Shown here: piece by piece, positions 1 through 64,000 of the stretch
How the letters are laid out: every line of letters begins with the position of its first letter
Numbering within the stretch: position 1 is the first letter of the stretch
Source of the DNA: Rhodothermales bacterium
GTDB taxonomy: Bacteria; Bacteroidota; Rhodothermia; Rhodothermales; UBA10348
Assembly (NCBI GenBank): GCA_965247125.1
Contig: CBDFGO010000003.1
Span: 6,058 to 70,057, forward strand
Direction of reading: 5' to 3'
Length of the DNA: 64,000 nt
Translations under genes and position numbers: made by a program
The notes under the pieces: model-generated
Seen by the model: only the letters and a program-made list of their open reading frames with translations
Database searches by the model: none
Told to the model about the DNA's origin: nothing

Positions 1-199
1 AAACGCGCGAGGATTCGGAGGTGGTAGAGGCCGACTAATCCCAGAGCTTTCCTCCACGTGATCGGCGCTTTTCCAGAGGCGCGGGTCACAGACAGATCCT
101 GCCTGGCGGCGCTGGCCGCGGGTGGCTTCACCACCGCCGGGCGGGACTCTGTCACCTTTTACGAGAAACTGGCCCTTTGAACCGATAAATCAGACCCCA

Positions 200-3100
200 A
201 TGAAGATTGCCATCCTAGCAGACCTGCACGTCAGAGGCTCAGATCTCGACGTATTCGAAGCACAGATGAGCGCGGCCATTCGCGCGATGGTAGAGCGGGA
301 CGTATTCACGGCATTTGTCGCCGGCGATACGTTCGATAGAGATAACATTCACGACCGATCTGCATCAACAGGGCGCATCACGTGGACCGTCGCCCGTCTC
401 CTGGCTAACTCTGGAATTCGTTGGTACCTGGTTGATGGAAATCACGACAAGCCCAACGACACGACGCGTTCGGCCAACTGGTCACTGGCCTCCCTCGACA
501 ATGTTACCGTCATTTCAGAACCATCGCGCATTCCGATGGGAGAAGGAATCGAATTCTACTGTGTGCCGTGGTACTACGAGGCGCAGATGGCTCCCCGTAT
601 TGAGGAAGCACTTCGCCTCCAGGACGAGCATGTCAGGGCAGAGACGAGAGTACTGATCGGCCACGGCCAGGTGCGCGGTGCCCACATGTCGGGGACTCAG
701 TACTGCGAGCACGGCCACTTTGCGATCGGCTCAAATGAACTCCTGGCATACGGCTTCGATCATATCGCGCTCGGCGATTTTCACCGGCGCCAGCCCTTCT
801 ACGTGGGGGCGCTGCGCCAACTGAATCACGGAGAAGAAGGCAACCCCCAGGGCTTCGAGATCTACGACACTGATTCGAACGAGGTCGAGTGGGTAGAGCT
901 CCGCGAGGCCCCTCAGTATCGGACACTCATCTGGACGCAGGGCGAGCCAAAACCCGTGACAAATCCGGCAGAGGTGACCCGAATTCGGACGGAAGGATGG
1001 ACGCCGACAGCGGCGGAAATCGGTGATATTGGGCCGCGCGACAAGATTGATCCGGTAATTGAGCGCCAGGCGATTCAGCGCCGAATCGACGACATCCCCG
1101 AGGGCATACTCTCGGACATGCACGCCGTCCTGGATCTCTATCTGAAGGCCAACGATATCGAGATCACGAAGGAGCTGCACGACGAGCTGGCGAGGCTTCT
1201 CGAGATGGGCGCGCTCTCCGCGTCAGGTCTTCAGCGATCGGCCCGGGGCGGCACGCTCGATATCATTGAGACCCACATCAAGGAGATCGGACCGCACCTT
1301 GATCTGTCAATTGACTGGTCAGAATTCGGAAGCCTGGTTGCGATTCTCGCCGCGAACGGGACGGGCAAGACTATTCTCGCAGAAGCTGATTTTGCGTGCC
1401 TCCACGGGGAATTCCCATCCTACCCGGGGCCACTCTACGACGTGATGACCCAGAACGGTAGCGGCACCTCCGAGCTCAGAACGGTCTTTAAGTACGGGGA
1501 GGATCGCTATGTGGCCAGCCGACGGCTTCACCAGACGGCGAAGACGAAATCTCACGAGGCCACACTCGAAATCATGGAGGCAGGCGCCCCTCGGATCGTG
1601 GCCGGCCCCAAGGTGGGAGATTTCGATAAGGCGATCGAGCACCTTCTGGGAAGTAAGCAGAGCGCGCTAGTGTCGTGGTTCTCGGGCCAGGGCGGTACCG
1701 GCGACATCTGTCTTTTGCCCGTTGTCGATCGGCGCCGTGTTTTCGGCGAGCTCATGGGTTCGGACGGACTCGAGGAGCTGTCACAGCGCTCAAAACAGGA
1801 GGCCGCAAAGGAGACCGCCGAACTCGGCGAAATCGAGCGCAGCATCGAGGCCGAAGCGGGCCTGCCGGAGGAGATAAGGGCGAAGGACGAAGAACTCATC
1901 CGGGTCGATGGACAGCTGCTCGAATTGGGTAAAGAGCAGACTGGCGCGGACACAGTTCTTAAGAATCTCACCGACACCTTGGTGGGGCGCAAAGAAATCC
2001 TCGCCCGCGGAGAGGAGGCCCACAAAGGAGCTCCCGATATCCCGCGGTTGAGAACCGACTACCAACTAGCAAGGCTTGACTCGGACGCTGCGGCCCAGGC
2101 GGCAGCCAGTCTCCCGTCGTTCGAGGCGAAAGCGTCGCGGCTCGAGTACGCGGATGGTCAACTCTCAGCCCACCAGAAATATTCATCATGGAAAACGATT
2201 GACGACAACCTAACGACCTCGATAGCCACGCAGGAAAACACAATCGCGCTCTATGATATCACCGATGCGGATCGGGGAAACGCGGCGGCTCAACCAACGG
2301 TCAAGGTGCAGCTGGACCAACTCAACACAGAGGCGGGCCAGCTTGTTGAGAAAAACGCAGAACTCAACGCCGCTATCGCCTCGGCAGCCGATCAGGTAAA
2401 GGCCCTCGAGGAGTCACGCCAGCTCTCCCCGCTGTTCGGCACCGACTGCGCGCCGTGCCCAATCCTGGCGTCTCTGAAGGCTCAGGTTGGATCAACTGAA
2501 GAGTGGAAAGCCCGTGGTCGTGATGCGGAGCTCGGCCTGGAATCTAATAAGAAAGGCCTGGCGCGGCTGGGGCCGCTCATCGAAGCCGAGGAAAACAGAC
2601 TGGAACTGTGCAAAGCGGCAAGCCTGAAGATCGCCAGCGCTGCAGTTCATTTGGCCCCTGCCCGAGAAGCGCTGAAGGGGTACGAAGACCAACTGCAGTC
2701 GCATCGAAAACTTCCGCCTACGCCCTCTGACCTGACAGAGCTGCAGGCGGCGAACCTGACGACCACGGCCAAGGTCCTGCGGCCGGAAGTTGAACAGCTT
2801 CCCGTTCTTCGCGATCGCGCCTCAAAAAAAGAAGAGCTCGAGGCTAGAACGACCGAGAGGCACAGGGTTCTGGCCGCTGCTGAACAGCAGATAAAATTGC
2901 TCCCAGACCTGTATGTCCTTCGCAGCGCCATCACCGCGGCAGCGCTCGAGGCCACCGAGGCTGTGCTGCGCAAGGATTCGATCGACGGGCAGGTTGTGGA
3001 GGCGAAAGAGCACCGAGCTCGCACTGCCGAGGCTCTCGAGGCGCTGAATGTCCGCCGCAAAACGGTGTGGGAAAACACCCAGCGCACCTCCGCAAAGAAA

Positions 3101-3655
3101 GCCCGTGTGGCGCTGCTGCGCGTGCTCCAGGAGGCCTTCGGCAAGAAGGGCGCCCAAGCGCTTCTGCTCGATGCGTCGATGGCAGATCTCGAACAGGACG
3201 CCCACGAGATCGTCAGTGAGGCGACCGACGGAAGGTTTGCAATCGAGATCAAGACGCAGACCCAGAATGCCGACGGATCCATGAAAGAAGACCTGGCGAT
3301 CATGGCCATCGACCAGCACGGACGCCGCGACGTCTCTCGGTTCTCAGGAGGAGAGAAGCGACTATTTCAGATCGCTCTGCGCATCGCGATGACCAGGTGG
3401 ATTGCCCGCCTCACCGGGCGCAGCGCCGGCGCCATTAGAATCGATGAGACCTTCGATGCGCTCGACACGGAGCGCGCGATCGTGGTCATCGAAATGTTCG
3501 AGCGGCTCAAGGATCGGTTCTCGCGTGTCATTCTCGTGACGCACAACCCCTCGTTCGCCTCCCGCATTCCTGATCGCATTGAGCTCGGAAAACAGACGCC
3601 GGCGCCGGCACAGGCCGAGCCCGAAGAAATGGAGCTCGAGGAGGCGCCGCTATGA
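200..3655 (+). CDS. Single-chain SbcD/Mre11-like metallophosphoesterase fused to SbcC/Rad50-like SMC ATPase with a long coiled coil and CxxC zinc hook. The ORF track starts at 122; MKIAILADLH at 200 is the likely start.
   Basis: N-terminus has calcineurin-like phosphoesterase motifs (ILADLH, GDTFD, GNHD, GHGQ, GDFH). Walker A is AANGTGKT. A roughly 500-aa coiled-coil region contains CAPCP, a CxxC hook. C-terminus has the ABC signature FSGGEKR, Walker B/D-loop IRIDETFDALD and H-loop ILVTHNP. The TGA stop overlaps the next ATG (ATGA). Confidence 0.8.
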   Translation: MKIAILADLHVRGSDLDVFEAQMSAAIRAMVERDVFTAFVAGDTFDRDNIHDRSASTGRITWTVARLLANSGIRWYLVDGNHDKPNDTTRSANWSLASLDNVTVISEPSRIPMGEGIEFYCVPWYYEAQMAPRIEEALRLQDEHVRAETRVLIGHGQVRGAHMSGTQYCEHGHFAIGSNELLAYGFDHIALGDFHRRQPFYVGALRQLNHGEEGNPQGFEIYDTDSNEVEWVELREAPQYRTLIWTQGEPKPVTNPAEVTRIRTEGWTPTAAEIGDIGPRDKIDPVIERQAIQRRIDDIPEGILSDMHAVLDLYLKANDIEITKELHDELARLLEMGALSASGLQRSARGGTLDIIETHIKEIGPHLDLSIDWSEFGSLVAILAANGTGKTILAEADFACLHGEFPSYPGPLYDVMTQNGSGTSELRTVFKYGEDRYVASRRLHQTAKTKSHEATLEIMEAGAPRIVAGPKVGDFDKAIEHLLGSKQSALVSWFSGQGGTGDICLLPVVDRRRVFGELMGSDGLEELSQRSKQEAAKETAELGEIERSIEAEAGLPEEIRAKDEELIRVDGQLLELGKEQTGADTVLKNLTDTLVGRKEILARGEEAHKGAPDIPRLRTDYQLARLDSDAAAQAAASLPSFEAKASRLEYADGQLSAHQKYSSWKTIDDNLTTSIATQENTIALYDITDADRGNAAAQPTVKVQLDQLNTEAGQLVEKNAELNAAIASAADQVKALEESRQLSPLFGTDCAPCPILASLKAQVGSTEEWKARGRDAELGLESNKKGLARLGPLIEAEENRLELCKAASLKIASAAVHLAPAREALKGYEDQLQSHRKLPPTPSDLTELQAANLTTTAKVLRPEVEQLPVLRDRASKKEELEARTTERHRVLAAAEQQIKLLPDLYVLRSAITAAALEATEAVLRKDSIDGQVVEAKEHRARTAEALEALNVRRKTVWENTQRTSAKKARVALLRVLQEAFGKKGAQALLLDASMADLEQDAHEIVSEATDGRFAIEIKTQTQNADGSMKEDLAIMAIDQHGRRDVSRFSGGEKRLFQIALRIAMTRWIARLTGRSAGAIRIDETFDALDTERAIVVIEMFERLKDRFSRVILVTHNPSFASRIPDRIELGKQTPAPAQAEPEEMELEEAPL

Positions 3656-4062
3656 ACGAAGTCCTTCAAATCGACCGGCTCTCGAGGAGCGAACTCGCCA
3701 GTATCGTCGAGAGCGCTGTCGAGCGGGCCGTGAGCCCTGTGCAGCGCGAGCTCGAGCTCTGGCGCCAGCACGCCATCCGGATGAAGACCGTCATTTCGGC
3801 GTCCGACGCAGCCGTCCTATCGGCTGTCAAGCGAGAGACCGTGATCGATGAGTGGATAAAGCACTGGGGCCTGCCAGCCTTCAAGCGCGGCCAGCAGTGG
3901 AATATGTACTTCGTCGACCTCATGGCCTGGCGCATCGGCGAGGTCGGGTTTTCCATACGAAGCCCACACATCACAATTGTTGAACCCCAACACCTGGCAC
4001 GAAAGCATGCAGGACATCGAAGCATATCCACTGCGCTGGCCACTCGGATATCCGCGAACTAA
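3652..4062 (+). CDS. Excisionase/MerR-like HTH (HTH_17-like) DNA-binding protein.
   Basis: Segment VISASDAAVLSAVKRETVIDEWIKHWGLPAFKRGQQWNMYFVDLMAW fits the excisionase-family HTH pattern. Translationally coupled to the upstream gene. The 3' end overlaps the next ORF, so the true C-terminus is uncertain. Confidence 0.55.
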   Translation: MNEVLQIDRLSRSELASIVESAVERAVSPVQRELELWRQHAIRMKTVISASDAAVLSAVKRETVIDEWIKHWGLPAFKRGQQWNMYFVDLMAWRIGEVGFSIRSPHITIVEPQHLARKHAGHRSISTALATRISAN

Positions 4063-4648
4063 GTACCCGAAGCTGTCTCCGTTCAAGAAGACCCGCTACG
4101 ACTACGATCTCGGCAAGACCTTGCGGCGCACGCTCGAAGCCGAGCGCACATTCCTCAGAACGGAATTGCGTCTGCTTAAGGCGAAAAACGTAGTGGTCTC
4201 GACCGATATCCCGCTTCGGCAGGACGGAGAGTTCTACTCGCAGCGGCGCAATCCTGATGACCCGGCCATTGCTGTCTATTTCGTCCTGGGCGACCAGCAG
4301 AAGGTGATTGCGTGTGATGCCTGGAACAACATACAGGATAATATTCGCGCCATTGCCAGAACGATCAAGAATCTGCGCGGCCTCGATCGCTACAAATGTA
4401 CCGACATCATGAAGGGCGTTTTTTCCGGCCTCGAGGAGCGCATGTTGCCGGCAGCCGGCGAAGGCTCGGGCGCCGCCTGGTGGGACGTACTCGAAATCGA
4501 TATGGGGGCTTCAGCCGATGAGATCGATCGGGCTTTCAAGCGCCTGGCCAAGCTACACCACCCCGATGTGCCTGGAGGCAGCGCCGACACCTATCACACC
4601 ATCTCTGAGGCCCGCCTGCAGGGACTCTCATCACGAGGCCAATCATGA
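3977..4648 (+). CDS. J-domain (DnaJ-like, HPD motif) protein with an N-terminal domain of unknown function. An alternative start is at 4007.
   Basis: C-terminal WWDVLEIDMGASADEIDRAFKRLAKLHHPDVPGG matches J-domain helices II-III with the HPD tripeptide. The N-terminal roughly 150 aa are unrecognised. The stop overlaps the next start (ATGA at 4645). Confidence 0.7.
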   Translation: MLNPNTWHESMQDIEAYPLRWPLGYPRTKYPKLSPFKKTRYDYDLGKTLRRTLEAERTFLRTELRLLKAKNVVVSTDIPLRQDGEFYSQRRNPDDPAIAVYFVLGDQQKVIACDAWNNIQDNIRAIARTIKNLRGLDRYKCTDIMKGVFSGLEERMLPAAGEGSGAAWWDVLEIDMGASADEIDRAFKRLAKLHHPDVPGGSADTYHTISEARLQGLSSRGQS

Positions 4649-5457
4649 AGAAGAATGATTCAAACGCCAAGCTATTCCTGGACGTCGAAACGACAGGCAC
4701 CCAGCGCGACAAAGACCAGGTGGTACAGCTGGCCATGATCCTCGAAAAGGGAGAGGGGCGCCTGTCCTACAAGTGGCTCATGAAGCCCACAATAGAGATA
4801 TCTCCCGGGGCCCTGGCTGTCCACAAGATCACCGCGGCCATGCTCGAAAACGAGAAGCCGTTCTCGCACTTCGCGGAGTTCATCTATCAACAGGTCCTCG
4901 CCGCCGACGTCATCGTCGGCTACAATGTTGATTTTGACATTGCTATCGTAGCGGCTGAATTGAAGCGCTGCGGCCTGGCCGACCCCTTCGTCGGAAAGAC
5001 GAAGATCGACCCGTATAAGCTGTGGCTCGCTCGGCGTCCCAGAAAACTCGAGGACGCATATCGCGAATTCGTCGGATCCGAAATGACGGATCAGCACGAT
5101 GCTCTTTCGGATGTCACCGCGACCGAGGCCGTCCTCTACGAGATGATCCGGGAGTTTGGGCTCGAGGACCTCAGTACAGACGAGCTCTGCGACGCCTGCT
5201 TCCCTGACATGAAGCACTGGTGCGGGCCGAGCGAGCACTTCGTGTGGGAGCCGTGGGGCCTCAGCTTCGGGTTCGGAAAGTCCAACGGGAGGCCACTGTT
5301 GGGTTACCACGACATCAGATACATGAATTGGATGCTGGGCGGCACCTTCCCCCAGCACGTGAAAGACATCGTTTCGGCTCGCCTGCATTGGAAGGGCGAT
5401 CGAGATGGATTCCACGCCGCTATGGAAGAGGTCTACGGCGGCACGCGCCAAGCCTAG
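4645..5457 (+). CDS. DEDDh 3'-5' exonuclease (DnaQ/PolIII-epsilon-like) with a C-terminal DUF3820-like domain.
   Basis: Exo I is FLDVETTG, Exo II is YNVDFD, Exo III is HDALSDV. The C-terminal FGFGKSNGRPLLGYHDIRYMNWMLGG resembles the DUF3820 (FGKYKG...W) domain. The 3' end abuts the IS3-C remnant. Confidence 0.8.
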   Translation: MKKNDSNAKLFLDVETTGTQRDKDQVVQLAMILEKGEGRLSYKWLMKPTIEISPGALAVHKITAAMLENEKPFSHFAEFIYQQVLAADVIVGYNVDFDIAIVAAELKRCGLADPFVGKTKIDPYKLWLARRPRKLEDAYREFVGSEMTDQHDALSDVTATEAVLYEMIREFGLEDLSTDELCDACFPDMKHWCGPSEHFVWEPWGLSFGFGKSNGRPLLGYHDIRYMNWMLGGTFPQHVKDIVSARLHWKGDRDGFHAAMEEVYGGTRQA

Positions 5458-5459
5458 GT

Positions 5460-5879
5460 CGCGATCAGCCAATGTAGACCGATATCGCTGAGTTGAACGT
5501 GCTTTAGAAAGTACCAGGCAAGCCCGCCGCTCACTCACATTCAGACTCTTCTGAACATGACGAACGGCCAATCTGCGACGCGACGGGCTTAATACTTTCC
5601 CGTTATTGCCTCTTTCAAGATGGCATTATCAAGAACCTGATCTGCCAGCAGCTTTTTCAGCCGGGTATTCTCCTTCTCGAGTTCCTTGAGACGACGAATG
5701 TCCTGCTTGTGCATCCCGCCGTACTTCTTCTTCCATCGCTAGTAAGTCTGTTCAGTTACTTCAATGGATTTGACAGCTTCAGCTATCGATTGGCCCTGAG
5801 CACTCAGCGATTCAACCGTGCGAAGTTTCTCGATGATCTGGCCTGCGGTGTGTTTACTTCCTTTCATGTTGATGCAGTT
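5460..5879 (-). pseudogene. IS3-family element remnant (IS3-C). Its orfA carries an in-frame TAG and only the first ~40 codons of orfB survive. It is truncated by the neighbouring gene junction and by the IS3-A1 insertion.
   Basis: Minus-strand translation gives MKGSKHTAGQIIEKLRTVESL...TEQTY(TAG)RWKKKYGGM...LRRLKELEKENTRLKKLLADQ, a typical IS3/IS911 OrfA. It is followed by an orfB start, LNVSERRACLVLSKARSTQRY, which then becomes antisense to the exonuclease gene. Confidence 0.6.
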
Positions 5880-5930
5880 AGAGATGGTCCTGATTCATCG
5901 GACAGTCTGAACAACAAATAAGGTGGAGTC

Positions 5931-6254
5931 TTGCGATCTTATCACCCTCAAGAAAGGCTACAAACGATGAGTCGCAAAAGAAGAAATCACAGCAATGCCT
6001 TCAAAGCAAAAGTAGCACTGGCGGCGGTTAAGGGAGACCGCACGATGGCCGAGTTGGCAGACCAATTCCAGGTGCACCCGAATCAGATTCAGACCTGGAA
6101 GAAGAAATTGATTCAGGACGCTGAAGAGGTCTTTGACAAAGGGCATTCCAGAAAGCACAACGAGGAGGGCCAGATCAAGGAGCTTCGCGCCAAGATTGGC
6201 GAGCTTTCGATGGAGAAGGATTTTTTATCCAAAGCGCTCGGTCGCACCCAGTAG
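5931..6254 (+). CDS. IS3-family transposase OrfA (HTH).
   Basis: MSRKRRNHSNAFKAKVALAAVKGDRTMAELADQFQVHPNQIQTWKKK is a typical IS3/IS150 OrfA. Confidence 0.85.
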   Translation: MRSYHPQERLQTMSRKRRNHSNAFKAKVALAAVKGDRTMAELADQFQVHPNQIQTWKKKLIQDAEEVFDKGHSRKHNEEGQIKELRAKIGELSMEKDFLSKALGRTQ

Positions 6255-6268
6255 GTGAGCGCCGCCAA

Positions 6269-7096
6269 ATGATCGACCCAATCCACGACCTCTCCATCAA
6301 ACGGCAGTGCAATCTGCTGGAGCTGAATCGCTCAACGGCCTACTACAAGCCGGTGGGCGAGAGCAAAGAGAACCTGGCCGTGATGAAAAAACTGGATGAG
6401 CTCTACCTTGAGCGGCCCACGCGAGGATCGCGCACCATGAAGGATGCGCTCGAGGACAGAGGTATTTTTGTGGGCCGCCATCGAATCCGGCGATTAATGC
6501 GTCTGATGGGCCTTATTGCCATTTATCCTAAGAAACGGACCTCGATTCCGGGAAAGGGTCACAAGATTTATCCGTATCTCTTGCGTAAGCTCAACGTGAC
6601 GCGGCCCCGGCAGGTTTACGCAAGCGACATCACATTCATTCCGATGAAAAGGGGATTCGTTTACCTGGTCGCCGTCATCGACTGGTACAGCCGAAAAGTA
6701 CTCTCACGCCGGATCTCCAATACGATGGACACCGACTTCTGTGTGGAAGCGCTCGAAGAAGCAATCGCCGTGTATGGAGCGCCAGAGATCTTCAATACGG
6801 ATCAGGGCAGCCAGTTCACACCCGTGGCCTTTACTGATGTTCTGAAGAATCATGACATCAAAATCTCTATGGATGGCAAAGGACGCTGGATGGACAACGT
6901 GTTCGTTGAACGTCTGTGGCGTAGCCTGAAATATGAAGAGGTGTACCTTAAAGCCTATGACAGTGTGGCTGAAGCCCGCAAATCCATTGCTGTATACTTC
7001 GACTACTTCAATAACGAAAGGCGACACAGCTCACATGGAAGAAAGACCCCTGATCACGTATTTTTTAATCACCAGCCGCTTCAAGAAGCAGCATAA
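6269..7096 (+). CDS. IS3-family transposase OrfB (DDE integrase core).
   Basis: rve-type DDE motifs (DITF..., SMDGKGRWMDNVFVERLWRSLKYEEVY). It is in the -1 frame relative to orfA. Confidence 0.85.
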   Translation: MIDPIHDLSIKRQCNLLELNRSTAYYKPVGESKENLAVMKKLDELYLERPTRGSRTMKDALEDRGIFVGRHRIRRLMRLMGLIAIYPKKRTSIPGKGHKIYPYLLRKLNVTRPRQVYASDITFIPMKRGFVYLVAVIDWYSRKVLSRRISNTMDTDFCVEALEEAIAVYGAPEIFNTDQGSQFTPVAFTDVLKNHDIKISMDGKGRWMDNVFVERLWRSLKYEEVYLKAYDSVAEARKSIAVYFDYFNNERRHSSHGRKTPDHVFFNHQPLQEAA

Positions 7097-7194
7097 TCAA
7101 TCCGCAAGATTCCACCTAAGACCCTGTCCAGTTTTATAGGACCATCTCTTTGGTTGTAGCCAAGCGTTTTCATGTCGGAGCTAAATGGCTGACC

Positions 7195-8046
7195 CTACTC
7201 ACGAAGAACTACGAACAGAAAGGTCGAAAAGAGTCCGAAGTCCCCTTCAATCGCACCGTGATAGATTCCAGGAACTAGTGCCTTGACGTTGATGTCAACT
7301 CCACATTGCTTAGGTTCACATTTCATCCTGCTGATTGCCACACGCTTTCCGGCTGAGTTGTACACATACGTTGTCGCATTCTGTTGATTGTCGTTTCCAA
7401 TGCGAATTGAAACCGTTGAACCGGCTGGATTGGGAAATACATTGACTACAGGATTCGCAACTGAAGGGAGCCGGGGATTCTGCAGACCCACCACTATTTG
7501 TCCACCAATTATGACTCTATACAACTCGTACTGGGCAAAACGGAAGTTAATTTTTGACACGCCGATGTCAGGAGAAAACGTATATGATCGTTCATCATCT
7601 CGACCGCTTACGTCGTCGAAATACATCCGAAGAGAGCCATCGAAGGTTCCTGCGAATACTGGTGAGGTCACATCTCGATCGATTGTGACATCGACTTGGG
7701 ATGTGGGATTTTCGGGATTCGGGAATGAATAGGTGTCTCCTTCTGCCAAGCTGAAATCCAGCATCAGAAAGTCTTGATCGTCATACCGAGCCCATACATT
7801 TCCAGCTCCATCCAGCCTTACCAATTGGATGCCAAAGTAAATGATGTGCTCGTTGACACGATGGTAGAGGGTATCATTTACGATCTGTGTAGTGTCGATG
7901 GTGAAATAGACTGCATCATCAGTGTCGGGATTCGTGGCATCGCTATGCGAAAAGAGGTAGGTCCACTGGCTGTCTATTTCCAACGGCAGAAACTTTACCT
8001 GGGATTGCTGGGCTAAGGCCAAACTGGTCAACCAGAAATACGACAT
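7195..8046 (-). CDS. Secreted protein with a T9SS (Por) C-terminal sorting domain. The ORF track extends to 8103; the signal-peptide Met at about 8046 is the likely start.
   Basis: Signal peptide MSYFWLTSLALAQQ. C-terminal VFPNPAGSTVSIRIG...VYNSAGKRVA...ALVPGIYHG...FVVLRE matches the T9SS CTD pattern. Confidence 0.6.
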   Translation of the reverse strand: MSYFWLTSLALAQQSQVKFLPLEIDSQWTYLFSHSDATNPDTDDAVYFTIDTTQIVNDTLYHRVNEHIIYFGIQLVRLDGAGNVWARYDDQDFLMLDFSLAEGDTYSFPNPENPTSQVDVTIDRDVTSPVFAGTFDGSLRMYFDDVSGRDDERSYTFSPDIGVSKINFRFAQYELYRVIIGGQIVVGLQNPRLPSVANPVVNVFPNPAGSTVSIRIGNDNQQNATTYVYNSAGKRVAISRMKCEPKQCGVDINVKALVPGIYHGAIEGDFGLFSTFLFVVLRE

Positions 8047-8209
8047 AGTCAGAAATGCAGATTTGATGATTCTCACGAGCACAATTTGGCCACTAGAAGG
8101 CATAAAGTTAGACCTGAAGATTTGAGTATATATGGGTATTTCTACCTATTCTGATAGGAAAATATACTTATTCTGAACGTACAAAGAGATGGTCCTATAA
8201 AACTGGACA

Positions 8210-9593
8210 GAGCTATGCCCAAAAGTTGTGTATGGAAGGTTTAGGCAGCGTGTCGTTCTGATGTAATTCCGTCGGTGAATTTGATTCCTTTTTTTACAAG
8301 TTGCAATAGGTGCGGTGCATTCAGTTTCCTCCACTTCTTCTGAGCCTCTTTACATAGACGGAAGGCCATTGCAAGAGCTGTTTCTCGGCTCAGACATCCC
8401 CTCGTTTTGGCGGTCCTGAGGCGCACGGTCGCGAACGTAGATTCGATCGGATTTGTGCTCCGAAGATGGATCCAGTGTTCTGCCGGAAAGTCATAAAAAG
8501 CGAGCAGTTCTTCTCGGTCTTTCACCAGAATCTCTGCTGCTTTCGGATACTTTTGCTGGTAGGCTTTGATGAAAAACAGAAGGGCGCTCTCTGCCTGCTT
8601 TTTTGTTTCTGCTGTATAGATCTGCGTGAGGTGACCTTTTGCCTTCTTCTGAACGGACTTGGGCAGGCGGTTGAGCACATTTGCTGTCTTGTGCACCCAA
8701 CAGCGTGCGGCTCGCGTCTCGGGATAAACTTCTGCGAGAGCACTCCAGAATCCCATGGCTCCATCGGCAACAGCCAGCTTCGGTCCTTGATCCAGCCCGC
8801 GGTGCCTCAGCTCCAGGAGCAACTCTCGCCACGACTGCTTGCTCTCGCGAAAGCCGTCCTCGAGTGCTATAAGCTCCTTCCTTCCATCGGCCGTAGCGCC
8901 GATCACGACCAGCAGACACAGTTTCTGTTTATCCATGCGTACGTTTACGTGAATACCGTCGGCCCAGAAATAGACGTAGTGCTTCTCCTTCAGGCTCCGC
9001 TTTTGCCAGTCTTCGTGCTCCCTTGTCCAAAGCGTCTTCAGGCGCGCAATCGTCGAGGAGGTCAGCCCTGGGGCATCAGGACCAACAAGGGCCGAGAGCG
9101 CTGCCTCAAAGCCGCCCGTTGAAACTCCCTTCAGGTACAACCATGGAATGAGAGCCTCAAGCGAGCGGCTCTTGCGGAGGTAGGCTGGTAGTATCGAACT
9201 GCGGAAACCGATTCTATCCTCACCCCGACCCGTACGGTCGCGTATGCGGGGCATCTTTACAGCGACCTCCCCGATACCAGTCAAAATCTTCCTCTCTGGC
9301 AGATATCCATTGCGAACGATGCGGTGGCGATTCTCTTCGTCGCGCAGGAACTGGTAGCGCTGGCAGAAAGCTTCAACCTCGGCCTCAACGGCTGTGGCCA
9401 GCATCTTTGCGGCCCCTGTTCGCAATACTTCTGTCAACACATCCTCTGTGCTATTGTAGTTCTCGTTCTCGTGTGCGTTATTCGTCTTCATGGGCGGTGT
9501 ATCCTCCAATCTTCGGATTGACAATGACGTAATCATCATCAGGATACGCCGCCTATACCTTTTTCACCCGTACACAACTTTCGGGGTTAACTC
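8210..9593 (-). mobile_element. IS256-family IS, copy 1, inserted into the terminus of IS3-A2.
   Basis: 1384 bp. Imperfect 26-bp IRs: GAGCTATGCCCAAAAGTTGTGTATGG versus the reverse complement GAGTTAACCCCGAAAGTTGTGTACGG. A 9-bp target duplication AACTGGACA flanks both sides. Confidence 0.9.
8241..9539 (-). CDS. IS256-family (mutator-type) transposase, 432 aa.
   Basis: Mutator-type core: LLVVIGATADGRKELIALEDGF...WRELLLELRHRGL...LAVADGAMGFWSALAEVYPETRAARCWVHKTANVLNRLPK. Confidence 0.9.
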   Translation of the reverse strand: MMITSLSIRRLEDTPPMKTNNAHENENYNSTEDVLTEVLRTGAAKMLATAVEAEVEAFCQRYQFLRDEENRHRIVRNGYLPERKILTGIGEVAVKMPRIRDRTGRGEDRIGFRSSILPAYLRKSRSLEALIPWLYLKGVSTGGFEAALSALVGPDAPGLTSSTIARLKTLWTREHEDWQKRSLKEKHYVYFWADGIHVNVRMDKQKLCLLVVIGATADGRKELIALEDGFRESKQSWRELLLELRHRGLDQGPKLAVADGAMGFWSALAEVYPETRAARCWVHKTANVLNRLPKSVQKKAKGHLTQIYTAETKKQAESALLFFIKAYQQKYPKAAEILVKDREELLAFYDFPAEHWIHLRSTNPIESTFATVRLRTAKTRGCLSRETALAMAFRLCKEAQKKWRKLNAPHLLQLVKKGIKFTDGITSERHAA

Positions 9594-10848
9594 AACTGGA
9601 CAGGGTCTTAGGTGGAATCTTGCGGATTGATTATGCTGCTTCTTGAAGCGGCTGGTGATTAAAAAATACGTGATCAGGGGTCTTTCTTCCATGTGAGCTG
9701 TGTCGCCTTTCGTTATTGAAGTAGTCGAAGTATACAGCAATGGATTTGCGGGCTTCAGCCACACTGTCATAGGCTTTAAGGTACACCTCTTCATATTTCA
9801 GGCTACGCCACAGACGTTCAACGAACACGTTGTCCATCCAGCGTCCTTTGCCATCCATAGAGATTTTGATGTCATGATTCTTCAGCACATCAGTAAAGGC
9901 CACGGATGTGAACTGGCTGCCCTGATCCGTATTGAAGATCTCTGGCGCTCCATACACGGCGATTGCTTCTTCGAGCGCTTCCACACAGAAGTCGGTGTCC
10001 ATCGTATTGGAGATCCGGCGTGAGAGTACTTTTCGGCTGTACCAGTCGATGACGGCGACCAGGTAAACGAATCCCCTTTTCATCGGAATGAATGTGATGT
10101 CGCTTGCGTAAACCTGCCGGGGCCGCGTCACGTTGAGCTTACGCAAGAGATACGGATAAATCTTGTGACCCTTTCCCGGAATCGAGGTCCGTTTCTTAGG
10201 ATAAATGGCAATAAGGCCCATCAGACGCATTAATCGCCGGATTCGATGGCGGCCCACAAAAATACCTCTGTCCTCGAGCGCATCCTTCATGGTGCGCGAT
10301 CCTCGCGTGGGCCGCTCAAGGTAGAGCTCATCCAGTTTTTTCATCACGGCCAGGTTCTCTTTGCTCTCGCCCACCGGCTTGTAGTAGGCCGTTGAGCGAT
10401 TCAGCTCCAGCAGATTGCACTGCCGTTTGATGGAGAGGTCGTGGATTGGGTCGATCATTTGGCGGCGCTCACCTACTGGGTGCGACCGAGCGCTTTGGAT
10501 AAAAAATCCTTCTCCATCGAAAGCTCGCCAATCTTGGCGCGAAGCTCCTTGATCTGGCCCTCCTCGTTGTGCTTTCTGGAATGCCCTTTGTCAAAGACCT
10601 CTTCAGCGTCCTGAATCAATTTCTTCTTCCAGGTCTGAATCTGATTCGGGTGCACCTGGAATTGGTCTGCCAACTCGGCCATCGTGCGGTCTCCCTTAAC
10701 CGCCGCCAGTGCTACTTTTGCTTTGAAGGCATTGCTGTGATTTCTTCTTTTGCGACTCATCGTTTGTAGCCTTTCTTGAGGGTGATGAGATCGCAAGATT
10801 CCACCTATAATCAGAGCCAGGCTGTCCAGTCAAACGGGACCATCTCTC
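9594..10848 (-). mobile_element. IS3-family copy A2. Its other terminal 25 bp lie at 8185-8209, separated from the body by the IS256 copy-1 insertion.
   Basis: orfB 9631-10458 and orfA 10473-10796 are nearly identical to copy A1 (P/S and Y/H differences). The element terminus AGAGATGGTCCTATAAAACTGGACAG appears on both sides of the IS256 with the duplicated AACTGGACA. Confidence 0.85.
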
Positions 10849-10882
10849 AAAGCCTATTCTAGTCCCTTCCTTTTTCAACTCC

Positions 10883-12161
10883 TGACCTTACTCCCATAAA
10901 GTGGACAGGTAGTTAAGCGTACTTTGCATCAATACAGAGGTACGCAATGGGAACGAGAAGGAAGTATTCCAAAGAGTTCAAACTGGAAGCCGTCCAGTTA
11001 GCTGAGATCAGTGGCAACACGAGTCAGACGGCCAGGGAATTGGGCATCAATGCCGGATTGATCAGGCGTTGGAAGCAGCGATTCGAAGAGGATGGTAAAC
11101 GAGCGTTTCCCGGGCACGGTACTCCTCGTGATGAGGAACTCGTCAAACTCCGCAAAGAGCTCAGACGGGTCAAAGAGGAGAACATCGTTCTAAAAAAAGC
11201 CGCCGGTATTTTCAGCAGAGACCTTCGATGAGATACCGGGTTGTGGACGAAGTAAGAGGGTTGGTGCCAGTCGTGCGAGCGTGTACGTTTATGCGGCTAT
11301 CGCCGAGCGGGTATTACGCATGGAGGGGACGCGCACTGAGTATTCGAGAGCATGAAAACCGTGGACTGTTGATTCAGATTCAAACGATTCACCGGGCCAG
11401 CAGGGGTACGTATGGCGCTCCGCGAGTGCATGCCGAGCTTCGCGCTCAAGGCGTCGCGGTAGGGCGTCGTCGCGTGGCTCGTCTGATGCAGCAGAACGGG
11501 ATTAAGGCGCTCAGGCGCCGCAAGAGGCGTGTACAGGCTCCATCCGCTCCTCTTGAGGCTATCAAGGCCAACGTGCTGGATCGTCAATTCATGCCTGACA
11601 GGCCAGGCGCCGTGTGGACAGCCGACATTACATATTTACCGACGGCTGAAGGATGGCTTCGGCGATTTTCTATCGCCGATGGCTGTCGTGCTGGATTTGT
11701 ACTCACGCCGAGTCGTTGGATGGTCAGTACGTCCCTCTCTCGCAAAAGAACTTGCCACCAACGCGCTTCAGAACGCGATTGAGCATCAGCGGCCACGGGC
11801 AGGGCTAATTCATCATTCGGATCGAGGTAGCCAGTACACGAGCTATGAGTACCAACGAATGCTGCGGCGCGAAGGGATCACCATCTCGATGAGCAGGAGC
11901 GGATCCTGTCACGACAATGCTCCAACCGAGAGCTTCTTCGGGACACTCAAAACGGAGATGCACCTTCGAGGAGATCCATTCAATTCACATGCTGAAGCAA
12001 AACGAGGACTCTTCGAATATATCGAGGTTTTCTACAATCGCCAACGTCGACACTCAACCCTTGGATACCAGACGCCGATGGAATTTGAACAACACTATAT
12101 TAACCAACAAACCACCGCAGTGTAGGCTTAATCAACTGTCCAGAAAACCGGAGTAAGGTCA
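10883..12161 (+). mobile_element. Second IS3-family element (IS3-B). Its orfB is frameshifted, so the element is probably inactive.
   Basis: TG...CA termini with IRs TGACCTTACTCC...GGACAG..TTAAG at both ends. orfA spans 10947-11231 (MGTRRKYSKEFKLEAVQL...). orfB is split into two frames (11228-11782 and 11529-12125), with the break near 11650 where VLDLYSRRVVGWS is in the other frame. Confidence 0.8.
11228..12125 (+). pseudogene. IS3-B transposase OrfB, frameshifted.
   Basis: DDE integrase sequence is split across two overlapping frames. Confidence 0.75.
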
Positions 12162-12633
12162 AGACGGTGAGATCGTCGTAGTGTAGTACGGTACTTCTAT
12201 TTGCTAGCAGAGTGTAGTCTTTAAGCTTTGCAAGCACGGGCGTGTAGGCATCCACTGATCCGTGCTGACCTCGATCACGGAACTCCTGGATCCGATTCTG
12301 AAAATCAACGAGGAAGTCGTGTGTTTCAGTATCGGCAGTGCCCTGAACGGCGCGCTTGATCGCAGCGGCCGAAAAATCCTTCCCTTCGACTACGGCATCA
12401 AGAATTGCATCCTCTGCCTTCATCACGATGGACTTCAGGTATGGATTTAGTCTGGCGTGGTGCCGATTCGATTTTCTGATTTCCTTCTGCAGCGGATTCC
12501 AATCCTTTTCCTTGATTCGAACGGGAAGAGCAATCGTCGAGCGCTTACTTCTATGATGGATAACGAGATAAAGAGGAACAGTGCCGTCACGCGTTTTCTT
12601 CCCTCTCCAGGGCACAATACTTATCTTGGCCAT
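12162..12633 (-). pseudogene. Tyrosine recombinase/integrase (Bacteroidota-type N-terminal arm-binding domain), C-terminally truncated by the IS3-B insertion.
   Basis: MAKISIVPWRGKKTRDGTVPLYLVIHHRSKRSTIALPVRIKEKDWNP is homologous to the second integrase at 41797. The ORF tail runs into the IS3-B right end at 12161. Confidence 0.7.
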
Positions 12634-12837
12634 ATGCCAGAAGTTCTATAGAAAAGATGAGTCCAATGACTAAATAGGTGACGTGTAAGGTGACGATTTT
12701 TATCGCTGAAGTCAATATATATAGATTGGTATCACTCGTTATCATCCTAGATATGCTTGAATCTAGCTTAAATCCGACGAAAACCCTGTGAGACCACGTG
12801 ACTGTTGTGTTCCCCCCCCTCTCCGCACCCAGCGAAA

Positions 12838-12868
12838 GCCCCGACTGCGAAAGCAGCCGGGGCTTTTT
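12838..12868 (+). terminator. Rho-independent terminator-like hairpin plus T-run, inside a GC-rich structured noncoding region.
   Basis: GCCCCGACTGC-GAAA-GCAGCCGGGGC followed by TTTTT. A 12-bp inverted repeat CTTTTTGTGTTG/CAACACAAAAAG and GNRA-loop hairpins lie immediately downstream. Confidence 0.35.
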
Positions 12869-13085
12869 GTGTTGAGCCCGTGAAGCTTGCTTCCAAGGGG
12901 CAACACAAAAAGATCAGGGCGAGCGAAGCTCGCGCGGGGCGTACATTGGTAAGGAGTACCAGGGGCTAACCGAGCGCGAAGCGCGAGGTAATCCCCTCTT
13001 CAATCTGAAAGAAAATCCCTATCTCATCCAATACTCACCACAGTCGACACACAACAAATCCAAATGTGATATGCAGACCGCTTGA

Positions 13086-13140
13086 TCTGCCGACGGATGA
13101 TATGCGGCGAGGATGATATGCCGACGGATGATATGCCGAT
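13086..13140. repeat. Short tandem repeat, about 3 units of GGATGATATGCCGAC.
   Basis: CCGACGGATGATATGCGGCGAGGATGATATGCCGACGGATGATATGCCGATCG. It lies roughly 450 bp upstream of the disrupted integrase and is a candidate set of arm-type or iteron sites. Confidence 0.5.
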
Positions 13141-13339
13141 CGCAGTTGATGCCTTAATCCAAAATCGATTCGCCCGTCCATTTGTGTTAAGCCTTTGTAA
13201 CAGTTACACTTATTTCATCTTCGGATTCGGACGATGGCGTGTATTGCGATATCACTGATCCGCAGAGTAAATGTTCTACAGCACGCCGAAGAACTCGTAT
13301 TGAACCTGGATAATTCTTCGTTCGACTAGGTGGTTACTC

Positions 13340-14104
13340 TCACGTTTTTGGAGTTCCTAACAGCATTCGATGATCGTTTCGTTTTGTCCTTTGATGCATC
13401 CAAAGTGTCGGGCCAATGCCTACGGCCAACTGGGCGAGGAGGAGTGTCCACAAAGGATCATCCCGCAATGCCCAGTGAACGATTGCGGCATACCATTCCG
13501 CTGAGAACATCACTGCGAGGGCAAGAACGAACAGCCTTCTCAATCTTATCGTCCAGACCTTTTCGTCGAGAAGAAAAGGAATCAAGTTGAACAGGGCCAA
13601 ACAACCGATAATGATAAAGTAAATCATTCCCTGCTGGTGCAACGGTCTCCCTGATCGCCAGATTTCTAGAGGCCACGATGCTCGTACGAGAGTGTATCCA
13701 AACGAGTATGCAGAGACTACACCCATCACGAGGGAGAATGATCGACCCACGCCGTACGTGATGACTCCAAATTTAGAGTCATATACGCCCAATTCAGCTT
13801 TGAACAGTGAAAAGTATCTGCGAACGGATCCGGATTTCAGCCACTCTGAGCGATAATCGCATCTAAGTTGAGATTCTGGTCCAACTTGAGCTACCGCTTC
13901 TCGGAATGCATTTTGTTCAGCTACGCCTCGAGCCAGCAGGTTGGAGTAGCAATCCAGTAGATGAGATTCCAGTTCGGCGACGTCGTCATCGCCGTAAAAT
14001 GGGCGAACCTTGAACGGTTTTCTCCATTTTCTCAATTCCGAGATTATGTCAAAGATGGCTTCGTTCCCCACAAATTGTTCAACAACTTGCTCGCCAGATT
14101 CCAC
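13340..14104 (-). CDS. PadR-associated membrane protein, function unknown.
   Basis: The C-terminal half is hydrophobic with at least 3 TM segments. It overlaps the upstream PadR gene by 61 bp, as is common for padR partner genes. Confidence 0.5.
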   Translation of the reverse strand: MESGEQVVEQFVGNEAIFDIISELRKWRKPFKVRPFYGDDDVAELESHLLDCYSNLLARGVAEQNAFREAVAQVGPESQLRCDYRSEWLKSGSVRRYFSLFKAELGVYDSKFGVITYGVGRSFSLVMGVVSAYSFGYTLVRASWPLEIWRSGRPLHQQGMIYFIIIGCLALFNLIPFLLDEKVWTIRLRRLFVLALAVMFSAEWYAAIVHWALRDDPLWTLLLAQLAVGIGPTLWMHQRTKRNDHRMLLGTPKT

Positions 14105-14382
14105 TGCGCTCGTTCGCGCTCTAGTTCTCGAACACCCTTAGTTTTAAGGCGATAATACTTTCTTCGTCGACCATTGTCTGCCGTCCTCCAGGAAGATTGA
14201 ACGAACCCCTGACGTTCAAGACGATGTAGCATAGGATAGATTGCTCCTTCCGCCCACTCAATAGTTTCACCGGAAGCCGTAAATGCCTTTTTAATAATCT
14301 CGTAGCCATAGCTTTCACCTTCAGCTAGTATGGCAAGGACCGCAGGACGAAGTGTCGCAGCTGTCAGGTCTTTACTAAGCAC
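14044..14382 (-). CDS. PadR-family transcriptional regulator.
   Basis: GYEIIKK...GAIYPMLHRLERQGFV...RRKYYRLKTKG is the PadR winged-helix signature. Confidence 0.85.
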   Translation of the reverse strand: MLSKDLTAATLRPAVLAILAEGESYGYEIIKKAFTASGETIEWAEGAIYPMLHRLERQGFVQSSWRTADNGRRRKYYRLKTKGVRELERERAQWNLASKLLNNLWGTKPSLT

Positions 14383-14465
14383 GTCGATACCCTTGTAGTT
14401 CTAGGCATAATATACCTGACACTATTAGGTATGTCAACATTTGATTGTTTGGCGTGCTGTAGAAC

Positions 14466-14580
14466 AAGCGCATGTTGCGGACTCGCACGACTGGCTGAGC
14501 CGGTTGGAAACGATTACTTTCTGAAAGGCGTGCGAATGCTCGCCGCAAGTCCGCCAGCCGTTATATACTCTCTTGAAAAT
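14466..14580. repeat. About 115-bp imperfect direct repeat, copy A. Copy B is at 16572-16686.
   Basis: GCATGTTGCGG(A/G)CTCGCACGACTGGCTGAGCCGGTTGGAAAC...GAATGCTCGCCGCAA(G/A)TCCGCCAGCCGTTAT, about 90% identical. The two copies flank the IS110 element plus higBA. Confidence 0.8.
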
Positions 14581-15860
14581 CAAGCCTTCACAGCGGGTAT
14601 CTGGTAGAATTTCTCTCCTTTAAAAGGAGTTTCGTTCTTGAGCATCCCCAAAATGGAGTGCAGCAGTTTTCTCATGACTGCAACGATGGCCACAAGTGGT
14701 TTTTTGCCCTGGGCGATCAGGTGTTCGTAGAAGGCCATGATGTTGGGCTCCCATTTGATGGCTACGAGTGCGGGCATGTAGAGTGCTCGCCTGAGCTTGA
14801 CGTTTCCCATCTTTGAAATACGCTCACGCTTTGCGACCGAGTCGCCAGAAGTGTATTTGCGAGGATCAAGTCCTGCATGTGCTACCCACTGACGTACGGA
14901 CATGCCATCGGGCAGAATCAAGATTTCTGGCAGAATCATGACAGCGCTTTTCTGTGCAATTCCTCGAATGCTGGTGAGTAGCAGAAATGCGGAATTCATC
15001 TGGTCGTGCCCTTCAATTAAACGAATTGCCTGTTCTAGCATGGCGGCGAGTCTGCGTTCCAGATGTCGAATGTTCACCTCGATGTCATTGATTACGATGG
15101 CTGATGTGGTCACAGTTGCACAGGCTTGGTGCAACCGTGCTTGCTCGCGGGTTCTCTCTGTGGTGAGGGCATGCATGCGGCGCGACATGCCTCTGAGCTC
15201 TAGAATCTCGTCTTTCGGAGGTGTCCAGAGCACAAATACCATGCGGCTTGCAAAATCGGCCAGCATATCGGCATCGACGCGGTCTGTCTTTGATCGGCGC
15301 ATTTGTGCTCGTGCAAACTGACGCGTGGCAGATGGATTGGCTACCATCAGTTCAACAGCGGAACACGAATCAAGGGTCAGCGCGAGGTCGAGACTGTAAT
15401 TGCCCGTTGCCTCGATCACCACACGCACGAACGCTCCAGGCTCCATAATCCACTTGATGAGCTGGCCATGACCTGCTGCGGTATTTAAAAACTGTTTCTG
15501 GCGAGCAGAACGATTTTCTTGGTGGATACATACATCGATCGTCGCCTTGCTTATATCGCAGCCAACAAAGACATTAGTGCACATGAGTCACTCCGGTTTG
15601 TAACGTGAAACGGATAATGATTCCGGTTTCCCATCCCGACCCAGGCGGCGGACATTGTATATGCAGGCTCACAGTATCACGCGAAATGATCCGGGCCTCG
15701 TAAACTCCTCAGCCTTCTGCTTGGGTCAGGCGGGGGGCTGATATAACGGACAGGTTCACTGACAAACAGGACCTAATGCAGCTACAGCCTTCCCCAGAAA
15801 CCTCAACATAACGAGAGGCGGGAAACCGACTGTTTTCTAGATACAATACGGTCTTTGTAA
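14577..15860 (-). mobile_element. IS110-family element. Boundaries are approximate; the stop codon abuts repeat A and a ~300-bp noncoding end lies 5' of the transposase.
   Basis: Transposase 14580-15584 (334 aa) has a DEDD-type N-terminus VGCDISKATIDVC and an IS110/IS116/IS902-type C-terminal domain. No terminal IRs are expected for this family. Confidence 0.65.
14580..15584 (-). CDS. IS110-family (DEDD) transposase.
   Basis: MCTNVFVGCDISKATIDVCIHQ...; C-terminal ...KKPLVAIVAVMRKLLHSILGMLKNETPF. Confidence 0.75.
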   Translation of the reverse strand: MCTNVFVGCDISKATIDVCIHQENRSARQKQFLNTAAGHGQLIKWIMEPGAFVRVVIEATGNYSLDLALTLDSCSAVELMVANPSATRQFARAQMRRSKTDRVDADMLADFASRMVFVLWTPPKDEILELRGMSRRMHALTTERTREQARLHQACATVTTSAIVINDIEVNIRHLERRLAAMLEQAIRLIEGHDQMNSAFLLLTSIRGIAQKSAVMILPEILILPDGMSVRQWVAHAGLDPRKYTSGDSVAKRERISKMGNVKLRRALYMPALVAIKWEPNIMAFYEHLIAQGKKPLVAIVAVMRKLLHSILGMLKNETPFKGEKFYQIPAVKA

Positions 15861-15861
15861 T

Positions 15862-15894
15862 ATGTCAAAATTGACATTATGTCACAAATGACAT
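15862..15894 (+). promoter_or_regulatory. Two adjacent palindromic operators immediately upstream of higB.
   Basis: ATGTCAA-AA-TTGACAT (7-2-7) and ATGTCA-CAAA-TGACAT (6-4-6), ending 10 bp before the higB ATG. Confidence 0.6.
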
Positions 15895-15904
15895 ATATTA
15901 CCGT

Positions 15905-16234
15905 ATGAGTCAAGAAAAACCACTCGTTTGGTTGCATGGTGAGGTGAAATCGCCGCCGTTCTCCAAGAATGCAAGATTGGAGGCTGGTTTTCTACTTCGC
16001 CGGCTTCAAATGGGTGAGAAACTTGAAATGCCGCATTCTAGACCGATGCCCTCGGTTGAGAAAAGGTGTCACGAACTTAGAATCAAGGACGTATATAAGA
16101 CCTGGCGAATCATGTATGCGATCGAATTTGACGCGATCGTGATCTTGGAAGTTTTTCCCAAGAAGACAGGAACTACTCCTAATTTGGTTTTGAACATCTC
16201 TCGAGAGCGTATTCGGTTATATCGATCTTTATAG
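15905..16234 (+). CDS. higB: HigB-like toxin (Gp49/RelE-ParE superfamily).
   Basis: ...LRRLQMGEKLEMPHSRPMP...HELRIKDVYKTWRIMYAIEFDAIVILEVFPKKTGTTP matches the Gp49-like HigB pattern. The toxin-first gene order is typical of higBA. Confidence 0.8.
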   Translation: MSQEKPLVWLHGEVKSPPFSKNARLEAGFLLRRLQMGEKLEMPHSRPMPSVEKRCHELRIKDVYKTWRIMYAIEFDAIVILEVFPKKTGTTPNLVLNISRERIRLYRSL

Positions 16235-16244
16235 AGGTCTAGCC

Positions 16245-16568
16245 ATGAAAGAAGACAAATTAGATAAGCTCAAAGCTGCCGGATGGTCGGTTGGTAACGC
16301 TGCTGAGTTTCTTGGACTCTCTCCTGAAGAAGAGAAGTTTGTCGAGTTAAAGTTGACTTTAGCTGCAGCAATTAAACGACTTCGAAAAGCTAAACGGCTC
16401 ACCCAAGTTGAGCTGGCTAAAAGGATTGGTTCAAGTCAGTCCAGAATTGCGAAGATGGAGTCAGCTGACTCATCAGTGAGTACTGACTTGATGATGAAGT
16501 CTCTTTTTAGCTTGGGAGCATCCCCGTCAGACATCGCAAATTATTTCGGGTCGAGAAAGACCGTATAA
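16245..16568 (+). CDS. higA: HigA-like XRE-family HTH antitoxin.
   Basis: The HTH is LTQVELAKRIGSSQSRIAKME, and the gene lies 10 bp downstream of the toxin. Confidence 0.8.
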   Translation: MKEDKLDKLKAAGWSVGNAAEFLGLSPEEEKFVELKLTLAAAIKRLRKAKRLTQVELAKRIGSSQSRIAKMESADSSVSTDLMMKSLFSLGASPSDIANYFGSRKTV

Positions 16569-16689
16569 CAAGTGCATGTTGCGGGCTCGCACGACTGGCT
16601 GAGCCGGTTGGAAACAGTTACTTTCTGGAAGGGGAGCGAATGCTCGCCGCAAATCCGCCAGCCGTTATGCGCCTTCCAAAATGCTGAAC

Positions 16690-16798
16690 ATGACTGATTG
16701 GACTCTTTCCAATATTCTATTTTTCACCATTCTGCTCGCGGGCTGCAACTCTAATGAGATTACTAACTCCACGGATAGTGATCGGCCGAACGTTTTAT
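16690..16798 (+). pseudogene. Lipoprotein gene 5' fragment truncated by IS256 copy 2.
   Basis: MLNMTDWTLSNILFFTILLAGCNSNE has a signal peptide and lipobox LAGC, then reads straight into the IS256 left end. Confidence 0.5.
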
Positions 16799-18182
16799 GA
16801 GCTATGCCCAAAAGTTGTGTATGGAAGGTTTAGGCAGCGTGTCGTTCTGATGTAATTCCGTCGGTGAATTTGATTCCTTTTTTTACAAGTTGCAATAGGT
16901 GCGGTGCATTCAGTTTCCTCCACTTCTTCTGAGCCTCTTTACATAGACGGAAGGCCATTGCAAGAGCTGTTTCTCGGCTCAGACATCCCCTCGTTTTGGC
17001 GGTCCTGAGGCGCACGGTCGCGAACGTAGATTCGATCGGATTTGTGCTCCGAAGATGGATCCAGTGTTCTGCCGGAAAGTCATAAAAAGCGAGCAGTTCT
17101 TCTCGGTCTTTCACCAGAATCTCTGCTGCTTTCGGATACTTTTGCTGGTAGGCTTTGATGAAAAACAGAAGGGCGCTCTCTGCCTGCTTTTTTGTTTCTG
17201 CTGTATAGATCTGCGTGAGGTGACCTTTTGCCTTCTTCTGAACGGACTTGGGCAGGCGGTTGAGCACATTTGCTGTCTTGTGCACCCAACAGCGTGCGGC
17301 TCGCGTCTCGGGATAAACTTCTGCGAGAGCACTCCAGAATCCCATGGCTCCATCGGCAACAGCCAGCTTCGGTCCTTGATCCAGCCCGCGGTGCCTCAGC
17401 TCCAGGAGCAACTCTCGCCACGACTGCTTGCTCTCGCGAAAGCCGTCCTCGAGTGCTATAAGCTCCTTCCTTCCATCGGCCGTAGCGCCGATCACGACCA
17501 GCAGACACAGTTTCTGTTTATCCATGCGTACGTTTACGTGAATACCGTCGGCCCAGAAATAGACGTAGTGCTTCTCCTTCAGGCTCCGCTTTTGCCAGTC
17601 TTCGTGCTCCCTTGTCCAAAGCGTCTTCAGGCGCGCAATCGTCGAGGAGGTCAGCCCTGGGGCATCAGGACCAACAAGGGCCGAGAGCGCTGCCCCAAAG
17701 CCGCCCGTTGAAACTCCCTTCAGGTACAACCATGGAATGAGAGCCTCAAGCGAGCGGCTCTTGCGGAGGTAGGCTGGTAGTATCGAACTGCGGAAACCGA
17801 TTCTATCCTCACCCCGACCCGTACGGTCGCGTATGCGGGGCATCTTTACAGCGACCTCCCCGATACCAGTCAAAATCTTCCTCTCTGGCAGATATCCATT
17901 GCGAACGATGCGGTGGCGATTCTCTTCGTCGCGCAGGAACTGGTAGCGCTGGCAGAAAGCTTCAACCTCGGCCTCAACGGCTGTGGCCAGCATCTTTGCG
18001 GCCCCTGTTCGCAATACTTCTGTCAACACATCCTCTGTGCTATTGTAGTTCTCGTTCTCGTGTGCGTTATTCGTCTTCATGGGCGGTGTATCCTCCAATC
18101 TTCGGATTGACAATGACGTAATCATCATCAGGATACGCCGCCTATACCTTTTTCACCCGTACACAACTTTCGGGGTTAACTC
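16799..18182 (-). mobile_element. IS256-family IS, copy 2.
   Basis: Same 1384-bp element; the transposase carries an E-to-G substitution (GGFGAAL). No recognisable target duplication. Confidence 0.9.
16830..18128 (-). CDS. IS256-family transposase.
   Basis: 432 aa, identical apart from one substitution. Confidence 0.9.
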   Translation of the reverse strand: MMITSLSIRRLEDTPPMKTNNAHENENYNSTEDVLTEVLRTGAAKMLATAVEAEVEAFCQRYQFLRDEENRHRIVRNGYLPERKILTGIGEVAVKMPRIRDRTGRGEDRIGFRSSILPAYLRKSRSLEALIPWLYLKGVSTGGFGAALSALVGPDAPGLTSSTIARLKTLWTREHEDWQKRSLKEKHYVYFWADGIHVNVRMDKQKLCLLVVIGATADGRKELIALEDGFRESKQSWRELLLELRHRGLDQGPKLAVADGAMGFWSALAEVYPETRAARCWVHKTANVLNRLPKSVQKKAKGHLTQIYTAETKKQAESALLFFIKAYQQKYPKAAEILVKDREELLAFYDFPAEHWIHLRSTNPIESTFATVRLRTAKTRGCLSRETALAMAFRLCKEAQKKWRKLNAPHLLQLVKKGIKFTDGITSERHAA

Positions 18183-18189
18183 ATAAATG

Positions 18190-18553
18190 ACTTAATGTTT
18201 GCCCACGTGCAATAAACCACTTTCTTTCCTGCGAGCTCTGTAGGAAGAGAAATTTTGTCTTTATCGTCCGAGTGTATGTAGATGCCACGCAGACGAATGC
18301 CTTCTTCATTTGCACATTTCATTTCGAATTTTTAACCGCTTGCAGTGCGAGTCTTAGAACTAACCATAACAATAACGCCGTCACATCCTTTAATTCGTGT
18401 CCTGCATTTTTTCTTCCAGTCGGTACTCCAAGGCTGCTTTACAGACATATCGACAAATTCGAAAGGAGAATTTTCATTTCTTGCTTGTCCGCGTAGGTGA
18501 TCGCGGGCACTTTTGTCCGCCATTGCGAAACTAATAAATACTCGTTTTGCCAT
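18190..18553 (-). pseudogene. TIR-like (MTH538/DUF1863-like) small protein with an in-frame stop, clipped by IS256 copy 2.
   Basis: MAKRVFISFAMADKSARDHL...CDGVIVMVSSKT resembles the TIR-like flavodoxin-fold N-terminus. The frame continues after a TAA at 18332 (...NEEGIRLRGIYIH...) up to the IS end. Confidence 0.35.
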
Positions 18554-18695
18554 GATGATTTTTGATTAACCTCTTGTAATATTTGTATCTCAAATCTTAC
18601 CACAATATCGGTGACCGGTTCAACTCTTCTGTAGTGCCCGTGTACTATAGTCTTTCCTGGGATGAGCACCTTGATTACTAGCTCATCAATTACAC

Positions 18696-19157
18696 ATGCA
18701 CGAGCGCACACCTGAGCAAATCAGGGAGGCAAGGGAAACCTTAAAAAAGGAGTATCCCGAATTGTCTGATGAAGACATTGAAATAGTCGATCAATTTCTC
18801 CACAACTGGGCATCCATTATATACAGCATTGTCAAACGTCGGGGACCAGGTGCGAAGTATTTTCTTAATGGTTGGGAGGATCCTCAGCACATCATCACAG
18901 ATACCGAGTGGACTAAAATATCTCTCTTGCTCAGCAGCACGGAGGAAGTAGCCAAGTCAACAGGTCGTCCCAAAGCAGATTGCCGCAATGTCCTGGAGGG
19001 AATACTCTGGTATCTGAATACAGATAACTCACGTTGGGTAGACATGCCAGAACATTATCCACCACACAAGACATGTTATCGCTATTACAGTGAGTGGAAG
19101 AAAAGCGGTGTTCTCAGCAACATCCTCGAACTTCTTGATTCTGATACACGGCTATAG
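18696..19157 (+). CDS. IS5-family transposase N-terminal domain (DUF4096) protein. It is an orphan with no DDE domain downstream.
   Basis: ITDTEWTKISLLL...STGRPKADCRNVLEGILWYLNTDNSRWVDMPEHYPPHKTCYRYYSEWKKSGVL matches the DUF4096 pattern. Confidence 0.65.
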   Translation: MHERTPEQIREARETLKKEYPELSDEDIEIVDQFLHNWASIIYSIVKRRGPGAKYFLNGWEDPQHIITDTEWTKISLLLSSTEEVAKSTGRPKADCRNVLEGILWYLNTDNSRWVDMPEHYPPHKTCYRYYSEWKKSGVLSNILELLDSDTRL

Positions 19158-19289
19158 TTTTGGGGAATTGAGAGTATTGAGGAATGAGATTTTCTAGGTT
19201 TCCGTTCCTCAAAACTATTTTACACGACAAGAGCCCTCAATCGAGGGCTCTTGTGGGTGAATGGTGCCGGATCCGGCATGTAATGTGAC

Positions 19290-19420
19290 CCGTGTCGAGA
19301 CAGACCTCGAACTTTGAACGATGTTGTGGACGAGTTGGTTGAATACTTCCGTGCTGAAGAAGAGAAAAAGAGGCAGGGCAGGAAATAAAGCCCCTGAAGT
19401 CCCCAATGTCCTTAACTCAA
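19290..19420. repeat. About 130-bp conserved intergenic element, copy 1. Copy 2 is at 59270-59400.
   Basis: Shared core CCTCGAACTTTGAACGA(T/G)GTTGTGGACGA...GAAGAAGAGAA...GAAGTCCCCAA(T/C)GTCC. Both copies sit just downstream of a plus-strand gene. Confidence 0.6.
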
Positions 19421-19727
19421 CCGCCCTCTGATTCGGGGTAGAACCCGATGAGTTAGAAGAGTATTTCGGCTCAATCGATTCAAGCTTACACCAGAAACTT
19501 TTTTTAACCGACTCCGCCAGTCGTGCGAACCCTCAGCTTGGTCCCGAAAGAATCCTACTGACAAAAAATGGCACGATTGTACTAGATAATAGGGTTACTA
19601 GTCCTATGCATTTCAAAGCGAAGAATTCTAACATTAAAATTCCGGAGTGGTACTGCCAACCAAAGAAATTACTGGAAAGAAATTGCTGGTTTGAAACACC
19701 TCGTTTGGGAAAGGATCAACGATGCCT

Positions 19728-20997
19728 AGAAGTGGTCCTACAAAACTGGACAGGGTCCTAGGTGGAGTCTTGCGGGTTGATTATGCTGCTTCTTGAAGCG
19801 GCTGGTGATTGAAAAATACGTGATCCGGAGTTCGTCTTCCAAGCGAGCTGTGGCGCCGTTCTCCGTTGAAGTAGTCAAAGTAATCGGCGATTGAGCGACA
19901 CGCATCAGCCACACTTTCGTAGGCTTTCAAGTATACCTCCTCGTACTTCAGGCTTCTCCAGAGTCTCTCGATGAAGACATTGTCCATCCAGCGACCTTTT
20001 CCGTCCATTGAGATCTGAACGTCGTGTTTCTTGAGAACATCGGTAAAGGCCACGGATGTAAACTGGCTGCCCTGATCCGTATTGAAGATCTCTGGCGCTC
20101 CATACACGGCGATTGCTTCTTCGAGAGCTTCCACGCAGAAGTCGGTGTCCATCGTATTGGAGATCCGGCGTGAGAGTACTTTTCGGCTGTACCAGTCGAT
20201 GACGGCAACCAGGTAGAGAAAGCCCTTTTTCATCGGGATGAACGTAATGTCGCTTGCGTAAACCTGCCGGGGCCGCGTCACGTTGAGCTTACGCAAGAGA
20301 TACGGATAAATCTTGTGACCTTTTCCCGGAATCGAGGTCCGTTTCTTAGGATAAATGGCAATAAGGCCCATCAGACGCATTAATCGCCGGATTCGATGGC
20401 GGCCCACAAAAATACCTCTGTCCTCGAGCGCATCCTTCATGGTGCGCGATCCTCGCGTGGGCCGCTCAAGGTAGAGCTCATCGAGCGCTCTCATCACAAC
20501 CAGATTCTCCTCGCTTTCGCCCACCGGCTTGTAGTAGGCCGTCGAGCGGTTCAGCTCCAGCAGAATGCACTGCTGTTTGATGGAAAGATTATGGTTTCGG
20601 TCGATCATTTGGCGGCGCTCACCTACTGGGTGCGACCGAGCGCTTTGGATAAAAAATCCTTCTCCATCGAAAGCTCGCCAATCTTGGCGTGAAGCTCCTT
20701 GATCTGGCCCTCTTCATTGCGTTTTCCGGAATGCCCTTTTTCAACCACCTCTTCAGCGTCCTGAATCAGCTTCTTTTTCCACGTCTGAATCTGGTTCGGA
20801 TGAACCTGGAACTGGTCTGCCAACTCGGCCATCGTGCGGTCTCCCTTAACCGCCGCCAGTGCTACTTTTGCTTTGAAGGCATTGCTGTGATTTCTTCTTT
20901 TGCGACTCATCGTTTGTATCCTTTCTTGAGGGTGATAAGATCGCAAGATTCCACCTATAATCAGAGCCAGGCTGTCCAGTCAAACGGGACCATCTCT
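19728..20997 (-). mobile_element. IS3-family copy A3, a diverged variant with orfB about 93% identical at the amino-acid level.
   Basis: orfB spans 19781-20608 and orfA 20623-20946. Ends are AGAAGTGGTCC...GGACCATCTCT. Confidence 0.85.
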
Positions 20998-21046
20998 CCT
21001 CGCTGCGAATTGAAAGGACATAGTTTCAAACCAGCTGGTACACTAA

Positions 21047-21976
21047 ATGACTCCTATTCATACTCGATCAGTCCGTTCAATTTCGTTCCCCTTATTAGTC
21101 TGCTTGTCACTCGTTGGGCTGGTTTCATGCGATGCTTTTAAATCTACTGACAAGATCGATTTCAGGAACTTCGACGTCGTTGCCTCCGATGGATCCCACG
21201 TTCGTCTATTAAACACCTCAACAGGAAATCGTACAGATGTATCGTCTCTTGCATCTTCTGGAGTGGCTTGCGTGAGGTGGAGAAATGAAAGAGACTTGTT
21301 GCTTGCCCTTCAAGAGGAGGGTATCAATGCTCACATCTCCGAGGTCTCAATTTTCAGACTTTCAGATGAAGAGACTCTTTCAGAGTACGATCTCCCGACC
21401 ATCACCCAGATACCCGATCATTTTTTATTGGACGGGAACGATGTCGTTTACTACACGAAGAGGACTTCACAGACAAATGCGATTGTCAAATACGACCTGA
21501 TCACGTCTGAAAGCAGTACGATCGAGGTTAATGGCTATGTCAGCCACATAAGTCTTCATCCGGACACAAAGCGGCTTTTGGCCATCATTACGAGTGAAGC
21601 AGGGACCGAAGGTCAATATATAGACTTTCCACATCGGGCAATTTCTGGTGTTTTCAGTATCGAGGGGGTCGTCACCAGTGCTGTTCAGTACGAATCCCAT
21701 ATTGACGCAAGTATTCAAGGTGGCCGCGTTGCCAGAATTAATCTATCAACCAATGAGGTCACTACGCTTGTCTCTGCGTCAGCCTTAAATGAAATGGGCA
21801 TCGAAAATCTACGATTTCTTGGCGGCACATCTCTAGCAAATGTCAAACTGGCTGCCGCCCACATTGGAGGCTTAGAGAATCAAATCCTTGGCCTTTTCAA
21901 CACCGAGGGGCCCGAAATAACGTCACTGATTGAGGATTTCCAAGGTCGATGTGCCCACTTCAAAAATATTGAATAA
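21047..21976 (+). CDS. Secreted lipoprotein, possibly beta-propeller-like; function unknown.
   Basis: Signal peptide with LVSC lipobox. Low-GC segment. Confidence 0.4.
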   Translation: MTPIHTRSVRSISFPLLVCLSLVGLVSCDAFKSTDKIDFRNFDVVASDGSHVRLLNTSTGNRTDVSSLASSGVACVRWRNERDLLLALQEEGINAHISEVSIFRLSDEETLSEYDLPTITQIPDHFLLDGNDVVYYTKRTSQTNAIVKYDLITSESSTIEVNGYVSHISLHPDTKRLLAIITSEAGTEGQYIDFPHRAISGVFSIEGVVTSAVQYESHIDASIQGGRVARINLSTNEVTTLVSASALNEMGIENLRFLGGTSLANVKLAAAHIGGLENQILGLFNTEGPEITSLIEDFQGRCAHFKNIE

Positions 21977-21996
21977 CATTAATAGGCAGGTGAATT

Positions 21997-24014
21997 ATGT
22001 TTAAATCGTCTTTTCTGTCACTAGTTACAGTTTTTGCGCTGTGCTCGCATTACTCGTTCGCGCAGATCAGTCTGCAGGACGAATATTCGGCAGACGTTGA
22101 GTCTGCCATCGCAGACTTCATCATATCATCTGGCAGTAACTGGGTTGTTGAATGGAACACGGACTTTGACTGGCCCAGCTTGGTCTACCTCGGATCCACG
22201 ACACCGCTTCCTGAAAACACGGAAAAAGCTGCTCTGGAATACATAAAAAAACGTAGTAATTTCTTCAGAATACCAAACCAGGTTCCCAACAAGCTCACCT
22301 TGCAGAATAAAAGAACCTATAACGGTGTTACGCACTATCGATTTGAGCAGAATTTTTTCGGGATCCCAGTGGAGGATGCTTTTTTGGGAGTCCACGTTGC
22401 AGCAGACAGATCTATTGATATGATCAGCAATAGCTTGGTCCCTCTCACGCCTGGGCGCTCTGCACCTTCGCTTTCAGCCTCCGATGCAGCCTTCATTAGC
22501 AACCACTTCATTCCGAAGAAATTCGGTAAAGTAGAGGCCGAGGAGGCCCGGCTGCTATATACGGCTACCAGCGACGAGCCTGGCGTGTCGCTGGCATGGC
22601 ATTTTTCAAAAAATGATTTCGATGTTTGGGTCGATTCCGAGACCGGAGAAGTTTTGAGAAAGGGATACACTGCGAACTTTGCAATATATCCATCCGAATT
22701 CGAAACGGGGCCAACGCTTTCTCACACTTCGTCTGCTTCTTCCAAAGCAACGAGTAATCGGGACACGGCCTCTGGCTACACATATGCAGTCCACCCGAAT
22801 ACGTCTTCACTCTCGACAACCACACTAAATCGACTAGATGCTTTATATGAAATTACCGGACTTGTTGGAGAATGGGCCGACGTACTGTCGCAGATTGGAA
22901 CGCGGGCGCAGGTTGATGCCAATGATGACTTCATGTACGGCACCAGCGATGCGGAAGAACTCAGTCAGGTAAACATCTATTACCACATAGACAAGATCCG
23001 AGAGGAATTTGTGTCCGATGAGTTGGATTTCGACGATTTTGACGAGCAAATTGTATGGGCTAACGCCAATAATACCTTCGATGATGAAGAAGCGCCGAAT
23101 GCTAAGTATTCGACATCAAACGACAAGCTCTATTTCCAAAATGGACTGGTTATGGATCCTGCGGGGACTACTGACATTGGTCTTGAGGCCATTGTAATCT
23201 ATCATGAGTATATGCACCACGTTTTCCATGAGGTGAACTCGAAGCTGGCCGGGGGGTTTTACTTTGACCAATCTCGAGGGGTACAGGAGGGACTGGCGGA
23301 CTATTTCGCATACTACTTCTCAGGAGACGATGATATTTTGGATTATGCTTTCCCTTCTTACGAGCGAACGATCGACTCCGGTGGAAACAGTAGCGTTCAG
23401 ACCTGCATAAACGAGGGTACCGGGTATACTTGCGGGACAATGCTAACTACAACCTTGGATGCAATCGCCGATAACGTCAATGTGGATGAAGATCTGTTTA
23501 TTGAAATATTGTTCGGTGCTGCAAATCGCATTTCTACCCTCACGATGAAAAACGTGGCACAATCTCTGATTGCCGAGGACCGGGCCGTGAATCAGTCGCA
23601 CTACATAGCATTTGTCGAAGAGGAATTTGAAGCTATCGGTACGGGAGATGTTGATGGGCCGGATGATCTTGAAGTTCTGACGGACGGACTATTTTGCTTG
23701 GACGAGAACGAAATTGGATACTTCTCTACTTCAGTACTCGGCGGCAGGCCGCCATATTCGTATGATTGGCAGTTTTACCAAGATTGCGAAGGTAGTCCAG
23801 CATTGCCTTGTGATTCATGGACCTCAGTCGGAAGCCAGTCAACGCTGGACCTCTCGAATCATCAGGACTTCAGTTTGAAAGTTGAGGTCACGGATGACAA
23901 CGACGAAACCGATTGGTCAGGTATCCGAAATGTCCAGATTTCTTCATCCTGTAGCGCTCCTTACAATGGTGAAGGATCTACTCTCGACATCAGGCTGAAA
24001 CAGACTAGCGACAA
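21997..24014 (+). pseudogene. Secreted gluzincin (M4/M36-like HEXXH...E) zinc metalloprotease with a C-terminal PKD-like region, C-terminally truncated by IS256 copy 3.
   Basis: Signal peptide MFKSSFLSLVTVFALCSHYSFAQ. Zinc motifs IVIYHEYMHHVFHE and GVQEGLADYF. The ORF tail ...QKLCMEGLGSVSF is IS-encoded. Confidence 0.6.
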
Positions 24015-25398
24015 GAGCTATGCCCAAAAGTTGTGTATGGAAGGTTTAGGCAGCGTGTCGTTCTGATGTAATTCCGTCGGTGAATTTGATTCCTTTTTTT
24101 ACAAGTTGCAATAGGTGCGGTGCATTCAGTTTCCTCCACTTCTTCTGAGCCTCTTTACATAGACGGAAGGCCATTGCAAGAGCTGTTTCTCGGCTCAGAC
24201 ATCCCCTCGTTTTGGCGGTCCTGAGGCGCACGGTCGCGAACGTAGATTCGATCGGATTTGTGCTCCGAAGATGGATCCAGTGTTCTGCCGGAAAGTCATA
24301 AAAAGCGAGCAGTTCTTCTCGGTCTTTCACCAGAATCTCTGCTGCTTTCGGATACTTTTGCTGGTAGGCTTTGATGAAAAACAGAAGGGCGCTCTCTGCC
24401 TGCTTTTTTGTTTCTGCTGTATAGATCTGCGTGAGGTGACCTTTTGCCTTCTTCTGAACGGACTTGGGCAGGCGGTTGAGCACATTTGCTGTCTTGTGCA
24501 CCCAACAGCGTGCGGCTCGCGTCTCGGGATAAACTTCTGCGAGAGCACTCCAGAATCCCATGGCTCCATCGGCAACAGCCAGCTTCGGTCCTTGATCCAG
24601 CCCGCGGTGCCTCAGCTCCAGGAGCAACTCTCGCCACGACTGCTTGCTCTCGCGAAAGCCGTCCTCGAGTGCTATAAGCTCCTTCCTTCCATCGGCCGTA
24701 GCGCCGATCACGACCAGCAGACACAGTTTCTGTTTATCCATGCGTACGTTTACGTGAATACCGTCGGCCCAGAAATAGACGTAGTGCTTCTCCTTCAGGC
24801 TCCGCTTTTGCCAGTCTTCGTGCTCCCTTGTCCAAAGCGTCTTCAGGCGCGCAATCGTCGAGGAGGTCAGCCCTGGGGCATCAGGACCAACAAGGGCCGA
24901 GAGCGCTGCCTCAAAGCCGCCCGTTGAAACTCCCTTCAGGTACAACCATGGAATGAGAGCCTCAAGCGAGCGGCTCTTGCGGAGGTAGGCTGGTAGTATC
25001 GAACTGCGGAAACCGATTCTATCCTCACCCCGACCCGTACGGTCGCGTATGCGGGGCATCTTTACAGCGACCTCCCCGATACCAGTCAAAATCTTCCTCT
25101 CTGGCAGATATCCATTGCGAACGATGCGGTGGCGATTCTCTTCGTCGCGCAGGAACTGGTAGCGCTGGCAGAAAGCTTCAACCTCGGCCTCAACGGCTGT
25201 GGCCAGCATCTTTGCGGCCCCTGTTCGCAATACTTCTGTCAACACATCCTCTGTGCTATTGTAGTTCTCGTTCTCGTGTGCGTTATTCGTCTTCATGGGC
25301 GGTGTATCCTCCAATCTTCGGATTGACAATGACGTAATCATCATCAGGATACGCCGCCTATACCTTTTTCACCCGTACACAACTTTCGGGGTTAACTC
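24015..25398 (-). mobile_element. IS256-family IS, copy 3.
   Basis: Identical 1384-bp element with no target duplication. Confidence 0.9.
24046..25344 (-). CDS. IS256-family transposase.
   Basis: 432 aa. Confidence 0.9.
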   Translation of the reverse strand: MMITSLSIRRLEDTPPMKTNNAHENENYNSTEDVLTEVLRTGAAKMLATAVEAEVEAFCQRYQFLRDEENRHRIVRNGYLPERKILTGIGEVAVKMPRIRDRTGRGEDRIGFRSSILPAYLRKSRSLEALIPWLYLKGVSTGGFEAALSALVGPDAPGLTSSTIARLKTLWTREHEDWQKRSLKEKHYVYFWADGIHVNVRMDKQKLCLLVVIGATADGRKELIALEDGFRESKQSWRELLLELRHRGLDQGPKLAVADGAMGFWSALAEVYPETRAARCWVHKTANVLNRLPKSVQKKAKGHLTQIYTAETKKQAESALLFFIKAYQQKYPKAAEILVKDREELLAFYDFPAEHWIHLRSTNPIESTFATVRLRTAKTRGCLSRETALAMAFRLCKEAQKKWRKLNAPHLLQLVKKGIKFTDGITSERHAA

Positions 25399-26860
25399 AG
25401 GTCCCATCTCATCAGATCGTAGTACGTTTCTGTCGAGATACCCGTAAAGTATGGATCCCCCGTTGGGGTGTCTTTCTCATACCACTTATAGGTGCATTCG
25501 CTGCAACTGACTTCAGACGGATCATAGGTTGGATCGGAGTCAAGGTTAATATCCTCATGCCACTCTTTCTCGATGGTCGCCAGACCAAGATCGGTTAACA
25601 GGGTCTCGCCTGGTGGGTCTTTCTCTGGCTGTGACGCCACAAGACCGGCAGACGTACTCGCATTGTCATTCCATATTAAAATTACGTCTTCGTATCCCTC
25701 GCTTCCCATGTCATCATCATCTGAAAATTTGGCCCCGAATTCTGAGTAGTTGTTGACTCGGGTTGCACTAACGGACATTATCGTGCCTTCTGTTCTGGAA
25801 TTGTGAGTGATTCCATGAGCATGTGAGGGCCAGTCCCATGTCGATACTGTTTCGCTTGGGTTGTCTGGGTCGTAGCTGGGCCAGCCGTCCGTAAAAGTGT
25901 CGATATCGTGAACTGCGCCAATAAGGTGCCCAATTTCGTGAGAGACCGTTTTTCTGTGGTTTGCTCCAAATAGGTTTGCGACAGCGAATCCATCACCCGA
26001 TTGTTCTGCAAAGATCTCTTCAGCTAGACCGTATCCGTCACTTAAAGTGTCGTGAAGGGCAATTACAAGATCCGCACCAGAGGTGGTCCTGGCAGACGCA
26101 ACGCCGCCAAACGGAGAGGTGCCAGCCGTTAACTTATCTAAAAAGCTCTGCCTAGTAATTGATGCTGTATATGTCACTTCCATAGTGTGGACGACGTTCA
26201 GCTCGATAGTATCGTCCGACTCACCACTTCCCAGAGCTGTATTTATATTCGAAACATAGGTATCAATGTCGGCGACAATGGTACTTTGAGCCGATTTCGC
26301 CCCTGACGTATAGACAAACATAACGTCAATCTCCTCCACCGAAGGCAAGGTCGTAGCGCTACTTCCGGATCTTTGTACGCTATCAGAATTCTTTCCTCTC
26401 CCGCCACGATTTCCGGCCTGGGTTCTAAAGTCGTTAGCATCCCTGTCCGCCCCTAGAGTGCCTTGATTTATGATGAGGTGAATTCCATCGCCCAGCGGCG
26501 TGAAGCTCCACTCTTCATCATCGATTACGAGCGCACCCCGTACATCATTTCCTTCGACGGAAAGAGTGTTGACATGTCGAGAATCACCAACGTGGCCTTG
26601 CCAAATGATTTCTAACAGACCCTTTCGGGTGATACCACGTGTAATTATTTCCAAGGATTGTCCGTTTGGGAGAACAATATTCGACTTTGAGGCGATGAGG
26701 TTGGTGATTGGAGATTGAACCCTCACTAAACTACGCTCGGCCCCTTGTTCTCCCTTGATTCTGGCCATGAGCCTGCCTATTTGAAGGGGACCTAATTCCG
26801 ATATTCCGCCTCTAACGGGTACGAAGACGGAGGAGGCATCCTGTGCCATTGAAGGCAGCG
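25399..26860 (-). pseudogene. Internal fragment of a metzincin (HExxHxxGxxH) zinc metalloprotease gene, truncated at both ends by IS256 copies 3 and 4.
   Basis: SHEIGHLIGAVHD motif. Both the start and stop codons of the listed 493-aa ORF lie inside IS sequence. Confidence 0.6.
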
Positions 26861-28244
26861 GAGCTATGCCCAAAAGTTGTGTATGGAAGGTTTAGGCAGC
26901 GTGTCGTTCTGATGTAATTCCGTCGGTGAATTTGATTCCTTTTTTTACAAGTTGCAATAGGTGCGGTGCATTCAGTTTCCTCCACTTCTTCTGAGCCTCT
27001 TTACATAGACGGAAGGCCATTGCAAGAGCTGTTTCTCGGCTCAGACATCCCCTCGTTTTGGCGGTCCTGAGGCGCACGGTCGCGAACGTAGATTCGATCG
27101 GATTTGTGCTCCGAAGATGGATCCAGTGTTCTGCCGGAAAGTCATAAAAAGCGAGCAGTTCTTCTCGGTCTTTCACCAGAATCTCTGCTGCTTTCGGATA
27201 CTTTTGCTGGTAGGCTTTGATGAAAAACAGAAGGGCGCTCTCTGCCTGCTTTTTTGTTTCTGCTGTATAGATCTGCGTGAGGTGACCTTTTGCCTTCTTC
27301 TGAACGGACTTGGGCAGGCGGTTGAGCACATTTGCTGTCTTGTGCACCCAACAGCGTGCGGCTCGCGTCTCGGGATAAACTTCTGCGAGAGCACTCCAGA
27401 ATCCCATGGCTCCATCGGCAACAGCCAGCTTCGGTCCTTGATCCAGCCCGCGGTGCCTCAGCTCCAGGAGCAACTCTCGCCACGACTGCTTGCTCTCGCG
27501 AAAGCCGTCCTCGAGTGCTATAAGCTCCTTCCTTCCATCGGCCGTAGCGCCGATCACGACCAGCAGACACAGTTTCTGTTTATCCATGCGTACGTTTACG
27601 TGAATACCGTCGGCCCAGAAATAGACGTAGTGCTTCTCCTTCAGGCTCCGCTTTTGCCAGTCTTCGTGCTCCCTTGTCCAAAGCGTCTTCAGGCGCGCAA
27701 TCGTCGAGGAGGTCAGCCCTGGGGCATCAGGACCAACAAGGGCCGAGAGCGCTGCCTCAAAGCCGCCCGTTGAAACTCCCTTCAGGTACAACCATGGAAT
27801 GAGAGCCTCAAGCGAGCGGCTCTTGCGGAGGTAGGCTGGTAGTATCGAACTGCGGAAACCGATTCTATCCTCACCCCGACCCGTACGGTCGCGTATGCGG
27901 GGCATCTTTACAGCGACCTCCCCGATACCAGTCAAAATCTTCCTCTCTGGCAGATATCCATTGCGAACGATGCGGTGGCGATTCTCTTCGTCGCGCAGGA
28001 ACTGGTAGCGCTGGCAGAAAGCTTCAACCTCGGCCTCAACGGCTGTGGCCAGCATCTTTGCGGCCCCTGTTCGCAATACTTCTGTCAACACATCCTCTGT
28101 GCTATTGTAGTTCTCGTTCTCGTGTGCGTTATTCGTCTTCATGGGCGGTGTATCCTCCAATCTTCGGATTGACAATGACGTAATCATCATCAGGATACGC
28201 CGCCTATACCTTTTTCACCCGTACACAACTTTCGGGGTTAACTC
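26861..28244 (-). mobile_element. IS256-family IS, copy 4.
   Basis: Identical element, same orientation as copy 3, with no target duplication. Confidence 0.9.
26892..28190 (-). CDS. IS256-family transposase.
   Basis: 432 aa. Confidence 0.9.
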   Translation of the reverse strand: MMITSLSIRRLEDTPPMKTNNAHENENYNSTEDVLTEVLRTGAAKMLATAVEAEVEAFCQRYQFLRDEENRHRIVRNGYLPERKILTGIGEVAVKMPRIRDRTGRGEDRIGFRSSILPAYLRKSRSLEALIPWLYLKGVSTGGFEAALSALVGPDAPGLTSSTIARLKTLWTREHEDWQKRSLKEKHYVYFWADGIHVNVRMDKQKLCLLVVIGATADGRKELIALEDGFRESKQSWRELLLELRHRGLDQGPKLAVADGAMGFWSALAEVYPETRAARCWVHKTANVLNRLPKSVQKKAKGHLTQIYTAETKKQAESALLFFIKAYQQKYPKAAEILVKDREELLAFYDFPAEHWIHLRSTNPIESTFATVRLRTAKTRGCLSRETALAMAFRLCKEAQKKWRKLNAPHLLQLVKKGIKFTDGITSERHAA

Positions 28245-28968
28245 GTTCGTTCCTGCTACAGTACCAGTACTGCTGACTCTTAGAGCCAACACCGAAGTTC
28301 ACAGTTCACTGGAAAAACTGTCCGATTTCAATGGCTGGCTATTCAGAAACGTCCAACGCGAAAATCCCCAGATTGCAGACGGAATCCTTCGCTCATTCGA
28401 GATTGAAACCGAACTCGGAAATCGGGAGTCCGTCTCGGCGGATCTTCTCTTGGAATACGCGCCAGGTTCGGTCTGGGGCTCGGATTTTACGTTTCGCCGC
28501 TACAGCTTTCGAGGCTCGTTCAAGCTAAAGACTTTTTACCGAAGGCGCAGTCGACCCAATTGGCTCCGCGTATCGGTTTTGGCCGGCAGGAGCAGCGGTG
28601 ACTTACCGGTTCAAAGGCAGTTTTCAATTACTGGATCGGCGGGCCCGTTCTCTGAATTTACGGGCTTCCGGTCGCTCGGAAAGACGCCTTTCTTGGCCGA
28701 TAAGGTTCTGGGAATATTCTGGACGCACGATTTTACCACGGCACTATTCGAAAAATTCGGGCTTTGGAGACTGGCCGACGGGGGCATGGGGATTCAACTA
28801 TTTGGAGGTCACGGATTTTCTTCCTCCGTCAACTTCGGCGAGTTCAGTAAAAATCATCACGAGTTCGGAGTTGGGCTGTCCTACCCGTTCGGTCTTCCAG
28901 TCAGGCTCGACTTCGCCACAACGAGCAGTGGGGGATTTTTCTTTCGATTAGGAAAATCGCTTCGTTGA
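28245..28968 (+). pseudogene. C-terminal beta-barrel fragment of an Omp85/BamA-family outer-membrane protein, N-terminally truncated by IS256 copy 4.
   Basis: ...GRSSGDLPVQRQFSITGSAGPFSEFTGFRSLG...FFFRLGKSLR is a typical Omp85 barrel C-terminus. The first ~35 residues of the listed ORF are IS-encoded. Confidence 0.5.
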
Positions 28969-29099
28969 CGCACCGTGGTCAAGGATCGAGGTCCTGCGAA
29001 AAGGGCCTTCTGAGCTAATTTGCAGGTATGACAAAAAGGTGTCATACCCTGTCTCTATCATGGAATCAAGCGAGACAATAATTCTTCGATTACGACACC

Positions 29100-29717
29100 A
29101 TGATTCAAGTAACCGCATACCCGACCCTCGAATGGCTCCGCACAAGAGCCCACGATCGCGGGCCCGTATTTCCTCGAGACCACTCAGTTCCGAGTGACAG
29201 GATGTCTACGAATTTTATCAATCAGCTAGCATCTCGATTTCGACAGGTACTCGTTAGTGAGACTCGAATCGATGTCGGTGTATGGATTTCCACTCCCAAT
29301 GGTGAGAAGGAGGTGGGACTCGTAATTCAGCACCGCGACAGAAGCATCGCGATCTGCGACTCGAGGCATTACGGCCAGAATCCACAATGTTCAGATGCAG
29401 TCGCGCTGGTCTACGGAGGCTTTGAGGCGCTCTATAGATTCGGGGGCAATCCGACAGAGGAAGTTCTCGACGATATAGTCTATATGGTGATGTGCGACCG
29501 AGCCGGCTGGTTCACCAATTTTGGTCGGTTGTCGGTTGGCCGAAAAGTATCGGATGAAACGCTGCTCGAGACCTGCACGCGGCAAGATCGTTCCAACTTT
29601 CTTATCGATACGGATGAAGTCTGTCTGACAAGAATGCGCCTGTGCGTTGCTTCAGACTGGGTAGACCCGTTTGAACGCGCTCTGGACGCGGGCCGCCGCT
29701 TTGCGAAGCGCGCCTAA
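29100..29717 (+). CDS. Hypothetical protein (205 aa).
   Basis: ORF only; no recognisable motif. Confidence 0.3.
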   Translation: MIQVTAYPTLEWLRTRAHDRGPVFPRDHSVPSDRMSTNFINQLASRFRQVLVSETRIDVGVWISTPNGEKEVGLVIQHRDRSIAICDSRHYGQNPQCSDAVALVYGGFEALYRFGGNPTEEVLDDIVYMVMCDRAGWFTNFGRLSVGRKVSDETLLETCTRQDRSNFLIDTDEVCLTRMRLCVASDWVDPFERALDAGRRFAKRA

Positions 29718-31179
29718 CGGTCCACGAGATTCGTGGAGGCTTTGCGTCCTGTCCAGGCAAGGTCACTATATCTCTCCATCATCTGCACATTAACCGTGCC
29801 CAGGTCCACTTTTTGAGAGGACACGCCGAGGTTCAAGTAATATTGAATGACCACTCTTGCTCGCTGTTCAGCAAGATTGGAGGCGTTGCGTTCTGTGTCG
29901 AATGCAAACCCATTAACCTCCATAATCCGATCGGTACACGGCATGGTGGTGGAAAAATTATCCCGAAGAAGCTGTCTCATTTCCAGCGTCAGGTCGGACG
30001 AATGCGGTGTAAAAAAGACCTGCTTGAGGGTCGGAATTTCGTCGCACGCATTTTCCGTAATGACGATCGAACGAGCAGAAGTGTCGAAGTATCTTGCATT
30101 TGAGGCAGTTAAAGATGCCTCATAAGCCCCGGCCTGTTCATAGATATGGCTGGTATCGCAGTCTGAAGCCGTCGATCCGTCTCCGAATTCCCATTCGCAG
30201 GAGACTTCGCCACCGCGCACGAGGGGACTGAACGATATGACATCACCCACCCTCGCCGACTGGGGAACGGCAGATATCGATACGATCAACACCTCCTCGA
30301 CCGTCATTGCGACTTCGACACTGGTTTCGATGGTCACGCTCTGTCGGTTTCTGGTGGCCTCGGCCCGAACGAGATAGTGGCCCTCCTCGACGAACGTGTG
30401 CTTGACTGCGTATCCACTCGAGGTCGAGCCATCGCCAAAATCCCATCTGACAGAATAATCTACGGGATCCAGATCGGTCGTAAGCGTAAAGACCCCCTCT
30501 TCTCCCGTGTTCAGTGAGCCGGGAGCCGACATCTTTACCCTACCCAGGCGGGCTGTTTTTTTCCTGAAATGATATCGGATTCCCGTGCTGAATGAAGTCA
30601 ACGCGTCTGGTGAATTGCCCGAGCCCGCGGCATCCAGGGCCGTGTTGGGAAAGACCAGGTGTTGTTGGATCTGAGAAAAAAGAACGATGGGACCAAGAGG
30701 CCGGGCGAGTCCAATTCCCAGCACAGGTCCAAAGCCTGTCTTTCCTTCTCCGTTCACGGATCCCGATGTGATGCCAATTCCCGCGGACAATGACGGTTCA
30801 TACTTTCCGAAGGGGAGGAGGCGGTACCGAGCTTCCACGACGATGGAAGTCCTGCTGTCGTCAGATACCCGCGGATCAAGGTGGTAAGATTACTGCTGTT
30901 GGAGGTGATTCCGGGATAGACTCCTCTCGAGAATTGTCCGACCACATCGAATGATTCGCTCCAGCGGTAGCCGAGGCTGAGTTCTGTGCCCGGTCCCATG
31001 CTTTCAATAAGCCATTCCAGTCCACTCACGTTCTGAAGGCCTCTATCGCCCGTGTACAGAGCTGTTCTGATGCGGGCTTCAATAAAAAATCGCTCGGAGA
31101 GAAGCTGCGAAAATGCTTCATTCGGACTGCCTGCGTTCAGCGCGAAGACGGCTAGGAGAATGGCTATTGAACGGCGCAT
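29714..31179 (-). pseudogene. Outer-membrane protein with an N-terminal beta-barrel/signal peptide, two PKD domains and a C-terminal OmpA-like peptidoglycan-binding domain. There is a frameshift near 30840.
   Basis: Two overlapping frames: 30754-31179 (signal peptide MRRSIAILLAVFALNA) and 29714-30838. PKD repeats WDFGDGSTSSGYAVKHTF and WEFGDGSTASD. OmpA-C region ...NGFAFDTERNASNLAEQRARVVIQYYLNLGV. Confidence 0.6.
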
Positions 31180-31358
31180 GAAACGACAAGGATGAGTTGC
31201 ACCAAAATCGGGAAAGCGAGCCCCTTAACAAAGTTGATTGGGAATAAAATTCGCTATCCCGGAGACGGGCAGGCCTGTTTCGACGAAGGGCGGCGATCCC
31301 GATTGTTCCCAATCGGGATCGCCACTCCTAGCGTCAATAAACCAGAGCGATTTTGCGA

Positions 31359-32642
31359 CTAGTCGTCGGCGCCAGGAGTAGCTTCCTCAGCGCTTGCGGT
31401 TGTTGTCTTGTTGCTGCGTGGTTCGGAAGCCCGGCTTAGCATCCCGGCGATGTCCACGCCCGTTGAAGCCTTCAGGCTTTCAAGCAGTGCCGGAGTGGCG
31501 CCCGCAATCTGACTGAAGACCGCGGGTACACCGCTTCCAGATCCACCCTGACCGCTGTCCACAACGGTCAGCTTGTCGATTTTCAGGTTGTCAACCGTCT
31601 GGACAACATCCTTCAGGATCTCGGGGAGCATCTGAATCAGGAACAACCGTTCGGCATCGTTTCCGGCAGCCTGCCAGAGCTCAAGTTTCTGAGCCAGCAC
31701 GTTAACCTCGGCCTTTCCGTCTTCCAGAATACGCGCAGCGTTCCCGATGGCGACTTCCTCTTTGGCCCTCCTTTCGGCCTCCGCGGCGACGATCACATCA
31801 GCGCGCTGCCTCTTTTCGGCCAGCAAAATTTCCTGCTCAGCGAGCTCCTGCTCGGCAACCGCCTCTGCGACCCTGGCAGCTACCTCGATTTTGGCTTCTT
31901 CGGCCGAAGCCTCGGCTGCCAATTGAGCCTTCAGAATCCGCACGCCGTTTTCTGCCCTGGTTATTTCCATGTCGGCTTTTGCTTCGGCCAGCTTGGATTG
32001 CTCTCTCTTTTCGGCCTCGACTACCTGTGCGGTAGCGATGATCTGTGCCGTACTCTGTCTTCCGATGGCGTCCAGATAGCCTCGATCATCCTCGACACTC
32101 TGGATCTTCAATGTATCGAGTTGCAGTCCCAGCACAGACAAATCATTGTCAGCCTCGTCGAGCAATTCCTTCGCAAATTTGAGTCGATCCTCGTTTACTT
32201 CTTCCGGAGTCAAGGAGGCGACCACGCCGCGAAGATTTCCTTCGAGGGTCTCCTTCGCGATCGTCTGTATTTCCTCGAGATCTTTTCCGAGCAGACGTTC
32301 GACCGCGTTGTTCAACTCATGCTCACCCGAGGATATTTTTACGTTGGCTATGGCGCGGACCATCAGCGGTATTCCTCCTTTTGAGTAGGCGTTCGACACT
32401 GTAAGGTCAATCGGAATGGTGTTTAACGTGAGGCGGTCTACTTCTTCGATGATCGGGATGCGAAATCCTCGACCTCCCTGGATGACGCGGTAACCGACCC
32501 TCGATCCATCACTGAGCGCCCTCGATCGACCTGAGAAAATGAGCACTTCATTCGGTTGACAAATCTTCAGATTGGCCCGAATAATGCCAAGCACGGCCAG
32601 AAAGCCAAGAATGATAATGGCGGGAATGACAAGTATGTCCAT
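31359..32642 (-). CDS. Flotillin-like SPFH/band-7 protein (YqiK/FloA-like).
   Basis: N-terminal TM segment, SPFH domain, and a long EA-rich coiled coil. Confidence 0.8.
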   Translation of the reverse strand: MDILVIPAIIILGFLAVLGIIRANLKICQPNEVLIFSGRSRALSDGSRVGYRVIQGGRGFRIPIIEEVDRLTLNTIPIDLTVSNAYSKGGIPLMVRAIANVKISSGEHELNNAVERLLGKDLEEIQTIAKETLEGNLRGVVASLTPEEVNEDRLKFAKELLDEADNDLSVLGLQLDTLKIQSVEDDRGYLDAIGRQSTAQIIATAQVVEAEKREQSKLAEAKADMEITRAENGVRILKAQLAAEASAEEAKIEVAARVAEAVAEQELAEQEILLAEKRQRADVIVAAEAERRAKEEVAIGNAARILEDGKAEVNVLAQKLELWQAAGNDAERLFLIQMLPEILKDVVQTVDNLKIDKLTVVDSGQGGSGSGVPAVFSQIAGATPALLESLKASTGVDIAGMLSRASEPRSNKTTTASAEEATPGADD

Positions 32643-32750
32643 GGTGCTTCTCCATTTTGACGAATAGTGTCTCGAATACTTCTTCGTGCTCGGTTAACGG
32701 TGTTAATAAAAATTGGATAATGTTGATCTGTTGATGATTTCAGGTGAGCG

Positions 32751-33347
32751 TCAGTCGGGTTTGACTACTTCAGCAATCCGACCCGTCATGCGGACCACGA
32801 CCACTTCATCGCCGTCCTGAACCTCTTCCATATCGGTCGATTCAAAAAGACGGGCGGTTATCTGGAGCCGCTTTCCCGCAGCCTGCACGAGAATCTTCCC
32901 ATTCTCGCTTCCTTTGAAGGGCAGCAAAACCCGGGCGGTTCGCCCCTGGATGTCCGCATCTGACACCTGGCTTGATACGTGTTCATACGCAAAGCGCTTG
33001 ATAATAAAGTTGCCGCCGATTCCTACGAGTAGGCCCGTGGCTGCGGAGAGGATCGCGGTGCGGGGCTCAGAAGAACCCATTAAACCAAGGATCACTCCGG
33101 TCAGGCCGAAAAATGCTGCGAACAGGAAGAGTGCTCGAATGCTCAGCAGATCCACAACCCCGAGTCCTGAACCCGCATCGACCGAAAAATCGCTGTCGAA
33201 GTCGTGGTCTGCATCAAAATCGAAATCGTGATCGAAATCCGCATCCACGTCCACGTCCACGTCAGAATCGGTTTCGCCAGCGCCGAATACCGACAGAAGG
33301 ACGAAAAAACCGCCGACGATTAAACTGATGAGGTAAACTGAATCCAT
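32751..33347 (-). CDS. NfeD-like membrane protein (YqiJ-like partner of flotillin).
   Basis: TM segments, an acidic D-rich linker and a C-terminal OB-fold-like region. It sits upstream in the same orientation as the SPFH gene. Confidence 0.7.
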   Translation of the reverse strand: MDSVYLISLIVGGFFVLLSVFGAGETDSDVDVDVDADFDHDFDFDADHDFDSDFSVDAGSGLGVVDLLSIRALFLFAAFFGLTGVILGLMGSSEPRTAILSAATGLLVGIGGNFIIKRFAYEHVSSQVSDADIQGRTARVLLPFKGSENGKILVQAAGKRLQITARLFESTDMEEVQDGDEVVVVRMTGRIAEVVKPD

Positions 33348-33567
33348 GGTGCGAACTCCTTGAAAACTCTCCCCACTACGGGATTATGCATGATAAGTTA
33401 CCCAGATGTCACTAGCGAGTCGACATATTTAAGGATATTGTTAGTATATATATAAATAATTAAAGTATTATGTGCAAATAGTTAAGTTTATGAGGATACA
33501 AAATGAATAGTATTCAGTAGAGGTAGGTTGTATTGCCCCGGATGCTAGCGCACCAGAAGCTAGTTTT

Positions 33568-34443
33568 GTGTGCATGACCACTTCATTTCGTCTTTTGGCA
33601 TTCAGCTCCATCGTCTTCATGTTGTTCTCTACTGGTTGCTCATCCAGCGACCCCTCTGGAACAGATGAACGGCACAGCATCCTTTTCCAGGATGTCAATC
33701 GATTTGTTCATGTCCACTATCCTGATGGATATGACGAAGCCGATCCAATGCCTGTCGTACTGGCGTTTCACGGGGCAAATGGCTCCGGTCTCGGATTCCA
33801 GCAGGGAGCACGTCTGGACAGAGAAGCGGATGAGCACGGATTCATTGTAGCCTATCCCTCCGCATTCGGCAGCAACTGGGCGGAAGGCTGTAATTGTAGA
33901 CGACCGGACCTGGACGGAGTGGACGATGTTGGTTTCGCGGATCAGACCATCGAGCTGCTCGATGATCTCTATGAGATCGATCGAGCCCGGATTTATGCCG
34001 CAGGTTATTCTCAAGGTGGAATGTTTGTCCATAGATTGGCCTGCGAGCGAAGCGAAACGTACGCTGGTTTTTTCACGGTGGGATCCCTCATCTCCCTGCC
34101 ACTATCTCAAAACTGTGAACCTGATTCAGTAGTCGACATCATGATGCTGAACGGTACCGATGACGAATCGGTACCGTATCGAGGAAGATCAGACGGCTCC
34201 TATTCCCTCAAGGGCGCGCTTGAGACCTATTTTATGTGGGGGGCCAAAAACGGCTGCCCGAACTTCAGGGATCCGCAAACGATTCGCAACGGTGGTCGGA
34301 CCACCCACGTTCATCTCATTGAGTCATGCATGGGAGGATCCAGGGTGCGCCTGGACGAAATCGTAAACGGAACCCACGAATGGCCGATTGGAGATATTGA
34401 CGCACCATCACTTCTGACCGAATTCTTTCGCCTCAGCCGATGA
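33568..34443 (+). CDS. Lipoprotein esterase of the PHB-depolymerase/feruloyl-esterase family (alpha/beta hydrolase).
   Basis: Lipobox LFSTGC. Nucleophile elbow GYSQGG. HGANGSG region. Confidence 0.7.
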   Translation: MCMTTSFRLLAFSSIVFMLFSTGCSSSDPSGTDERHSILFQDVNRFVHVHYPDGYDEADPMPVVLAFHGANGSGLGFQQGARLDREADEHGFIVAYPSAFGSNWAEGCNCRRPDLDGVDDVGFADQTIELLDDLYEIDRARIYAAGYSQGGMFVHRLACERSETYAGFFTVGSLISLPLSQNCEPDSVVDIMMLNGTDDESVPYRGRSDGSYSLKGALETYFMWGAKNGCPNFRDPQTIRNGGRTTHVHLIESCMGGSRVRLDEIVNGTHEWPIGDIDAPSLLTEFFRLSR

Positions 34444-35599
34444 GCGGTAGCCAGCTTTCGGCCACCCAGAATCCGAGAAAGGTGCCCACTGCGTAGCCGA
34501 GGGATCCGATCAGGATCGAGGGAAGAACCAGATCCTCACGCCCCAGACTACGGGCGAGTGCGAGCGCGGAAGTGCCACCTCCGATGTTGGCCTGCGAGGC
34601 GATAGATGCGACCACTGGATCGATCTTGAAAAACAGAGCGGCCGAATAGACAAGCACGCCGTGAATCAGGACGGTAACGGACGTAAATATCAGAAGATTT
34701 ACGCCGAGCCCACCCAGCTCTCCCATTGCTCCGATATCGCAGTATGCCCCGATAACCGCTAGAAACAAGTAGACGGCGAACATTCCCAAGACCTTCAGTC
34801 CGGGAAGCTTCGAAAGGGTCGGTATCTGCGCGAGAATCAGGGCAATCGCGGTGAGGATCAGTGCCGATGGCACGCTCGGGACCAGCGTAGCAAGCTGTTC
34901 GGAGAGCCAAACTGCGCCAAAACCAAGTCCCAAGACCACCCCGAGATCGACGGGGTCAACCGTTTCCGTATCCTCTTTTACACCAGTTGATACGTCTCCA
35001 ATTATGGATTCGATCTCGCGACCTTTGGGTCGCGGCCATACGTGAATAATTGCCCGTGGAATCGCAAGGGTTATGATCATCCAGGTCGTGGTGATGATGT
35101 TGTCAACAACAACCGAGCCGCTGAACAGCAGGCCCTCCTCCATGACATTGTAGGTCAATGCCAGGGAATTGAAGTTGACGCTTCCTCCGGTGTAGGTGCC
35201 CACGAACATCCCGCCGATAGCATTATAGAGTGGTCCGATTGTCTCGGCGCCGTCGATTACACACATTCCCACGAAGACGCCGATTGCTGTCGCCAGAGAA
35301 CCAAAAAGGAAGAGAAAAACCATCTGTCTTCCGGCCCGGAGAACATCCCGGAGATTGACCGGCAAAAGGAGCCAGAAAATGGCGAGAGGCGCTATCGTCG
35401 AAAAAATGTAGTCGTAGGCGGGTGCTGGATTTGCAGCAGATGAACCCGTCGGTAGCAGACCCACATTGGCTACTATCGCGGTCACGAGAATAACCAGCAG
35501 CGCCGTGCCAAAGTGCTTCAGGACCGTCCGCCGGACTAGCATTTCCGTGACGAAGACGATAGCACTCAGAACGCCAATGATATACGCGGACTCTGTCAT
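34433..35599 (-). CDS. Polytopic inner-membrane protein, possibly DUF819-like.
   Basis: About 10 predicted TM helices; no catalytic motif recognised. Confidence 0.4.
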   Translation of the reverse strand: MTESAYIIGVLSAIVFVTEMLVRRTVLKHFGTALLVILVTAIVANVGLLPTGSSAANPAPAYDYIFSTIAPLAIFWLLLPVNLRDVLRAGRQMVFLFLFGSLATAIGVFVGMCVIDGAETIGPLYNAIGGMFVGTYTGGSVNFNSLALTYNVMEEGLLFSGSVVVDNIITTTWMIITLAIPRAIIHVWPRPKGREIESIIGDVSTGVKEDTETVDPVDLGVVLGLGFGAVWLSEQLATLVPSVPSALILTAIALILAQIPTLSKLPGLKVLGMFAVYLFLAVIGAYCDIGAMGELGGLGVNLLIFTSVTVLIHGVLVYSAALFFKIDPVVASIASQANIGGGTSALALARSLGREDLVLPSILIGSLGYAVGTFLGFWVAESWLPLIG

Positions 35600-35712
35600 G
35601 ATGAAGCTGGTAGGGACCTAAATGAACTCAGTACGTTGAAGCTACCCGGTCGGAATCCGGCGTCGGAGTATCGTCAATGCTCGCCTGAAGACCAAACTTT
35701 ACAGCTGCCTTA

Positions 35713-36930
35713 ATGCTCACGTTCGACGAAAAGACGAGATACAGTCGTCACCTCTTGCTACCGGAATTCGGAGAAGCGGGTCAGCGCAGGTTGAAGGAAT
35801 CCTCAGTGCTCGTCGTCGGCGCGGGAGGACTTGGTTCGGGCGCGCTGATGTACATGGCCGCTGCCGGAATCGGAAGAATCGGGATCGTGGAATTTGATAC
35901 GGTCGACGCAAGCAATCTTCACCGACAAATATTGTACGGAACAGATGATGTCGGCGCCTCCAAACTGTCGGTGGCAAGTCGAAGACTGCGCGATATCAAC
36001 CCGTTGATTGACATCGAACTTCATGAGATGCGGTTGACCTCCGAGAATGCCATGAAGCTTATTTCTGATTATGATATTGTCGCAGACGGCACGGATAATT
36101 TCGCGACGCGCTATCTGGTGAACGACGCCTGTGTGTTGACCTCCACACCCAACGTGTTCGCTTCCATTTTTAGATTTGACGGCCAACTGTCGGTCTTCGG
36201 AGCGAAGGATGGACCCTGTTACAGGTGCCTGTTTCCCCAGCCGCCACCTGCCGGATCCGTACCGTCGTGCGCGGAAGGAGGGGTTCTGGGTGTTCTACCG
36301 GGTATTCTTGGTATTCTTCAGGCCACAGAGGTCATCAAAATGCTGGTGGACCTCGGAGAATCGCTGATCGGCAAAATGCTCTTGATTGACGCCCTGACGA
36401 TGCATTTTAAGACCCTGAGAATTTCGAAGGATGTGGAATGCGCGGTTTGTGGGGAACGTCCAACGATAGATAAATTGATAGACTACGAGTCGTTCTGTGC
36501 TGGAATTGATACGAGTGATTCAGCGGATCGCTCGCAATCGTTACCAGACCCGTCCGATTCCCCGCCAAAGACTTCAACTGCGTCCAACAACTTGCTGTTT
36601 TCACCTCAGGCATCTCTCATCGACGTCCACCAGCTCAAGGAAATTCGAGAGAGTGGAGAAGACTTCCTGCTCCTCGATGTTCGGCAACCAGAAGAACTAT
36701 CGATAGCGGACATCGGCGGCGTGTCGGTGCCCATGAATGAGCTTCCGGAGCGCCTGGATGAGGTCGCGCCGGACAAGAAGCAGAAAATCGTTGTGATGTG
36801 CCGCAGTGGTGTTCGATCAGCAAACGTCGCGGCGTGGCTGGGCAAACAGGACTATGAAAATGTACAAAGCCTCGACGGCGGCATTCTTGCCTGGTCACAG
36901 CATATCGATCCGACCATCGCCGTTTACTGA
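35713..36930 (+). CDS. moeB: MoeB/ThiF-type E1 adenylyltransferase with a C-terminal rhodanese domain (MoeZ-type).
   Basis: GAGGLGS nucleotide-binding motif. CxxC pairs CYRCLFP and CAVCGE. Rhodanese region LLLDVRQPEE...VMCRSGVRS. Confidence 0.85.
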   Translation: MLTFDEKTRYSRHLLLPEFGEAGQRRLKESSVLVVGAGGLGSGALMYMAAAGIGRIGIVEFDTVDASNLHRQILYGTDDVGASKLSVASRRLRDINPLIDIELHEMRLTSENAMKLISDYDIVADGTDNFATRYLVNDACVLTSTPNVFASIFRFDGQLSVFGAKDGPCYRCLFPQPPPAGSVPSCAEGGVLGVLPGILGILQATEVIKMLVDLGESLIGKMLLIDALTMHFKTLRISKDVECAVCGERPTIDKLIDYESFCAGIDTSDSADRSQSLPDPSDSPPKTSTASNNLLFSPQASLIDVHQLKEIRESGEDFLLLDVRQPEELSIADIGGVSVPMNELPERLDEVAPDKKQKIVVMCRSGVRSANVAAWLGKQDYENVQSLDGGILAWSQHIDPTIAVY

Positions 36931-36960
36931 ACCGCCAAAATTATTACTCGTCACCGCTAC

Positions 36961-39186
36961 ATGATCCGTTTGATCTGGCCTGTTCTACTATTCCTCTTCG
37001 CCGCGTCCGCGGCAAGTGCTCAGGACCCCGTCGTCCTTCAGAGAATCGAGGGCCCCGTTCAACTGGATGGGATCTCTGACGAGCCAGCGTGGGAAAGTAT
37101 CGACCCCGTCCCTCTGAGCATGTACGAACCTATTTCTGGCGGGACGATGACGGAACGAACCGTAATCAAAGTCGGATACGACGATGATTTTCTCTACGTA
37201 TCCGGCCAAATGTATGACTCCGACGCAGATGGAATTCGAGGCAATACGCTCTATCGAGACCGGTATTCGGGAGACGACGTATTCGCCATCGTACTGGACA
37301 CGTTCAACGACAATGAAAACGCGTTGTGGTTCTACACTACGCCCACAGGTGTGCGTCTGGACTACGCAGTATCGAAGGATGCAAACGGATTTGGTGGAAT
37401 TTCGACATTCGGCGGTGGCGTGATAAACAGTTCCTGGAATACCTATTGGGATGTAGAAACAGTCCGGACGGACGAAGGCTGGTTCGCTGAAATGAGGATT
37501 CCCTATTCGAGCCTCAGTTTTCAGGAAAAGGACGGACGTATAGAAATGGGGATGATCACCTATCGACTGATTGCACGAAAGGGTGAACGTCACATCTATC
37601 CCCTCATTCCCCCCAACTGGAGTATGGGCTTTGCCAAACCGTCCCAGGCCCAGAAGGTCATATTGGAAAATGTTCTCAGCAAGAAACCAATTTATATCAC
37701 GCCGTATCTGACGGGCGGTAGCACGGGTCTGAATGCCCTGAACGACGACGATTCGGCTTACGAGTTTGATAGCGAGTTCACGCGGCAGGTCGGCCTGGAT
37801 CTCAAGTATGCGATCAACAGCAATCTTACCCTGGATGCGACCGTCAACACGGATTTTGCGCAGGTTGAAGCAGACGATCAGCAGGTCAATCTTTCCCGAT
37901 TCTCGCTGTTTTTCCCTGAAAAGAGACAGTTTTTTCAGGAGCGAGCGGGTCTATTCGATTTTTCAACGGGTCGCCGAGATCGACTTTTTCATAGTAGACA
38001 GATAGGCATCAATGACGGCGAGACGGTACGCATTTTGGCGGGGGGGCGTGTCGTTGGGCGGGTAGGATCATGGGATCTGGGTTTTATCGATATGCAGACT
38101 GAATCCTCCGGTGATCTTCCCTCCGAAAATTTCGGCATTCTGCGTCTTCGCCGGCAGGTGATCAACGACCAGTCCTATGCAGGAGGCATGTTTACGAGTC
38201 GCCTGGGAGATGACGGTTCCTACAACGCGGTTTATGGATTGGATGGCTCGTTCAAGATCGGAAGGGACGATTATCTGGACCTGAAATGGGCACAGACCTT
38301 CGATGATGACACTATCGACACGACCGGATTTGATTTTACCGGGGCGGCTTATGCTTCAGCGCAGATTGCCCGGCGCAACGACATTGGTCTATCGTTTCGG
38401 TCTGGGGTCTCCTACTCGGGTACCGACTTTAATCCGGGCATTGGCTTCGTCCAGCGAAACGACTACACTCAGGTATCGTGGGACGTTCAGTATGGATGGC
38501 TTTCTTCGGACGAGGCGAAGCTTCGGACACACGACGGGTCGGTGTACGGGAATGTTTATTTCAGAAATGAGGACGGTAGTATCGAGTCCGTACGGGCTGG
38601 AGGAAGCTGGGACTTCGATTTCAAGTCGAGTGCGAGTGCCAGGAGCAATGTGAATTTCATCGTAGAGGACCTCACGAGCGAGCTTCAGTTTCCAAATGAT
38701 ACCTCGGTCCCTGAGGGCCGATATTCATTTGTCGAGTGGGAGACGAGCTACAATATGTCCAGTGGCAACCTTTTTAGGGGCCGTTATCAGTTGCAGATTG
38801 GTTCTTTCTACGACGGCTGGCGGTATGAGGCGGGGTTCAACCCCACCTGGAATGTCAGTCGATTTGTTGAACTGGGAGGCAGCTACAAATTTACCCGCTT
38901 GGAATTTCCGGATCGCGATCAGTCCGCCGATATTCACCTGGTCGGAGTCAGGGCCCAGATCGGTTTCAACACCAAGGTATCATTGAACTCCTTTGTGCAG
39001 TACAACACGTCTGCGAAGGTAGTCGCCTCCAATGTCCGATTTCGCTACAACCTGTCGGAAGGAAACGACCTTTGGCTCGTCTACACTGAAAACCTGAACT
39101 CCGATCGGTTCCGTGAAAGTCCAGCACTACCCCTTTCAAACAACCGAACGTTTCTCCTCAAGTACACCTACACATTCATTAGATGA
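36961..39186 (+). CDS. CBM9-like N-terminal domain plus DUF5916-type beta-barrel protein, secreted or outer-membrane.
   Basis: Signal peptide ...AASAQ. Family-typical DGxxDEPxW N-terminus. Confidence 0.6.
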   Translation: MIRLIWPVLLFLFAASAASAQDPVVLQRIEGPVQLDGISDEPAWESIDPVPLSMYEPISGGTMTERTVIKVGYDDDFLYVSGQMYDSDADGIRGNTLYRDRYSGDDVFAIVLDTFNDNENALWFYTTPTGVRLDYAVSKDANGFGGISTFGGGVINSSWNTYWDVETVRTDEGWFAEMRIPYSSLSFQEKDGRIEMGMITYRLIARKGERHIYPLIPPNWSMGFAKPSQAQKVILENVLSKKPIYITPYLTGGSTGLNALNDDDSAYEFDSEFTRQVGLDLKYAINSNLTLDATVNTDFAQVEADDQQVNLSRFSLFFPEKRQFFQERAGLFDFSTGRRDRLFHSRQIGINDGETVRILAGGRVVGRVGSWDLGFIDMQTESSGDLPSENFGILRLRRQVINDQSYAGGMFTSRLGDDGSYNAVYGLDGSFKIGRDDYLDLKWAQTFDDDTIDTTGFDFTGAAYASAQIARRNDIGLSFRSGVSYSGTDFNPGIGFVQRNDYTQVSWDVQYGWLSSDEAKLRTHDGSVYGNVYFRNEDGSIESVRAGGSWDFDFKSSASARSNVNFIVEDLTSELQFPNDTSVPEGRYSFVEWETSYNMSSGNLFRGRYQLQIGSFYDGWRYEAGFNPTWNVSRFVELGGSYKFTRLEFPDRDQSADIHLVGVRAQIGFNTKVSLNSFVQYNTSAKVVASNVRFRYNLSEGNDLWLVYTENLNSDRFRESPALPLSNNRTFLLKYTYTFIR

Positions 39187-39980
39187 GTCGTTTTTCTCTC
39201 CTTCTGCTAATCGTCGTGGTTCTGAATTCAGGATGTGCTCGTTCAGATTCTGACCAACCGACCCTCGAAGATGCTTCGGCTGTCCTGGCTGCTATGAAAT
39301 CCACGTACGACGGTGAGTGGTACGAAACACTCACCTTTGTCCAGACAACCATCCAGTTCGATCCGACCGGTGGAGTGGATACCACCTCCTGGTTCGAGGG
39401 AATTGAGATTCCCGGGAAGCTGCGAATCGATATCGGATCTCCCACGTCTGGGAATACGATGATTTTTCGGGAAGACTCCATCTACGTTTTTCGGGATGGA
39501 CAACTCGCCAATGCCGCAGCGACAATTCATCCGCTCCTGCGTCTCGGATTTGATGTCTATGGAATGCCCACGGATGAGGCACGCGCAAAGCTTGATAGTC
39601 TGGGATTCGATCTTGAGAGAATGCATATAGCCTCGTGGCAGGATCGGAATGCGTACGTGATCGGAACAGACGTCGAAGGTGATCTGGATACCTCTCAGTT
39701 CTGGATAGACGCAGAGAGACTCGTATTCGTGCGACTCCTGCAGGGGGTTGGCCGCAACAGATCCGTCCGACAAGAGATCTTATTCAATGACTATCAACCG
39801 CTTGGAGGCGGCTGGATCGCTCCGGAAGTACGATTCTATGCTGATTCGACGATCACTCTGATTGAACGTTATCACAGCATCGAAATCGGGACAGAATTTG
39901 GTGATGGATATTTTGAGCCCGGCTCATTTATCAATGCAGACCATTGGTTTGACGACGAGTTACTCGGAACCGGTCGCTAA
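39183..39980 (+). CDS. Lipoprotein, possibly LolA-like fold.
   Basis: Lipobox LNSGC. Start overlaps the upstream stop. Confidence 0.4.
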   Translation: MSRFSLLLLIVVVLNSGCARSDSDQPTLEDASAVLAAMKSTYDGEWYETLTFVQTTIQFDPTGGVDTTSWFEGIEIPGKLRIDIGSPTSGNTMIFREDSIYVFRDGQLANAAATIHPLLRLGFDVYGMPTDEARAKLDSLGFDLERMHIASWQDRNAYVIGTDVEGDLDTSQFWIDAERLVFVRLLQGVGRNRSVRQEILFNDYQPLGGGWIAPEVRFYADSTITLIERYHSIEIGTEFGDGYFEPGSFINADHWFDDELLGTGR

Positions 39981-40516
39981 TCGAGTTTTTTACGTCGCAT
40001 CTTGGGCATACCAATTGGAAGGATTGCTCCGTCGGTAATCAGGTCCTGCAAAAGAGCCCCTTCCAGATTGACGCCCGTTAGATCTGCCCCCGTCAGGATG
40101 GTTTCACGCAGATGTGCCTCGACCAGGCAGGCGTTTCTCAGGGTAGCGTTGAACAAGATGGCCTCTGACAGTCGGCAGCGAGTCATATCTGCTCCATCCA
40201 GGTCACACCCGGTCAGCGTAGCGTAGCTCAGATCCACGCCTATCAGTCGCGCACCTCGGACGGTTGCCTTGCTCAAGTCGGCTCCGGTTAGATTGGCTTC
40301 CGTCAAATCGGCCTCGTTCAAATTGGCATCATCCAATTCAGCAACGGTCAGGAGAGTGGCTTTCAGGTCTGACCTTTCAAAGTTAATACCCTGAAGGAAG
40401 CGTCCTGTCAGATCGTGCGCGCTCAAATCAGGCGTGATGTCTGGATTTTCTGTCCGCCACGCATTCCAGGCTTCAATTCCCTGGTCTAAAATATCGATAT
40501 GGTGCTTATCTGCCAC
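39977..40516 (-). CDS. Pentapeptide-repeat protein.
   Basis: Tandem A(D/N)LxxA(N/D)L repeats throughout. Confidence 0.8.
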   Translation of the reverse strand: MADKHHIDILDQGIEAWNAWRTENPDITPDLSAHDLTGRFLQGINFERSDLKATLLTVAELDDANLNEADLTEANLTGADLSKATVRGARLIGVDLSYATLTGCDLDGADMTRCRLSEAILFNATLRNACLVEAHLRETILTGADLTGVNLEGALLQDLITDGAILPIGMPKMRRKKLD

Positions 40517-40929
40517 GAGATTTGGCTGGCTAATAACACGAAACTATAGGAAAGCGTCGACATTAATGCGCGATTCGACCGGGTATCGTGAATTGGCGTG
40601 TCTTTCTGCAACTGGATTCTTTTATTGTATGTATAATCCGGGGGTAAGCAAATATTCTACCTTCCATTACGATACAGGACCTGGCTGAATTTCCATGGTG
40701 ATAGTTCTTCTCCTTACAATGACACTGTTGGCCTACAAACTAGGCGCCTTTGACGAGTACATCGAACACCGTCAGATGTTGTTGATGGATCACGATGTGA
40801 TGATCGAGATCGACGAGGCCACCTGGGAAGATCGTCAGATACGCTTCCGCGCGACCCATCCTGGGCTTGGAGAACGCTCCTACGTATCTCTGGGTCGCAG
40901 GCGCTGAGCCACGGTAGAACTCTCAAGAA

Positions 40930-41207
40930 TGTAGAGTCGTAACCTGGCAGCCAACGTTGGTCAGATATTCGTGCTGATGACCTCCGAACTGACCGGTCTG
41001 GTGCTGATCTCTGTTGTGATAGCCGTTCCGTTCGCCTGGTTCACCATGTCCGGCTGGCTTGAAAACTTTGCCTATCGTATTGACCTGTCCTGGTGGATTT
41101 TCGGACTTGCTGGGCTGACAGCTCTGGTGCTCGCCATTGCAACGGTCGCATACCAATCCATCAAGGCTGCTCTCGCGGATCCAATTGTCAGTCTTCGCTA
41201 CGAATAG
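40930..41207 (+). pseudogene. C-terminal fragment of an FtsX-family ABC permease.
   Basis: ...WLENFAYRIDLSWWIFGLAGLTALVLAIATVAYQSIKAALADPIVSLRYE is a typical FtsX C-terminal TM4 plus tail. No upstream body is present. Confidence 0.55.
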
Positions 41208-41216
41208 AGTTGGGTA

Positions 41217-41408
41217 CTAGTTCGAGGGCTCGTAGCAGTACTCGTTCTTGGAGAGGCAGGGTTGAAGCAATGAATCGGGGCGGGCCATGGCCGCTTGCTC
41301 CTCTGCGGAGGCATCTACTATAAAATCTCTACACCCTGTGGTGGAGAAGCTCGTAAGGAGGATAAACGCCAGTGTGATGGCGAGTCTATGTGTGAGGGGT
41401 CGTTTCAT
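41217..41408 (-). CDS. Small lipoprotein (63 aa).
   Basis: Signal peptide with TTGC lipobox. Confidence 0.35.
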   Translation of the reverse strand: MKRPLTHRLAITLAFILLTSFSTTGCRDFIVDASAEEQAAMARPDSLLQPCLSKNEYCYEPSN

Positions 41409-41554
41409 GATGATTACCCGATTTTTCGACTCAGTTTTGGCGATTCGGGGAATCCCTCATGTCTAGTATCGGCTGATTAAGTGAAATATTAACAAAGACT
41501 TAAGGCGGTGATTAAGTTTTCGGTATTCTCTGTAGCGATTCGCAGACGTCGCAA

Positions 41555-41597
41555 AACGAAAAAACGCCCTAACACACTGCAATGCAGTGGTTAGGGC
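41555..41597 (-). terminator. Rho-independent terminator on the minus strand.
   Basis: Minus strand reads GCCCTAACCACTGC-ATT-GCAGTGTGTTAGGGC followed by TTTTTT. It terminates a transcript originating in the 41600-41790 noncoding region. Confidence 0.5.
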
Positions 41598-41796
41598 GAA
41601 TGGGCTGACTAAAGAGTGTGGAGCTAAGGAGAGTCGAACCTTATCTCGGTTTCGCGAACGTTTCGCTGGATATCATGCCTATATGGGCGTTACAGAGTGA
41701 AATTTCTCTGGACCGTTTCTAACATATTGCAAATCTAGAAAAAATCCGTCACCTTATCCGTCACCTATTTCATTTAAGTTAACCCCCATTACACCG

Positions 41797-42663
41797 GTGG
41801 CTAAAGTTCGCATTGTCCCGTGGACGGGTAAGAAAGATGCCGAGGGTAGAATGCCACTCTATCTCGTCATTCACCATAAGAACAGGCGCTCAACCATCGC
41901 CTTGCCTGTCCGCATAAAGATGAAAGACTGGAATCCCAGGCGTGGAGAAATTCGCAATTCAAATCCAGACCACGTGAGGCTCAATCTCCGTCTCTTGGAG
42001 GTACTCGGCAAAGCGAGAGCTGCCCTTCAGGACGCACTGTTAGAGGATACAACTATCTCCTCGCACCGAATCAAAGCATCAATATTAGGAGATGCTTCGG
42101 ACGCTGAAAGAGATTTCTTTGCCTACTATGAATCCCAGCTTAATGCATATCGACAAAGACAGCAATGGGCAACATCGGAAGCGTACCGGGTAGCTCTCAA
42201 AAAGCTACGTGACTACACCCGCGGGTCGAGCGGACGAACGACACTTGACTTCGACGACTTGACAGTATCCTTCATTGAAGGATTCCGGACATACCTCATC
42301 GGTTACTGTGGCAACGGCAAGAACACCGTCCACAAAAATCTGGCAAGTATTCGCACGATTCTTTATTCAGCGATCCGTGAAGGACGCTTCCCGCAGGAAA
42401 AGAACCCCTTCTTCCAGATTCGGATGGAAAAACAGAAAAGGACGAAGAACAAATCGATTGATATCGAAGATGTCTGGAAAATCGAAGACGCGGACCTCGG
42501 CGAGGGCAGAATCATAGATGTTCGTAACTGCTTTGTGTTCGCATTCTACAATGCTGGTATGCGTGTTTCCGATGTCCTTCAGCTTCAAGGACAGGATATG
42601 GTAAAGCGAAGCGGAATTTGGAGAGTTGAGTATGAAATGGAGAAGACGGGTGCAGACTCTTTC
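41797..42663 (+). pseudogene. Tyrosine recombinase/integrase, C-terminally truncated by IS256 copy 5.
   Basis: MAKVRIVPWTGKKDAEGRMPLYLVIHHKNRRSTIALPVRIKMKDWNP is homologous to the 12162-12633 fragment. The tail ...FELCPKVVYG is IS-encoded. Confidence 0.75.
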
Positions 42664-44047
42664 GAGCTATGCCCAAAAGTTGTGTATGGGTGAAAAAGGT
42701 ATAGGCGGCGTATCCTGATGATGATTACGTCATTGTCAATCCGAAGATTGGAGGATACACCGCCCATGAAGACGAATAACGCACACGAGAACGAGAACTA
42801 CAATAGCACAGAGGATGTGTTGACAGAAGTATTGCGAACAGGGGCCGCAAAGATGCTGGCCACAGCCGTTGAGGCCGAGGTTGAAGCTTTCTGCCAGCGC
42901 TACCAGTTCCTGCGCGACGAAGAGAATCGCCACCGCATCGTTCGCAATGGATATCTGCCAGAGAGGAAGATTTTGACTGGTATCGGGGAGGTCGCTGTAA
43001 AGATGCCCCGCATACGCGACCGTACGGGTCGGGGTGAGGATAGAATCGGTTTCCGCAGTTCGATACTACCAGCCTACCTCCGCAAGAGCCGCTCGCTTGA
43101 GGCCCTCATTCCATGGTTGTACCTGAAGGGAGTTTCAACGGGCGGCTTTGAGGCAGCGCTCTCGGCCCTTGTTGGTCCTGATGCCCCAGGGCTGACCTCC
43201 TCGACGATTGCGCGCCTGAAGACGCTTTGGACAAGGGAGCACGAAGACTGGCAAAAGCGGAGCCTGAAGGAGAAGCACTACGTCTATTTCTGGGCCGACG
43301 GTATTCACGTAAACGTACGCATGGATAAACAGAAACTGTGTCTGCTGGTCGTGATCGGCGCTACGGCCGATGGAAGGAAGGAGCTTATAGCACTCGAGGA
43401 CGGCTTTCGCGAGAGCAAGCAGTCGTGGCGAGAGTTGCTCCTGGAGCTGAGGCACCGCGGGCTGGATCAAGGACCGAAGCTGGCTGTTGCCGATGGAGCC
43501 ATGGGATTCTGGAGTGCTCTCGCAGAAGTTTATCCCGAGACGCGAGCCGCACGCTGTTGGGTGCACAAGACAGCAAATGTGCTCAACCGCCTGCCCAAGT
43601 CCGTTCAGAAGAAGGCAAAAGGTCACCTCACGCAGATCTATACAGCAGAAACAAAAAAGCAGGCAGAGAGCGCCCTTCTGTTTTTCATCAAAGCCTACCA
43701 GCAAAAGTATCCGAAAGCAGCAGAGATTCTGGTGAAAGACCGAGAAGAACTGCTCGCTTTTTATGACTTTCCGGCAGAACACTGGATCCATCTTCGGAGC
43801 ACAAATCCGATCGAATCTACGTTCGCGACCGTGCGCCTCAGGACCGCCAAAACGAGGGGATGTCTGAGCCGAGAAACAGCTCTTGCAATGGCCTTCCGTC
43901 TATGTAAAGAGGCTCAGAAGAAGTGGAGGAAACTGAATGCACCGCACCTATTGCAACTTGTAAAAAAAGGAATCAAATTCACCGACGGAATTACATCAGA
44001 ACGACACGCTGCCTAAACCTTCCATACACAACTTTTGGGCATAGCTC
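42664..44047 (+). mobile_element. IS256-family IS, copy 5, with a chimeric transposase-proximal terminus.
   Basis: Both termini are the GAGCTATGCCC type, forming a perfect IR. The transposase-proximal end reads GAGCTATGCCCAAAAGTTGTGTATGG|GTGAAAAAGGTATAGG, which is the IRL outer part joined to the IRR inner part. No target duplication. Confidence 0.9.
42718..44016 (+). CDS. IS256-family transposase.
   Basis: 432 aa. Confidence 0.9.
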   Translation: MMITSLSIRRLEDTPPMKTNNAHENENYNSTEDVLTEVLRTGAAKMLATAVEAEVEAFCQRYQFLRDEENRHRIVRNGYLPERKILTGIGEVAVKMPRIRDRTGRGEDRIGFRSSILPAYLRKSRSLEALIPWLYLKGVSTGGFEAALSALVGPDAPGLTSSTIARLKTLWTREHEDWQKRSLKEKHYVYFWADGIHVNVRMDKQKLCLLVVIGATADGRKELIALEDGFRESKQSWRELLLELRHRGLDQGPKLAVADGAMGFWSALAEVYPETRAARCWVHKTANVLNRLPKSVQKKAKGHLTQIYTAETKKQAESALLFFIKAYQQKYPKAAEILVKDREELLAFYDFPAEHWIHLRSTNPIESTFATVRLRTAKTRGCLSRETALAMAFRLCKEAQKKWRKLNAPHLLQLVKKGIKFTDGITSERHAA

Positions 44048-44345
44048 ATTTTATAACTCCTTGTACTGCTAACCTTAACGCGCATTAACTTCTTCTGGGT
44101 TAAGGATTTTATTGAGTTTTCACCTCGATAATGGAAATCAATGACTCTGCTGAACACCTTACTTACCACCTGAACGTTGCTGGGCATGTGCAAGATTGTC
44201 ATGATTCCTACCTATTGACGCGCAATGTCATCAACTAAGCGGAAAAAGTGTTCTCATACATGCGAATCAAATCAACGCCTTGTATCACATAACTCAAAAA
44301 TACTACTATAATATTATATGCGAATATTCCACCAAATACTCCAAC

Positions 44346-45729
44346 GAGTTAACCCCGAAAGTTGTGTACGGGTGAAAAAGGTATAGGCGGCGTATCCTGA
44401 TGATGATTACGTCATTGTCAATCCGAAGATTGGAGGATACACCGCCCATGAAGACGAATAACGCACACGAGAACGAGAACTACAATAGCACAGAGGATGT
44501 GTTGACAGAAGTATTGCGAACAGGGGCCGCAAAGATGCTGGCCACAGCCGTTGAGGCCGAGGTTGAAGCTTTCTGCCAGCGCTACCAGTTCCTGCGCGAC
44601 GAAGAGAATCGCCACCGCATCGTTCGCAATGGATATCTGCCAGAGAGGAAGATTTTGACTGGTATCGGGGAGGTCGCTGTAAAGATGCCCCGCATACGCG
44701 ACCGTACGGGTCGGGGTGAGGATAGAATCGGTTTCCGCAGTTCGATACTACCAGCCTACCTCCGCAAGAGCCGCTCGCTTGAGGCTCTCATTCCATGGTT
44801 GTACCTGAAGGGAGTTTCAACGGGCGGCTTTGAGGCAGCGCTCTCGGCCCTTGTTGGTCCTGATGCCCCAGGGCTGACCTCCTCGACGATTGCGCGCCTG
44901 AAGACGCTTTGGACAAGGGAGCACGAAGACTGGCAAAAGCGGAGCCTGAAGGAGAAGCACTACGTCTATTTCTGGGCCGACGGTATTCACGTAAACGTAC
45001 GCATGGATAAACAGAAACTGTGTCTGCTGGTCGTGATCGGCGCTACGGCCGATGGAAGGAAGGAGCTTATAGCACTCGAGGACGGCTTTCGCGAGAGCAA
45101 GCAGTCGTGGCGAGAGTTGCTCCTGGAGCTGAGGCACCGCGGGCTGGATCAAGGACCGAAGCTGGCTGTTGCCGATGGAGCCATGGGATTCTGGAGTGCT
45201 CTCGCAGAAGTTTATCCCGAGACGCGAGCCGCACGCTGTTGGGTGCACAAGACAGCAAATGTGCTCAACCGCCTGCCCAAGTCCGTTCAGAAGAAGGCAA
45301 AAGGTCACCTCACGCAGATCTATACAGCAGAAACAAAAAAGCAGGCAGAGAGCGCCCTTCTGTTTTTCATCAAAGCCTACCAGCAAAAGTATCCGAAAGC
45401 AGCAGAGATTCTGGTGAAAGACCGAGAAGAACTGCTCGCTTTTTATGACTTTCCGGCAGAACACTGGATCCATCTTCGGAGCACAAATCCGATCGAATCT
45501 ACGTTCGCGACCGTGCGCCTCAGGACCGCCAAAACGAGGGGATGTCTGAGCCGAGAAACAGCTCTTGCAATGGCCTTCCGTCTATGTAAAGAGGCCCAGA
45601 AGAAGTGGAGGAAACTGAATGCACCGCACCTATTGCAACTTGTAAAAAAAGGAATCAAATTCACCGACGGAATTACATCAGAACGACACGCTGCCTAAAC
45701 CTTCCATACACAACTTTTGGGCATAGCTC
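44346..45729 (+). mobile_element. IS256-family IS, copy 6, inserted in the 3' part of the FtsX permease gene.
   Basis: 9-bp target duplication TACTCCAAC on both sides. Confidence 0.9.
44400..45698 (+). CDS. IS256-family transposase.
   Basis: 432 aa. Confidence 0.9.
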   Translation: MMITSLSIRRLEDTPPMKTNNAHENENYNSTEDVLTEVLRTGAAKMLATAVEAEVEAFCQRYQFLRDEENRHRIVRNGYLPERKILTGIGEVAVKMPRIRDRTGRGEDRIGFRSSILPAYLRKSRSLEALIPWLYLKGVSTGGFEAALSALVGPDAPGLTSSTIARLKTLWTREHEDWQKRSLKEKHYVYFWADGIHVNVRMDKQKLCLLVVIGATADGRKELIALEDGFRESKQSWRELLLELRHRGLDQGPKLAVADGAMGFWSALAEVYPETRAARCWVHKTANVLNRLPKSVQKKAKGHLTQIYTAETKKQAESALLFFIKAYQQKYPKAAEILVKDREELLAFYDFPAEHWIHLRSTNPIESTFATVRLRTAKTRGCLSRETALAMAFRLCKEAQKKWRKLNAPHLLQLVKKGIKFTDGITSERHAA

Positions 45730-47679
45730 TACTCCAACTACCATTAACCACAATTCCGGGACTTGTGATCCGAATTGACTGGACCATTTTTCGTTCCAGG
45801 CGATCAAAACAACCAGTGATACGATAAAAGCAATAACATTGGGTACTAGAAGAGGTCTCATCAACGTTTTAACATTTTCTAGGGTAGTAGCACCGCAATA
45901 ACGTCGAATAGCCAAGTTTTTAAGGTTTGCGGTAATTGTCGCGCGAGCTCCGAAATGCCCCATAACCATGCATAGAATAACAGAAAACAAAGACATGACT
46001 GCCACAAATACCTTCGCCTCGATAATCTTTCGGTAGGGTTTCGCATAGGCAGATTCAATTGAATAGACTGACGGTGCGATTTTTGTAACTGACTGTATTA
46101 ATGATTGTATTTCTCTAATCACCTCGCTAGTTACAGGACGGGAAGTTTTCACAATGATTTGAATGGGATTGGCGTCCATTAATAGTATAGCCAAGGGCGT
46201 GATGGGAGCATCTAAATACTGGAACTTAAAATCCTCCACGATTGCTGTCACTCGCGGAGAACCCGCAAAGCAACATTTATACTCCCGGCCTAAAATGGTA
46301 TTGATACTTTCTCCTTCGACTTCCACCGCTTTTCGGTTCAATATCACCGGAACGAAGTCATCTAGATTCGACCCGGAATTTACTGATCCAGATAAGATCT
46401 CTATATCCAAGACATCAAAAAAACCTTCAGACACCATCAGTGTTGACGGATAATCACTAAATATTGGTTCTTCTTTCAGTGGTTGCAACATTTTCGGAAA
46501 ATCTGAGCCAGGATATGGAACGAAAACATCACTGGAGCTAACAATGAGAGAGGATGTCAGAAGCTTCTGTTTGATCTCTGATAAAAAGCCCCTTTCAGAA
46601 GCAGTCACGTCAATTCCAGCCAAATTCTCTACTTCGAATCCATAGTCTGGTTGCAGCAACTGGTTCATATGTTTATTAAGCAACAACGAACTTGATACTA
46701 ATACGACAGAACAGACCGCCAGTATTAGCTGGATTCCAATCTCATTTGTTCGCTTCGTGGATGACAACGACTGTGTTGCCGCTGTTCGCAGCGAGGCGTT
46801 TTTAAATGTGACATAAGACATCAAAAACCCAATTGATAACAGTGCAAATACAATTGCGCAAAACAAAAGGGCAGATAAAGCGAGATGACCGCCAACACTA
46901 TTGCCATACGTTCCTGAAATAGCCAATATGCTCACAACAAGAATACCAGCTAGAATAAACTGCCCGGCCTGGACGCTGAATGACAACAGCAATAGTCTGG
47001 CAATATTTGACTTGGATGCGCCATAGACGATTCTTATAGCGAAACTCTTGAACTTGAGTAAATTTCGATGCCATAGAAATAGCATATAAAGTGCTGAAGC
47101 GACTATCTGCAAGAGCACCGAGTATATGTAAAGAGAGGCGCCCAGTACAGAGTGCGCTTTTATACTTGGGTCATCTTGGATCGTACGTATTTTACTTAAT
47201 TCTCTTACGTGACGAAGGGTAATCCTAGCCTGACCTCCATTCCATTCATGAATGCTATACATTCTGGGAACGATCGTCCTCAAGTAGTCATTCATGTTGT
47301 CTTCGACTTCTTGCACTTGTACACCACGTGCAATTCTCACATACGAGTAACTATTTGAAAGGCGCCATTCCGAATCTGAGTTCTTTTCGTTGCTTACGTA
47401 AACCTCAGATGGATTGAGAACGAGATATCCGAAATCGATGTGTGAGTTGTGTTTGAGCTGGGGACGCGCATGATTGATAATAGTTGGGATTGAATTGTCT
47501 TCAGCGATAACATTCACATAAACAGAGTCTGGTCCGTCAGACTTGGCAATTAGACGCTTCGAAAGCACAGTCGGATAGGCGCGTATGGCAATAGCGTCTC
47601 CAAAAATGAGATTGTAACTTTGATAAGAGGTGAAGTAAGCTGCATCGAATCTAAATACCTCATTGTCGAACCGTATCAT
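45730..47679 (-). pseudogene. FtsX-family ABC transporter permease (MacB-like, two FtsX repeats), split into three pieces by IS21-A and IS256 copy 6.
   Basis: FtsX signatures FAIRIVYGASKSNIARLL and LAIRRYCGATTLENV. N-terminal 92 aa lie at 49812-50088 and the C-terminal ~40 aa at 44222-44345. Across the TACTCCAAC duplication the frame rejoins as ...MVVGVFGGIFAYNIIVVFLSYVIQ... Confidence 0.75.
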
Positions 47680-47793
47680 AGGGTTGCCCAGTGTTAACGA
47701 CGGATTACTTTTGACCCACCAACGACGGTTTAGAATTGACCCACCCCGGCATGGTATTCATTAGTCTGGAAAAACCAGATTGATGAATACCGC

Positions 47794-49029
47794 ATGCTAA
47801 AAAGTAGAACTGTGAACACACTTCGTGAACTGGCCGCTGACGGTCACTCCATCCGGGAGATCAGCAAACGCATGGGGCTTTCTCGTAACACTGTCCGTAA
47901 GTACTTGCGGACCATACCGGTGCCTGCTCCTCGGCCTAAACGGTATTCCAAACTGGAACCCTTCAAAGAGCAGGTTCGCCGTTGGGTACTCGAGGATCGA
48001 CTCCTCAACTGCGTGACCATGCATGAACGACTGCAGGTGATGGGATATAGCGGGGGCCTGACGATCCTGAAAGATTATGTTCGGCCACTTCGTCCGGCGA
48101 AAGGAGGCCGCCGACCGGTTCGGCGCTATGAGACCGATCCTGGCGAGCAGATGCAGATCGATTGGGGAACCTTTATGTACGAAGTAGGAGGTGTTCGCAA
48201 GAAGATCTACGGCATGACGGCGGTCATGAGTTACTCGCGCATGCGATATGTTATCTTCTCGAAGCGTTGCGACACAGCCAGTCTGATTCGTGCCATCCAA
48301 GACGCGCTGGAATACTTTGGTGGCCTGCCACAGACCATCCTGAGTGATCGCATGAAGAGTGTGCTGCTCACGGTCGAAGACGGACAATTCATCTGGAACA
48401 GTGTTTATGCCGATTTTTTAGCCGCGATTGGCGTAGTGCCACGGGTGTGTCGCTCGAGAGTGCCACAGACGAAGGGAAAGGTCGAACGCTCCATCCGGGT
48501 CATCAAAGAGAGCTTCTGGCCCGGTGTGCGCTTTGGCGATGTTGGCCACCTCAACGAACAGGCCAGAATCTGGTACACATCCCGCAACTCACGTCTTCAC
48601 CGAACGACACATGAGCGGCCCGATGAGCGACACCAGAGGGAAAAACTGAGCTCCTTGCCTGTGGGCTACGCATGGGAACGATTCCGGAGTGAGCCTAGGC
48701 GAGTAACGTGGGATGGCTTTATCTCCTTTGACGGCGTACTCTACGGCCTTCCGAGCGAACCACTGACGGCCGGCGACCTGGTCGATGTCACCTACCGCGA
48801 TCAGGAGATCCTCGTCTGGTACAAAGGACACCTCGTCGTTCGTCACCGAGTGCGCCACGAGTCCGGACTAACGGTCTGGCATGCGGACCAGTTTAAAACG
48901 ATTCCACCCGCAGCTGAGAGCCACCGCTTGCCCGCTCCCGTTGCATACCAGGTGCCCTCCATTGAAGCGCCGCGTCGCTCGCTCACCGAGTATGATGATC
49001 TCTTCAAGGCGCAAGAGGTTGTGATATGA
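47794..49029 (+). CDS. istA: IS21 transposase IstA.
   Basis: N-terminal HTH (HSIREISKRMGLSRNTVRKYL) and DDE core. Confidence 0.85.
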   Translation: MLKSRTVNTLRELAADGHSIREISKRMGLSRNTVRKYLRTIPVPAPRPKRYSKLEPFKEQVRRWVLEDRLLNCVTMHERLQVMGYSGGLTILKDYVRPLRPAKGGRRPVRRYETDPGEQMQIDWGTFMYEVGGVRKKIYGMTAVMSYSRMRYVIFSKRCDTASLIRAIQDALEYFGGLPQTILSDRMKSVLLTVEDGQFIWNSVYADFLAAIGVVPRVCRSRVPQTKGKVERSIRVIKESFWPGVRFGDVGHLNEQARIWYTSRNSRLHRTTHERPDERHQREKLSSLPVGYAWERFRSEPRRVTWDGFISFDGVLYGLPSEPLTAGDLVDVTYRDQEILVWYKGHLVVRHRVRHESGLTVWHADQFKTIPPAAESHRLPAPVAYQVPSIEAPRRSLTEYDDLFKAQEVVI

Positions 49030-49793
49030 GCACGACCCTTGCCATTGATGATCTTCTGCGCCGCCTACGTCTTGGACAGTTGGCTTCGCAGCTTCCAGAG
49101 CTGATCGAAGGAGCGCGGCAGCAGAAACTATCGTACGAACGATTCCTGGCCTCCGTTCTCGAGACCGAACTGCGTGGACGCGACGATCGTGCACTCGTGC
49201 GCCGGATGCGTTCGGCCCGCTTACCCCTGAAAGCCCGTTTAGAGACCTTCGACTTTGCCTTCCAGCCCTCGATCTCTGAGCGCCTGGTTGGCGAACTGGC
49301 GCAAGGATCCTATCTCGATACGGCTACTAACGTAATCCTGCTCGGGCCACCGGGCGTGGGAAAGACCCATCTGGCCTGTGCGCTCGCCGTTAAAGCTATC
49401 GAGAGCGGACATACGGCACGCTTTACAACGCTTCGCTCATTGATCACGGATCTGGGAGGACTCGGACGACGTGAGGTCAAGACGCTGCGGGCGTATCTAA
49501 AACCAGATTTGTTGATCATTGATGAGATTGGTTATTCCCAGCTCAGTCCCGATAACGCTAACAGTCTCTTCGAACTTATCACCGCACGATATGAACGTGG
49601 ATCCATCATCCTGACGAGTAATCTCTCCTTCAATGACTGGGGCAACCTGCTCGGAGACGATGTCCTGGCGACTGCCATGCTCGACCGTCTGCTGCACCAC
49701 GCCGAGGTCATCACCATTAACGGACGCTCCTACAGAATGCGTAACCACATAGAAAACGATCAACCATCCACCGCCGTGGGTGGGTCAATTTAA
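49026..49793 (+). CDS. istB: IS21 helper ATPase IstB.
   Basis: Walker A LLGPPGVGKTHLA and Walker B LLIIDEIG. Confidence 0.9.
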   Translation: MSTTLAIDDLLRRLRLGQLASQLPELIEGARQQKLSYERFLASVLETELRGRDDRALVRRMRSARLPLKARLETFDFAFQPSISERLVGELAQGSYLDTATNVILLGPPGVGKTHLACALAVKAIESGHTARFTTLRSLITDLGGLGRREVKTLRAYLKPDLLIIDEIGYSQLSPDNANSLFELITARYERGSIILTSNLSFNDWGNLLGDDVLATAMLDRLLHHAEVITINGRSYRMRNHIENDQPSTAVGGSI

Positions 49794-50103
49794 AGCTGTC
49801 GACCTGGGTCATTTTTAACCCGGCGTTGACACCCAGAATGGGTTCCAGATGCCCAGCTCCGTTGATCGCGGTCAAACCTTTCAACAATTCATATGCCAAC
49901 GGCTTTGGCGTCAACGCAGTATGGACTTCGCTGCCGTTCCTGGTAATCTTGTAGTTCAGCCGATACAATTCGTCGGCATATTCTGCGTTGTCATAGTGAG
50001 TTAGTTGAGATCCGAACTGAAAGAATAATATTGCCGCGACGATCCCCGTGGTTGTTAGGCCGACCGCTAGAATATTCAATATTCGCATCGACTACCAACA
50101 GAT

Positions 50104-50429
50104 CTAGTAAATGCTCTGGCTTGCATCAAACGCTTGGATTGCCTTTAATCCTGTCAGAACTGCTATTTCTTTCGATGAATCAACCGAGATCAATCCAGCA
50201 ACACTATTTCTCGATAACGCTCGCTCCAAAATTAGAAGGGTTGGAGTCGCTCCAGGACCAAGGTTGTAACTTTTCATCAGTTCTGATATGGCGTAGTTGT
50301 TCCAGAGACCGCCGGCTGCTATTTCGTCGAATTCATATGTTTGATAAAGATGATTCGCACCAATCTTCGCACCGTTGTCAACAGCAATACCGAGAGTTTT
50401 CACGTACGATTTTTTAGCCACTGCTAAAT
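50104..50429 (-). pseudogene. Lipoprotein gene (about 190 aa, upstream of the FtsX permease) split by IS256 copy 7. The 5' part is at 51814-52069.
   Basis: Across the CTGCTAAAT duplication the two pieces rejoin in frame: ...LVKEVSD-LAV-AKKSYVKTLGIAVDNG... The N-terminus is MPIFKAQAILSSAFLAVLLIFVGCGP (lipobox). Confidence 0.65.
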
Positions 50430-51813
50430 GAGCTATGCCCAAAAGTTGTGTATGGAAGGTTTAGGCAGCGTGTCGTTCTGATGTAATTCCGTCGGTGAAT
50501 TTGATTCCTTTTTTTACAAGTTGCAATAGGTGCGGTGCATTCAGTTTCCTCCACTTCTTCTGAGCCTCTTTACATAGACGGAAGGCCATTGCAAGAGCTG
50601 TTTCTCGGCTCAGACATCCCCTCGTTTTGGCGGTCCTGAGGCGCACGGTCGCGAACGTAGATTCGATCGGATTTGTGCTCCGAAGATGGATCCAGTGTTC
50701 TGCCGGAAAGTCATAAAAAGCGAGCAGTTCTTCTCGGTCTTTCACCAGAATCTCTGCTGCTTTCGGATACTTTTGCTGGTAGGCTTTGATGAAAAACAGA
50801 AGGGCGCTCTCTGCCTGCTTTTTTGTTTCTGCTGTATAGATCTGCGTGAGGTGACCTTTTGCCTTCTTCTGAACGGACTTGGGCAGGCGGTTGAGCACAT
50901 TTGCTGTCTTGTGCACCCAACAGCGTGCGGCTCGCGTCTCGGGATAAACTTCTGCGAGAGCACTCCAGAATCCCATGGCTCCATCGGCAACAGCCAGCTT
51001 CGGTCCTTGATCCAGCCCGCGGTGCCTCAGCTCCAGGAGCAACTCTCGCCACGACTGCTTGCTCTCGCGAAAGCCGTCCTCGAGTGCTATAAGCTCCTTC
51101 CTTCCATCGGCCGTAGCGCCGATCACGACCAGCAGACACAGTTTCTGTTTATCCATGCGTACGTTTACGTGAATACCGTCGGCCCAGAAATAGACGTAGT
51201 GCTTCTCCTTCAGGCTCCGCTTTTGCCAGTCTTCGTGCTCCCTTGTCCAAAGCGTCTTCAGGCGCGCAATCGTCGAGGAGGTCAGCCCTGGGGCATCAGG
51301 ACCAACAAGGGCCGAGAGCGCTGCCTCAAAGCCGCCCGTTGAAACTCCCTTCAGGTACAACCATGGAATGAGAGCCTCAAGCGAGCGGCTCTTGCGGAGG
51401 TAGGCTGGTAGTATCGAACTGCGGAAACCGATTCTATCCTCACCCCGACCCGTACGGTCGCGTATGCGGGGCATCTTTACAGCGACCTCCCCGATACCAG
51501 TCAAAATCTTCCTCTCTGGCAGATATCCATTGCGAACGATGCGGTGGCGATTCTCTTCGTCGCGCAGGAACTGGTAGCGCTGGCAGAAAGCTTCAACCTC
51601 GGCCTCAACGGCTGTGGCCAGCATCTTTGCGGCCCCTGTTCGCAATACTTCTGTCAACACATCCTCTGTGCTATTGTAGTTCTCGTTCTCGTGTGCGTTA
51701 TTCGTCTTCATGGGCGGTGTATCCTCCAATCTTCGGATTGACAATGACGTAATCATCATCAGGATACGCCGCCTATACCTTTTTCACCCGTACACAACTT
51801 TCGGGGTTAACTC
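50430..51813 (-). mobile_element. IS256-family IS, copy 7.
   Basis: 9-bp target duplication CTGCTAAAT. Confidence 0.9.
50461..51759 (-). CDS. IS256-family transposase.
   Basis: 432 aa. Confidence 0.9.
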   Translation of the reverse strand: MMITSLSIRRLEDTPPMKTNNAHENENYNSTEDVLTEVLRTGAAKMLATAVEAEVEAFCQRYQFLRDEENRHRIVRNGYLPERKILTGIGEVAVKMPRIRDRTGRGEDRIGFRSSILPAYLRKSRSLEALIPWLYLKGVSTGGFEAALSALVGPDAPGLTSSTIARLKTLWTREHEDWQKRSLKEKHYVYFWADGIHVNVRMDKQKLCLLVVIGATADGRKELIALEDGFRESKQSWRELLLELRHRGLDQGPKLAVADGAMGFWSALAEVYPETRAARCWVHKTANVLNRLPKSVQKKAKGHLTQIYTAETKKQAESALLFFIKAYQQKYPKAAEILVKDREELLAFYDFPAEHWIHLRSTNPIESTFATVRLRTAKTRGCLSRETALAMAFRLCKEAQKKWRKLNAPHLLQLVKKGIKFTDGITSERHAA

Positions 51814-52140
51814 CTGCTAAATCTGAAACCTCCTTAACTAGTTTCTCAAACGTCTCGGCCATTAACGGGCTTGTACACCACACACATGTAGCTGAACCAA
51901 CATAGACGATAAGGTAATCCATATTCGAGGTGCTTTCATATGCGGACTTCTCCCCCTTTTGATCCTCCTTTTCTGCTATCTCCGAACCTCGTGGCCCGCA
52001 ACCAACAAAAATCAACAAAACCGCTAGAAATGCAGAGCTTAGAATAGCTTGTGCTTTAAAAATTGGCACGACTCCATACCGCTATTGAAGAGTACACATC
52101 GCTCTCGTCCATTGTCAGCACTAACTCGCTTCCGAAATAC

Positions 52141-52175
52141 TGACCTTACTCCGGTTTTCTGGACAGTTGATTAAG
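52141..52175. repeat. Solo 35-bp right-end IR fragment of IS3-B.
   Basis: TGACCTTACTCCGGTTTTCTGGACAGTTGATTAAG is a 35/35 match to the reverse complement of 12127-12161. Confidence 0.8.
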
Positions 52176-52486
52176 AGATGGTCCTATAAAACTGGACAGG
52201 GTCTTAGGTGGAATCTTGCGGATTGATTATGCTGCTTCTTGAAGCGGCTGGTGATTAAAAAATACGTGATCAGGGGTCTTTCTTCCATGTGAGCTGTGTC
52301 GCCTTTCGTTATTGAAGTAGTCGAAGTATACAGCAATGGATTTGCGGGCTTCAGCCACACTGTCATAGGCTTTAAGGTACACCTCTTCATATTTCAGGCT
52401 ACGCCACAGACGTTCAACGAACACGTTGTCCATCCAGCGTCCTTTGCCATCCATAGAGATTTTGATGTCATGATTCTTCAAGCACA
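52176..52486 (-). pseudogene. IS3-A fragment (right end plus last 84 codons of orfB), truncated by IS256 copy 8.
   Basis: Begins AGAGATGGTCCTATAAAACTGGACAGGGTC and matches the orfB C-terminus. Confidence 0.85.
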
Positions 52487-53870
52487 GAGTTAACCCCGAA
52501 AGTTGTGTACGGGTGAAAAAGGTATAGGCGGCGTATCCTGATGATGATTACGTCATTGTCAATCCGAAGATTGGAGGATACACCGCCCATGAAGACGAAT
52601 AACGCACACGAGAACGAGAACTACAATAGCACAGAGGATGTGTTGACAGAAGTATTGCGAACAGGGGCCGCAAAGATGCTGGCCACAGCCGTTGAGGCCG
52701 AGGTTGAAGCTTTCTGCCAGCGCTACCAGTTCCTGCGCGACGAAGAGAATCGCCACCGCATCGTTCGCAATGGATATCTGCCAGAGAGGAAGATTTTGAC
52801 TGGTATCGGGGAGGTCGCTGTAAAGATGCCCCGCATACGCGACCGTACGGGTCGGGGTGAGGATAGAATCGGTTTCCGCAGTTCGATACTACCAGCCTAC
52901 CTCCGCAAGAGCCGCTCGCTTGAGGCTCTCATTCCATGGTTGTACCTGAAGGGAGTTTCAACGGGCGGCTTTGAGGCAGCGCTCTCGGCCCTTGTTGGTC
53001 CTGATGCCCCAGGGCTGACCTCCTCGACGATTGCGCGCCTGAAGACGCTTTGGACAAGGGAGCACGAAGACTGGCAAAAGCGGAGCCTGAAGGAGAAGCA
53101 CTACGTCTATTTCTGGGCCGACGGTATTCACGTAAACGTACGCATGGATAAACAGAAACTGTGTCTGCTGGTCGTGATCGGCGCTACGGCCGATGGAAGG
53201 AAGGAGCTTATAGCACTCGAGGACGGCTTTCGCGAGAGCAAGCAGTCGTGGCGAGAGTTGCTCCTGGAGCTGAGGCACCGCGGGCTGGATCAAGGACCGA
53301 AGCTGGCTGTTGCCGATGGAGCCATGGGATTCTGGAGTGCTCTCGCAGAAGTTTATCCCGAGACGCGAGCCGCACGCTGTTGGGTGCACAAGACAGCAAA
53401 TGTGCTCAACCGCCTGCCCAAGTCCGTTCAGAAGAAGGCAAAAGGTCACCTCACGCAGATCTATACAGCAGAAACAAAAAAGCAGGCAGAGAGCGCCCTT
53501 CTGTTTTTCATCAAAGCCTACCAGCAAAAGTATCCGAAAGCAGCAGAGATTCTGGTGAAAGACCGAGAAGAACTGCTCGCTTTTTATGGCTTTCCGGCAG
53601 AACACTGGATCCATCTTCGGAGCACAAATCCGATCGAATCTACGTTCGCGACCGTGCGCCTCAGGACCGCCAAAACGAGGGGATGTCTGAGCCGAGAAAC
53701 AGCTCTTGCAATGGCCTTCCGTCTATGTAAAGAGGCCCAGAAGAAGTGGAGGAAACTGAATGCACCGCACCTATTGCAACTTGTAAAAAAAGGAATCAAA
53801 TTCACCGACGGAATTACATCAGAACGACACGCTGCCTAAACCTTCCATACACAACTTTTGGGCATAGCTC
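52487..53870 (+). mobile_element. IS256-family IS, copy 8.
   Basis: No clean target duplication. The transposase carries a D-to-G substitution (FYGFPAEHW). Confidence 0.9.
52541..53839 (+). CDS. IS256-family transposase.
   Basis: 432 aa. Confidence 0.9.
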   Translation: MMITSLSIRRLEDTPPMKTNNAHENENYNSTEDVLTEVLRTGAAKMLATAVEAEVEAFCQRYQFLRDEENRHRIVRNGYLPERKILTGIGEVAVKMPRIRDRTGRGEDRIGFRSSILPAYLRKSRSLEALIPWLYLKGVSTGGFEAALSALVGPDAPGLTSSTIARLKTLWTREHEDWQKRSLKEKHYVYFWADGIHVNVRMDKQKLCLLVVIGATADGRKELIALEDGFRESKQSWRELLLELRHRGLDQGPKLAVADGAMGFWSALAEVYPETRAARCWVHKTANVLNRLPKSVQKKAKGHLTQIYTAETKKQAESALLFFIKAYQQKYPKAAEILVKDREELLAFYGFPAEHWIHLRSTNPIESTFATVRLRTAKTRGCLSRETALAMAFRLCKEAQKKWRKLNAPHLLQLVKKGIKFTDGITSERHAA

Positions 53871-54430
53871 CCAAGAGCAATCGAAAGTCCTCTTTGAAAA
53901 GAAACTGCTGAACGTCGGTTATAGTCTCCAAGGCCATCCAGCGACAGCCAATTAAAGAACCGCCAACGCCGGTGAGGAGTGCGGGTACGTAGGTACTCAC
54001 AACTTCGAGACTGGCTGATTTAGATATGCGGGGCACATCCAGGGAGCTCGAGTCTCTACCGATTCCTCAGCCAAGCGCTGCCGGTTACGCGTTCTCTTGC
54101 TAGCGGTCGCCGAGCGAACACTCCAATAGACGCATAGATATTGTAGCATACATGTATCACATATGTATTATTTTGCACAATTGGTGTAACACGCCTATTG
54201 ACCTTGAGACAAAAAGATGTATCCTTACTTAAGCAAATCTCGTGAACTGAAATATTTGGCCCTCCAACGGCGTGGTACTTCAGCCGATTAACTGTTTCTC
54301 TTGACGCATGGATACTTGGATTGCGAGCGTATTTGGACGAGATCGGGGTGAATCCATCGAACTGAGTAGTCTTCCGGAGCTGTTCCATCGGGTTCCGGAG
54401 ATGGATATAGTGGAACGCCCAGAGAATCAC

Positions 54431-55814
54431 GAGCTATGCCCAAAAGTTGTGTATGGAAGGTTTAGGCAGCGTGTCGTTCTGATGTAATTCCGTCGGTGAA
54501 TTTGATTCCTTTTTTTACAAGTTGCAATAGGTGCGGTGCATTCAGTTTCCTCCACTTCTTCTGAGCCTCTTTACATAGACGGAAGGCCATTGCAAGAGCT
54601 GTTTCTCGGCTCAGACATCCCCTCGTTTTGGCGGTCCTGAGGCGCACGGTCGCGAACGTAGATTCGATCGGATTTGTGCTCCGAAGATGGATCCAGTGTT
54701 CTGCCGGAAAGTCATAAAAAGCGAGCAGTTCTTCTCGGTCTTTCACCAGAATCTCTGCTGCTTTCGGATACTTTTGCTGGTAGGCTTTGATGAAAAACAG
54801 AAGGGCGCTCTCTGCCTGCTTTTTTGTTTCTGCTGTATAGATCTGCGTGAGGTGACCTTTTGCCTTCTTCTGAACGGACTTGGGCAGGCGGTTGAGCACA
54901 TTTGCTGTCTTGTGCACCCAACAGCGTGCGGCTCGCGTCTCGGGATAAACTTCTGCGAGAGCACTCCAGAATCCCATGGCTCCATCGGCAACAGCCAGCT
55001 TCGGTCCTTGATCCAGCCCGCGGTGCCTCAGCTCCAGGAGCAACTCTCGCCACGACTGCTTGCTCTCGCGAAAGCCGTCCTCGAGTGCTATAAGCTCCTT
55101 CCTTCCATCGGCCGTAGCGCCGATCACGACCAGCAGACACAGTTTCTGTTTATCCATGCGTACGTTTACGTGAATACCGTCGGCCCAGAAATAGACGTAG
55201 TGCTTCTCCTGCAGGCTCCGCTTTTGCCAGTCTTCGTGCTCCCTTGTCCAAAGCGTCTTCAGGCGCGCAATCGTCGAGGAGGTCAGCCCTGGGGCATCAG
55301 GACCAACAAGGGCCGAGAGCGCTGCCTCAAAGCCGCCCGTTGAAACTCCCTTCAGGTACAACCATGGAATGAGAGCCTCAAGCGAGCGGCTCTTGCGGAG
55401 GTAGGCTGGTAGTATCGAACTGCGGAAACCGATTCTATCCTCACCCCGACCCGTACGGTCGCGTATGCGGGGCATCTTTACAGCGACCTCCCCGATACCA
55501 GTCAAAATCTTCCTCTCTGGCAGATATCCATTGCGAACGATGCGGTGGCGATTCTCTTCGCCGCGCAGGAACTGGTAGCGCTGGCAGAAAGCTTCAACCT
55601 CGGCCTCAACGGCTGTGGCCAGCATCTTTGCGGCCCCTGTTCGCAATACTTCTGTCAACACATCCTCTGTGCTATTGTAGTTCTCGTTCTCGTGTGCGTT
55701 ATTCGTCTTCATGGGCGGTGTATCCTCCAATCTTCGGATTGACAATGACGTAATCATCATCAGGATACGCCGCCTATACCTTTTTCACCCGTACACAACT
55801 TTCGGGGTTAACTC
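54431..55814 (-). mobile_element. IS256-family IS, copy 9, inserted into the ATPase gene of the 54308-59172 cassette.
   Basis: 9-bp target duplication GAGAATCAC. The transposase carries three substitutions (D-to-G, K-to-Q, V-to-A). Coordinates are anchored on the ORF; my line count differs by 2 bp. Confidence 0.9.
54462..55760 (-). CDS. IS256-family transposase.
   Basis: 432 aa. Confidence 0.9.
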   Translation of the reverse strand: MMITSLSIRRLEDTPPMKTNNAHENENYNSTEDVLTEVLRTGAAKMLATAVEAEVEAFCQRYQFLRGEENRHRIVRNGYLPERKILTGIGEVAVKMPRIRDRTGRGEDRIGFRSSILPAYLRKSRSLEALIPWLYLKGVSTGGFEAALSALVGPDAPGLTSSTIARLKTLWTREHEDWQKRSLQEKHYVYFWADGIHVNVRMDKQKLCLLVVIGATADGRKELIALEDGFRESKQSWRELLLELRHRGLDQGPKLAVADGAMGFWSALAEVYPETRAARCWVHKTANVLNRLPKSVQKKAKGHLTQIYTAETKKQAESALLFFIKAYQQKYPKAAEILVKDREELLAFYDFPAEHWIHLRSTNPIESTFATVRLRTAKTRGCLSRETALAMAFRLCKEAQKKWRKLNAPHLLQLVKKGIKFTDGITSERHAA

Positions 55815-57170
55815 GAGAATCACATCATCCTGGGCGTAAAAGGAACAGGAAAATCGACAGTACTGCGGGCGCTCACACCCGAAGCCTGGCAACTCCGACA
55901 GCCCGGATTGGAAGAGTTACCCTATATGGGTATATACGTTCCAATGGCATACTCAGACGTGTCAGGCTTTGTCCCATTAGACAATGAGGGTCAAGACACG
56001 ACGCTATTCGAGCATTATTTCGTGGCTTCGGTTTTCACACAACTCTGCTCGCAATGGGAAGTCGTGTTGAATCTGGAGCGTAATCACACTATTGCACGAT
56101 TGCTGATAGAAAAACTGAAAGGCAATGAGCTTCCAGAACACCTGGACCTAGAATCGCTCGTACCCATATTCGCCAGAACCTGTGATGAAGTACAAAGGAA
56201 GATCAGAGAAGAACTTGTTACAGATGCAAGAAAAGTAGAGTGGGTGACGAGAGCACCTCTGCGAATAGTTGACCTCGTTGACACGCTGAAACAAATCGGA
56301 CACACCTTAGAGAAGCAAGATAAGTCCTTTCGAAGAATAGGGTTATTTTTGGACTCCTTCGACTACTATCAACGACTGGGACGTGTGATCGCTCCGCTCC
56401 TGCAGTCTGATAGTAGTGTCCAACTCGTGTGTAAAATTGCCTCGCGTACTCTAGATGTCGTAGATGGTTTTGCTGCCGCAGGTCGCAGGTTGGAGCTTGA
56501 TCGAGATTTCCAGGTCTTGTCGCTTGACCGGTCCCCAGACAACAAGCAATACCATGATTTCGTACGAGCGGCTATTGTTAGGCGAGTACGCAAGTTTTGT
56601 GGAATCGCAAGTAGCCTTTCTGATGGCGAGATAATTGAATTGCTGTGTTACGATTCGAGCGCCCCGGAAGATGGAGGCTCATTTGAATCATTGTGTAGCA
56701 TTTCAAGCGGTAATCTACTTTCGGTTTACGAGTTGATTGATACTGCTGCTCAGATTCAAAGATATGATGGTGAAAGCGAGTCTAAGGGGGCCACTCCACT
56801 AGAGCGACGGTGTCGTATTTCTAGTATAAAGCATTATTCAGATAGGTTTTGGAATCATGAAATTGGGGAGAGAATGGGTCCGTCCACTCTTGAGGCGGAG
56901 ACCTTTTGCGATGTAGCCCTGTCTTTTGCTCCGGACAAGAGCCAAGCCAATCGATACTCACCGCGCTTCGTGTTTGACATCGCATCCGAGAGAAGTAAGA
57001 CATTTATTCCTAAAATGCTTGCGAATCGCGTTCTGATAGCGGTTGATCCGATTACAAACAGAAATGCGCAAGCGGGTCTACCTTTGGGATCTCCGGTGGA
57101 ATTCGAGTTGAACAGAGGCCTCTTACCGGTGAAAAAAGAACTCCGATCATGGGCGATCGAGTCGATCTAA
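55815..57170 (+). pseudogene. P-loop (AAA+-like) ATPase, first gene of the 54308-59172 cassette, interrupted by IS256 copy 9. The N-terminal 41 codons are at 54308-54430.
   Basis: Rejoined reading: MDTWIASVFGRDRGESIELSSLPELFHRVPEMDIVERPENH-IILGVKGTGKSTVLRAL...LEELPYMGIYVP... Walker A is GVKGTGKST. The candidate Walker B is RIGLFLDSFD. The annotated Met at 55908 is internal. Confidence 0.6.
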
Positions 57171-58201
57171 GTCGAGGTGAGTTCACCCGTCGATATCGGA
57201 CATCTCTGAAGAGAATGCGCCCGCGAATCAGTCCCAAAGCTGGTAAGCAACAGGCAAATCTTTTTCGCCATGACTTCTGCGTATTTGTCTCAATCCCTTT
57301 TGATGCAAAGAAGAAGGACCGGAATCGCGTATTAAGAAAGGCGATCAACCGAATATACAAGGAACTGACCGGCGAGCAGGGGGGACCTGGCACTTCGTAT
57401 GTTGATGTGTTCTCTATGCCGAGGACGGGATCTTTCAGATACGACATTCCAAAATACCTCCGTGATTCAAATTACTGCGTGGCTGATGTAACAGATATGG
57501 GTAGGGATTCAGGGCTATCACCGGGCGTGTTTTTTGAAATAGGATTAGCCGTCGGTGTTCGAAAACCATTTGCAATGTTTTACAACACGCAGTACGCAGA
57601 GCGCAACTTCGACGTCGACAGACTTCCGAGATATTTGCGCGGTCAAACTGTCCTTATATGGGGAGAGGGGCAGAAAACGAGTTTCTATGAAGCATATCGG
57701 CCTGTTCACGAGACTCTTGTGGCACAATCTGGGAAGTGGGAGCACCCATTCAACGAGGATTCTGGTTCGAAAGGAGGGGAGTCGTCAAATCCCATTGCAT
57801 ATCTATCATTCCAGCCGAGAAACCAAAAAGCAGAGGAGTGGATTGCCGAGCGCATAGCCAGGACATTTCCTCGTATGCAACTAATAACCCCGCGGGACTT
57901 TGCGTCGGATGACGGGGCAAGACTAGTCGAGACCGTCGCAAAAGCAGAACTGGCTGTCATAGATTGTACCGGTGGTATAAACGAGTACGCACTTGAGTTG
58001 GGCGTCGCAGCGGCTCTGAGACCGGATCACGTTATCGAAGTATGGAATAATCGAGTTGACTCGCGATTGAATCCTATTGCAATGTTTCCCGGAAGCAGGT
58101 TTGCTTGGACTGAGCGCGGAAATATTGATGAGGAAGACATTGATCGCTTATTGGAAGATATCGCTCGGCGTACTCAACTCGGCAGATTAATGAGGAAATG
58201 A
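57149..58201 (+). CDS. Tandem nucleoside-2-deoxyribosyltransferase-like/TIR-like (flavodoxin-fold, SLOG-related) domain protein. An alternative start is at 57215.
   Basis: Two repeats of the NDT-type motif: CVFVSIPFD...ADVTDMGRDSGLSPGVFFEIGLAVGVRKP and AELAVIDCTGGINEYALELGVAAALRP. Low GC. Overlaps the upstream gene end and is coupled to the downstream gene by ATGA. Confidence 0.5.
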   Translation: MGDRVDLSRGEFTRRYRTSLKRMRPRISPKAGKQQANLFRHDFCVFVSIPFDAKKKDRNRVLRKAINRIYKELTGEQGGPGTSYVDVFSMPRTGSFRYDIPKYLRDSNYCVADVTDMGRDSGLSPGVFFEIGLAVGVRKPFAMFYNTQYAERNFDVDRLPRYLRGQTVLIWGEGQKTSFYEAYRPVHETLVAQSGKWEHPFNEDSGSKGGESSNPIAYLSFQPRNQKAEEWIAERIARTFPRMQLITPRDFASDDGARLVETVAKAELAVIDCTGGINEYALELGVAAALRPDHVIEVWNNRVDSRLNPIAMFPGSRFAWTERGNIDEEDIDRLLEDIARRTQLGRLMRK

Positions 58202-59172
58202 TCCCGAGGAAAGTTGATACTTTTCTTCCTGCCAGAGATAGCAGGCATGACGATCTGCTTATTGTATGCAGCAGCTTCGAACATCGCTGCATGGGCTTTC
58301 TGAAGCACGTAACATCGCAGACCGAAAAATATTCATGCAAGCGAGTACTTAGAGTGCGATTCGATGACAGAGGTGATAGCGCAATTCGTCAGCGAGTCAG
58401 AGGCATCGAGCCGATGTTGGACTCGCTCGCAAAAAAATGCTCCCAATCTGGCTTGATTGAGTACCTGGAGCTTGAGCCCTACATCATCTATGATTCCTAC
58501 CGTGCTTATAAAAATTTGTGCAGGTCTGTAGATACGGGATCGTCCGTAGTGGTAGACGTCTCTACTATGCCGAAGCTGCATTGTTTGTATTTGCTCAAGG
58601 CAGCGCAAGAGAGCGGCAGAATTGCAAGACTACGAATGGTATATACAAGGGCCCGCTACGGTAGGTTCGACGACCTTTCATTTAGTAGCGAACAGCCGAC
58701 CGTTCTGCCACTCTTTGGCACTCATAGAAAGACAGAATTTAAATCGTCCCACCTTCTCCTATTTTGCGGGCTCGAGCCAGCCAGAAGCTACTCAGTGTGG
58801 AAAAGATATGGCCAGAACCGCTGTACAAAGATATTCATTGATAGCGGCAGACAAGATCCCGAGAGGTGTATTGCACGAGCTCAGCGCATGAACGATTTTG
58901 GTGGCACAAGTAGTGAAATTACGTTAGATGCCTTCAATCCGAATGGTGTTCTTACCTGGCTGAAAGAGACTTATGAAAGCTCGTTTAAACAAGGTGAGTA
59001 CATGTATATATCTCCCATGACCACGAAATGGGAATTGCTCGCAGTCTGGAAGTTTTTCTCTTTAGATAATCGAGCTCAGGCAGGTATCGTATATACAAGT
59101 CCAGCTCGTCTGAACGCACGAGGTCATACGTTGGAGCGAACCGGGGAAGTTCTTTCTGCGAGCGTATGGTAG
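58198..59172 (+). CDS. Rossmann-like protein of unknown function, possibly a CARF/SAVED-like sensor. Third gene of the cassette.
   Basis: LLIVCSSFEHRCMG and VVVDVSTMPK (D-x-S-x-x-x-K) resemble CARF-type strand motifs. No other recognisable catalytic motif. Confidence 0.35.
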   Translation: MIPRKVDTFLPARDSRHDDLLIVCSSFEHRCMGFLKHVTSQTEKYSCKRVLRVRFDDRGDSAIRQRVRGIEPMLDSLAKKCSQSGLIEYLELEPYIIYDSYRAYKNLCRSVDTGSSVVVDVSTMPKLHCLYLLKAAQESGRIARLRMVYTRARYGRFDDLSFSSEQPTVLPLFGTHRKTEFKSSHLLLFCGLEPARSYSVWKRYGQNRCTKIFIDSGRQDPERCIARAQRMNDFGGTSSEITLDAFNPNGVLTWLKETYESSFKQGEYMYISPMTTKWELLAVWKFFSLDNRAQAGIVYTSPARLNARGHTLERTGEVLSASVW

Positions 59173-59269
59173 GGCGGTGCGGCGCAACATGATCGCTTTG
59201 ACATGGGTACAGCGCTGGCAAACCGAACCCGGCATAGATTTCCCCCTTGACAGATTGTGGCCCACATCG

Positions 59270-59400
59270 AGGTGCACCTCGAACTTTGAACGAGGTTGTG
59301 GACGAACCGGTAGCCTATTTCAAGGCTCAAGAAGAGAAGAAAAAGAAGAGGGAGAGGGCCAGACGAAGTCCCCAACGTCCCTGAAGTCTCCATCGTCTAC
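59270..59400. repeat. About 130-bp conserved intergenic element, copy 2.
   Basis: See copy 1 at 19290-19420. It lies in a convergent intergenic region between the third cassette gene and the split membrane-protein gene. Confidence 0.6.
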
Positions 59401-59649
59401 ACACATTATAATATCTCAACAGAACCCAATAATTGATCAGCATATCCATCTTGTGTAATCCTGTCCAAATCGGCCACCCAATCCAATTTAAATCGGCCAC
59501 CTAATCCGATTGATTCCGGCCACCCAATCCGATTCTAATCGGCCACCCCACATGCGGGGAATCAGGAGTGTAGGTAGACGCGGGATAATTCAGTAACCCG
59601 GTTCGTTCGCCCTTCTTTTTTCACCAACCAGTGATCAAAGAGGGCATCG

Positions 59650-61188
59650 ATGCCGAAGAAGCGATTATCCGTGAAGAAGACCAGAGAGATACTACGTTTG
59701 CGTTTTGAGTGCGGCCTCTCAGAACGAAAGATTGCCACCAGTTGTGCGATCGCCAGAAGCACGGTTGCCGATTATTTGAATCGGGCGAGGGAAGCCGCTC
59801 TGACGTGGCCACTACCCGATGACGTGACCGAGGATGCGCTCGAAGAGCTTCTCTTCCCAGCTCGTCCTCACCAGAAATCTCGGCGTCCCCTTCCGGACTG
59901 GGAAACGCACAGAAAGGAACTGACCAGGGACGGCGTCACGATGCAGCTCCTGTTCGAGGAATACCGTGAAAAGCATCCGGACGGATACAGCCGATCACGT
60001 TTTTTTGATCTCTATCGTATCTGGAAAGGGACCATTGATCCGGTTATGCGAATCGAGCACAAGGCAGGCGACAAACTCTTTGTCGATTACAGTGGGCAGA
60101 CCGTTGCAGTCATCGATCCAGAGACAAATGAAGAGAGACGGGCCGAAGTGTTTGTCGCCACACTGGGCGCCAGTAATTACACCTACGCCGAGGCCACATG
60201 GACGCAGTCGCTACCGGACTGGATTGGCGCTCACGTACGGGCACTGGAATTTATAGGAGGGGTTCCCAGATTATTAATCCCCGATAACCTGAAGAGCGGA
60301 GTAACGGACGCCAATTACTACGAACCGAGTATCAACGAAACCTACGCCCGGATGGCCGCGCATTACGGCGTAGCTGTACTGCCTGCCCGGGTTCGCCATC
60401 CGCAAGATAAAGCTAAGGTGGAGATTGCTGTCAAAATCGTAGAATCTCGCATTTTGGCACGACTTCGGAATCGGAGATTCTTCTCGCTGCATGAGTTGAA
60501 CCTGGCAATCCGCGAACTCCTCGAGGATCTAAACAATCGTCCGTTCCAGAAGCTCTCAGGTAGTCGCCGCTCACTCTTTGAAGAGATCGAGCGCTCAGCG
60601 CTCGCTCCTCTACCGGTCTCGCCCTACCTCTACTGCGAATGGAAAAAAGCACGCGCGGGAATCGATTACCACATCGCCGTCAAAAAGCATTACTACAGCG
60701 TCCCGTTTATCTACATCAAGAAAGAGCTCGATGTATGCGTGAGTGAGCGCACCGTTGAGGTCTTCTACAAGGAGGAGCGGATTGCCAGTCATCGCCGTTC
60801 CGCGCGCCAGGGTATGTTCACGACGCTTACCGAGCACATGCCCAAAAGCCACCGTCAGTATGCCGAATGGTCGCCGAGCCGCTTGATTCGCTGGGCTTCA
60901 AAGTCTGGAGAATCGACGGCTCTCCTGATGGAAAATCTTCTCGACTCCTACCCTCATCCCGAACACGGCTACCGGGCAGGACTCGGCATCATGCGTCTGG
61001 CCAAAACCTACGGAGACGACCGCCTTGAGGCTGCGTGCCAACGCGCGCTCTCCATTGGAACGTGCCGCTACAAAAGTGTCAAGTCCATCCTGAAGAACAA
61101 TCTTGACCAGGCGCCGCTGCCAGAAAAGATCAATCCCAGAGCGCCCATCACTCACGCCAATATCCGTGGATCTGAGTATTACAGCTAA
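59650..61188 (+). CDS. istA: IS21 transposase IstA (512 aa).
   Basis: HTH N-terminus and DDE core. Confidence 0.85.
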   Translation: MPKKRLSVKKTREILRLRFECGLSERKIATSCAIARSTVADYLNRAREAALTWPLPDDVTEDALEELLFPARPHQKSRRPLPDWETHRKELTRDGVTMQLLFEEYREKHPDGYSRSRFFDLYRIWKGTIDPVMRIEHKAGDKLFVDYSGQTVAVIDPETNEERRAEVFVATLGASNYTYAEATWTQSLPDWIGAHVRALEFIGGVPRLLIPDNLKSGVTDANYYEPSINETYARMAAHYGVAVLPARVRHPQDKAKVEIAVKIVESRILARLRNRRFFSLHELNLAIRELLEDLNNRPFQKLSGSRRSLFEEIERSALAPLPVSPYLYCEWKKARAGIDYHIAVKKHYYSVPFIYIKKELDVCVSERTVEVFYKEERIASHRRSARQGMFTTLTEHMPKSHRQYAEWSPSRLIRWASKSGESTALLMENLLDSYPHPEHGYRAGLGIMRLAKTYGDDRLEAACQRALSIGTCRYKSVKSILKNNLDQAPLPEKINPRAPITHANIRGSEYYS

Positions 61189-61214
61189 TCCGATAACCAA
61201 ACCAGAAAAAGAAC

Positions 61215-61979
61215 ATGCTACCAAACCCCACACTCGAGCGCCTACGCTCCATTCGACTGCACGGCATGGCCGATGCGTATGCCGAACAGAGTGAACAAAC
61301 AGATATAGAAGCGCTCACATTTGATGAGCGATTCGGCCTGCTCGTTGACCGAGAGGCCGCCGAGAGAGAAAACCGGCGCCTCACGAATCGGCTGCGCCGC
61401 GCTCGCCTTCGGCAATCGGCCTCGATCGAAGACATCGATTACACTGCTGCCCGGGGCTTCGACAAGTCACTCATCCGTTCGCTTGCCCGCTGCCACTACA
61501 TCCGTGAGCATCAGAACATCCTCATCGTCGGTCCCACCGGAACGGGAAAGACCTACCTGGCTTGTGCGCTCGCTCATAAAGCCTGTCTCGAAGGATTTAC
61601 GGCTGGATACTATCGACTATCGAATCTCCTTGCCGATCTTGAGATAGCAAAGGTGGACGGTCGGTATCCAAAGATCATTCGGGATCTGGCAAAGAACGAT
61701 CTGATTATTCTCGACGACTGGGGTCTGGCACCGATCGCAGATCATGTGCGGCCCATTTTACTTGAGATTCTTGATGACCGACATGGGAATCGATCGACCA
61801 TTGTAACGAGCCAATTACCCGTTGACGCCTGGCACACAGCCATCGGAGAGGCAACGATCGCTGACGCCATTCTTGATAGACTTGTACACGACGGCCACCG
61901 GATCGAACTTGAGGGAGATTCAATGAGAAAGAAACGCTCTACAGTCAAACACAAACCGACTCAAATAACCGAACAATAA
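61215..61979 (+). CDS. istB: IS21 helper ATPase IstB.
   Basis: Walker A IVGPTGTGKTYLA and Walker B LIILDDWG. Confidence 0.9.
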   Translation: MLPNPTLERLRSIRLHGMADAYAEQSEQTDIEALTFDERFGLLVDREAAERENRRLTNRLRRARLRQSASIEDIDYTAARGFDKSLIRSLARCHYIREHQNILIVGPTGTGKTYLACALAHKACLEGFTAGYYRLSNLLADLEIAKVDGRYPKIIRDLAKNDLIILDDWGLAPIADHVRPILLEILDDRHGNRSTIVTSQLPVDAWHTAIGEATIADAILDRLVHDGHRIELEGDSMRKKRSTVKHKPTQITEQ

Positions 61980-62073
61980 CACCCGCGTCGCTACGCTCCG
62001 ACCCGGCCGATTAGAATCGGATTGGGTGGCCGGTTTGCGCCGGAATCAGTGGCCGAATACGTCGGAATACACA

Positions 62074-62763
62074 TCCATCTGCCGCCACGCGGATCCACGC
62101 GGGCTTAATTACAAAAATCCAAAGCACCAACAAAAACAGCTGTATTGCGAAAACGAAATAAATAGATACAGGCAAGACTAAACCCTGACTGACATACGTA
62201 CTAGCGAGAAGCGCAGTAGCCAAAATTGACATAGATAAAATGACCAAACCGAGTGGCTTCAGACCCCATAGATTTCGTCTGAATCCAAAATTACAATTCT
62301 CGGAAAACAATAAATAAAATCGGTCTTTGTCTCTTGTGCGGTCTCTGAGCATTCTACTGCATGTTTCATAAATCTCATCAGCCGAGTCTGGATCCGCAGC
62401 CTCTTCTTCAGGAGTTGGGAGCTTTGGAGAGTCTCCAAGTAGCGTTTGTAGTTTGGAGTGCAATCGCTTGATGTAGTGTTCGTTAGAACTAGCTGAATAC
62501 CTGAGATTAACTACTGAAGGCGCACCACCCCAGGACTGAAATAAGCCAGCTTGTTTTTTCTTACCACGATCACGGCCGAGTTGCGCTAAAAGAGCGGGTA
62601 TTCCTGCTGATACTGCGAGACTCCAAAGATTTTCCCCAGTCGTTTCAAGCTCTGGGAACCATGATATTGAAGCTAAAATTGCTGGAAGCATCACAATCAA
62701 AACAGGAAGCAAACGAGCCTTTATTGTGTACGTATCAAACTTCATCATTTTCCATGATTGCAT
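62074..62763 (-). pseudogene. Membrane protein (about 245 aa) split by IS21-B. The last 15 codons are at 59407-59451.
   Basis: TM helices at both ends. Across the TCCATCT duplication the frame rejoins as ...IRVAADG-YADQLLGSVEIL*. The listed ORF tail CVFRRIRPLIPAQTGHPIRF is IS-encoded. Confidence 0.55.
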
Positions 62764-62774
62764 AATTGGTCAAG

Positions 62775-63236
62775 TTATTCTTCCACCTGATTGTAGAAAG
62801 GTATGGGTGTGGCGCCTGGCCAATTTCGACCGGGCGCATTATGACTGTGCAATCTGTTCCCACCTTTTGTGGCAAAAGGACGGGCACCTCGACGTCGAAA
62901 AGCGTTGGTGACTTTTTTTGATGGATGTTTTGGTTCGCCATTAACAGCTACGGATACTAGGGCTGTTTTAATTCTTTCATCCGTGTTGAGTCTCGGTCCA
63001 ACAATTCGATCTAGAATTGCAGGGCCAATGTTTCGCTTACTTCCATGATGAGGGACTTGTATGAAATGTGTTTGAGAGAGATCGATTCCAGCATTGTCAC
63101 ATAGCTCAATAACTTGCGTTAATGCTGGTATTCCCGCATCTGCTGTAAAAAGTGACCTGTGACCATCTACAGTCAGTAACAAAACGGTACTTGTATTATT
63201 TCTTGGACTGGTTTCTCCTTCGTTGGTTAAGGTTTG
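62775..63236 (-). pseudogene. MBL-fold metallo-hydrolase C-terminal fragment (ComEC/YycJ-like ...VPHHGSKRN tail), N-terminally truncated by IS256 copy 10.
   Basis: ...HFIQVPHHGSKRNIGPAILD. The upstream reading frame runs into the IS256 left end at 63237. Confidence 0.45.
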
Positions 63237-64000
63237 GAGCTATGCCCAAAAGTTGTGTATGGAAGGTTTAGGCAGCGTGTCGTTCTGATGTAATTCCGTC
63301 GGTGAATTTGATTCCTTTTTTTACAAGTTGCAATAGGTGCGGTGCATTCAGTTTCCTCCACTTCTTCTGAGCCTCTTTACATAGACGGAAGGCCATTGCA
63401 AGAGCTGTTTCTCGGCTCAGACATCCCCTCGTTTTGGCGGTCCTGAGGCGCACGGTCGCGAACGTAGATTCGATCGGATTTGTGCTCCGAAGATGGATCC
63501 AGTGTTCTGCCGGAAAGTCATAAAAAGCGAGCAGTTCTTCTCGGTCTTTCACCAGAATCTCTGCTGCTTTCGGATACTTTTGCTGGTAGGCTTTGATGAA
63601 AAACAGAAGGGCGCTCTCTGCCTGCTTTTTTGTTTCTGCTGTATAGATCTGCGTGAGGTGACCTTTTGCCTTCTTCTGAACGGACTTGGGCAGGCGGTTG
63701 AGCACATTTGCTGTCTTGTGCACCCAACAGCGTGCGGCTCGCGTCTCGGGATAAACTTCTGCGAGAGCACTCCAGAATCCCATGGCTCCATCGGCAACAG
63801 CCAGCTTCGGTCCTTGATCCAGCCCGCGGTGCCTCAGCTCCAGGAGCAACTCTCGCCACGACTGCTTGCTCTCGCGAAAGCCGTCCTCGAGTGCTATAAG
63901 CTCCTTCCTTCCATCGGCCGTAGCGCCGATCACGACCAGCAGACACAGTTTCTGTTTATCCATGCGTACGTTTACGTGAATACCGTCGGCCCAGAAATAG
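63237..64000 (-). mobile_element. IS256-family IS, copy 10, truncated by the window edge.
   Basis: GAGCTATGCCCAAAAGTTGTGTATGG left end at 63237. The transposase ORF continues past the window end. Confidence 0.9.

What the first reader, a model, noticed from the sequence alone, without database searches (positions are those of the whole stretch)
14466..16686. IS110-family element plus higBA bracketed by about 115-bp imperfect direct repeats
Repeat A (14466-14580) ends exactly at the stop codon of the IS110 transposase. Repeat B (16572-16686) follows higA and precedes a lipoprotein gene start. They are about 90% identical. IS110-family elements lack IRs and target specific sequences (IS621 targets REP elements). 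The repeat may therefore be a dispersed target or REP-like sequence with the IS inserted at the edge of one copy. Alternatively it marks the ends of a larger mobilised unit carrying the toxin-antitoxin pair as cargo.
Basis: seen in the sequence. Interest (0 to 1): 0.55.

Follow-up and report, generated by a model that had tools for sequence, protein, structure and literature searches.

The report
Integron cassette sites hit by IS110
The two ~106-bp repeats are integron attC recombination sites that bound a higBA toxin-antitoxin gene cassette, and the IS110-family element is an RNA-guided insertion sequence that specifically targets the 3' end of such sites, so the arrangement combines two known kinds of mobile DNA with a modest new twist.

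Summary
The repeat is real: 14459-14566 and 16563-16670, 92% identical, none expected by chance. It is neither REP-like nor a footprint of the IS.

Related metagenome contigs carry the same unit once after each small gene, co-oriented. The first bases of each cassette are the reverse complement of the left end of its own repeat. Reconstituted sites fold as long hairpins. An orthologous higBA cassette (L027) has an uninterrupted junction. All of this is integron attC/gene-cassette behaviour.

No intI was found among window ORFs of at least 130 aa. A candidate attI lies at 13067-13273. IS256 copies have scrambled the array.

The IS spans 14565-15847 (1283 bp). In 11 distinct related junctions its right end abuts attC sequence (ATAACGG, one variant ATAAAGG) and its left flank varies. 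It sits in the R' core (GTT-AT|RC), 2-4 nt from the integrase crossover and antisense to the array.

Its 263-nt 5' leader is a structured RNA with a bridge-RNA-like two-loop layout. One loop matches both target halves, and a relative with a different target has a matching guide change.

This differs from the known IS1111-attC group, which has a 3' RNA and inserts near the attC 5' end. I call it a new variant of a known kind, of modest interest.

The parts
13067..13273 (+). Candidate attI. A conserved non-coding platform with direct repeats GATATGCNGAC (13068-13140) that ends at the G|TT crossover (GTTCTAC, 13273-13279).
   Evidence: Window 13097-13273 is homologous to L027 ~1240-1445. The homology stops at G|TT, after which the first cassettes differ. 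Repeats are listed. The function is inferred.
13274..14560 (+). Gene cassette 1. It carries two genes on the opposite strand: PadR regulator 14044-14382(-) and a 254-aa membrane protein 13340-14104(-). Its own promoter is at 14437-14409(-).
   Evidence: Pfam PadR and NCBIfam perm_prefix_1. The cassette start GTTCTACAGCACGCC is the reverse complement of 14445-14466 (22 nt, 91%; I2; 12 of 13). The promoter scores 11 of 12.
14459..14566 (+). attC site A (repeat A). R'' is GTAGAAC at 14459-14465. R' is GTTAT at 14560-14564 followed by AT (14565-14566), which is now supplied by the IS end.
   Evidence: With its cognate cassette start it folds into a long hairpin, z = -4.8.
14565..15847 (-). IS110-type insertion sequence, 1283 bp counting one copy of the AT core. 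In IS orientation the junctions read LT|AT-TGTATCTAG...CAAGAGAGTAT-AT|AACGG.
   Evidence: Similarity to 12 related copies stops exactly at 14565 and 15847. The IS is single copy in the window.
14580..15584 (-). Transposase/recombinase, 334 aa.
   Evidence: Pfam DEDD_Tnp_IS110 plus Transposase_20. NCBIfam 'IS110 family RNA-guided transposase', 191 bits against a cut-off of 140. D10, E58, D101, D104 and S246 are invariant in an alignment with IS621, to which it is 36% identical.
15613..15830 (-). Predicted bridge RNA (seekRNA) in the 263-nt leader upstream of tnp. It has two stem-enclosed internal loops.
   Evidence: RNAalifold on 10-11 homologues. 62 pairs, 93% of cells paired, 27 pairs with changes on both sides against 10.9 +/- 2.2 in shuffles (0 of 500) and 6-12 in slid controls. 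No Rfam family matches.
15776..15784 (-). Left target guide, UAGCUGCAU (5' side of the first loop). It resembles the variable cassette-start half plus core (consensus GCNGY-AT).
   Evidence: Guide against left target: L024 7 of 7, L023 5 contiguous, L009 CGUAU against CCGT-AT, window only 4 of 7.
15742..15749 (-). Right target guide, CCGUUAUA (3' side of the first loop). It is the reverse complement of the attC half ATAACGG.
   Evidence: In L023 the guide UGGUAU matches a different flank, ATACCA. In L024 CGUUAU matches ATAACG.
15700..15710 (-). Tentative left donor guide region, GAGGAGUUUAC (second loop). It resembles the IS right end GAGAGTAT-AT.
   Evidence: GGAGU is invariant in 11 homologues while its predicted partner is not. 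L023 and L024 have GGAGUCU and a right end of GAGAGTCT. The window has one mismatch.
15654..15660 (-). Tentative right donor guide, AUACAAU. It is the reverse complement of the IS left end ATTGTAT.
   Evidence: It is replaced by a hairpin insertion in L004, L012 and L022, so the assignment is uncertain.
15848..16664 (+). Body of the higBA gene cassette. The cassette is 14561-14564 plus 15848-16664, 821 bp without the IS.
   Evidence: The reconstructed start GTTATACGGTCTTT is the reverse complement of 16555-16569, 12 of 13. An orthologous cassette with an uninterrupted junction is in L027 and L028.
15860..15899 (+). higBA promoter TTGACA-17-TATATT (15871-15899), overlapping two ATGTCA-N4-TGACAT palindromes (15862-15877 and 15879-15894).
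   Evidence: Promoter scan, 11 of 12. The palindromes were read from the sequence. L027 has one palindrome.
15905..16234 (+). higB toxin, 109 aa.
   Evidence: Pfam Gp49, PF05973. Many homologues are known, one named RelE/ParE-family toxin.
16245..16568 (+). higA antitoxin, 107 aa, Xre-type HTH.
   Evidence: Pfam HTH_3. NCBIfam antitoxin families match below their cut-offs.
16563..16670 (+). attC site B (repeat B). R'' is GTATAAC at 16563-16569 and contains the higA stop codon. R' is GTTATGC at 16664-16670.
   Evidence: Hairpin with the cognate start, z = -3.6.
16665..16793 (+). Start of cassette 3, with a lipoprotein-like ORF (16681-16798) truncated by an IS256-family copy (16794-18187).
   Evidence: Sequence. 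IS256 inverted repeats (I1). Pfam Transposase_mut. I saw no target duplication when reading the flanks, so a rearrangement is likely.
19491..19542 (-). Degenerate attC remnant in inverted orientation.
   Evidence: nhmmer E = 8e-7. blastn 81% over 43 nt.

Best explanation
The locus is the start of a decayed integron-type cassette array in an uncultured Rhodothermia-like bacterium. Its layout is: candidate attI, PadR cassette, attC-A, [IS110-type element], higBA cassette, attC-B, lipoprotein cassette (cut by IS256).

The two ~106-bp repeats are attC sites. Each cassette ends in one, so any cassette is bracketed by two. higBA is a promoter-bearing toxin-antitoxin cassette.

The IS is a bridge-RNA-guided IS110-type element. 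Its 5' leader folds into an RNA whose first internal loop pairs with both halves of the junction between an attC and the next cassette. One guide (CCGUUAU) pairs with the conserved attC end ...CCGTT-AT. The other (GCNGCAU) pairs with the variable start of the next cassette. The element therefore inserts in one orientation (antisense to the array) inside the R' core GTT-AT|RC, 2-4 nt from the G|TT point where an integron integrase would cut, sharing an AT core dinucleotide and making no long duplication.

What is shown: the repeat family and its arrays, the cassette-specific boundary complementarity, an empty orthologous site, exact IS ends at the same attC position in independent sites, and a conserved structured leader with target-matching guides.

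What is inferred: that an IntI-type integrase (not in the window) moves the cassettes, that the RNA is made and guides the recombinase, and that the nearly intact R' (GTTATAT) now lets IS plus higBA behave as one 2104-bp cassette.
For: Arrays. In L004 the repeat occurs after each of five successive small genes, plus a partial copy at the contig end, all co-oriented, 0.38-1.6 kb apart and independent of the IS. Further copies are in L005, L012, L016, L018, L022 and L027.

Cassette logic. The bases that follow G|TT at the start of each cassette are the reverse complement of the left end of that cassette's own repeat. Cognate pairs match at a mean 8.5 of 13 positions (12 of 13 for both window cassettes). 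Non-cognate pairs match at a mean 4.8, maximum 8, n = 56.

Empty site. L027 holds an orthologous higBA cassette (89% nt identity). Its junction is uninterrupted (GCCAGCCGTT-AT-GCGGTCTT), it follows a different upstream cassette, and it shows a compensatory change: start GTTATGCGG with R'' CCGCATAAC, against the window's GTTATACGG with CCGTATAAC.

Inner stem. TTGCGG/CCGCAA is kept by double changes in L009 (TTACGG/CCGTAA) and L016 (TATACGG/CCGTATA).

Folding. Sites rebuilt with their cognate cassette start fold as long hairpins, z = -3.6 to -5.2, with 0 of 200 shuffles as stable.

attI. A conserved platform is shared with L027 and ends at G|TT.

IS ends. Similarity to 12 relatives stops at 14565 and 15847. 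The right flank is always ATAACGG (one variant, ATAAAGG) and the left flank is variable.

Leader RNA. 27 pairs covary against 10.9 in shuffles. The right target guide matches ATAACGG and co-changes with the flank in L023 and L024. The left target guide matches 7 of 7 in L024.

Enzyme. The DEDD and Ser residues are conserved with IS621.

Literature. attC sites share only the cleavage triplet, are 57-141 bp long, and are highly similar within sedentary arrays (PMC5371416). TA cassettes with their own promoters are typical of such arrays (10.1101/2022.08.03.502626). IS110-type elements carry the guide RNA upstream of tnp (PMC11187229, PMC11208160). A complete integron is known in Salinibacter ruber (10.1101/2022.02.28.482270).
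Against: No integron integrase was found among the window's ORFs of 130 aa or more or in any fetched locus, so the recombinase that moves the cassettes is unidentified.

Only two intact attC copies and one remnant lie in the 64-kb window.

In their linear context the repeats do not fold better than shuffles (z = -0.8 to -1.4).

The spacer between the R and L stems (9-10 nt) is longer than in classical attC sites, and extrahelical bases could not be assigned.

The outer stem extends to 11-20 bp, which is unusual.

No attC covariance model (IntegronFinder) could be run.

The window's own left target guide matches its left flank at only 4 of 7 positions.

The donor guides are ambiguous.

Expression of the RNA is untested.
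Confidence: 0.82

Rival explanations
1. The repeat is a REP- or MITE-like dispersed intergenic element that the IS110 element uses as a target, as IS621 uses REP elements. It has no connection with integrons.
For: The IS does use the repeat as its target. IS110-family elements are known to target REPs (PMC11187229, PMC11208160). No intI is in the window.
Against: The repeat is not dispersed in the window: two copies 2.1 kb apart plus one remnant in 64 kb. A 21-mer scan of 185,579 species genomes gave only three chance hits. In relatives it occurs once per gene, co-oriented. REP or MITE models do not predict the cassette-specific complementarity between each cassette start and its own repeat. 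They also do not predict the same higBA unit in a different array context.
Confidence: 0.06
2. The cassette array is integron-like but is serviced by a non-IntI tyrosine recombinase. One candidate is the Bacteroidetes-type integrase whose truncated gene (12100-12633, minus strand) lies divergently about 430 bp from the candidate attI.
For: The position and orientation of the recombinase gene mimic intI-attI geometry. No canonical intI was found in any locus. The attC has an atypically long spacer and outer stem.
Against: L027 has the same attI-like platform with no recombinase within 1.15 kb upstream. A 47%-identical paralogue at 41797-42693 has no platform repeat motif near it. The protein has an arm-binding domain typical of integrative-element integrases. 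A canonical integron is reported in Salinibacter (10.1101/2022.02.28.482270). All fetched arrays run off contig ends on the upstream side, so the absence of intI says little.
Confidence: 0.07
3. The repeats are the ends of a composite unit (IS110 plus higBA) created or moved by the IS itself. They could be a long target duplication or IS-associated terminal repeats, with the TA pair as cargo.
For: The IS and higBA lie together between the repeats. In L004 and L005 a related IS also sits next to a higB-like TA pair.
Against: The IS ends lie well inside the interval and are the same in 12 copies. Those copies have unrelated left flanks and no second repeat at a fixed distance. The TA pair in L004 belongs to a different HigB family, PF05015 rather than PF05973. 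The higBA cassette exists without the IS. The repeats occur around genes with no IS. IS110-family insertion makes no long duplication (PMC11187229).
Confidence: 0.02
4. The repeat is a duplicated regulatory region, terminator, UTR or small-RNA gene of paralogous neighbours, unrelated to mobility.
For: Both copies are intergenic. Repeat B directly follows higA, as a terminator would.
Against: The flanking genes are unrelated. There is no Rfam match. No terminator-like site lies in either repeat. The family recurs after many unrelated genes.
Confidence: 0.02

Closest known systems
attC sites and gene cassettes of sedentary chromosomal integrons (for example Vibrio cholerae repeats), and CALINs (clusters of attC sites lacking an integron integrase)
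   Same: The sites are ~108 bp with ...AAC at the left and GTT... at the right. They carry an internal imperfect inverted repeat and occur once per cassette, co-oriented. Identity within the lineage is high (80-92%). The crossover at G|TT is shown by boundary complementarity. The array includes TA and defence-type cassettes (Mrr, Abi and ThsB-TIR fragments).
   Different: No intI was found in the window. The unpaired spacer is 9-10 nt. The outer stem extends 11-20 bp into cassette-specific sequence. The host is an uncultured Rhodothermia-like lineage. The array is reduced to two or three sites and broken by IS256 copies.
IS1111-attC group (ISPa21, ISPst6, ISKpn4, ISPa25)
   Same: These are DEDD-transposase insertion sequences that insert site-specifically and in one orientation (antisense to the array) into attC sites. 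Targeting is by an element-encoded RNA.
   Different: Those elements have the non-coding RNA region downstream of tnp and insert near the 5' end of attC (PMC11187229, PMC3001079). This one has a 263-nt region upstream of tnp and only 15 nt downstream. It inserts in the 3' R' core. Its transposase is at most about 36% identical to any named plasmid-borne family member, and the closest named relative is IS621.
IS621 and IS110-type bridge-RNA (seekRNA) elements
   Same: The leader upstream of tnp folds into two internal loops in the order target loop then donor loop. The left guide is identical to left target plus core, and the right guide is complementary to core plus 4-5 nt. A core dinucleotide is present at both junctions. 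The DEDD and Ser residues are conserved.
   Different: The core is AT rather than CT. The target is an integron attC/cassette junction rather than a REP. Transposase identity is 36%. No Rfam model matches. The donor guides are not securely assigned.
Group IIC-attC introns
   Same: They are another mobile element class that homes to attC sites in antisense orientation (PMC3001079).
   Different: They are ribozyme/reverse-transcriptase retroelements that insert near the attC 5' side. No such features are present here.
higBA and other TA cassettes of chromosomal integrons
   Same: The gene order is toxin first. The toxin is a RelE-fold Gp49-type HigB and the antitoxin an Xre-HTH protein. The cassette has its own promoter overlapping palindromic operators and is followed by an attC.
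   Different: Nothing notable, apart from a duplicated operator palindrome relative to the L027 orthologue.

Membership tests
Integron attC site | Conserved cleavage triplet: ...AAC (R'') at the left end and GTT... (R') at the right end. | tested here: met
   winA has GTAGAAC and GTTAT. winB has GTATAAC and GTTATGC. Eight of 9 aligned family members show AAC and GTT. The exception, L004_2364, has AAT and TTT.
Integron attC site | R'' pairs with the R' formed in the circular cassette, so the first bases of a cassette complement the left end of its own attC (crossover at G|TT). | tested here: met
   Cognate pairs match at 8.5 of 13 (window 12 of 13, twice) against 4.8 for non-cognate pairs. The window and L027 orthologues show a compensatory change.
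Integron attC site | Internal imperfect inverted repeat (L''/L'). | tested here: met
   TTGCGG/CCGCAA, with compensatory variants in L009 and L016.
Integron attC site | Extrahelical bases and a short unpaired central spacer in the folded bottom strand. | tested here: inconclusive
   The spacer is 9-10 nt. One T could be extrahelical, but the register is ambiguous. A competing stem ACGGCTGGC/GCCAGTCGT exists.
Integron attC site | Length 57-141 bp, folding as a hairpin. | tested here: met
   The sites are ~108 bp. With the cognate start, z = -3.6 to -5.2. Without it, folding is not significant.
Integron attC site | One site per cassette, co-oriented, downstream of the cassette ORF. | tested here: met
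   The L004 array has six cassettes. Multi-copy loci are listed. The window has two cassettes plus a truncated third.
Integron attC site | Recognised by the attC covariance model and recombined by IntI. | not testable with these tools
   IntegronFinder and HattCI are not available, and no experiment was possible.
Complete integron | An intI gene next to attI and Pc at the head of the array. | tested here: not met
   No Phage_integrase catalytic domain was found in any of the window ORFs of 130 aa or more that were scanned. The only neighbouring recombinase is a truncated arm-type integrase. A candidate attI is present. The locus is therefore filed as CALIN-like.
IS110 family, IS110 type | DEDD (RuvC-like) N-terminal domain plus Transposase_20 C-terminal domain, with catalytic residues. 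| tested here: met
   Pfam, NCBIfam NF033542 above its cut-off, and D10/E58/D101/D104/S246 invariant.
IS110 family, IS110 type | Long non-coding region upstream of tnp and a short right end. | tested here: met
   263 nt upstream and 15 nt downstream.
IS110 family, IS110 type | Structured guide RNA with a target loop and a donor loop complementary to the target and to the IS ends. | tested here: met
   The structure is supported by covariation. The target guides match and covary with the flanks. The donor guides are only tentative.
IS110 family, IS110 type | Site- and orientation-specific insertion, a shared core dinucleotide, and no long target duplication. | tested here: met
   Eleven distinct junctions are at the same attC position (10, plus the S. 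ruber plasmid). AT is present on both sides. The empty site is GTT-AT-GCGG.
IS1111-attC group | Non-coding RNA region downstream of tnp (IS1111 type). | tested here: not met
   Only 15 nt lie downstream of the stop codon. The criterion is from PMC11187229.
IS1111-attC group | Insertion near the 5' end of attC, antisense to the array. | tested here: not met
   The orientation is antisense (met), but the position is the 3' R' core. The criterion is from PMC3001079.
IS1111-attC group | Transposase monophyletic with ISPa21 and ISPst6. | not tested
The best plasmid-borne relatives are S. ruber (51%), Acidisarcina (45%) and IS621 (35-36%).
Type II TA system higBA | RelE-fold HigB toxin encoded upstream of an HTH HigA antitoxin, with an autoregulated promoter. 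| tested here: met
   PF05973 and PF01381. The promoter and palindromes are and the sequence. Toxicity was not tested.

The most novel reading that the evidence does not exclude
The array is not serviced by a canonical IntI. Instead, Rhodothermia-type cassette arrays (long-stem attC plus a direct-repeat attI platform) would use a different tyrosine recombinase, such as the arm-type integrase truncated at 12100-12633. In addition, the IS110-type element has convergently evolved to insert 2-4 nt from the crossover, so that it is carried and shuffled as part of the next cassette and is shielded from loss when that cassette is a TA module.
Probability: 0.08. Interest if true: 0.75.

Novelty: new variant of a known kind. 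Interest (0 to 1): 0.4.

Why it matters
The finding turns an apparent 'IS plus TA flanked by odd repeats' into a readable integron fragment: attI, two complete cassettes and a third truncated one.

It also shows a lineage of IS110-type, 5'-bridge-RNA elements that is naturally programmed against the integron R' core. That differs in architecture and insertion point from the IS1111-attC group, which suggests that attC targeting arose more than once.

Such elements sit next to the integrase crossover point. They could block or re-wire cassette expression and excision, and could travel as part of a cassette.

The locus gives a ready natural guide/target pair with an AT core, and a natural retargeting example (L023), for bridge-recombinase work.

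Tried and rejected
- A scan of genome contigs with a 21-mer from the repeat gave three hits in unrelated taxa with no similarity beyond the 21-mer, so they are chance matches.
The source genome could not be fetched, although a 100%-identical HigB sits on a 1.58-Mb contig.
- Rfam at gathering and at permissive thresholds gave nothing relevant.
- Folding the repeats in their linear context was not significant. It became significant only when the cognate cassette start was attached.
- RNAalifold on the repeats favoured a stem ACGGCTGGC/GCCAGTCGT. That stem is absent from L009, L016 and L022, so I did not treat it as part of the core structure.
- The donor-loop guides were examined. AUACAAU fits the left end in the window but is replaced by a hairpin in L004, L012 and L022, so the assignment is left tentative.
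- A sigma-70-type promoter across the joined IS ends was considered. By my own reading of the IS end sequences, the -10 candidate matches only 3 of 6, so I make no claim.
- The truncated integrase at 12100-12633 was considered as intI and rejected. It has an arm-binding domain, it has a paralogue without the platform motif, and L027 has no integrase within 1.15 kb upstream.
- The Tetu and Holmes 2008 paper (PMC2447020) is not held. Its content is cited only through PMC3001079 and PMC11187229.


Full report
**Observation.** The region contains a genuine direct repeat pair: 14459-14564 against 16563-16668, 106 nt, 92% identical, 2104 bp apart. A 42-nt core occurs nowhere else in the window and never in shuffles. 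Similarity ends at GTTAT (14564 and 16668). Repeat B begins inside the last codons of higA. Upstream lie a PadR regulator and a membrane protein on the minus strand. Downstream is a short lipobox ORF cut by an IS256 copy.

**What the repeat is.** The source genome is not among the species representatives, and a 21-mer scan gave only chance hits. Contigs encoding close relatives of the transposase were decisive.

- In L004 (transposase 90% identical) the same ~106-bp unit follows each of five successive small genes: SnoaL, two short ORFs, a higB-like TA pair and one more, plus a partial copy at the contig end. All copies are co-oriented, and more divergent units follow the other two genes.
- A profile of the family finds further co-oriented copies in L005, L012, L016, L018, L022 and L027. 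In the window it finds only the two copies plus a degenerate inverted remnant at 19491-19542.
- The units start with ...AAC and end with GTT....
- In every cassette whose two boundaries are known, the bases after G|TT at the cassette start are the reverse complement of the left end of that cassette's own downstream unit. Cognate pairs match at 8.5 of 13 positions on average, and at 12 of 13 for both window cassettes. Non-cognate pairs match at 4.8, maximum 8 (the 22-nt inverted repeat I2 is one instance).

This is the signature of integron cassettes. In the circular cassette, R' is made from the last G plus the cassette's own first bases, and it pairs with R''.

An inner stem TTGCGG/CCGCAA is kept by double substitutions in L009 and L016. 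Rebuilt with their cognate starts, both window sites fold into long hairpins (z = -3.6 to -5.2). In linear context they do not.

These properties agree with published descriptions. attC sites are 57-141 bp, share only the cleavage triplet, and are highly similar within sedentary arrays (PMC5371416). TA cassettes with their own promoters are characteristic of such arrays (10.1101/2022.08.03.502626). Both window cassettes have near-consensus promoters.

**Empty site and array head.** A 94%-identical HigB lies on L027 and L028. There the orthologous higBA cassette (89% nt identity) follows a family attC with an uninterrupted junction, GCCAGCCGTT-AT-GCGGTCTT. The window reads GCCAGCCGTT-AT-[IS]-ACGGTCTT. 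The L027 cassette start GTTATGCGG pairs with its R'' CCGCATAAC, and the window's GTTATACGG pairs with CCGTATAAC, which is a compensatory change. The upstream cassette differs between the two (a 72-aa ORF against PadR), as expected for shuffled cassettes.

Window 13097-13273 is homologous to the region upstream of the first L027 cassette. Both have three GATATGCNGAC direct repeats, GTTACACTTAT and CCGYAGAGTA. The homology ends at G|TT, where the first cassettes diverge. This is what an attI platform would look like.

No integron integrase was found. None of the window ORFs of 130 aa or more that I scanned has a tyrosine-recombinase catalytic domain. The neighbouring gene at 12100-12633 is a truncated arm-type integrase. 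It has a 47%-identical paralogue at 41797-42693, and both are cut by insertion sequences. The locus is therefore best filed as a decayed, CALIN-like array.

The window carries nine full IS256 copies and one cut by the window end. The copy after repeat B has no visible target duplication, which points to rearrangement.

Host markers are a T9SS sorting domain and a MoeB protein 56-59% identical to Salinibacter and Rhodothermales proteins. These place the window in an uncultured Rhodothermia-like lineage. [quoted passage not shown]

**The IS.** Similarity to 12 related copies stops exactly at 14565 and 15847. In IS orientation every copy reads LT|AT-TGTATCT...AAGAGAGT(AT)-AT|AACGG. The right flank is the attC bottom strand (ATAACGGCTGG...). 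The left flank is variable and is the start of the next cassette.

The element therefore lies inside the R' core (GTT-AT|RC), 2-4 nt from G|TT. It is antisense to the array, with an AT core on both sides and no long duplication. After insertion the R' reads GTTATAT. The attC may therefore remain usable, with IS plus higBA forming one 2104-bp unit between attC-A and attC-B. That last point is an inference.

The transposase passes the NCBIfam 'IS110 family RNA-guided transposase' cut-off. It keeps D10, E58, D101, D104 and S246 in an alignment with IS621, to which it is 36% identical. Its best plasmid-borne relative is on a Salinibacter ruber plasmid (51%), which has the same ends and the same right guide.

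**How it finds the site.** The 263-nt leader upstream of tnp is conserved and structured. An alignment of 11 homologues supports 62 pairs with 93% of cells paired. Twenty-seven pairs show changes on both sides, against 10.9 +/- 2.2 in shuffles (0 of 500) and 6-12 in slid controls.

The fold has two stem-enclosed internal loops, which is the layout described for IS110-type bridge RNAs or seekRNAs encoded upstream of tnp (PMC11208160, PMC11187229).

- In the first loop, the 3' side is CCGUUAUA, the reverse complement of ATAACGG (core plus attC half).
- The 5' side is (U)AGCUGCAU, which resembles the left half plus core (consensus GCNGY-AT).
- The guides co-vary with their targets. L023 (57% transposase identity) is inserted at a non-attC site ...CTC-AT-ACCACT, and its guides read CCUCAU and UGGUAU.
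- L024 has GCGGCAU for GGCGGC-AT and CGUUAU for ATAACG.
- L009 and L010 have CGUAU for ...GT-AT.
- The window's own left guide matches its flank at only 4 of 7 positions. This fits the variable nature of cassette starts and the tolerated mismatches reported for natural IS110 elements.

The donor-loop assignments (GGAGUUUAC for the right end, AUACAAU for the left end) are tentative.

**Comparison with known systems.** IS that home to attC are known: the IS1111-attC group (ISPa21, ISPst6, ISKpn4, ISPa25). Those are IS1111-type elements with the RNA region downstream of tnp (PMC11187229), and they insert near the 5' end of attC, also antisense (PMC3001079). The present element has the IS110-type architecture and inserts at the 3' R' core. 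Among plasmid-borne, named family members its closest relative is IS621 (35-36% identity), an IS110-type element. It fails two defining features of the IS1111-attC group while working in a similar way. In the searchable literature, the only paper that holds both 'bridge RNA' and 'attC' is the Durrant paper itself, and its two attC mentions were not opened.

**Verdict.** The repeats are attC sites. The bracketing of IS plus higBA follows from cassette architecture combined with RNA-guided, site-specific insertion at the attC/cassette junction. Each component is of a known kind, and the IS is a new variant. Confidence is about 0.8. The main gap is the missing integrase.

Noticed in passing
window 8241-9539, 16830-18128, 24046-25344, 26892-28190, 42718-44016, 44400-45698, 50461-51759, 52541-53839, 54462-55760, 63268-63963: There are nine full copies and one window-end-truncated copy of a ~1.39-kb IS256-family element (432-aa Mutator-type transposase), near-identical and in both orientations. 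There are also IS3-, IS21- and IS5-like elements. This looks like a marked IS expansion. The copy at 16794-18187 has no visible target duplication, which suggests recombination between copies.
   Followed up: partly
window 13067-13273; L027 1240-1445: A conserved non-coding platform with three GATATGCNGAC direct repeats ends exactly at the G|TT where the first cassette begins. It is shared between the window and L027, although their first cassettes differ. It is a candidate attI.
   Followed up: partly
window 12100-12633 (-) and 41797-42693 (+): Two paralogous (47% identity) Bacteroidetes-type tyrosine recombinase genes (Arm-DNA-bind_5, SAM_5) are each truncated by an IS (IS3-like and IS256). 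Their upstream regions share a 31-nt match (12672-12701 against 41740-41770). The first lies divergently next to the candidate attI.
   Followed up: partly
window 18332-18553 (-) and 19491-19542 (-): A ThsB-like TIR domain fragment (73 aa) lies near a degenerate, inverted attC remnant. It is probably debris of further cassettes inverted by IS-mediated rearrangement.
   Followed up: partly
L023 4722-6035: A 57%-identical relative of the IS sits at a non-attC site (CTC-AT-ACCACTAGC) inside an IS-rich region. Both of its target guides are changed to match, so this is a natural retargeting example.
   Followed up: partly
L004 3088-3675, L005 333-614, L010 2115-3074: Related IS copies also neighbour TA cassettes: a PF05015 HigB-like pair in L004 and L005, and a RES-Xre pair in L010. 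That is three of about nine independent sites. It could be chance, or TA neighbours could stabilise the insertion.
   Followed up: no
L027 2476-2578: The attC after the orthologous higBA cassette departs from the family consensus about 15 nt after R''. A partial ORF runs antisense at the contig end. This may be another element inserted near the attC 5' end.
   Followed up: no
window 15862-15894: The higBA operator palindrome ATGTCA-N4-TGACAT is present twice in tandem in the window and once in the L027 orthologue.
   Followed up: no
L025 (Salinibacter ruber plasmid pSR118, NZ_CP030363.1) 8690-10062: An annotated IS110-family element (51% transposase identity) has the same ends and the same CCGUUAUA guide. 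It is flanked by ATAACGGGCC and by small same-strand hypothetical genes, so the plasmid may carry a cassette array.
   Followed up: partly
window 14565-14584 and 15828-15847: The IS has an imperfect 12-bp subterminal inverted repeat (TATCTAGAAAAC against TCTCTTGAAAAT, 9 of 12) starting 4 nt from each end. This is longer than the 2-3 bp described for IS110-type elements.
   Followed up: no
P0241: A HigB identical to the window's is recorded on a 1.58-Mb contig (NCBI and ENA), probably the source genome. The contig could not be retrieved.
   Followed up: partly

Follow-up and report, generated by a model that had tools for sequence, protein, structure and literature searches.

What did the insertion sequence that cuts the integrase gene starting at position 41797 leave behind, and does the DNA upstream of that gene still record where the integrase's element once sat? 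We examined these questions in a stretch of 64,000 nucleotides from a Rhodothermales bacterium, referred to here as the window, for which an original prediction had proposed an element integrated at the 3' end of a tRNA gene. From the evidence set out below, positions 41559-42663 are very probably a junction, int-proximal and tRNA-distal, left by a defunct element whose integrase was of NBU type and which had lodged in the 3' end of a tRNA-Ala(GGC) gene.

A truncated integrase gene

The open reading frame, here called integrase B, extends from 41797 to 42693 on the plus strand, opens with GTG and encodes 298 aa. Pfam identifies an Arm-DNA-bind_5 domain (E 5.6e-10) and a Phage_int_SAM_5 domain (E 1.4e-16) in it, and finds no catalytic Phage_integrase domain in this frame. 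Full-length homologs measure 414-444 aa with PF00589 present, and the domain order Arm-DNA-bind_5, Phage_int_SAM_5, Phage_integrase, which is complete in homologs of up to 75% identity, is represented in integrase B by its first two members. Among the full-length homologs P0002 is the closest, with 75% identity over residues 1-291, which align by tblastn with 41797-42669; residues 292-417 of P0002 are unmatched anywhere in the 64-kb window. As had been predicted, the 298-aa frame runs into an IS256-family copy, its last nine codons (ELCPKVVYG) being read from the terminal inverted repeat that starts at 42664. Because the insertion sequence begins at that position, the native codons of integrase B stop at 42663, after 289 aa. 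The surviving 5' part (41797..42663, plus strand) comprises the arm-binding and SAM-like core-binding domains and runs into the beginning of the catalytic domain, as delimited by Pfam and by the alignment with P0002.

The first catalytic Arg and the Lys are kept in this remnant and the HxxR motif, the His and the Tyr nucleophile are lost. H361, R364, H387 and Y396, the invariant catalytic columns of alignment A1, all fall past the break, and with HxxR, His and Tyr beyond it this copy is a pseudogene. Judged by its sequence, integrase B is a tyrosine integrase of the Bacteroidota type (IntN1/IntDOT-type), with the catalytic two-fifths of its gene gone from the window. Two intact integrase paralogs, P0008 and P0025, lie in the same genome, on the same 2.0-Mb contig.

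The insertion sequence and the loss of the rest of int

The element that cuts int occupies 42664..44047 on the plus strand, as seen from Pfam and its flanks, and is 1384 bp long with no target-site duplication. It encodes a Mutator-type transposase of 432 aa (42718-44016; Transposase_mut, E 1e-64). Copies of this element number ten in the window; the terminal inverted repeats are 26 bp long, and four of the nine complete copies are flanked by perfect 9-bp target duplications. A Mutator-type transposase, terminal inverted repeats and short target duplications are features of the IS256 family, with which the element also shares the single Transposase_mut ORF; it differs in its duplication, which is 9 bp where present. 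IS256 itself makes an 8-bp target duplication. At the copy that cuts int the flanking 9-mers differ (GACTCTTTC versus ATTTTATAA), and the left and right repeats are exact complements of each other, which is not so in the other eight complete copies.

On its far side this copy adjoins DNA unrelated to int, namely the 3' end of a membrane-protein gene with its downstream flank (44048..44345, minus strand), where a tblastn search with P0002 found no integrase homology. The multi-pass membrane-protein gene is itself interrupted by the next IS copy (44346-45729) and resumes at 45739-47679; deleting that copy together with one 9-bp duplication (TACTCCAAC) restores an ORF of 683 aa. The 668-aa ORF of this gene matched no Pfam family. 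Partner IS flanks of the kind that would reveal an inversion were not found in the window. Since the copy that cuts int lacks a target duplication and the remainder of int is missing from the window, the break in int is no simple insertion; recombination between IS copies most likely removed the rest of the gene along with whatever lay beyond it.

As a separate observation, IS sequence takes up about one third of the window by a rough estimate, and recombination has affected more than half of the IS256-family copies. Biologically, this IS load and the accompanying recombination may prove more interesting than the int scar.

A displaced tRNA-Ala 3' end

Upstream of int, on the minus strand, the original prediction had noted a T-loop-like sequence, GGTTCGACTC at 41631-41640. 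It lies within a 22-mer, GGTTCGACTCTCCTTAGCTCCA (41619..41640, minus strand), which occurs once in the window against an expectation of 0. The 22 nt equal positions 52-73 of tRNA-Ala and can be parsed as positions 52-53, the T-loop TTCGACT, the 3' strand of the T-stem (CTCCT), the 3' strand of the acceptor stem (TAGCTCC) and the discriminator A, so that a partial tRNA 3' end, the displaced copy of the att core, directly adjoins the element. A genome scan with the pattern GGTTCGACTCYCCTTAGCTCCA, taking one genome per species, returned at least 119 loci, and all of those listed carry the C62 variant of the 22-mer. This one-base variant, GGTTCGACTCCCCTTAGCTCCA, forms the 3' end of a tRNA-Ala(GGC/CGC) gene in 104 of the 120 matches listed, spread over many phyla, and none of those 120 is a tmRNA. 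With 104 of 120 listed matches being tRNA-Ala ends, the T-loop-like sequence proves to be a genuine tRNA-Ala 3' remnant. No homolog of integrase B was found inside the 8-kb block around any of the at least 119 listed loci with the tRNA-Ala 22-mer.

That a full canonical tRNA could not be folded here, as the original prediction remarked, agrees with the output of the dedicated tools: ARAGORN reported 0 tRNA or tmRNA genes in the window, and Rfam gave nothing, either at gathering score or at E<=10. Both are silent because the 5' partner strands are missing and the fragment is too short for their models. An intact tRNA-Ala and a second copy of the core are absent from the 64-kb window, which is likely explained by IS-mediated loss. 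The original prediction had pointed to a direct repeat of the att core as something to look for; with mismatches allowed, no second copy was found in the window, in the homologous loci L001 and L002 or in L122-L126.

The terminator and an unoccupied site in a relative

Twenty nucleotides downstream of the tRNA fragment (41640-41619) on the minus strand lies a predicted intrinsic terminator (41559..41598, minus strand). Its stem, 41598-41565, has 15 G+C-rich base pairs with one bulge and a 3-nt loop, and is followed by the U-tract UUUUUUCGUUUU (U6CGU4); this is the anatomy of a rho-independent terminator, a G+C-rich hairpin and then a run of U. A 106-nt fold reaches -32.7 kcal/mol (z = -3.4), a value that none of 200 shuffles equalled, which bears out the strong minus-strand terminator described before us. 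A promoter/terminator consensus scan missed the hairpin at 41598-41559, for which we assume the bulge in the stem to be the reason, and the same scan found no sigma-70-like promoter on either strand.

The origin of this hairpin is suggested by a related locus, L154. Its ortholog of the window protein encoded at 39183-39980 is 90% identical, and L154 is collinear with window positions 33286-40951 at 86% nucleotide identity. About 2.7 kb past the shared pentapeptide-repeat gene, and on the same strand as the fragment in the window, it carries an intact tRNA-Ala(GGC) whose 3' end reads ..AGGAGTTCGATTCTCCTTAGCTCCA; a terminator, CGCCCTAAC..TGCAATGTGTTATGGCGATTTT, comes after it. Local alignment of this terminator with the one in the window scores 33, compared with 13.3 +/- 2.2 and a maximum of 27 for shuffles (n=2000); the flanks of other tRNA-Ala genes score 13-19 against the window terminator. 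This significant alignment indicates that the hairpin at 41598-41559 is the native terminator of tRNA-Ala(GGC), now orphaned. The original prediction had it ending a transcript from a noncoding stretch, a role that its homology to the L154 terminator contradicts.

L154 thus offers an unoccupied site, with tRNA-Ala(GGC) and a homologous terminator in a syntenic neighbourhood, although the flank past its terminator shows no collinearity. From the pentapeptide-repeat gene to the tRNA site L154 has genes for PadR, DsbD and thioredoxin, and the same interval of the window holds an ORF weakly like the C-terminus of FtsX (below the Pfam cut-off) and another, of 63 aa, for a possible lipoprotein. The two neighbourhoods are homologous, but their collinearity does not reach as far as the tRNA. 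Of the mreD side of the tRNA locus in L154 the window has no counterpart, the sole match there being a PadR paralog at ~14150-14380.

A chimeric core

Three informative positions distinguish host-type from element-type sequence within the core, host type being represented by the relative L154 rather than by the source genome. The L154 tRNA has A52, T59 and T62. The element type, found beside the integrase of L001 and also in other Rhodothermales tRNA-Ala genes, has G52, C59 and C62. The fragment in the window reads G52, C59 and T62, and is hence of element type on the int side and of host type on the terminator side. The fragment is chimeric, as expected of a recombinant att junction, which would place the strand exchange between positions 59 and 62.

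The arm region and its tandem repeats

Between the core and int lies the element-side arm (P arm; 41641..41796), in which blocks are conserved across seven family loci. An alignment of the seven shows GGTTTCG..TTTCG beside the core and ATTGCAAATCT as arm blocks, with the conservation on the int side. Between the window and L001 no such conservation extends to the terminator side, though their integrases are 75% identical and their target tRNA is the same. Just before int, a tandem repeat CCGTCACCT-TAT-CCGTCACCT occupies 41746..41766 on the plus strand, 31-51 bp before the start codon; these two exact copies of CCGTCACCT are matched by zero elsewhere in the window. Within the repeats CGTCACCTT and TCACC are invariant in all seven loci, and the GGTTTC block near the core is also conserved in the alignment. 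Distant relatives have analogous tandem repeats of 8-11 bp in the same place, for example TGTTTCAGT twice or ACCTGTACCA twice. Given where the repeats lie, how invariant they are and that the integrase has an arm-binding domain, we infer that CCGTCACCT probably marks putative arm-type integrase-binding sites or an operator of int.

Layout in homologous loci and in known elements

The order of terminator (minus), tRNA 3' fragment (minus), an arm of 110-250 bp, tandem repeats and int (plus) recurs in six further close loci: L001, L002, a second locus in the window (locus A, described below), L122, L123 and L125, that is, in every close homolog examined. L001 carries a tRNA-Ala end and L002 the end of a different tRNA. 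Most of ~15 distant metagenome relatives repeat the layout, each with its own tRNA end and its own tandem repeats. The arrangement that had been proposed for a single integrase, an element at a tRNA 3' end, is accordingly one of the whole family, whose members in other organisms likewise adjoin tRNA fragments, contrary to the outcome named beforehand as refuting the prediction.

The fullest view of the layout comes from L132, L134 and L135, which hold complete NBU1-like elements of 10.2 kb. In these, the 3' end of tRNA-Leu is repeated over 16 bp at ~270 bp before int, and an intact tRNA-Leu(taa) lies ~8.6 kb beyond int on the opposite strand; the int side is identical or nearly so among the three and the terminator side differs between loci. 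Among the closer homologs, L001 and L002 have no tRNA within ~7 kb beyond int, where the DNA looks chromosomal, and their elements are either large, decayed or unusual. L122-L125 have small HTH genes after int and no tRNA within 10 kb, and no relaxase was found within 10 kb in the homologous loci. An alternative layout, with the intact tRNA directly before int, is seen in L129 and L148.

NBU1 integrates at the 3' end of tRNA-Leu (PMC5704250 Table 1) and NBU2 at that of tRNA-Ser (PMC5704250, PMC6692515), and the size and target of the L132, L134 and L135 elements match published NBU1 (tRNA-Leu 3' end, PMC5704250). With NBU1 and NBU2 (IntN1, IntN2) the integrase family shares Arm-DNA-bind_5, Phage_int_SAM_5 and the catalytic domain, the tRNA 3'-end target and a short core repeat, and the NBU1-like metagenome loci show the same order of host terminator, displaced tRNA end, arm with repeats, int, cargo and intact tRNA. 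Their integrases are only ~28% identical to integrase B, and the comparison is made through these loci rather than through the published NBU1 and NBU2 sequences. There are further differences. The target here is tRNA-Ala and the host belongs to a Rhodothermia-like lineage instead of the gut Bacteroides, the repeat motif is CCGTCACCT and not AGTTTCAGCAA, and no mob, oriT or cargo genes are left, so that the likeness to NBU is one of integrase family and att layout only.

More broadly, islands and prophages integrated in tRNA genes use the same exchange zone, the T-loop to acceptor part of the tRNA. In the scheme that Williams reportedly set out in 2002, as cited in PMC6764341, integration duplicates the 3' portion of the tRNA, so that one end has the intact gene and the other a fragment. 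In many islands int adjoins the intact tRNA, as it does in L129 and L148, whereas here and in the closest relatives it adjoins the displaced fragment.

A second truncated integrase and the interval between the two

Locus A contains another truncated integrase (12162..12633, minus strand) with ~157 native codons and an Arm-DNA-bind_5 domain. Tandem CGTCACCT repeats, the same motif as at int B, precede its start at 12676..12695 on the minus strand. Beside int A, on the opposite strand, lies a tRNA-Ser-like 3' fragment (..CCCCC CCTCTCC G CA; 12809..12827, plus strand), which resembles tRNA-Ser in its acceptor and discriminator pattern only, and after it an intrinsic terminator is predicted at 12834..12872 on the plus strand (-30.2 kcal/mol, z = -4.05). 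L122, L123 and L125 repeat this arrangement with variant Ser-type ends. The original prediction spoke of two homologous integrases killed by insertion sequences; indeed integrases A and B are 47% identical (BLASTP E 2e-50) and both are truncated by an IS, but the one that cuts integrase A is an IS3-family element (~10883-12161, with inverted repeats TGACCTTACTCC.. at both ends) and not IS256.

It had further been suggested that the 29 kb between the truncated integrases hold the remains of one or two elements, a notion encouraged by the crowding of IS copies in this interval and by the integrases at its borders. We regard it as very unlikely. Each tRNA fragment separates its int from the interval, towards which its 3' end and terminator are directed; going by this orientation, element B ran rightwards from 41640 and element A leftwards from 12827. 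Since each element lies on the int side of its fragment, and since the interval is bounded by two terminators that point inwards, the 29 kb are host backbone. Its genes are ordinary ones (Band_7, esterase, DUF819, ThiF/rhodanese, DUF5916 and proteases, interspersed with IS copies), and its right third, 33286-40951, is collinear with the chromosome of the relative at L154 and has no mob, rep or xis among its genes. Neither an intact tRNA-Ala or tRNA-Ser nor a second att core was found within 12.9-41.5 kb.

Discussion

The course of events that would best account for the locus starts with an attP that carried a copy of the tRNA-Ala 3' end, and with a tyrosine recombinase that joined it to the 3' end of the host tRNA-Ala(GGC). 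Integration would have restored a complete tRNA gene at the element's far end, and left at the near end the displaced last 22 nt with the tRNA's own terminator on the minus strand and, beside them, the arm, the CCGTCACCT repeats and int on the plus strand. On this model the native tRNA-Ala(GGC) 3' end of the source genome would be expected to read ..TCTCCTTAGCTCCA, and the rebuilt 3' end should be of element type after position 59-61, reading ..TTCGATTC[C]CCTTAGCTCCA. An IS256-family element would later have entered int after codon 289, and recombination between IS copies would then have taken the catalytic domain and all that lay beyond, leaving an immobile scar. A site-specific recombinase gene is thus present, in truncated form, at one end of the element; the far junction is not seen within the 64-kb window, no mobilization, replication or excision genes survive at the locus, and nothing past codon 289 of int is found in the window.

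Several other readings of the fragment and the terminator deserve consideration. The fragment and terminator might have been carried by the element as an attP-like site that arrived by another route, with no tRNA integration junction involved. Such a reading would suit the lack of an intact tRNA partner both in the window and within 10 kb in any close homolog locus, and in L129 and L148 a terminator does lie on the element side, between the intact tRNA and int. It is nonetheless quite improbable, given that the window terminator has its homolog in the one natively following tRNA-Ala in the syntenic L154, that the fragment is of host type at position 62, and that the terminator side varies with the host in the complete NBU1-like loci and is not conserved between the window and L001, which share 75% integrase identity and the tRNA target. 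Nor do we give much credence to a functional small RNA encoded on the minus strand of 41600-41796 and using the hairpin as its terminator. The strength of the terminator, the 156 bp of noncoding DNA upstream of it and the conservation of some blocks among homologous loci are what one would look for in such a gene; the tRNA, however, already accounts for the terminator, no Rfam family and no promoter-like site on either strand was found, and the conserved blocks look like recombinase binding sites, being direct repeats and short motifs with no paired helices, all of which makes this idea highly unlikely.

The identity of the tRNA is the remaining point. The 3' end of a tmRNA gene (ssrA) is another classic target of islands, and tmRNA shares an alanine-type acceptor stem (G3:U70, ..GCTCCA), with which the acceptor 3' strand TAGCTCCA is compatible. 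This acceptor sequence, together with a weak Rfam tmRNA match (E 6.6e-4; 18.5 bits, where the gathering score is 47) over the corresponding part of L002, had suggested a tmRNA remnant to us, a candidate that was dropped once the genome scan gave tRNA-Ala. ARAGORN in tmRNA mode found nothing in the window, the 104 tRNA-Ala ends among the 120 listed matches are accompanied by no tmRNA, and syntenic L154 has tRNA-Ala(GGC) with a homologous terminator at this very place, making a tmRNA origin extremely improbable. Integration into the 3' end of tRNA-Ala(GGC), followed by IS-mediated decay, is the explanation that we retain.

A residual activity of the remnant may also be imagined. As it keeps complete arm- and core-binding domains, and an intact upstream region with the CCGTCACCT repeats, integrase B could conceivably be expressed as a DNA-binding protein that lacks catalysis, a putative dominant-negative integrase, although we attach very little probability to this. 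If true, the remnant might modulate the excision or integration of sibling elements by binding to their arm or core sites.

By its sequence and layout the locus is a common kind of genome fossil, an ordinary object and not a new mechanism. It is instructive that tRNA detectors return nothing for a real att remnant of 22 nt. The locus is mainly of use in annotation, where it pinpoints the native site of tRNA-Ala(GGC) and shows on which side of the junction the mobile DNA lay. For the integrases themselves, the invariant CGTCACCT tandem repeats provide a candidate arm site for the Rhodothermia-lineage branch, and the chimeric fragment would be a natural record of the strand-exchange point for this uncharacterised branch of the NBU-type integrases.

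tRNA-Ala fragments and the flank of the tRNA site

Short of the tRNA-Ala 3' fragment that lies beside the truncated integrase, the window and the contig of a relative carrying an intact tRNA-Ala (L154) part company. Synteny ends at window position 40951 (L154 7637), beyond which the relative encodes PadR, DsbD and thioredoxin, whereas the window has two ORFs here: one of 78 aa (40971-41207) with a weak likeness, under the Pfam cut-off (E 0.0013), to the C-terminus of FtsX, and one of 63 aa (41217-41408, minus strand) for a possible lipoprotein. This break suggests an older deletion or replacement adjoining the tRNA site.

Among the matches listed for the tRNA-Ala 22-mer in other genomes, nine loci (L017, L026, L074, L076, L084, L093, L094, L098 and L105) carry it where no tRNA gene overlaps and no block edge is near. 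They probably represent att remnants left by other tRNA-Ala islands; no homolog of the window's tRNA-Ala-side integrase lies in their 8-kb blocks. One of them, L026, comes from the same MAG as a locus with the intact tRNA (L066). At L002, where a 70%-identical integrase lies beside a tRNA-like fragment (GGGTTCGACTCCCGGCATCTCCA), a weak Rfam tmRNA match (2424-2562, minus strand; 18.5 bits, below the gathering score) spans that fragment and an arm, upstream of the integrase.

Repeats downstream of the Ser-type terminators

About 250 bp past the terminator of locus A, which holds the second truncated integrase and a Ser-like tRNA fragment, a 15-bp unit, TGATATGCCGACGGA, is arrayed in tandem in 4.7 copies (13067-13144). 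Several loci also have short motifs in common downstream of their Ser-type terminators, namely a palindrome (AAGCAAGCTT) and hairpins resembling CTCGCTTCGCTC, at about 12880-12990 in the window, 9660-9790 in L122, 9520-9770 in L123 and 1-130 in L125, and also in L147. These motifs resemble a family of REP- or MITE-like repeats belonging to these hosts, or they may instead be orthologous flanks of tRNA-Ser.

Insertion sequences of the window

A single 1384-bp IS256-family insertion sequence occurs in ten copies in the window at 99.4-100% identity. Nine are complete, at 8210-9593, 16799-18182, 24015-25398, 26861-28244, 42664-44047 (the copy in the tRNA-Ala-side integrase), 44346-45729, 50430-51813, 52487-53870 and 54431-55814, and the tenth (63237-64000) is cut by the window end. 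Of the nine complete copies, five have no target duplication, a sign of repeated recombination between IS copies. In the copy that cuts the integrase, the left inverted repeat (42664-42689, GAGCTATGCCCAAAAGTTGTGTATGG) is the exact complement of the right one; the other eight complete copies have a common, different left repeat, GAGTTAACCCCGAAAGTTGTGTACGG, with five mismatches.

The integrase of locus A is cut by an IS3-family element (about 10883-12161; orfA/orfB, TGACCTTACTCC.. inverted repeats). A solo 33-bp copy of this element's right inverted repeat (52141-52173) adjoins a partial copy (52173-52480) of a fourth repeated element, probably another IS, which is about 1.2 kb long and whose 275-aa ORF has no Pfam match. 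Its other copies lie at 5921-7150 (the reference), 9594-10806 and 19733-20956, and one copy is just 90.6% identical to the reference. Also present are an IS110-family transposase gene (14580-15584, minus strand; DEDD_Tnp_IS110), an IS4/5-like transposase gene (18696-19157, plus strand; DUF4096) and an IS21-type istA/istB pair (47794-49793, plus strand). By a rough estimate, the IS256-family and other IS types make up about one third of the window, a density that looks like ongoing IS expansion.

Follow-up and report, generated by a model that had tools for sequence, protein, structure and literature searches.

An apparent dead copy of a very rare two-gene ATPase–CARF6 module with an anti-phage look

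The locus at 54308–59172 of the window, by which we mean the whole 64,000-nt stretch of a Rhodothermales contig (CBDFGO010000003.1) analysed here, looks like a dead copy of a very rare two-gene module with an anti-phage look. The first gene (gene A) is predicted to encode a protein of ~833 aa that opens with an ORC/Cdc6-like AAA+ ATPase, continues through a helical middle and ends in two TIR/NDT-fold domains; the second (gene B) encodes a ~324-aa CARF6-clade protein with a canonical CARF domain and a probable second CARF-like lobe, and effector domains are absent from it. On balance, and with moderate confidence, we favour a rare module of defence-island type whose copy here was inactivated recently, and which would comprise a CARF6 sensor, an ATPase switch and an NDT/TIR-like N-glycosidase effector. 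This copy lies inside an IS-riddled, decaying defence island; its relatives pinpoint intact homologues as candidates for cloning, and the proposed three-part architecture (sensor, switch, N-glycosidase-type effector) is testable and may represent a new anti-phage family.

An earlier, sequence-only reading had described three genes here. We find two, because a 1-nt frameshift divides a single ORF into what it called 'gene 1' and 'gene 2': in 8/8 related loci they form a single gene with a product of ~820–830 aa, and they align end to end with single proteins of 821–833 aa (L001, L003, L005, L006, L008, P0028 and P0029). All parts of both genes lie on the plus strand. The 5′ end of gene A (codons 1–41; 54308–54430) is severed by an insertion sequence from the gene body, which it rejoins in frame; the body (55824–57131) holds the ORC-CDC6-like AAA+ domain, recognised by its PF24389 match and conserved motifs, and the helical middle region; and the C-terminal part (57138–58201), the former gene 2, continues in a shifted frame in which an ORF had been called from an ATG at 57149. 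Gene B (58198–59172; 324 aa) begins within a 4-nt ATGA overlap (58198–58201), through which it is translationally coupled to gene A, as had been noted before.

The first lesion is an IS256-family element of 1384 bp on the minus strand (54431–55814). Its transposase ORF (minus strand, 54462–55760) matches Pfam Transposase_mut (E 4.8e-65), its terminal inverted repeats are imperfect and ~26 bp long, and it is flanked by two 9-bp copies of GAGAATCAC (left, 54422–54430; right, 55815–55823), in keeping with the Mutator-type DDE transposase, terminal inverted repeats and 8–9-bp target duplication of the IS256 family. By itself the repeat is not beyond chance: the window has 3 occurrences of GAGAATCAC where 0.9 would be expected, and at least 3 copies were reached in 4/100 shuffles. 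We regard it as a target-site duplication because it sits exactly at both IS ends and because the frame is restored, removal of the element and one repeat copy joining 54308–54430 to 55824–57170 in frame to give 489 aa. The rejoined N-terminus, MDTWIASVFGRDRGE, aligns with MWIGDVFGRERGE in relatives. By interrupting gene A after codon 41, the element inactivates it; the previously proposed IS256 insertion with a perfect duplication, the exact rejoining of the frame and the resulting inactivation are all borne out.

A 1-nt deletion in an A-run, separating the C-terminal half of gene A, is the probable second inactivating lesion. The site is an A6 homopolymer (57132–57137, plus strand), and three-frame translation shows that A7 restores a single ORF of 833 aa. 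With one A restored, the protein has the same length as that of L001, aligns with relatives without gaps across the junction, including the residues RTP, which are encoded ahead of gene 2's presumed ATG, and retains 113 of 124 family-invariant residues, while the out-of-frame tail of the truncated ORF (ELRSWAIESI*; 57138–57170, plus strand) has no counterpart in relatives. A genuine gene boundary at this point was rejected in favour of a frameshift on the strength of the A7 restoration and the single ORF in relatives. It is conceivable, though unlikely, that the split is no lesion, being either a homopolymer assembly error in a gene intact bar the IS or a natural division into two polypeptides: A6 runs are typical spots for long-read consensus errors, an ATG follows 12 nt later in the new frame, and in one Rhizobium relative the ATPase annotation consists of two CDS. 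Against this, indel noise in the assembly appears low, because the ten IS256 copies in the window (99.6–100% identical, ~13 kb summed) align with zero gaps; the ORF is unbroken in all eight related loci; conserved residues in the gene-2 frame extend upstream of the ATG; and further decay of gene A would be expected because the IS had already killed it. With gene A apparently broken twice, the module is predicted to be non-functional in this genome.

The identification of gene 1 as a P-loop ATPase is secured by a match to PF24389 (ORC-CDC6-like) over residues 15–304 and profile positions 9–309 of 571, which at 80.1 bits (E 2.1e-22) lies above the gathering cut-off of 27; all relatives' ATPases match the same family. 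The Walker A motif GVKGTGKST (55833–55859) and the Walker B-like LFLDSFDYY (56343–56369), picked out earlier as definite and candidate motifs respectively, are both conserved in relatives, and a sensor-like SSGN lies at 56703–56714. Across the relatives' alignment, every sequence keeps Walker A (GxxGxGK[ST]) and the Asp of Walker B, and SSGN and R-D-F are conserved; immediately after that Asp comes Ser in place of Glu. A structure model of the full-length protein is of low quality (pLDDT 60.9, pTM 0.36) and cannot place the domain packing, an AAA+ sensor, an arginine finger or a winged helix.

The two C-terminal domains (plus strand, ~57272–57710 and ~57794–58180) resemble solved TIR or NDT domains in fold, with a conserved Glu in a G-x-x-x-E-x-G loop. 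Domain 1 keeps the family-wide invariant Glu of this NDT motif (GVFFEIG, 57524–57544), and the Glu of domain 2 lies in ALELGV (57989–58006). Of the proposal that gene 2 is a tandem NDT/TIR-like protein, the fold and the conserved Glu stand; its status as a separate gene does not, and the match of domain 1 to Nuc_deoxyrib_tr (PF05014; 20.3 bits, E 6.3e-4) falls below the 28.8-bit gathering cut-off, the window protein itself not being a Pfam-level member. NDT homology of domain 1 is supported transitively, because P0046, a relative matching gene 2 at E 5.4e-8, scores 35 bits against PF05014, above the Pfam cut-off, and P0047 and P0052 score 28.6 and 28.1 bits; matches to this family recur at the homologous site in many family members. 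Compared with each other by hhalign, the two C-terminal halves give E 0.11, which is not significant by sequence.

Gene B, previously called CARF-like, is a CARF protein by HMM, fold and signature motif. It has a full-length match to the PADLOC CARF6 profile PDLC01911 (E 2.4e-17; residues 17–304 against model positions 21–302 of 325); it matches nine further CARF6 models, and CARF6 models are also matched by the relatives L010 and L012–14. Its Rossmann-like fold is similar to that of solved CARF domains. The CARF signature, reportedly described by Makarova and colleagues in 2014 and 2020, is said to combine the motif [DN]x[ST]xxx[RK], placed behind strand 4, with a conserved polar loop after strand 1. 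Gene B has both, in DVSTMPK (58555–58575, residues 120–126; D120, S122 and T123 invariant) and in SSFExRC following strand 1 (S26, F27, E28, R30 and C31 invariant). The second half is probably a CARF-like lobe containing FCGLEP (58762–58779) and TTKWE (59020–59034), and alignment lengths of 214 and ~180 residues suggest Can1-like and SAVED-like two-lobe arrangements. This half has many invariant polar residues, which could reflect an enzymatic role, for example ring-nuclease-like activity, rather than pure sensing.

Co-occurrence elsewhere, a point raised by the sequence-only reading, holds throughout the loci examined: the ATPase–NDT and CARF6 genes sit side by side in the same orientation in 9/9 of them (the window and eight related ones), CARF6 following immediately upon the ORC-CDC6-like ATPase, and the arrangement is kept even in L010, a branch at only 26% identity. 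No third gene is conserved in the nine loci. The fusion forms 26 clusters among 1.84 billion representative proteins, and one locus was found among 185,579 species representatives. Neighbours in related loci include a Thoeris-like ThsB-TIR with a caspase (in L006, a separate neighbouring system), a PDC-S35 TIR, GmrSD, a Dnd-associated gene, integrases, NERD and an HNH-like protein. This conserved synteny in defence and mobile-element contexts supports the earlier description as a defence-like cassette, and with it a putative defence-island role. NDT-family enzymes are classically salvage enzymes and the neighbours in L003 are mostly ordinary, as might be expected of a housekeeping nucleotide-salvage or metabolic operon outside any conflict role; we consider such an operon very improbable, given a rare and patchy family, variable neighbourhoods rich in defence and mobile-element genes, NDT domains that share a polypeptide with an ORC/Cdc6-like ATPase and have a CARF protein as partner, and a window copy lost to an IS with no apparent replacement.

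A sister module shares the ATPase family and the CARF clade, adjacent, co-oriented and in the order ATPase then CARF6, and, like the window type, has an enzyme that acts at ribose C1′. The module consists of PRTase-CE (PF24390), an ORC-CDC6-like ATPase (PF24389) and a CARF6 protein, in some cases with a DNA methyltransferase, and is found on Moraxella osloensis plasmid p1 (NZ_CP047227), on Rhizobium beringeri pRlX2 (NZ_CP140809) and in metagenome loci L012–L014; every gene is a 'hypothetical protein' in RefSeq. Here a PRTase encoded by its own gene supplies the enzyme, often with a methyltransferase alongside, whereas the window type has neither: PRTase-CE lies upstream of the ATPase in L012–L016 and is absent as a separate gene from the window and all eight NDT-fused-type loci. 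The sister ATPases (670–720 aa) match the whole 571-position PF24389 profile and carry no NDT domains, whereas window-type ATPases match only positions 9–309 and have the two TIR/NDT-fold domains fused C-terminally. The fused NDT domains and the PRTase look like interchangeable effectors, both acting at ribose C1′. In retrons, NDT-like and PRTase proteins are alternative effectors, the Retron-Eco1 NDT-like effector hydrolysing NAD+, and CARF-TIR (Cat1) and TIR-SAVED are sensor–effector fusions. Across the locus and its relatives, every CARF6 protein has an ORC/Cdc6-like ATPase as its partner, and the third activity at ribose C1′ appears exchangeable between fused tandem NDT/TIR-like domains and a separate PRTase. 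The label 'undescribed' consequently needs qualifying: the CARF6 clade is in PADLOC's profile HMMs, the ATPase is Pfam PF24389, and both recur with PRTase-CE.

The view that the locus is not assignable to Thoeris, CBASS or Pycsar stands, their defining genes being unmatched in PADLOC and Pfam. No ThsA or ThsB model of PADLOC matched the three window proteins; no CD-NTase or pyrimidine cyclase appeared in PADLOC or Pfam results for window proteins and related-locus neighbours; and the Pfam lists of related loci contain no cyclase, Cas10 or CD-NTase, an absence that counts against the sensor reading favoured here. CARF domains are best known as cyclic-oligoadenylate sensors in type III CRISPR immunity, where type III cas genes including cas10 make the ligand. 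Gene B shares the CARF fold and signature motif with the type III effectors Csm6, Can1/Can2/Card1, Cat1 (CARF-TIR) and Cad1, and the window module resembles them in its sensor-plus-effector logic, but here the effector is not fused to the CARF domain and a partner ATPase is present. No cas family was found among the neighbours' Pfam lists for the eight related loci or in the scanned window ORFs, and the CARF6 clade is without CRISPR linkage in 9 + 5 loci. With Thoeris, PycTIR, TIR-SAVED and retron NDT effectors the module has in common the TIR/NDT flavodoxin-like fold, the conserved Glu and a defence-island context; unlike Thoeris it has no ThsA partner (SIR2, Macro or SLOG), and its TIR/NDT domains are in tandem and fused to an AAA+ ATPase, the best PADLOC TIR/ThsB hit (E 0.014) being no match. 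BREX BrxC and DUF499-type ATPases likewise form an ORC/Cdc6-clade AAA+ core of a multi-component defence system, as proposed here, but PglZ, BrxX and other BREX genes are absent, and the Brx models of PADLOC leave the window ATPase unmatched.

The mechanism we infer as most likely is that the CARF6 protein would sense a nucleotide-derived ligand and control the ATPase, which would serve as an oligomerisation or conformational switch turning on the tandem NDT/TIR-like module; this module would cut the N-glycosidic bonds of NAD+ or (deoxy)nucleotides, leading to growth arrest or abortive infection. Signalling might instead run the other way. ThsB TIR proteins make a nucleotide-derived second messenger, and here an infection-detecting ATPase might activate the TIR/NDT-like tandem to make one, with CARF6 as a receptor whose target would be either the ATPase or an effector from another locus. 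In that case the operon would contain a candidate producer as well as its receptor, and the missing cyclase would be accounted for; we nonetheless judge this fairly unlikely, because a system whose CARF6 protein has no effector domain, and whose nine loci have no third conserved gene, would lack an obvious killing or arrest activity, and the equivalent enzyme of the sister module is a PRTase. A restriction-like role seems to us distinctly improbable. In it, a BrxC-like ATPase would bind DNA, the NDT-like domains would serve as glycosylases or hydrolases whose substrates are phage-type modified (deoxy)nucleotides or DNA, and CARF6 would modulate this activity. ORC/Cdc6-clade ATPases are scaffolds in BREX (10.1101/2025.10.09.681413), and the methyltransferase gene beside PRTase-CE, ATPase and CARF6 in the sister module has an R-M-like logic, but a methyltransferase adjoins the NDT-fused variant in 0/9 loci, and no DNA-binding domain can be demonstrated from so poor a full-length model.

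We tentatively raise a bolder possibility: that the dyad might be a self-contained, CRISPR-independent CARF signalling immune system with a new, non-cyclic-oligoadenylate nucleotide messenger and a pseudo-dimeric tandem-CARF receptor, the TIR/NDT-like tandem either making the messenger or being triggered by it. If true, a new defence family would be defined, to which the PRTase-CE module would be sister, and the CARF6 clade would gain its first function.

The surroundings of the locus are as first described, boxed in by IS256 copies (52487–53870 and from 63237 onward) and an IS21 element (istA/istB, 59650–61979). The low GC content, put at ~45% before, computes to 47–49% for the genes, against 53.5% for the IS256-family element and 55–59% for adjacent blocks. 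Elsewhere, the window carries a PDC-M48B fragment at 62778–63182.

The locus holds a rare and uncharacterised module of two genes, in a copy that appears to be inactivated twice: what the sequence-only reading had described as a three-gene cassette (genes 1, 2 and 3) consists, by comparison with its relatives, of two genes with two lesions in the first. Its observations were largely right and its interpretation partly so. We located relatives of gene 3 first (11 proteins, 42-49% identity) and then inspected their contigs, all of which have a single gene immediately upstream that encodes a PF24389 ORC-CDC6-like protein of 821-833 aa. In BLASTP against the 833-aa protein of L001, a related locus in a Bacteroidales MAG, gene 1 aligned with residues 2-475 and gene 2 with residues 485-829. 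Three-frame translation of 57080-57260 placed the frame switch at an A6 run (57132-57137). With A7 instead, the ORF reads ...NRGLLPVKKRTPIMGDRVDL..., which matches ...NRLILPRFDRLPKKGRRIRL... of the relatives without gaps over the junction, a stretch that takes in R-x-P residues upstream of the ATG supposed for gene 2. The repaired protein (gene A) has 833 aa, exactly as in L001, and retains 113 of the 124 residues invariant among ten relatives. The frameshift is probably real, because the IS256 copies in the window are free of indel noise; a homopolymer assembly error at the A6 run is the less probable explanation, and under either one the ancestral unit is a single gene. Programmed -1 frameshifting at the A run was also considered and ruled out, since all relatives have one continuous ORF.

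The other lesion had been read correctly from sequence. An IS256-type element of 1384 bp (54431-55814), with imperfect terminal inverted repeats and a 432-aa transposase on the minus strand (Pfam Transposase_mut, 4.8e-65), is bordered by the perfect 9-bp direct repeat GAGAATCAC at 54422-54430 and 55815-55823. This 9-mer occurs three times in the window against 0.9 expected, by itself not beyond chance; what counts is its location at both ends of the IS. With the IS and one repeat removed, 54308-54430 continues in frame into 55824-57170 as an ORF of 489 aa. The attribution of inactivation to IS256 thus captured one lesion and took the second, the A6 frameshift, for a gene boundary. The module is non-functional in this genome, and it is the family that is of interest rather than this copy.

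Ten IS256 copies are present in the window (starting at 8210, 16799, 24015, 26861, 42672, 44346, 50430, 52487, 54431 and 63237), 99.6-100% identical and with zero gaps over ~13 kb of alignment. Only four (8210, 44346, 50430 and 54431) keep the 9-bp target duplication, and its absence at the remaining copies suggests IS-IS recombination and rearrangements there; the copy at 42672-44047 lacks 8 bp from one end. The insertion had been called recent, which is plausible because the copy at 54431 and the truncated one at 63237-64000 are identical. Other mobile elements include an rve_3 IS3-type integrase fragment (52227-52481, minus strand), a second IS21-like pair (47794-49793, plus strand) and an IS110-family transposase (14580-15584, minus strand). 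The three ORFs are lower in GC (47.3-49.0%) than the IS (53.5%) and nearby blocks (55-59%), as had been reported, although the proposed figure of about 45% was too low.

The N-terminal part of gene A matches PF24389 at 80 bits (cut-off 27), with a weak NCBIfam match to 'Sll1717 family P-loop ATPase', and the Walker A (G-x-K-G-x-G-K-S/T) and the Walker B Asp (in hhhhDSxDYY) assigned to gene 1 are both invariant; SSGN and R-D-F motifs are conserved as well. Searching solved structures by sequence with the ATPase profile returned P-loop noise only. The C-terminal part, the former gene 2, bears [V/L]AD[I/V][S/T]D...GVFYEIGLAxGxxKP, an NDT signature including the Glu, and a second block, IDCT...N..[L/I]ELG, that echoes it. 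The Glu of the first domain (E613 of the 833-aa protein) is invariant across 13 diverse members, that of the second (E766) in the close subfamily only. At the NDT site the Pfam profile Nuc_deoxyrib_tr stays below threshold in the window protein (6.3e-4) and likewise matches many relatives; one of them (P0046), which matches gene 2 at 5.4e-8 in an exhaustive search, exceeds the Pfam cut-off at 35 bits. An hhalign comparison of the two NDT-like halves was not significant (E 0.11), the motifs nevertheless being in register. The description 'tandem NDT/TIR-like' therefore stands at the level of the fold, which covers TIR and NDT alike in these data, though not for a separate gene. A further match, to the 1422-aa repeat protein P0039, hits the 50-residue stretch 78-128 of gene 2 thirteen times (E 1.8e-28); P0039 also matches many unrelated Pfam families with no stretch significant individually, and the match is probably a compositional or repeat artefact.

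Gene B, the former gene 3, is the CARF-like protein that had been proposed. Ten CARF6 profiles of the defence-system HMM set PADLOC match it, the best (2.4e-17) across its entire length; Foldseek matches at probability 1.00 include Crn1, Csm6, Cam1 and Csa3; and neither the CARF signature DVSTMPK nor the strand-1 loop SSFExRC varies. Alignments extend over 214 residues with Can1, a protein with two CARF domains, and over ~180 with SAVED domains, and the second half of the gene B protein echoes the strand-loop pattern (LLLFCGLEPxR, TTKWE), from which we infer a two-lobed, pseudo-dimeric CARF protein. By hhalign the lobes are in register at their motifs without reaching significance (E 0.3). No effector domain is recognisable in gene B, and a sequence search of solved structures with the CARF6 profile found no relative. 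The second lobe has many invariant polar residues (YTRARYG, FCGLEP, TTKWE, RLNxxGHT), which could serve catalysis. Representative-based searching had missed the 324-aa product (58198-59169), whose 90%-identity cluster is represented by a 51-aa fragment; the gene 2 product is recorded in the protein collection without its encoding contig.

The genes also co-occur elsewhere. An ATPase-NDT gene followed by a CARF6 gene, adjacent and co-oriented, was found in eight independent loci (L001, L003, L005, L006/7, L008, L010, L017 and L018) as well as in the window, with no counter-example, usually with a 4-nt overlap or less than 25 nt apart; the L010 ATPase has just 26% identity. The family is very rare: when 1.84 billion cluster representatives were searched exhaustively by HMMER with gene 2, 26 matched, most of the full-length ones being 780-910-aa proteins with the same fusion; 185,579 species-representative genomes yielded one locus (the Bacteroidales MAG, CAVPIY010000005.1) and a metagenome scan six; and searches of 72,556 plasmids, 50,697 phage records and IMG/VR turned up no relative of the window-type proteins.

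Neighbours vary by locus and are of the kinds usual in defence islands and mobile elements, in keeping with the defence-like context first proposed: ThsB-TIR and caspase, type IV Thoeris-like (L006); a PDC-S35 TIR (L001); a TIR protein, RadC, and NDT with QueC (L008); GmrSD, a Dnd-associated gene and four integrases (L005); NERD and an HNH-like protein (L017). In the window, a 135-aa ORF (62778-63182, minus strand) is a C-terminal fragment of the PADLOC candidate PDC-M48B (2.1e-31; model positions 225-357 of 357), an MBL-fold protein related to LmuA/RTasMBL. Its 5' part was lost to the IS256 copy starting at 63237, which places the cassette in a decaying defence island. The 250-aa multi-TM ORF beside it (62011-62763) matched no family, the PHROGs phage families gave nothing useful, and promoter and terminator scans of the flanks matched at chance level.

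More distant PF24389 ATPases (670-720 aa) match the full profile, lack NDT domains and are followed by CARF6 (PDLC01914, ~1e-100). Upstream of them lies a PRTase-CE gene (PF24390), often with a DNA methyltransferase, in metagenome loci (L012-L014), on Moraxella osloensis plasmid p1 (L016; NZ_CP047227, 46624-52151) and on Rhizobium beringeri pRlX2 (L015); on both plasmids every module gene is annotated 'hypothetical protein'. This four-gene module has the look of a separate, unnamed system of R-M-like or defence type. Whereas it has a separate PRTase, the window type has fused tandem NDT/TIR-like domains; the conserved dyad is thus ORC-CDC6-like ATPase and CARF6, with an exchangeable ribose C1' enzyme as third activity.

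As had been noted, the locus fits no named family, and Thoeris, CBASS, Pycsar, Septu, Lamassu and MADS were all set aside. PADLOC models matched the ATPase only at the level of P-loop noise (PtuA, mad8; E > 0.002), and for gene 2 there was one marginal match, to TIR (E 0.014). Its novelty is more limited. No description of the dyad was found in the literature searched, whose coverage stopped short of the 2020 CARF classification and Burroughs et al. 2015, but the components are catalogued: PADLOC has profiles for CARF6 and 'PRTase_III-A', and PF24389 and PF24390 are consecutive entries in Pfam. The module is a fused tandem NDT/TIR-like form of a catalogued, unstudied dyad, not categorically new.

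A conflict system is the likely role of the module. Observed directly are the domain identities, strict pairing, translational coupling, defence and mobile-element context and exchangeable third enzyme; the mechanism we infer. The CARF6 protein may sense a nucleotide-type ligand, the AAA+ ATPase act as switch or oligomeriser, and the NDT/TIR-like module serve as effector, cutting N-glycosidic bonds of NAD+ or (deoxy)nucleotides; this division of labour is the preferred one but, taken on its own, tentative. There are analogies: retrons have either NDT-like or PRTase proteins as effectors, NAD+ is hydrolysed by the NDT-like effector of Retron-Eco1, and CARF-TIR and TIR-SAVED are sensor-effector fusions.

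Were the TIR/NDT module instead to generate a messenger read by CARF6, the missing cyclase would be accounted for, at the price of leaving no effector. An R-M-like mechanism aimed at DNA or modified nucleotides would suit the sister module, with its methyltransferase, and the fold matches to MilB and Rcl. Housekeeping salvage is very unlikely given the rarity of the family and its defence and mobile-element neighbours. TIR genes adjoin the dyad in three of the eight related loci: ThsB-like with a caspase in L006/L007 (11268-12623), PDC-S35 in L001 (11162-12043) and ThsB-like in L008 (863-1438). We treat them as neighbours because they match separate PADLOC systems; a functional link, with the TIR as signal source for CARF6, is conceivable.

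In tblastn, the CARF6 protein of the sister module had further matches on other plasmids of Rhizobium, Sinorhizobium and Bradyrhizobium. For the L015 ATPase (4998-7008) the annotation gives two CDS, one of 285 aa (profile positions 1-243) and one of 355 aa (positions 318-571), and this is another split or decayed copy of the PF24389 family; a SIR2-family gene lies 3' of the CARF6 gene there.
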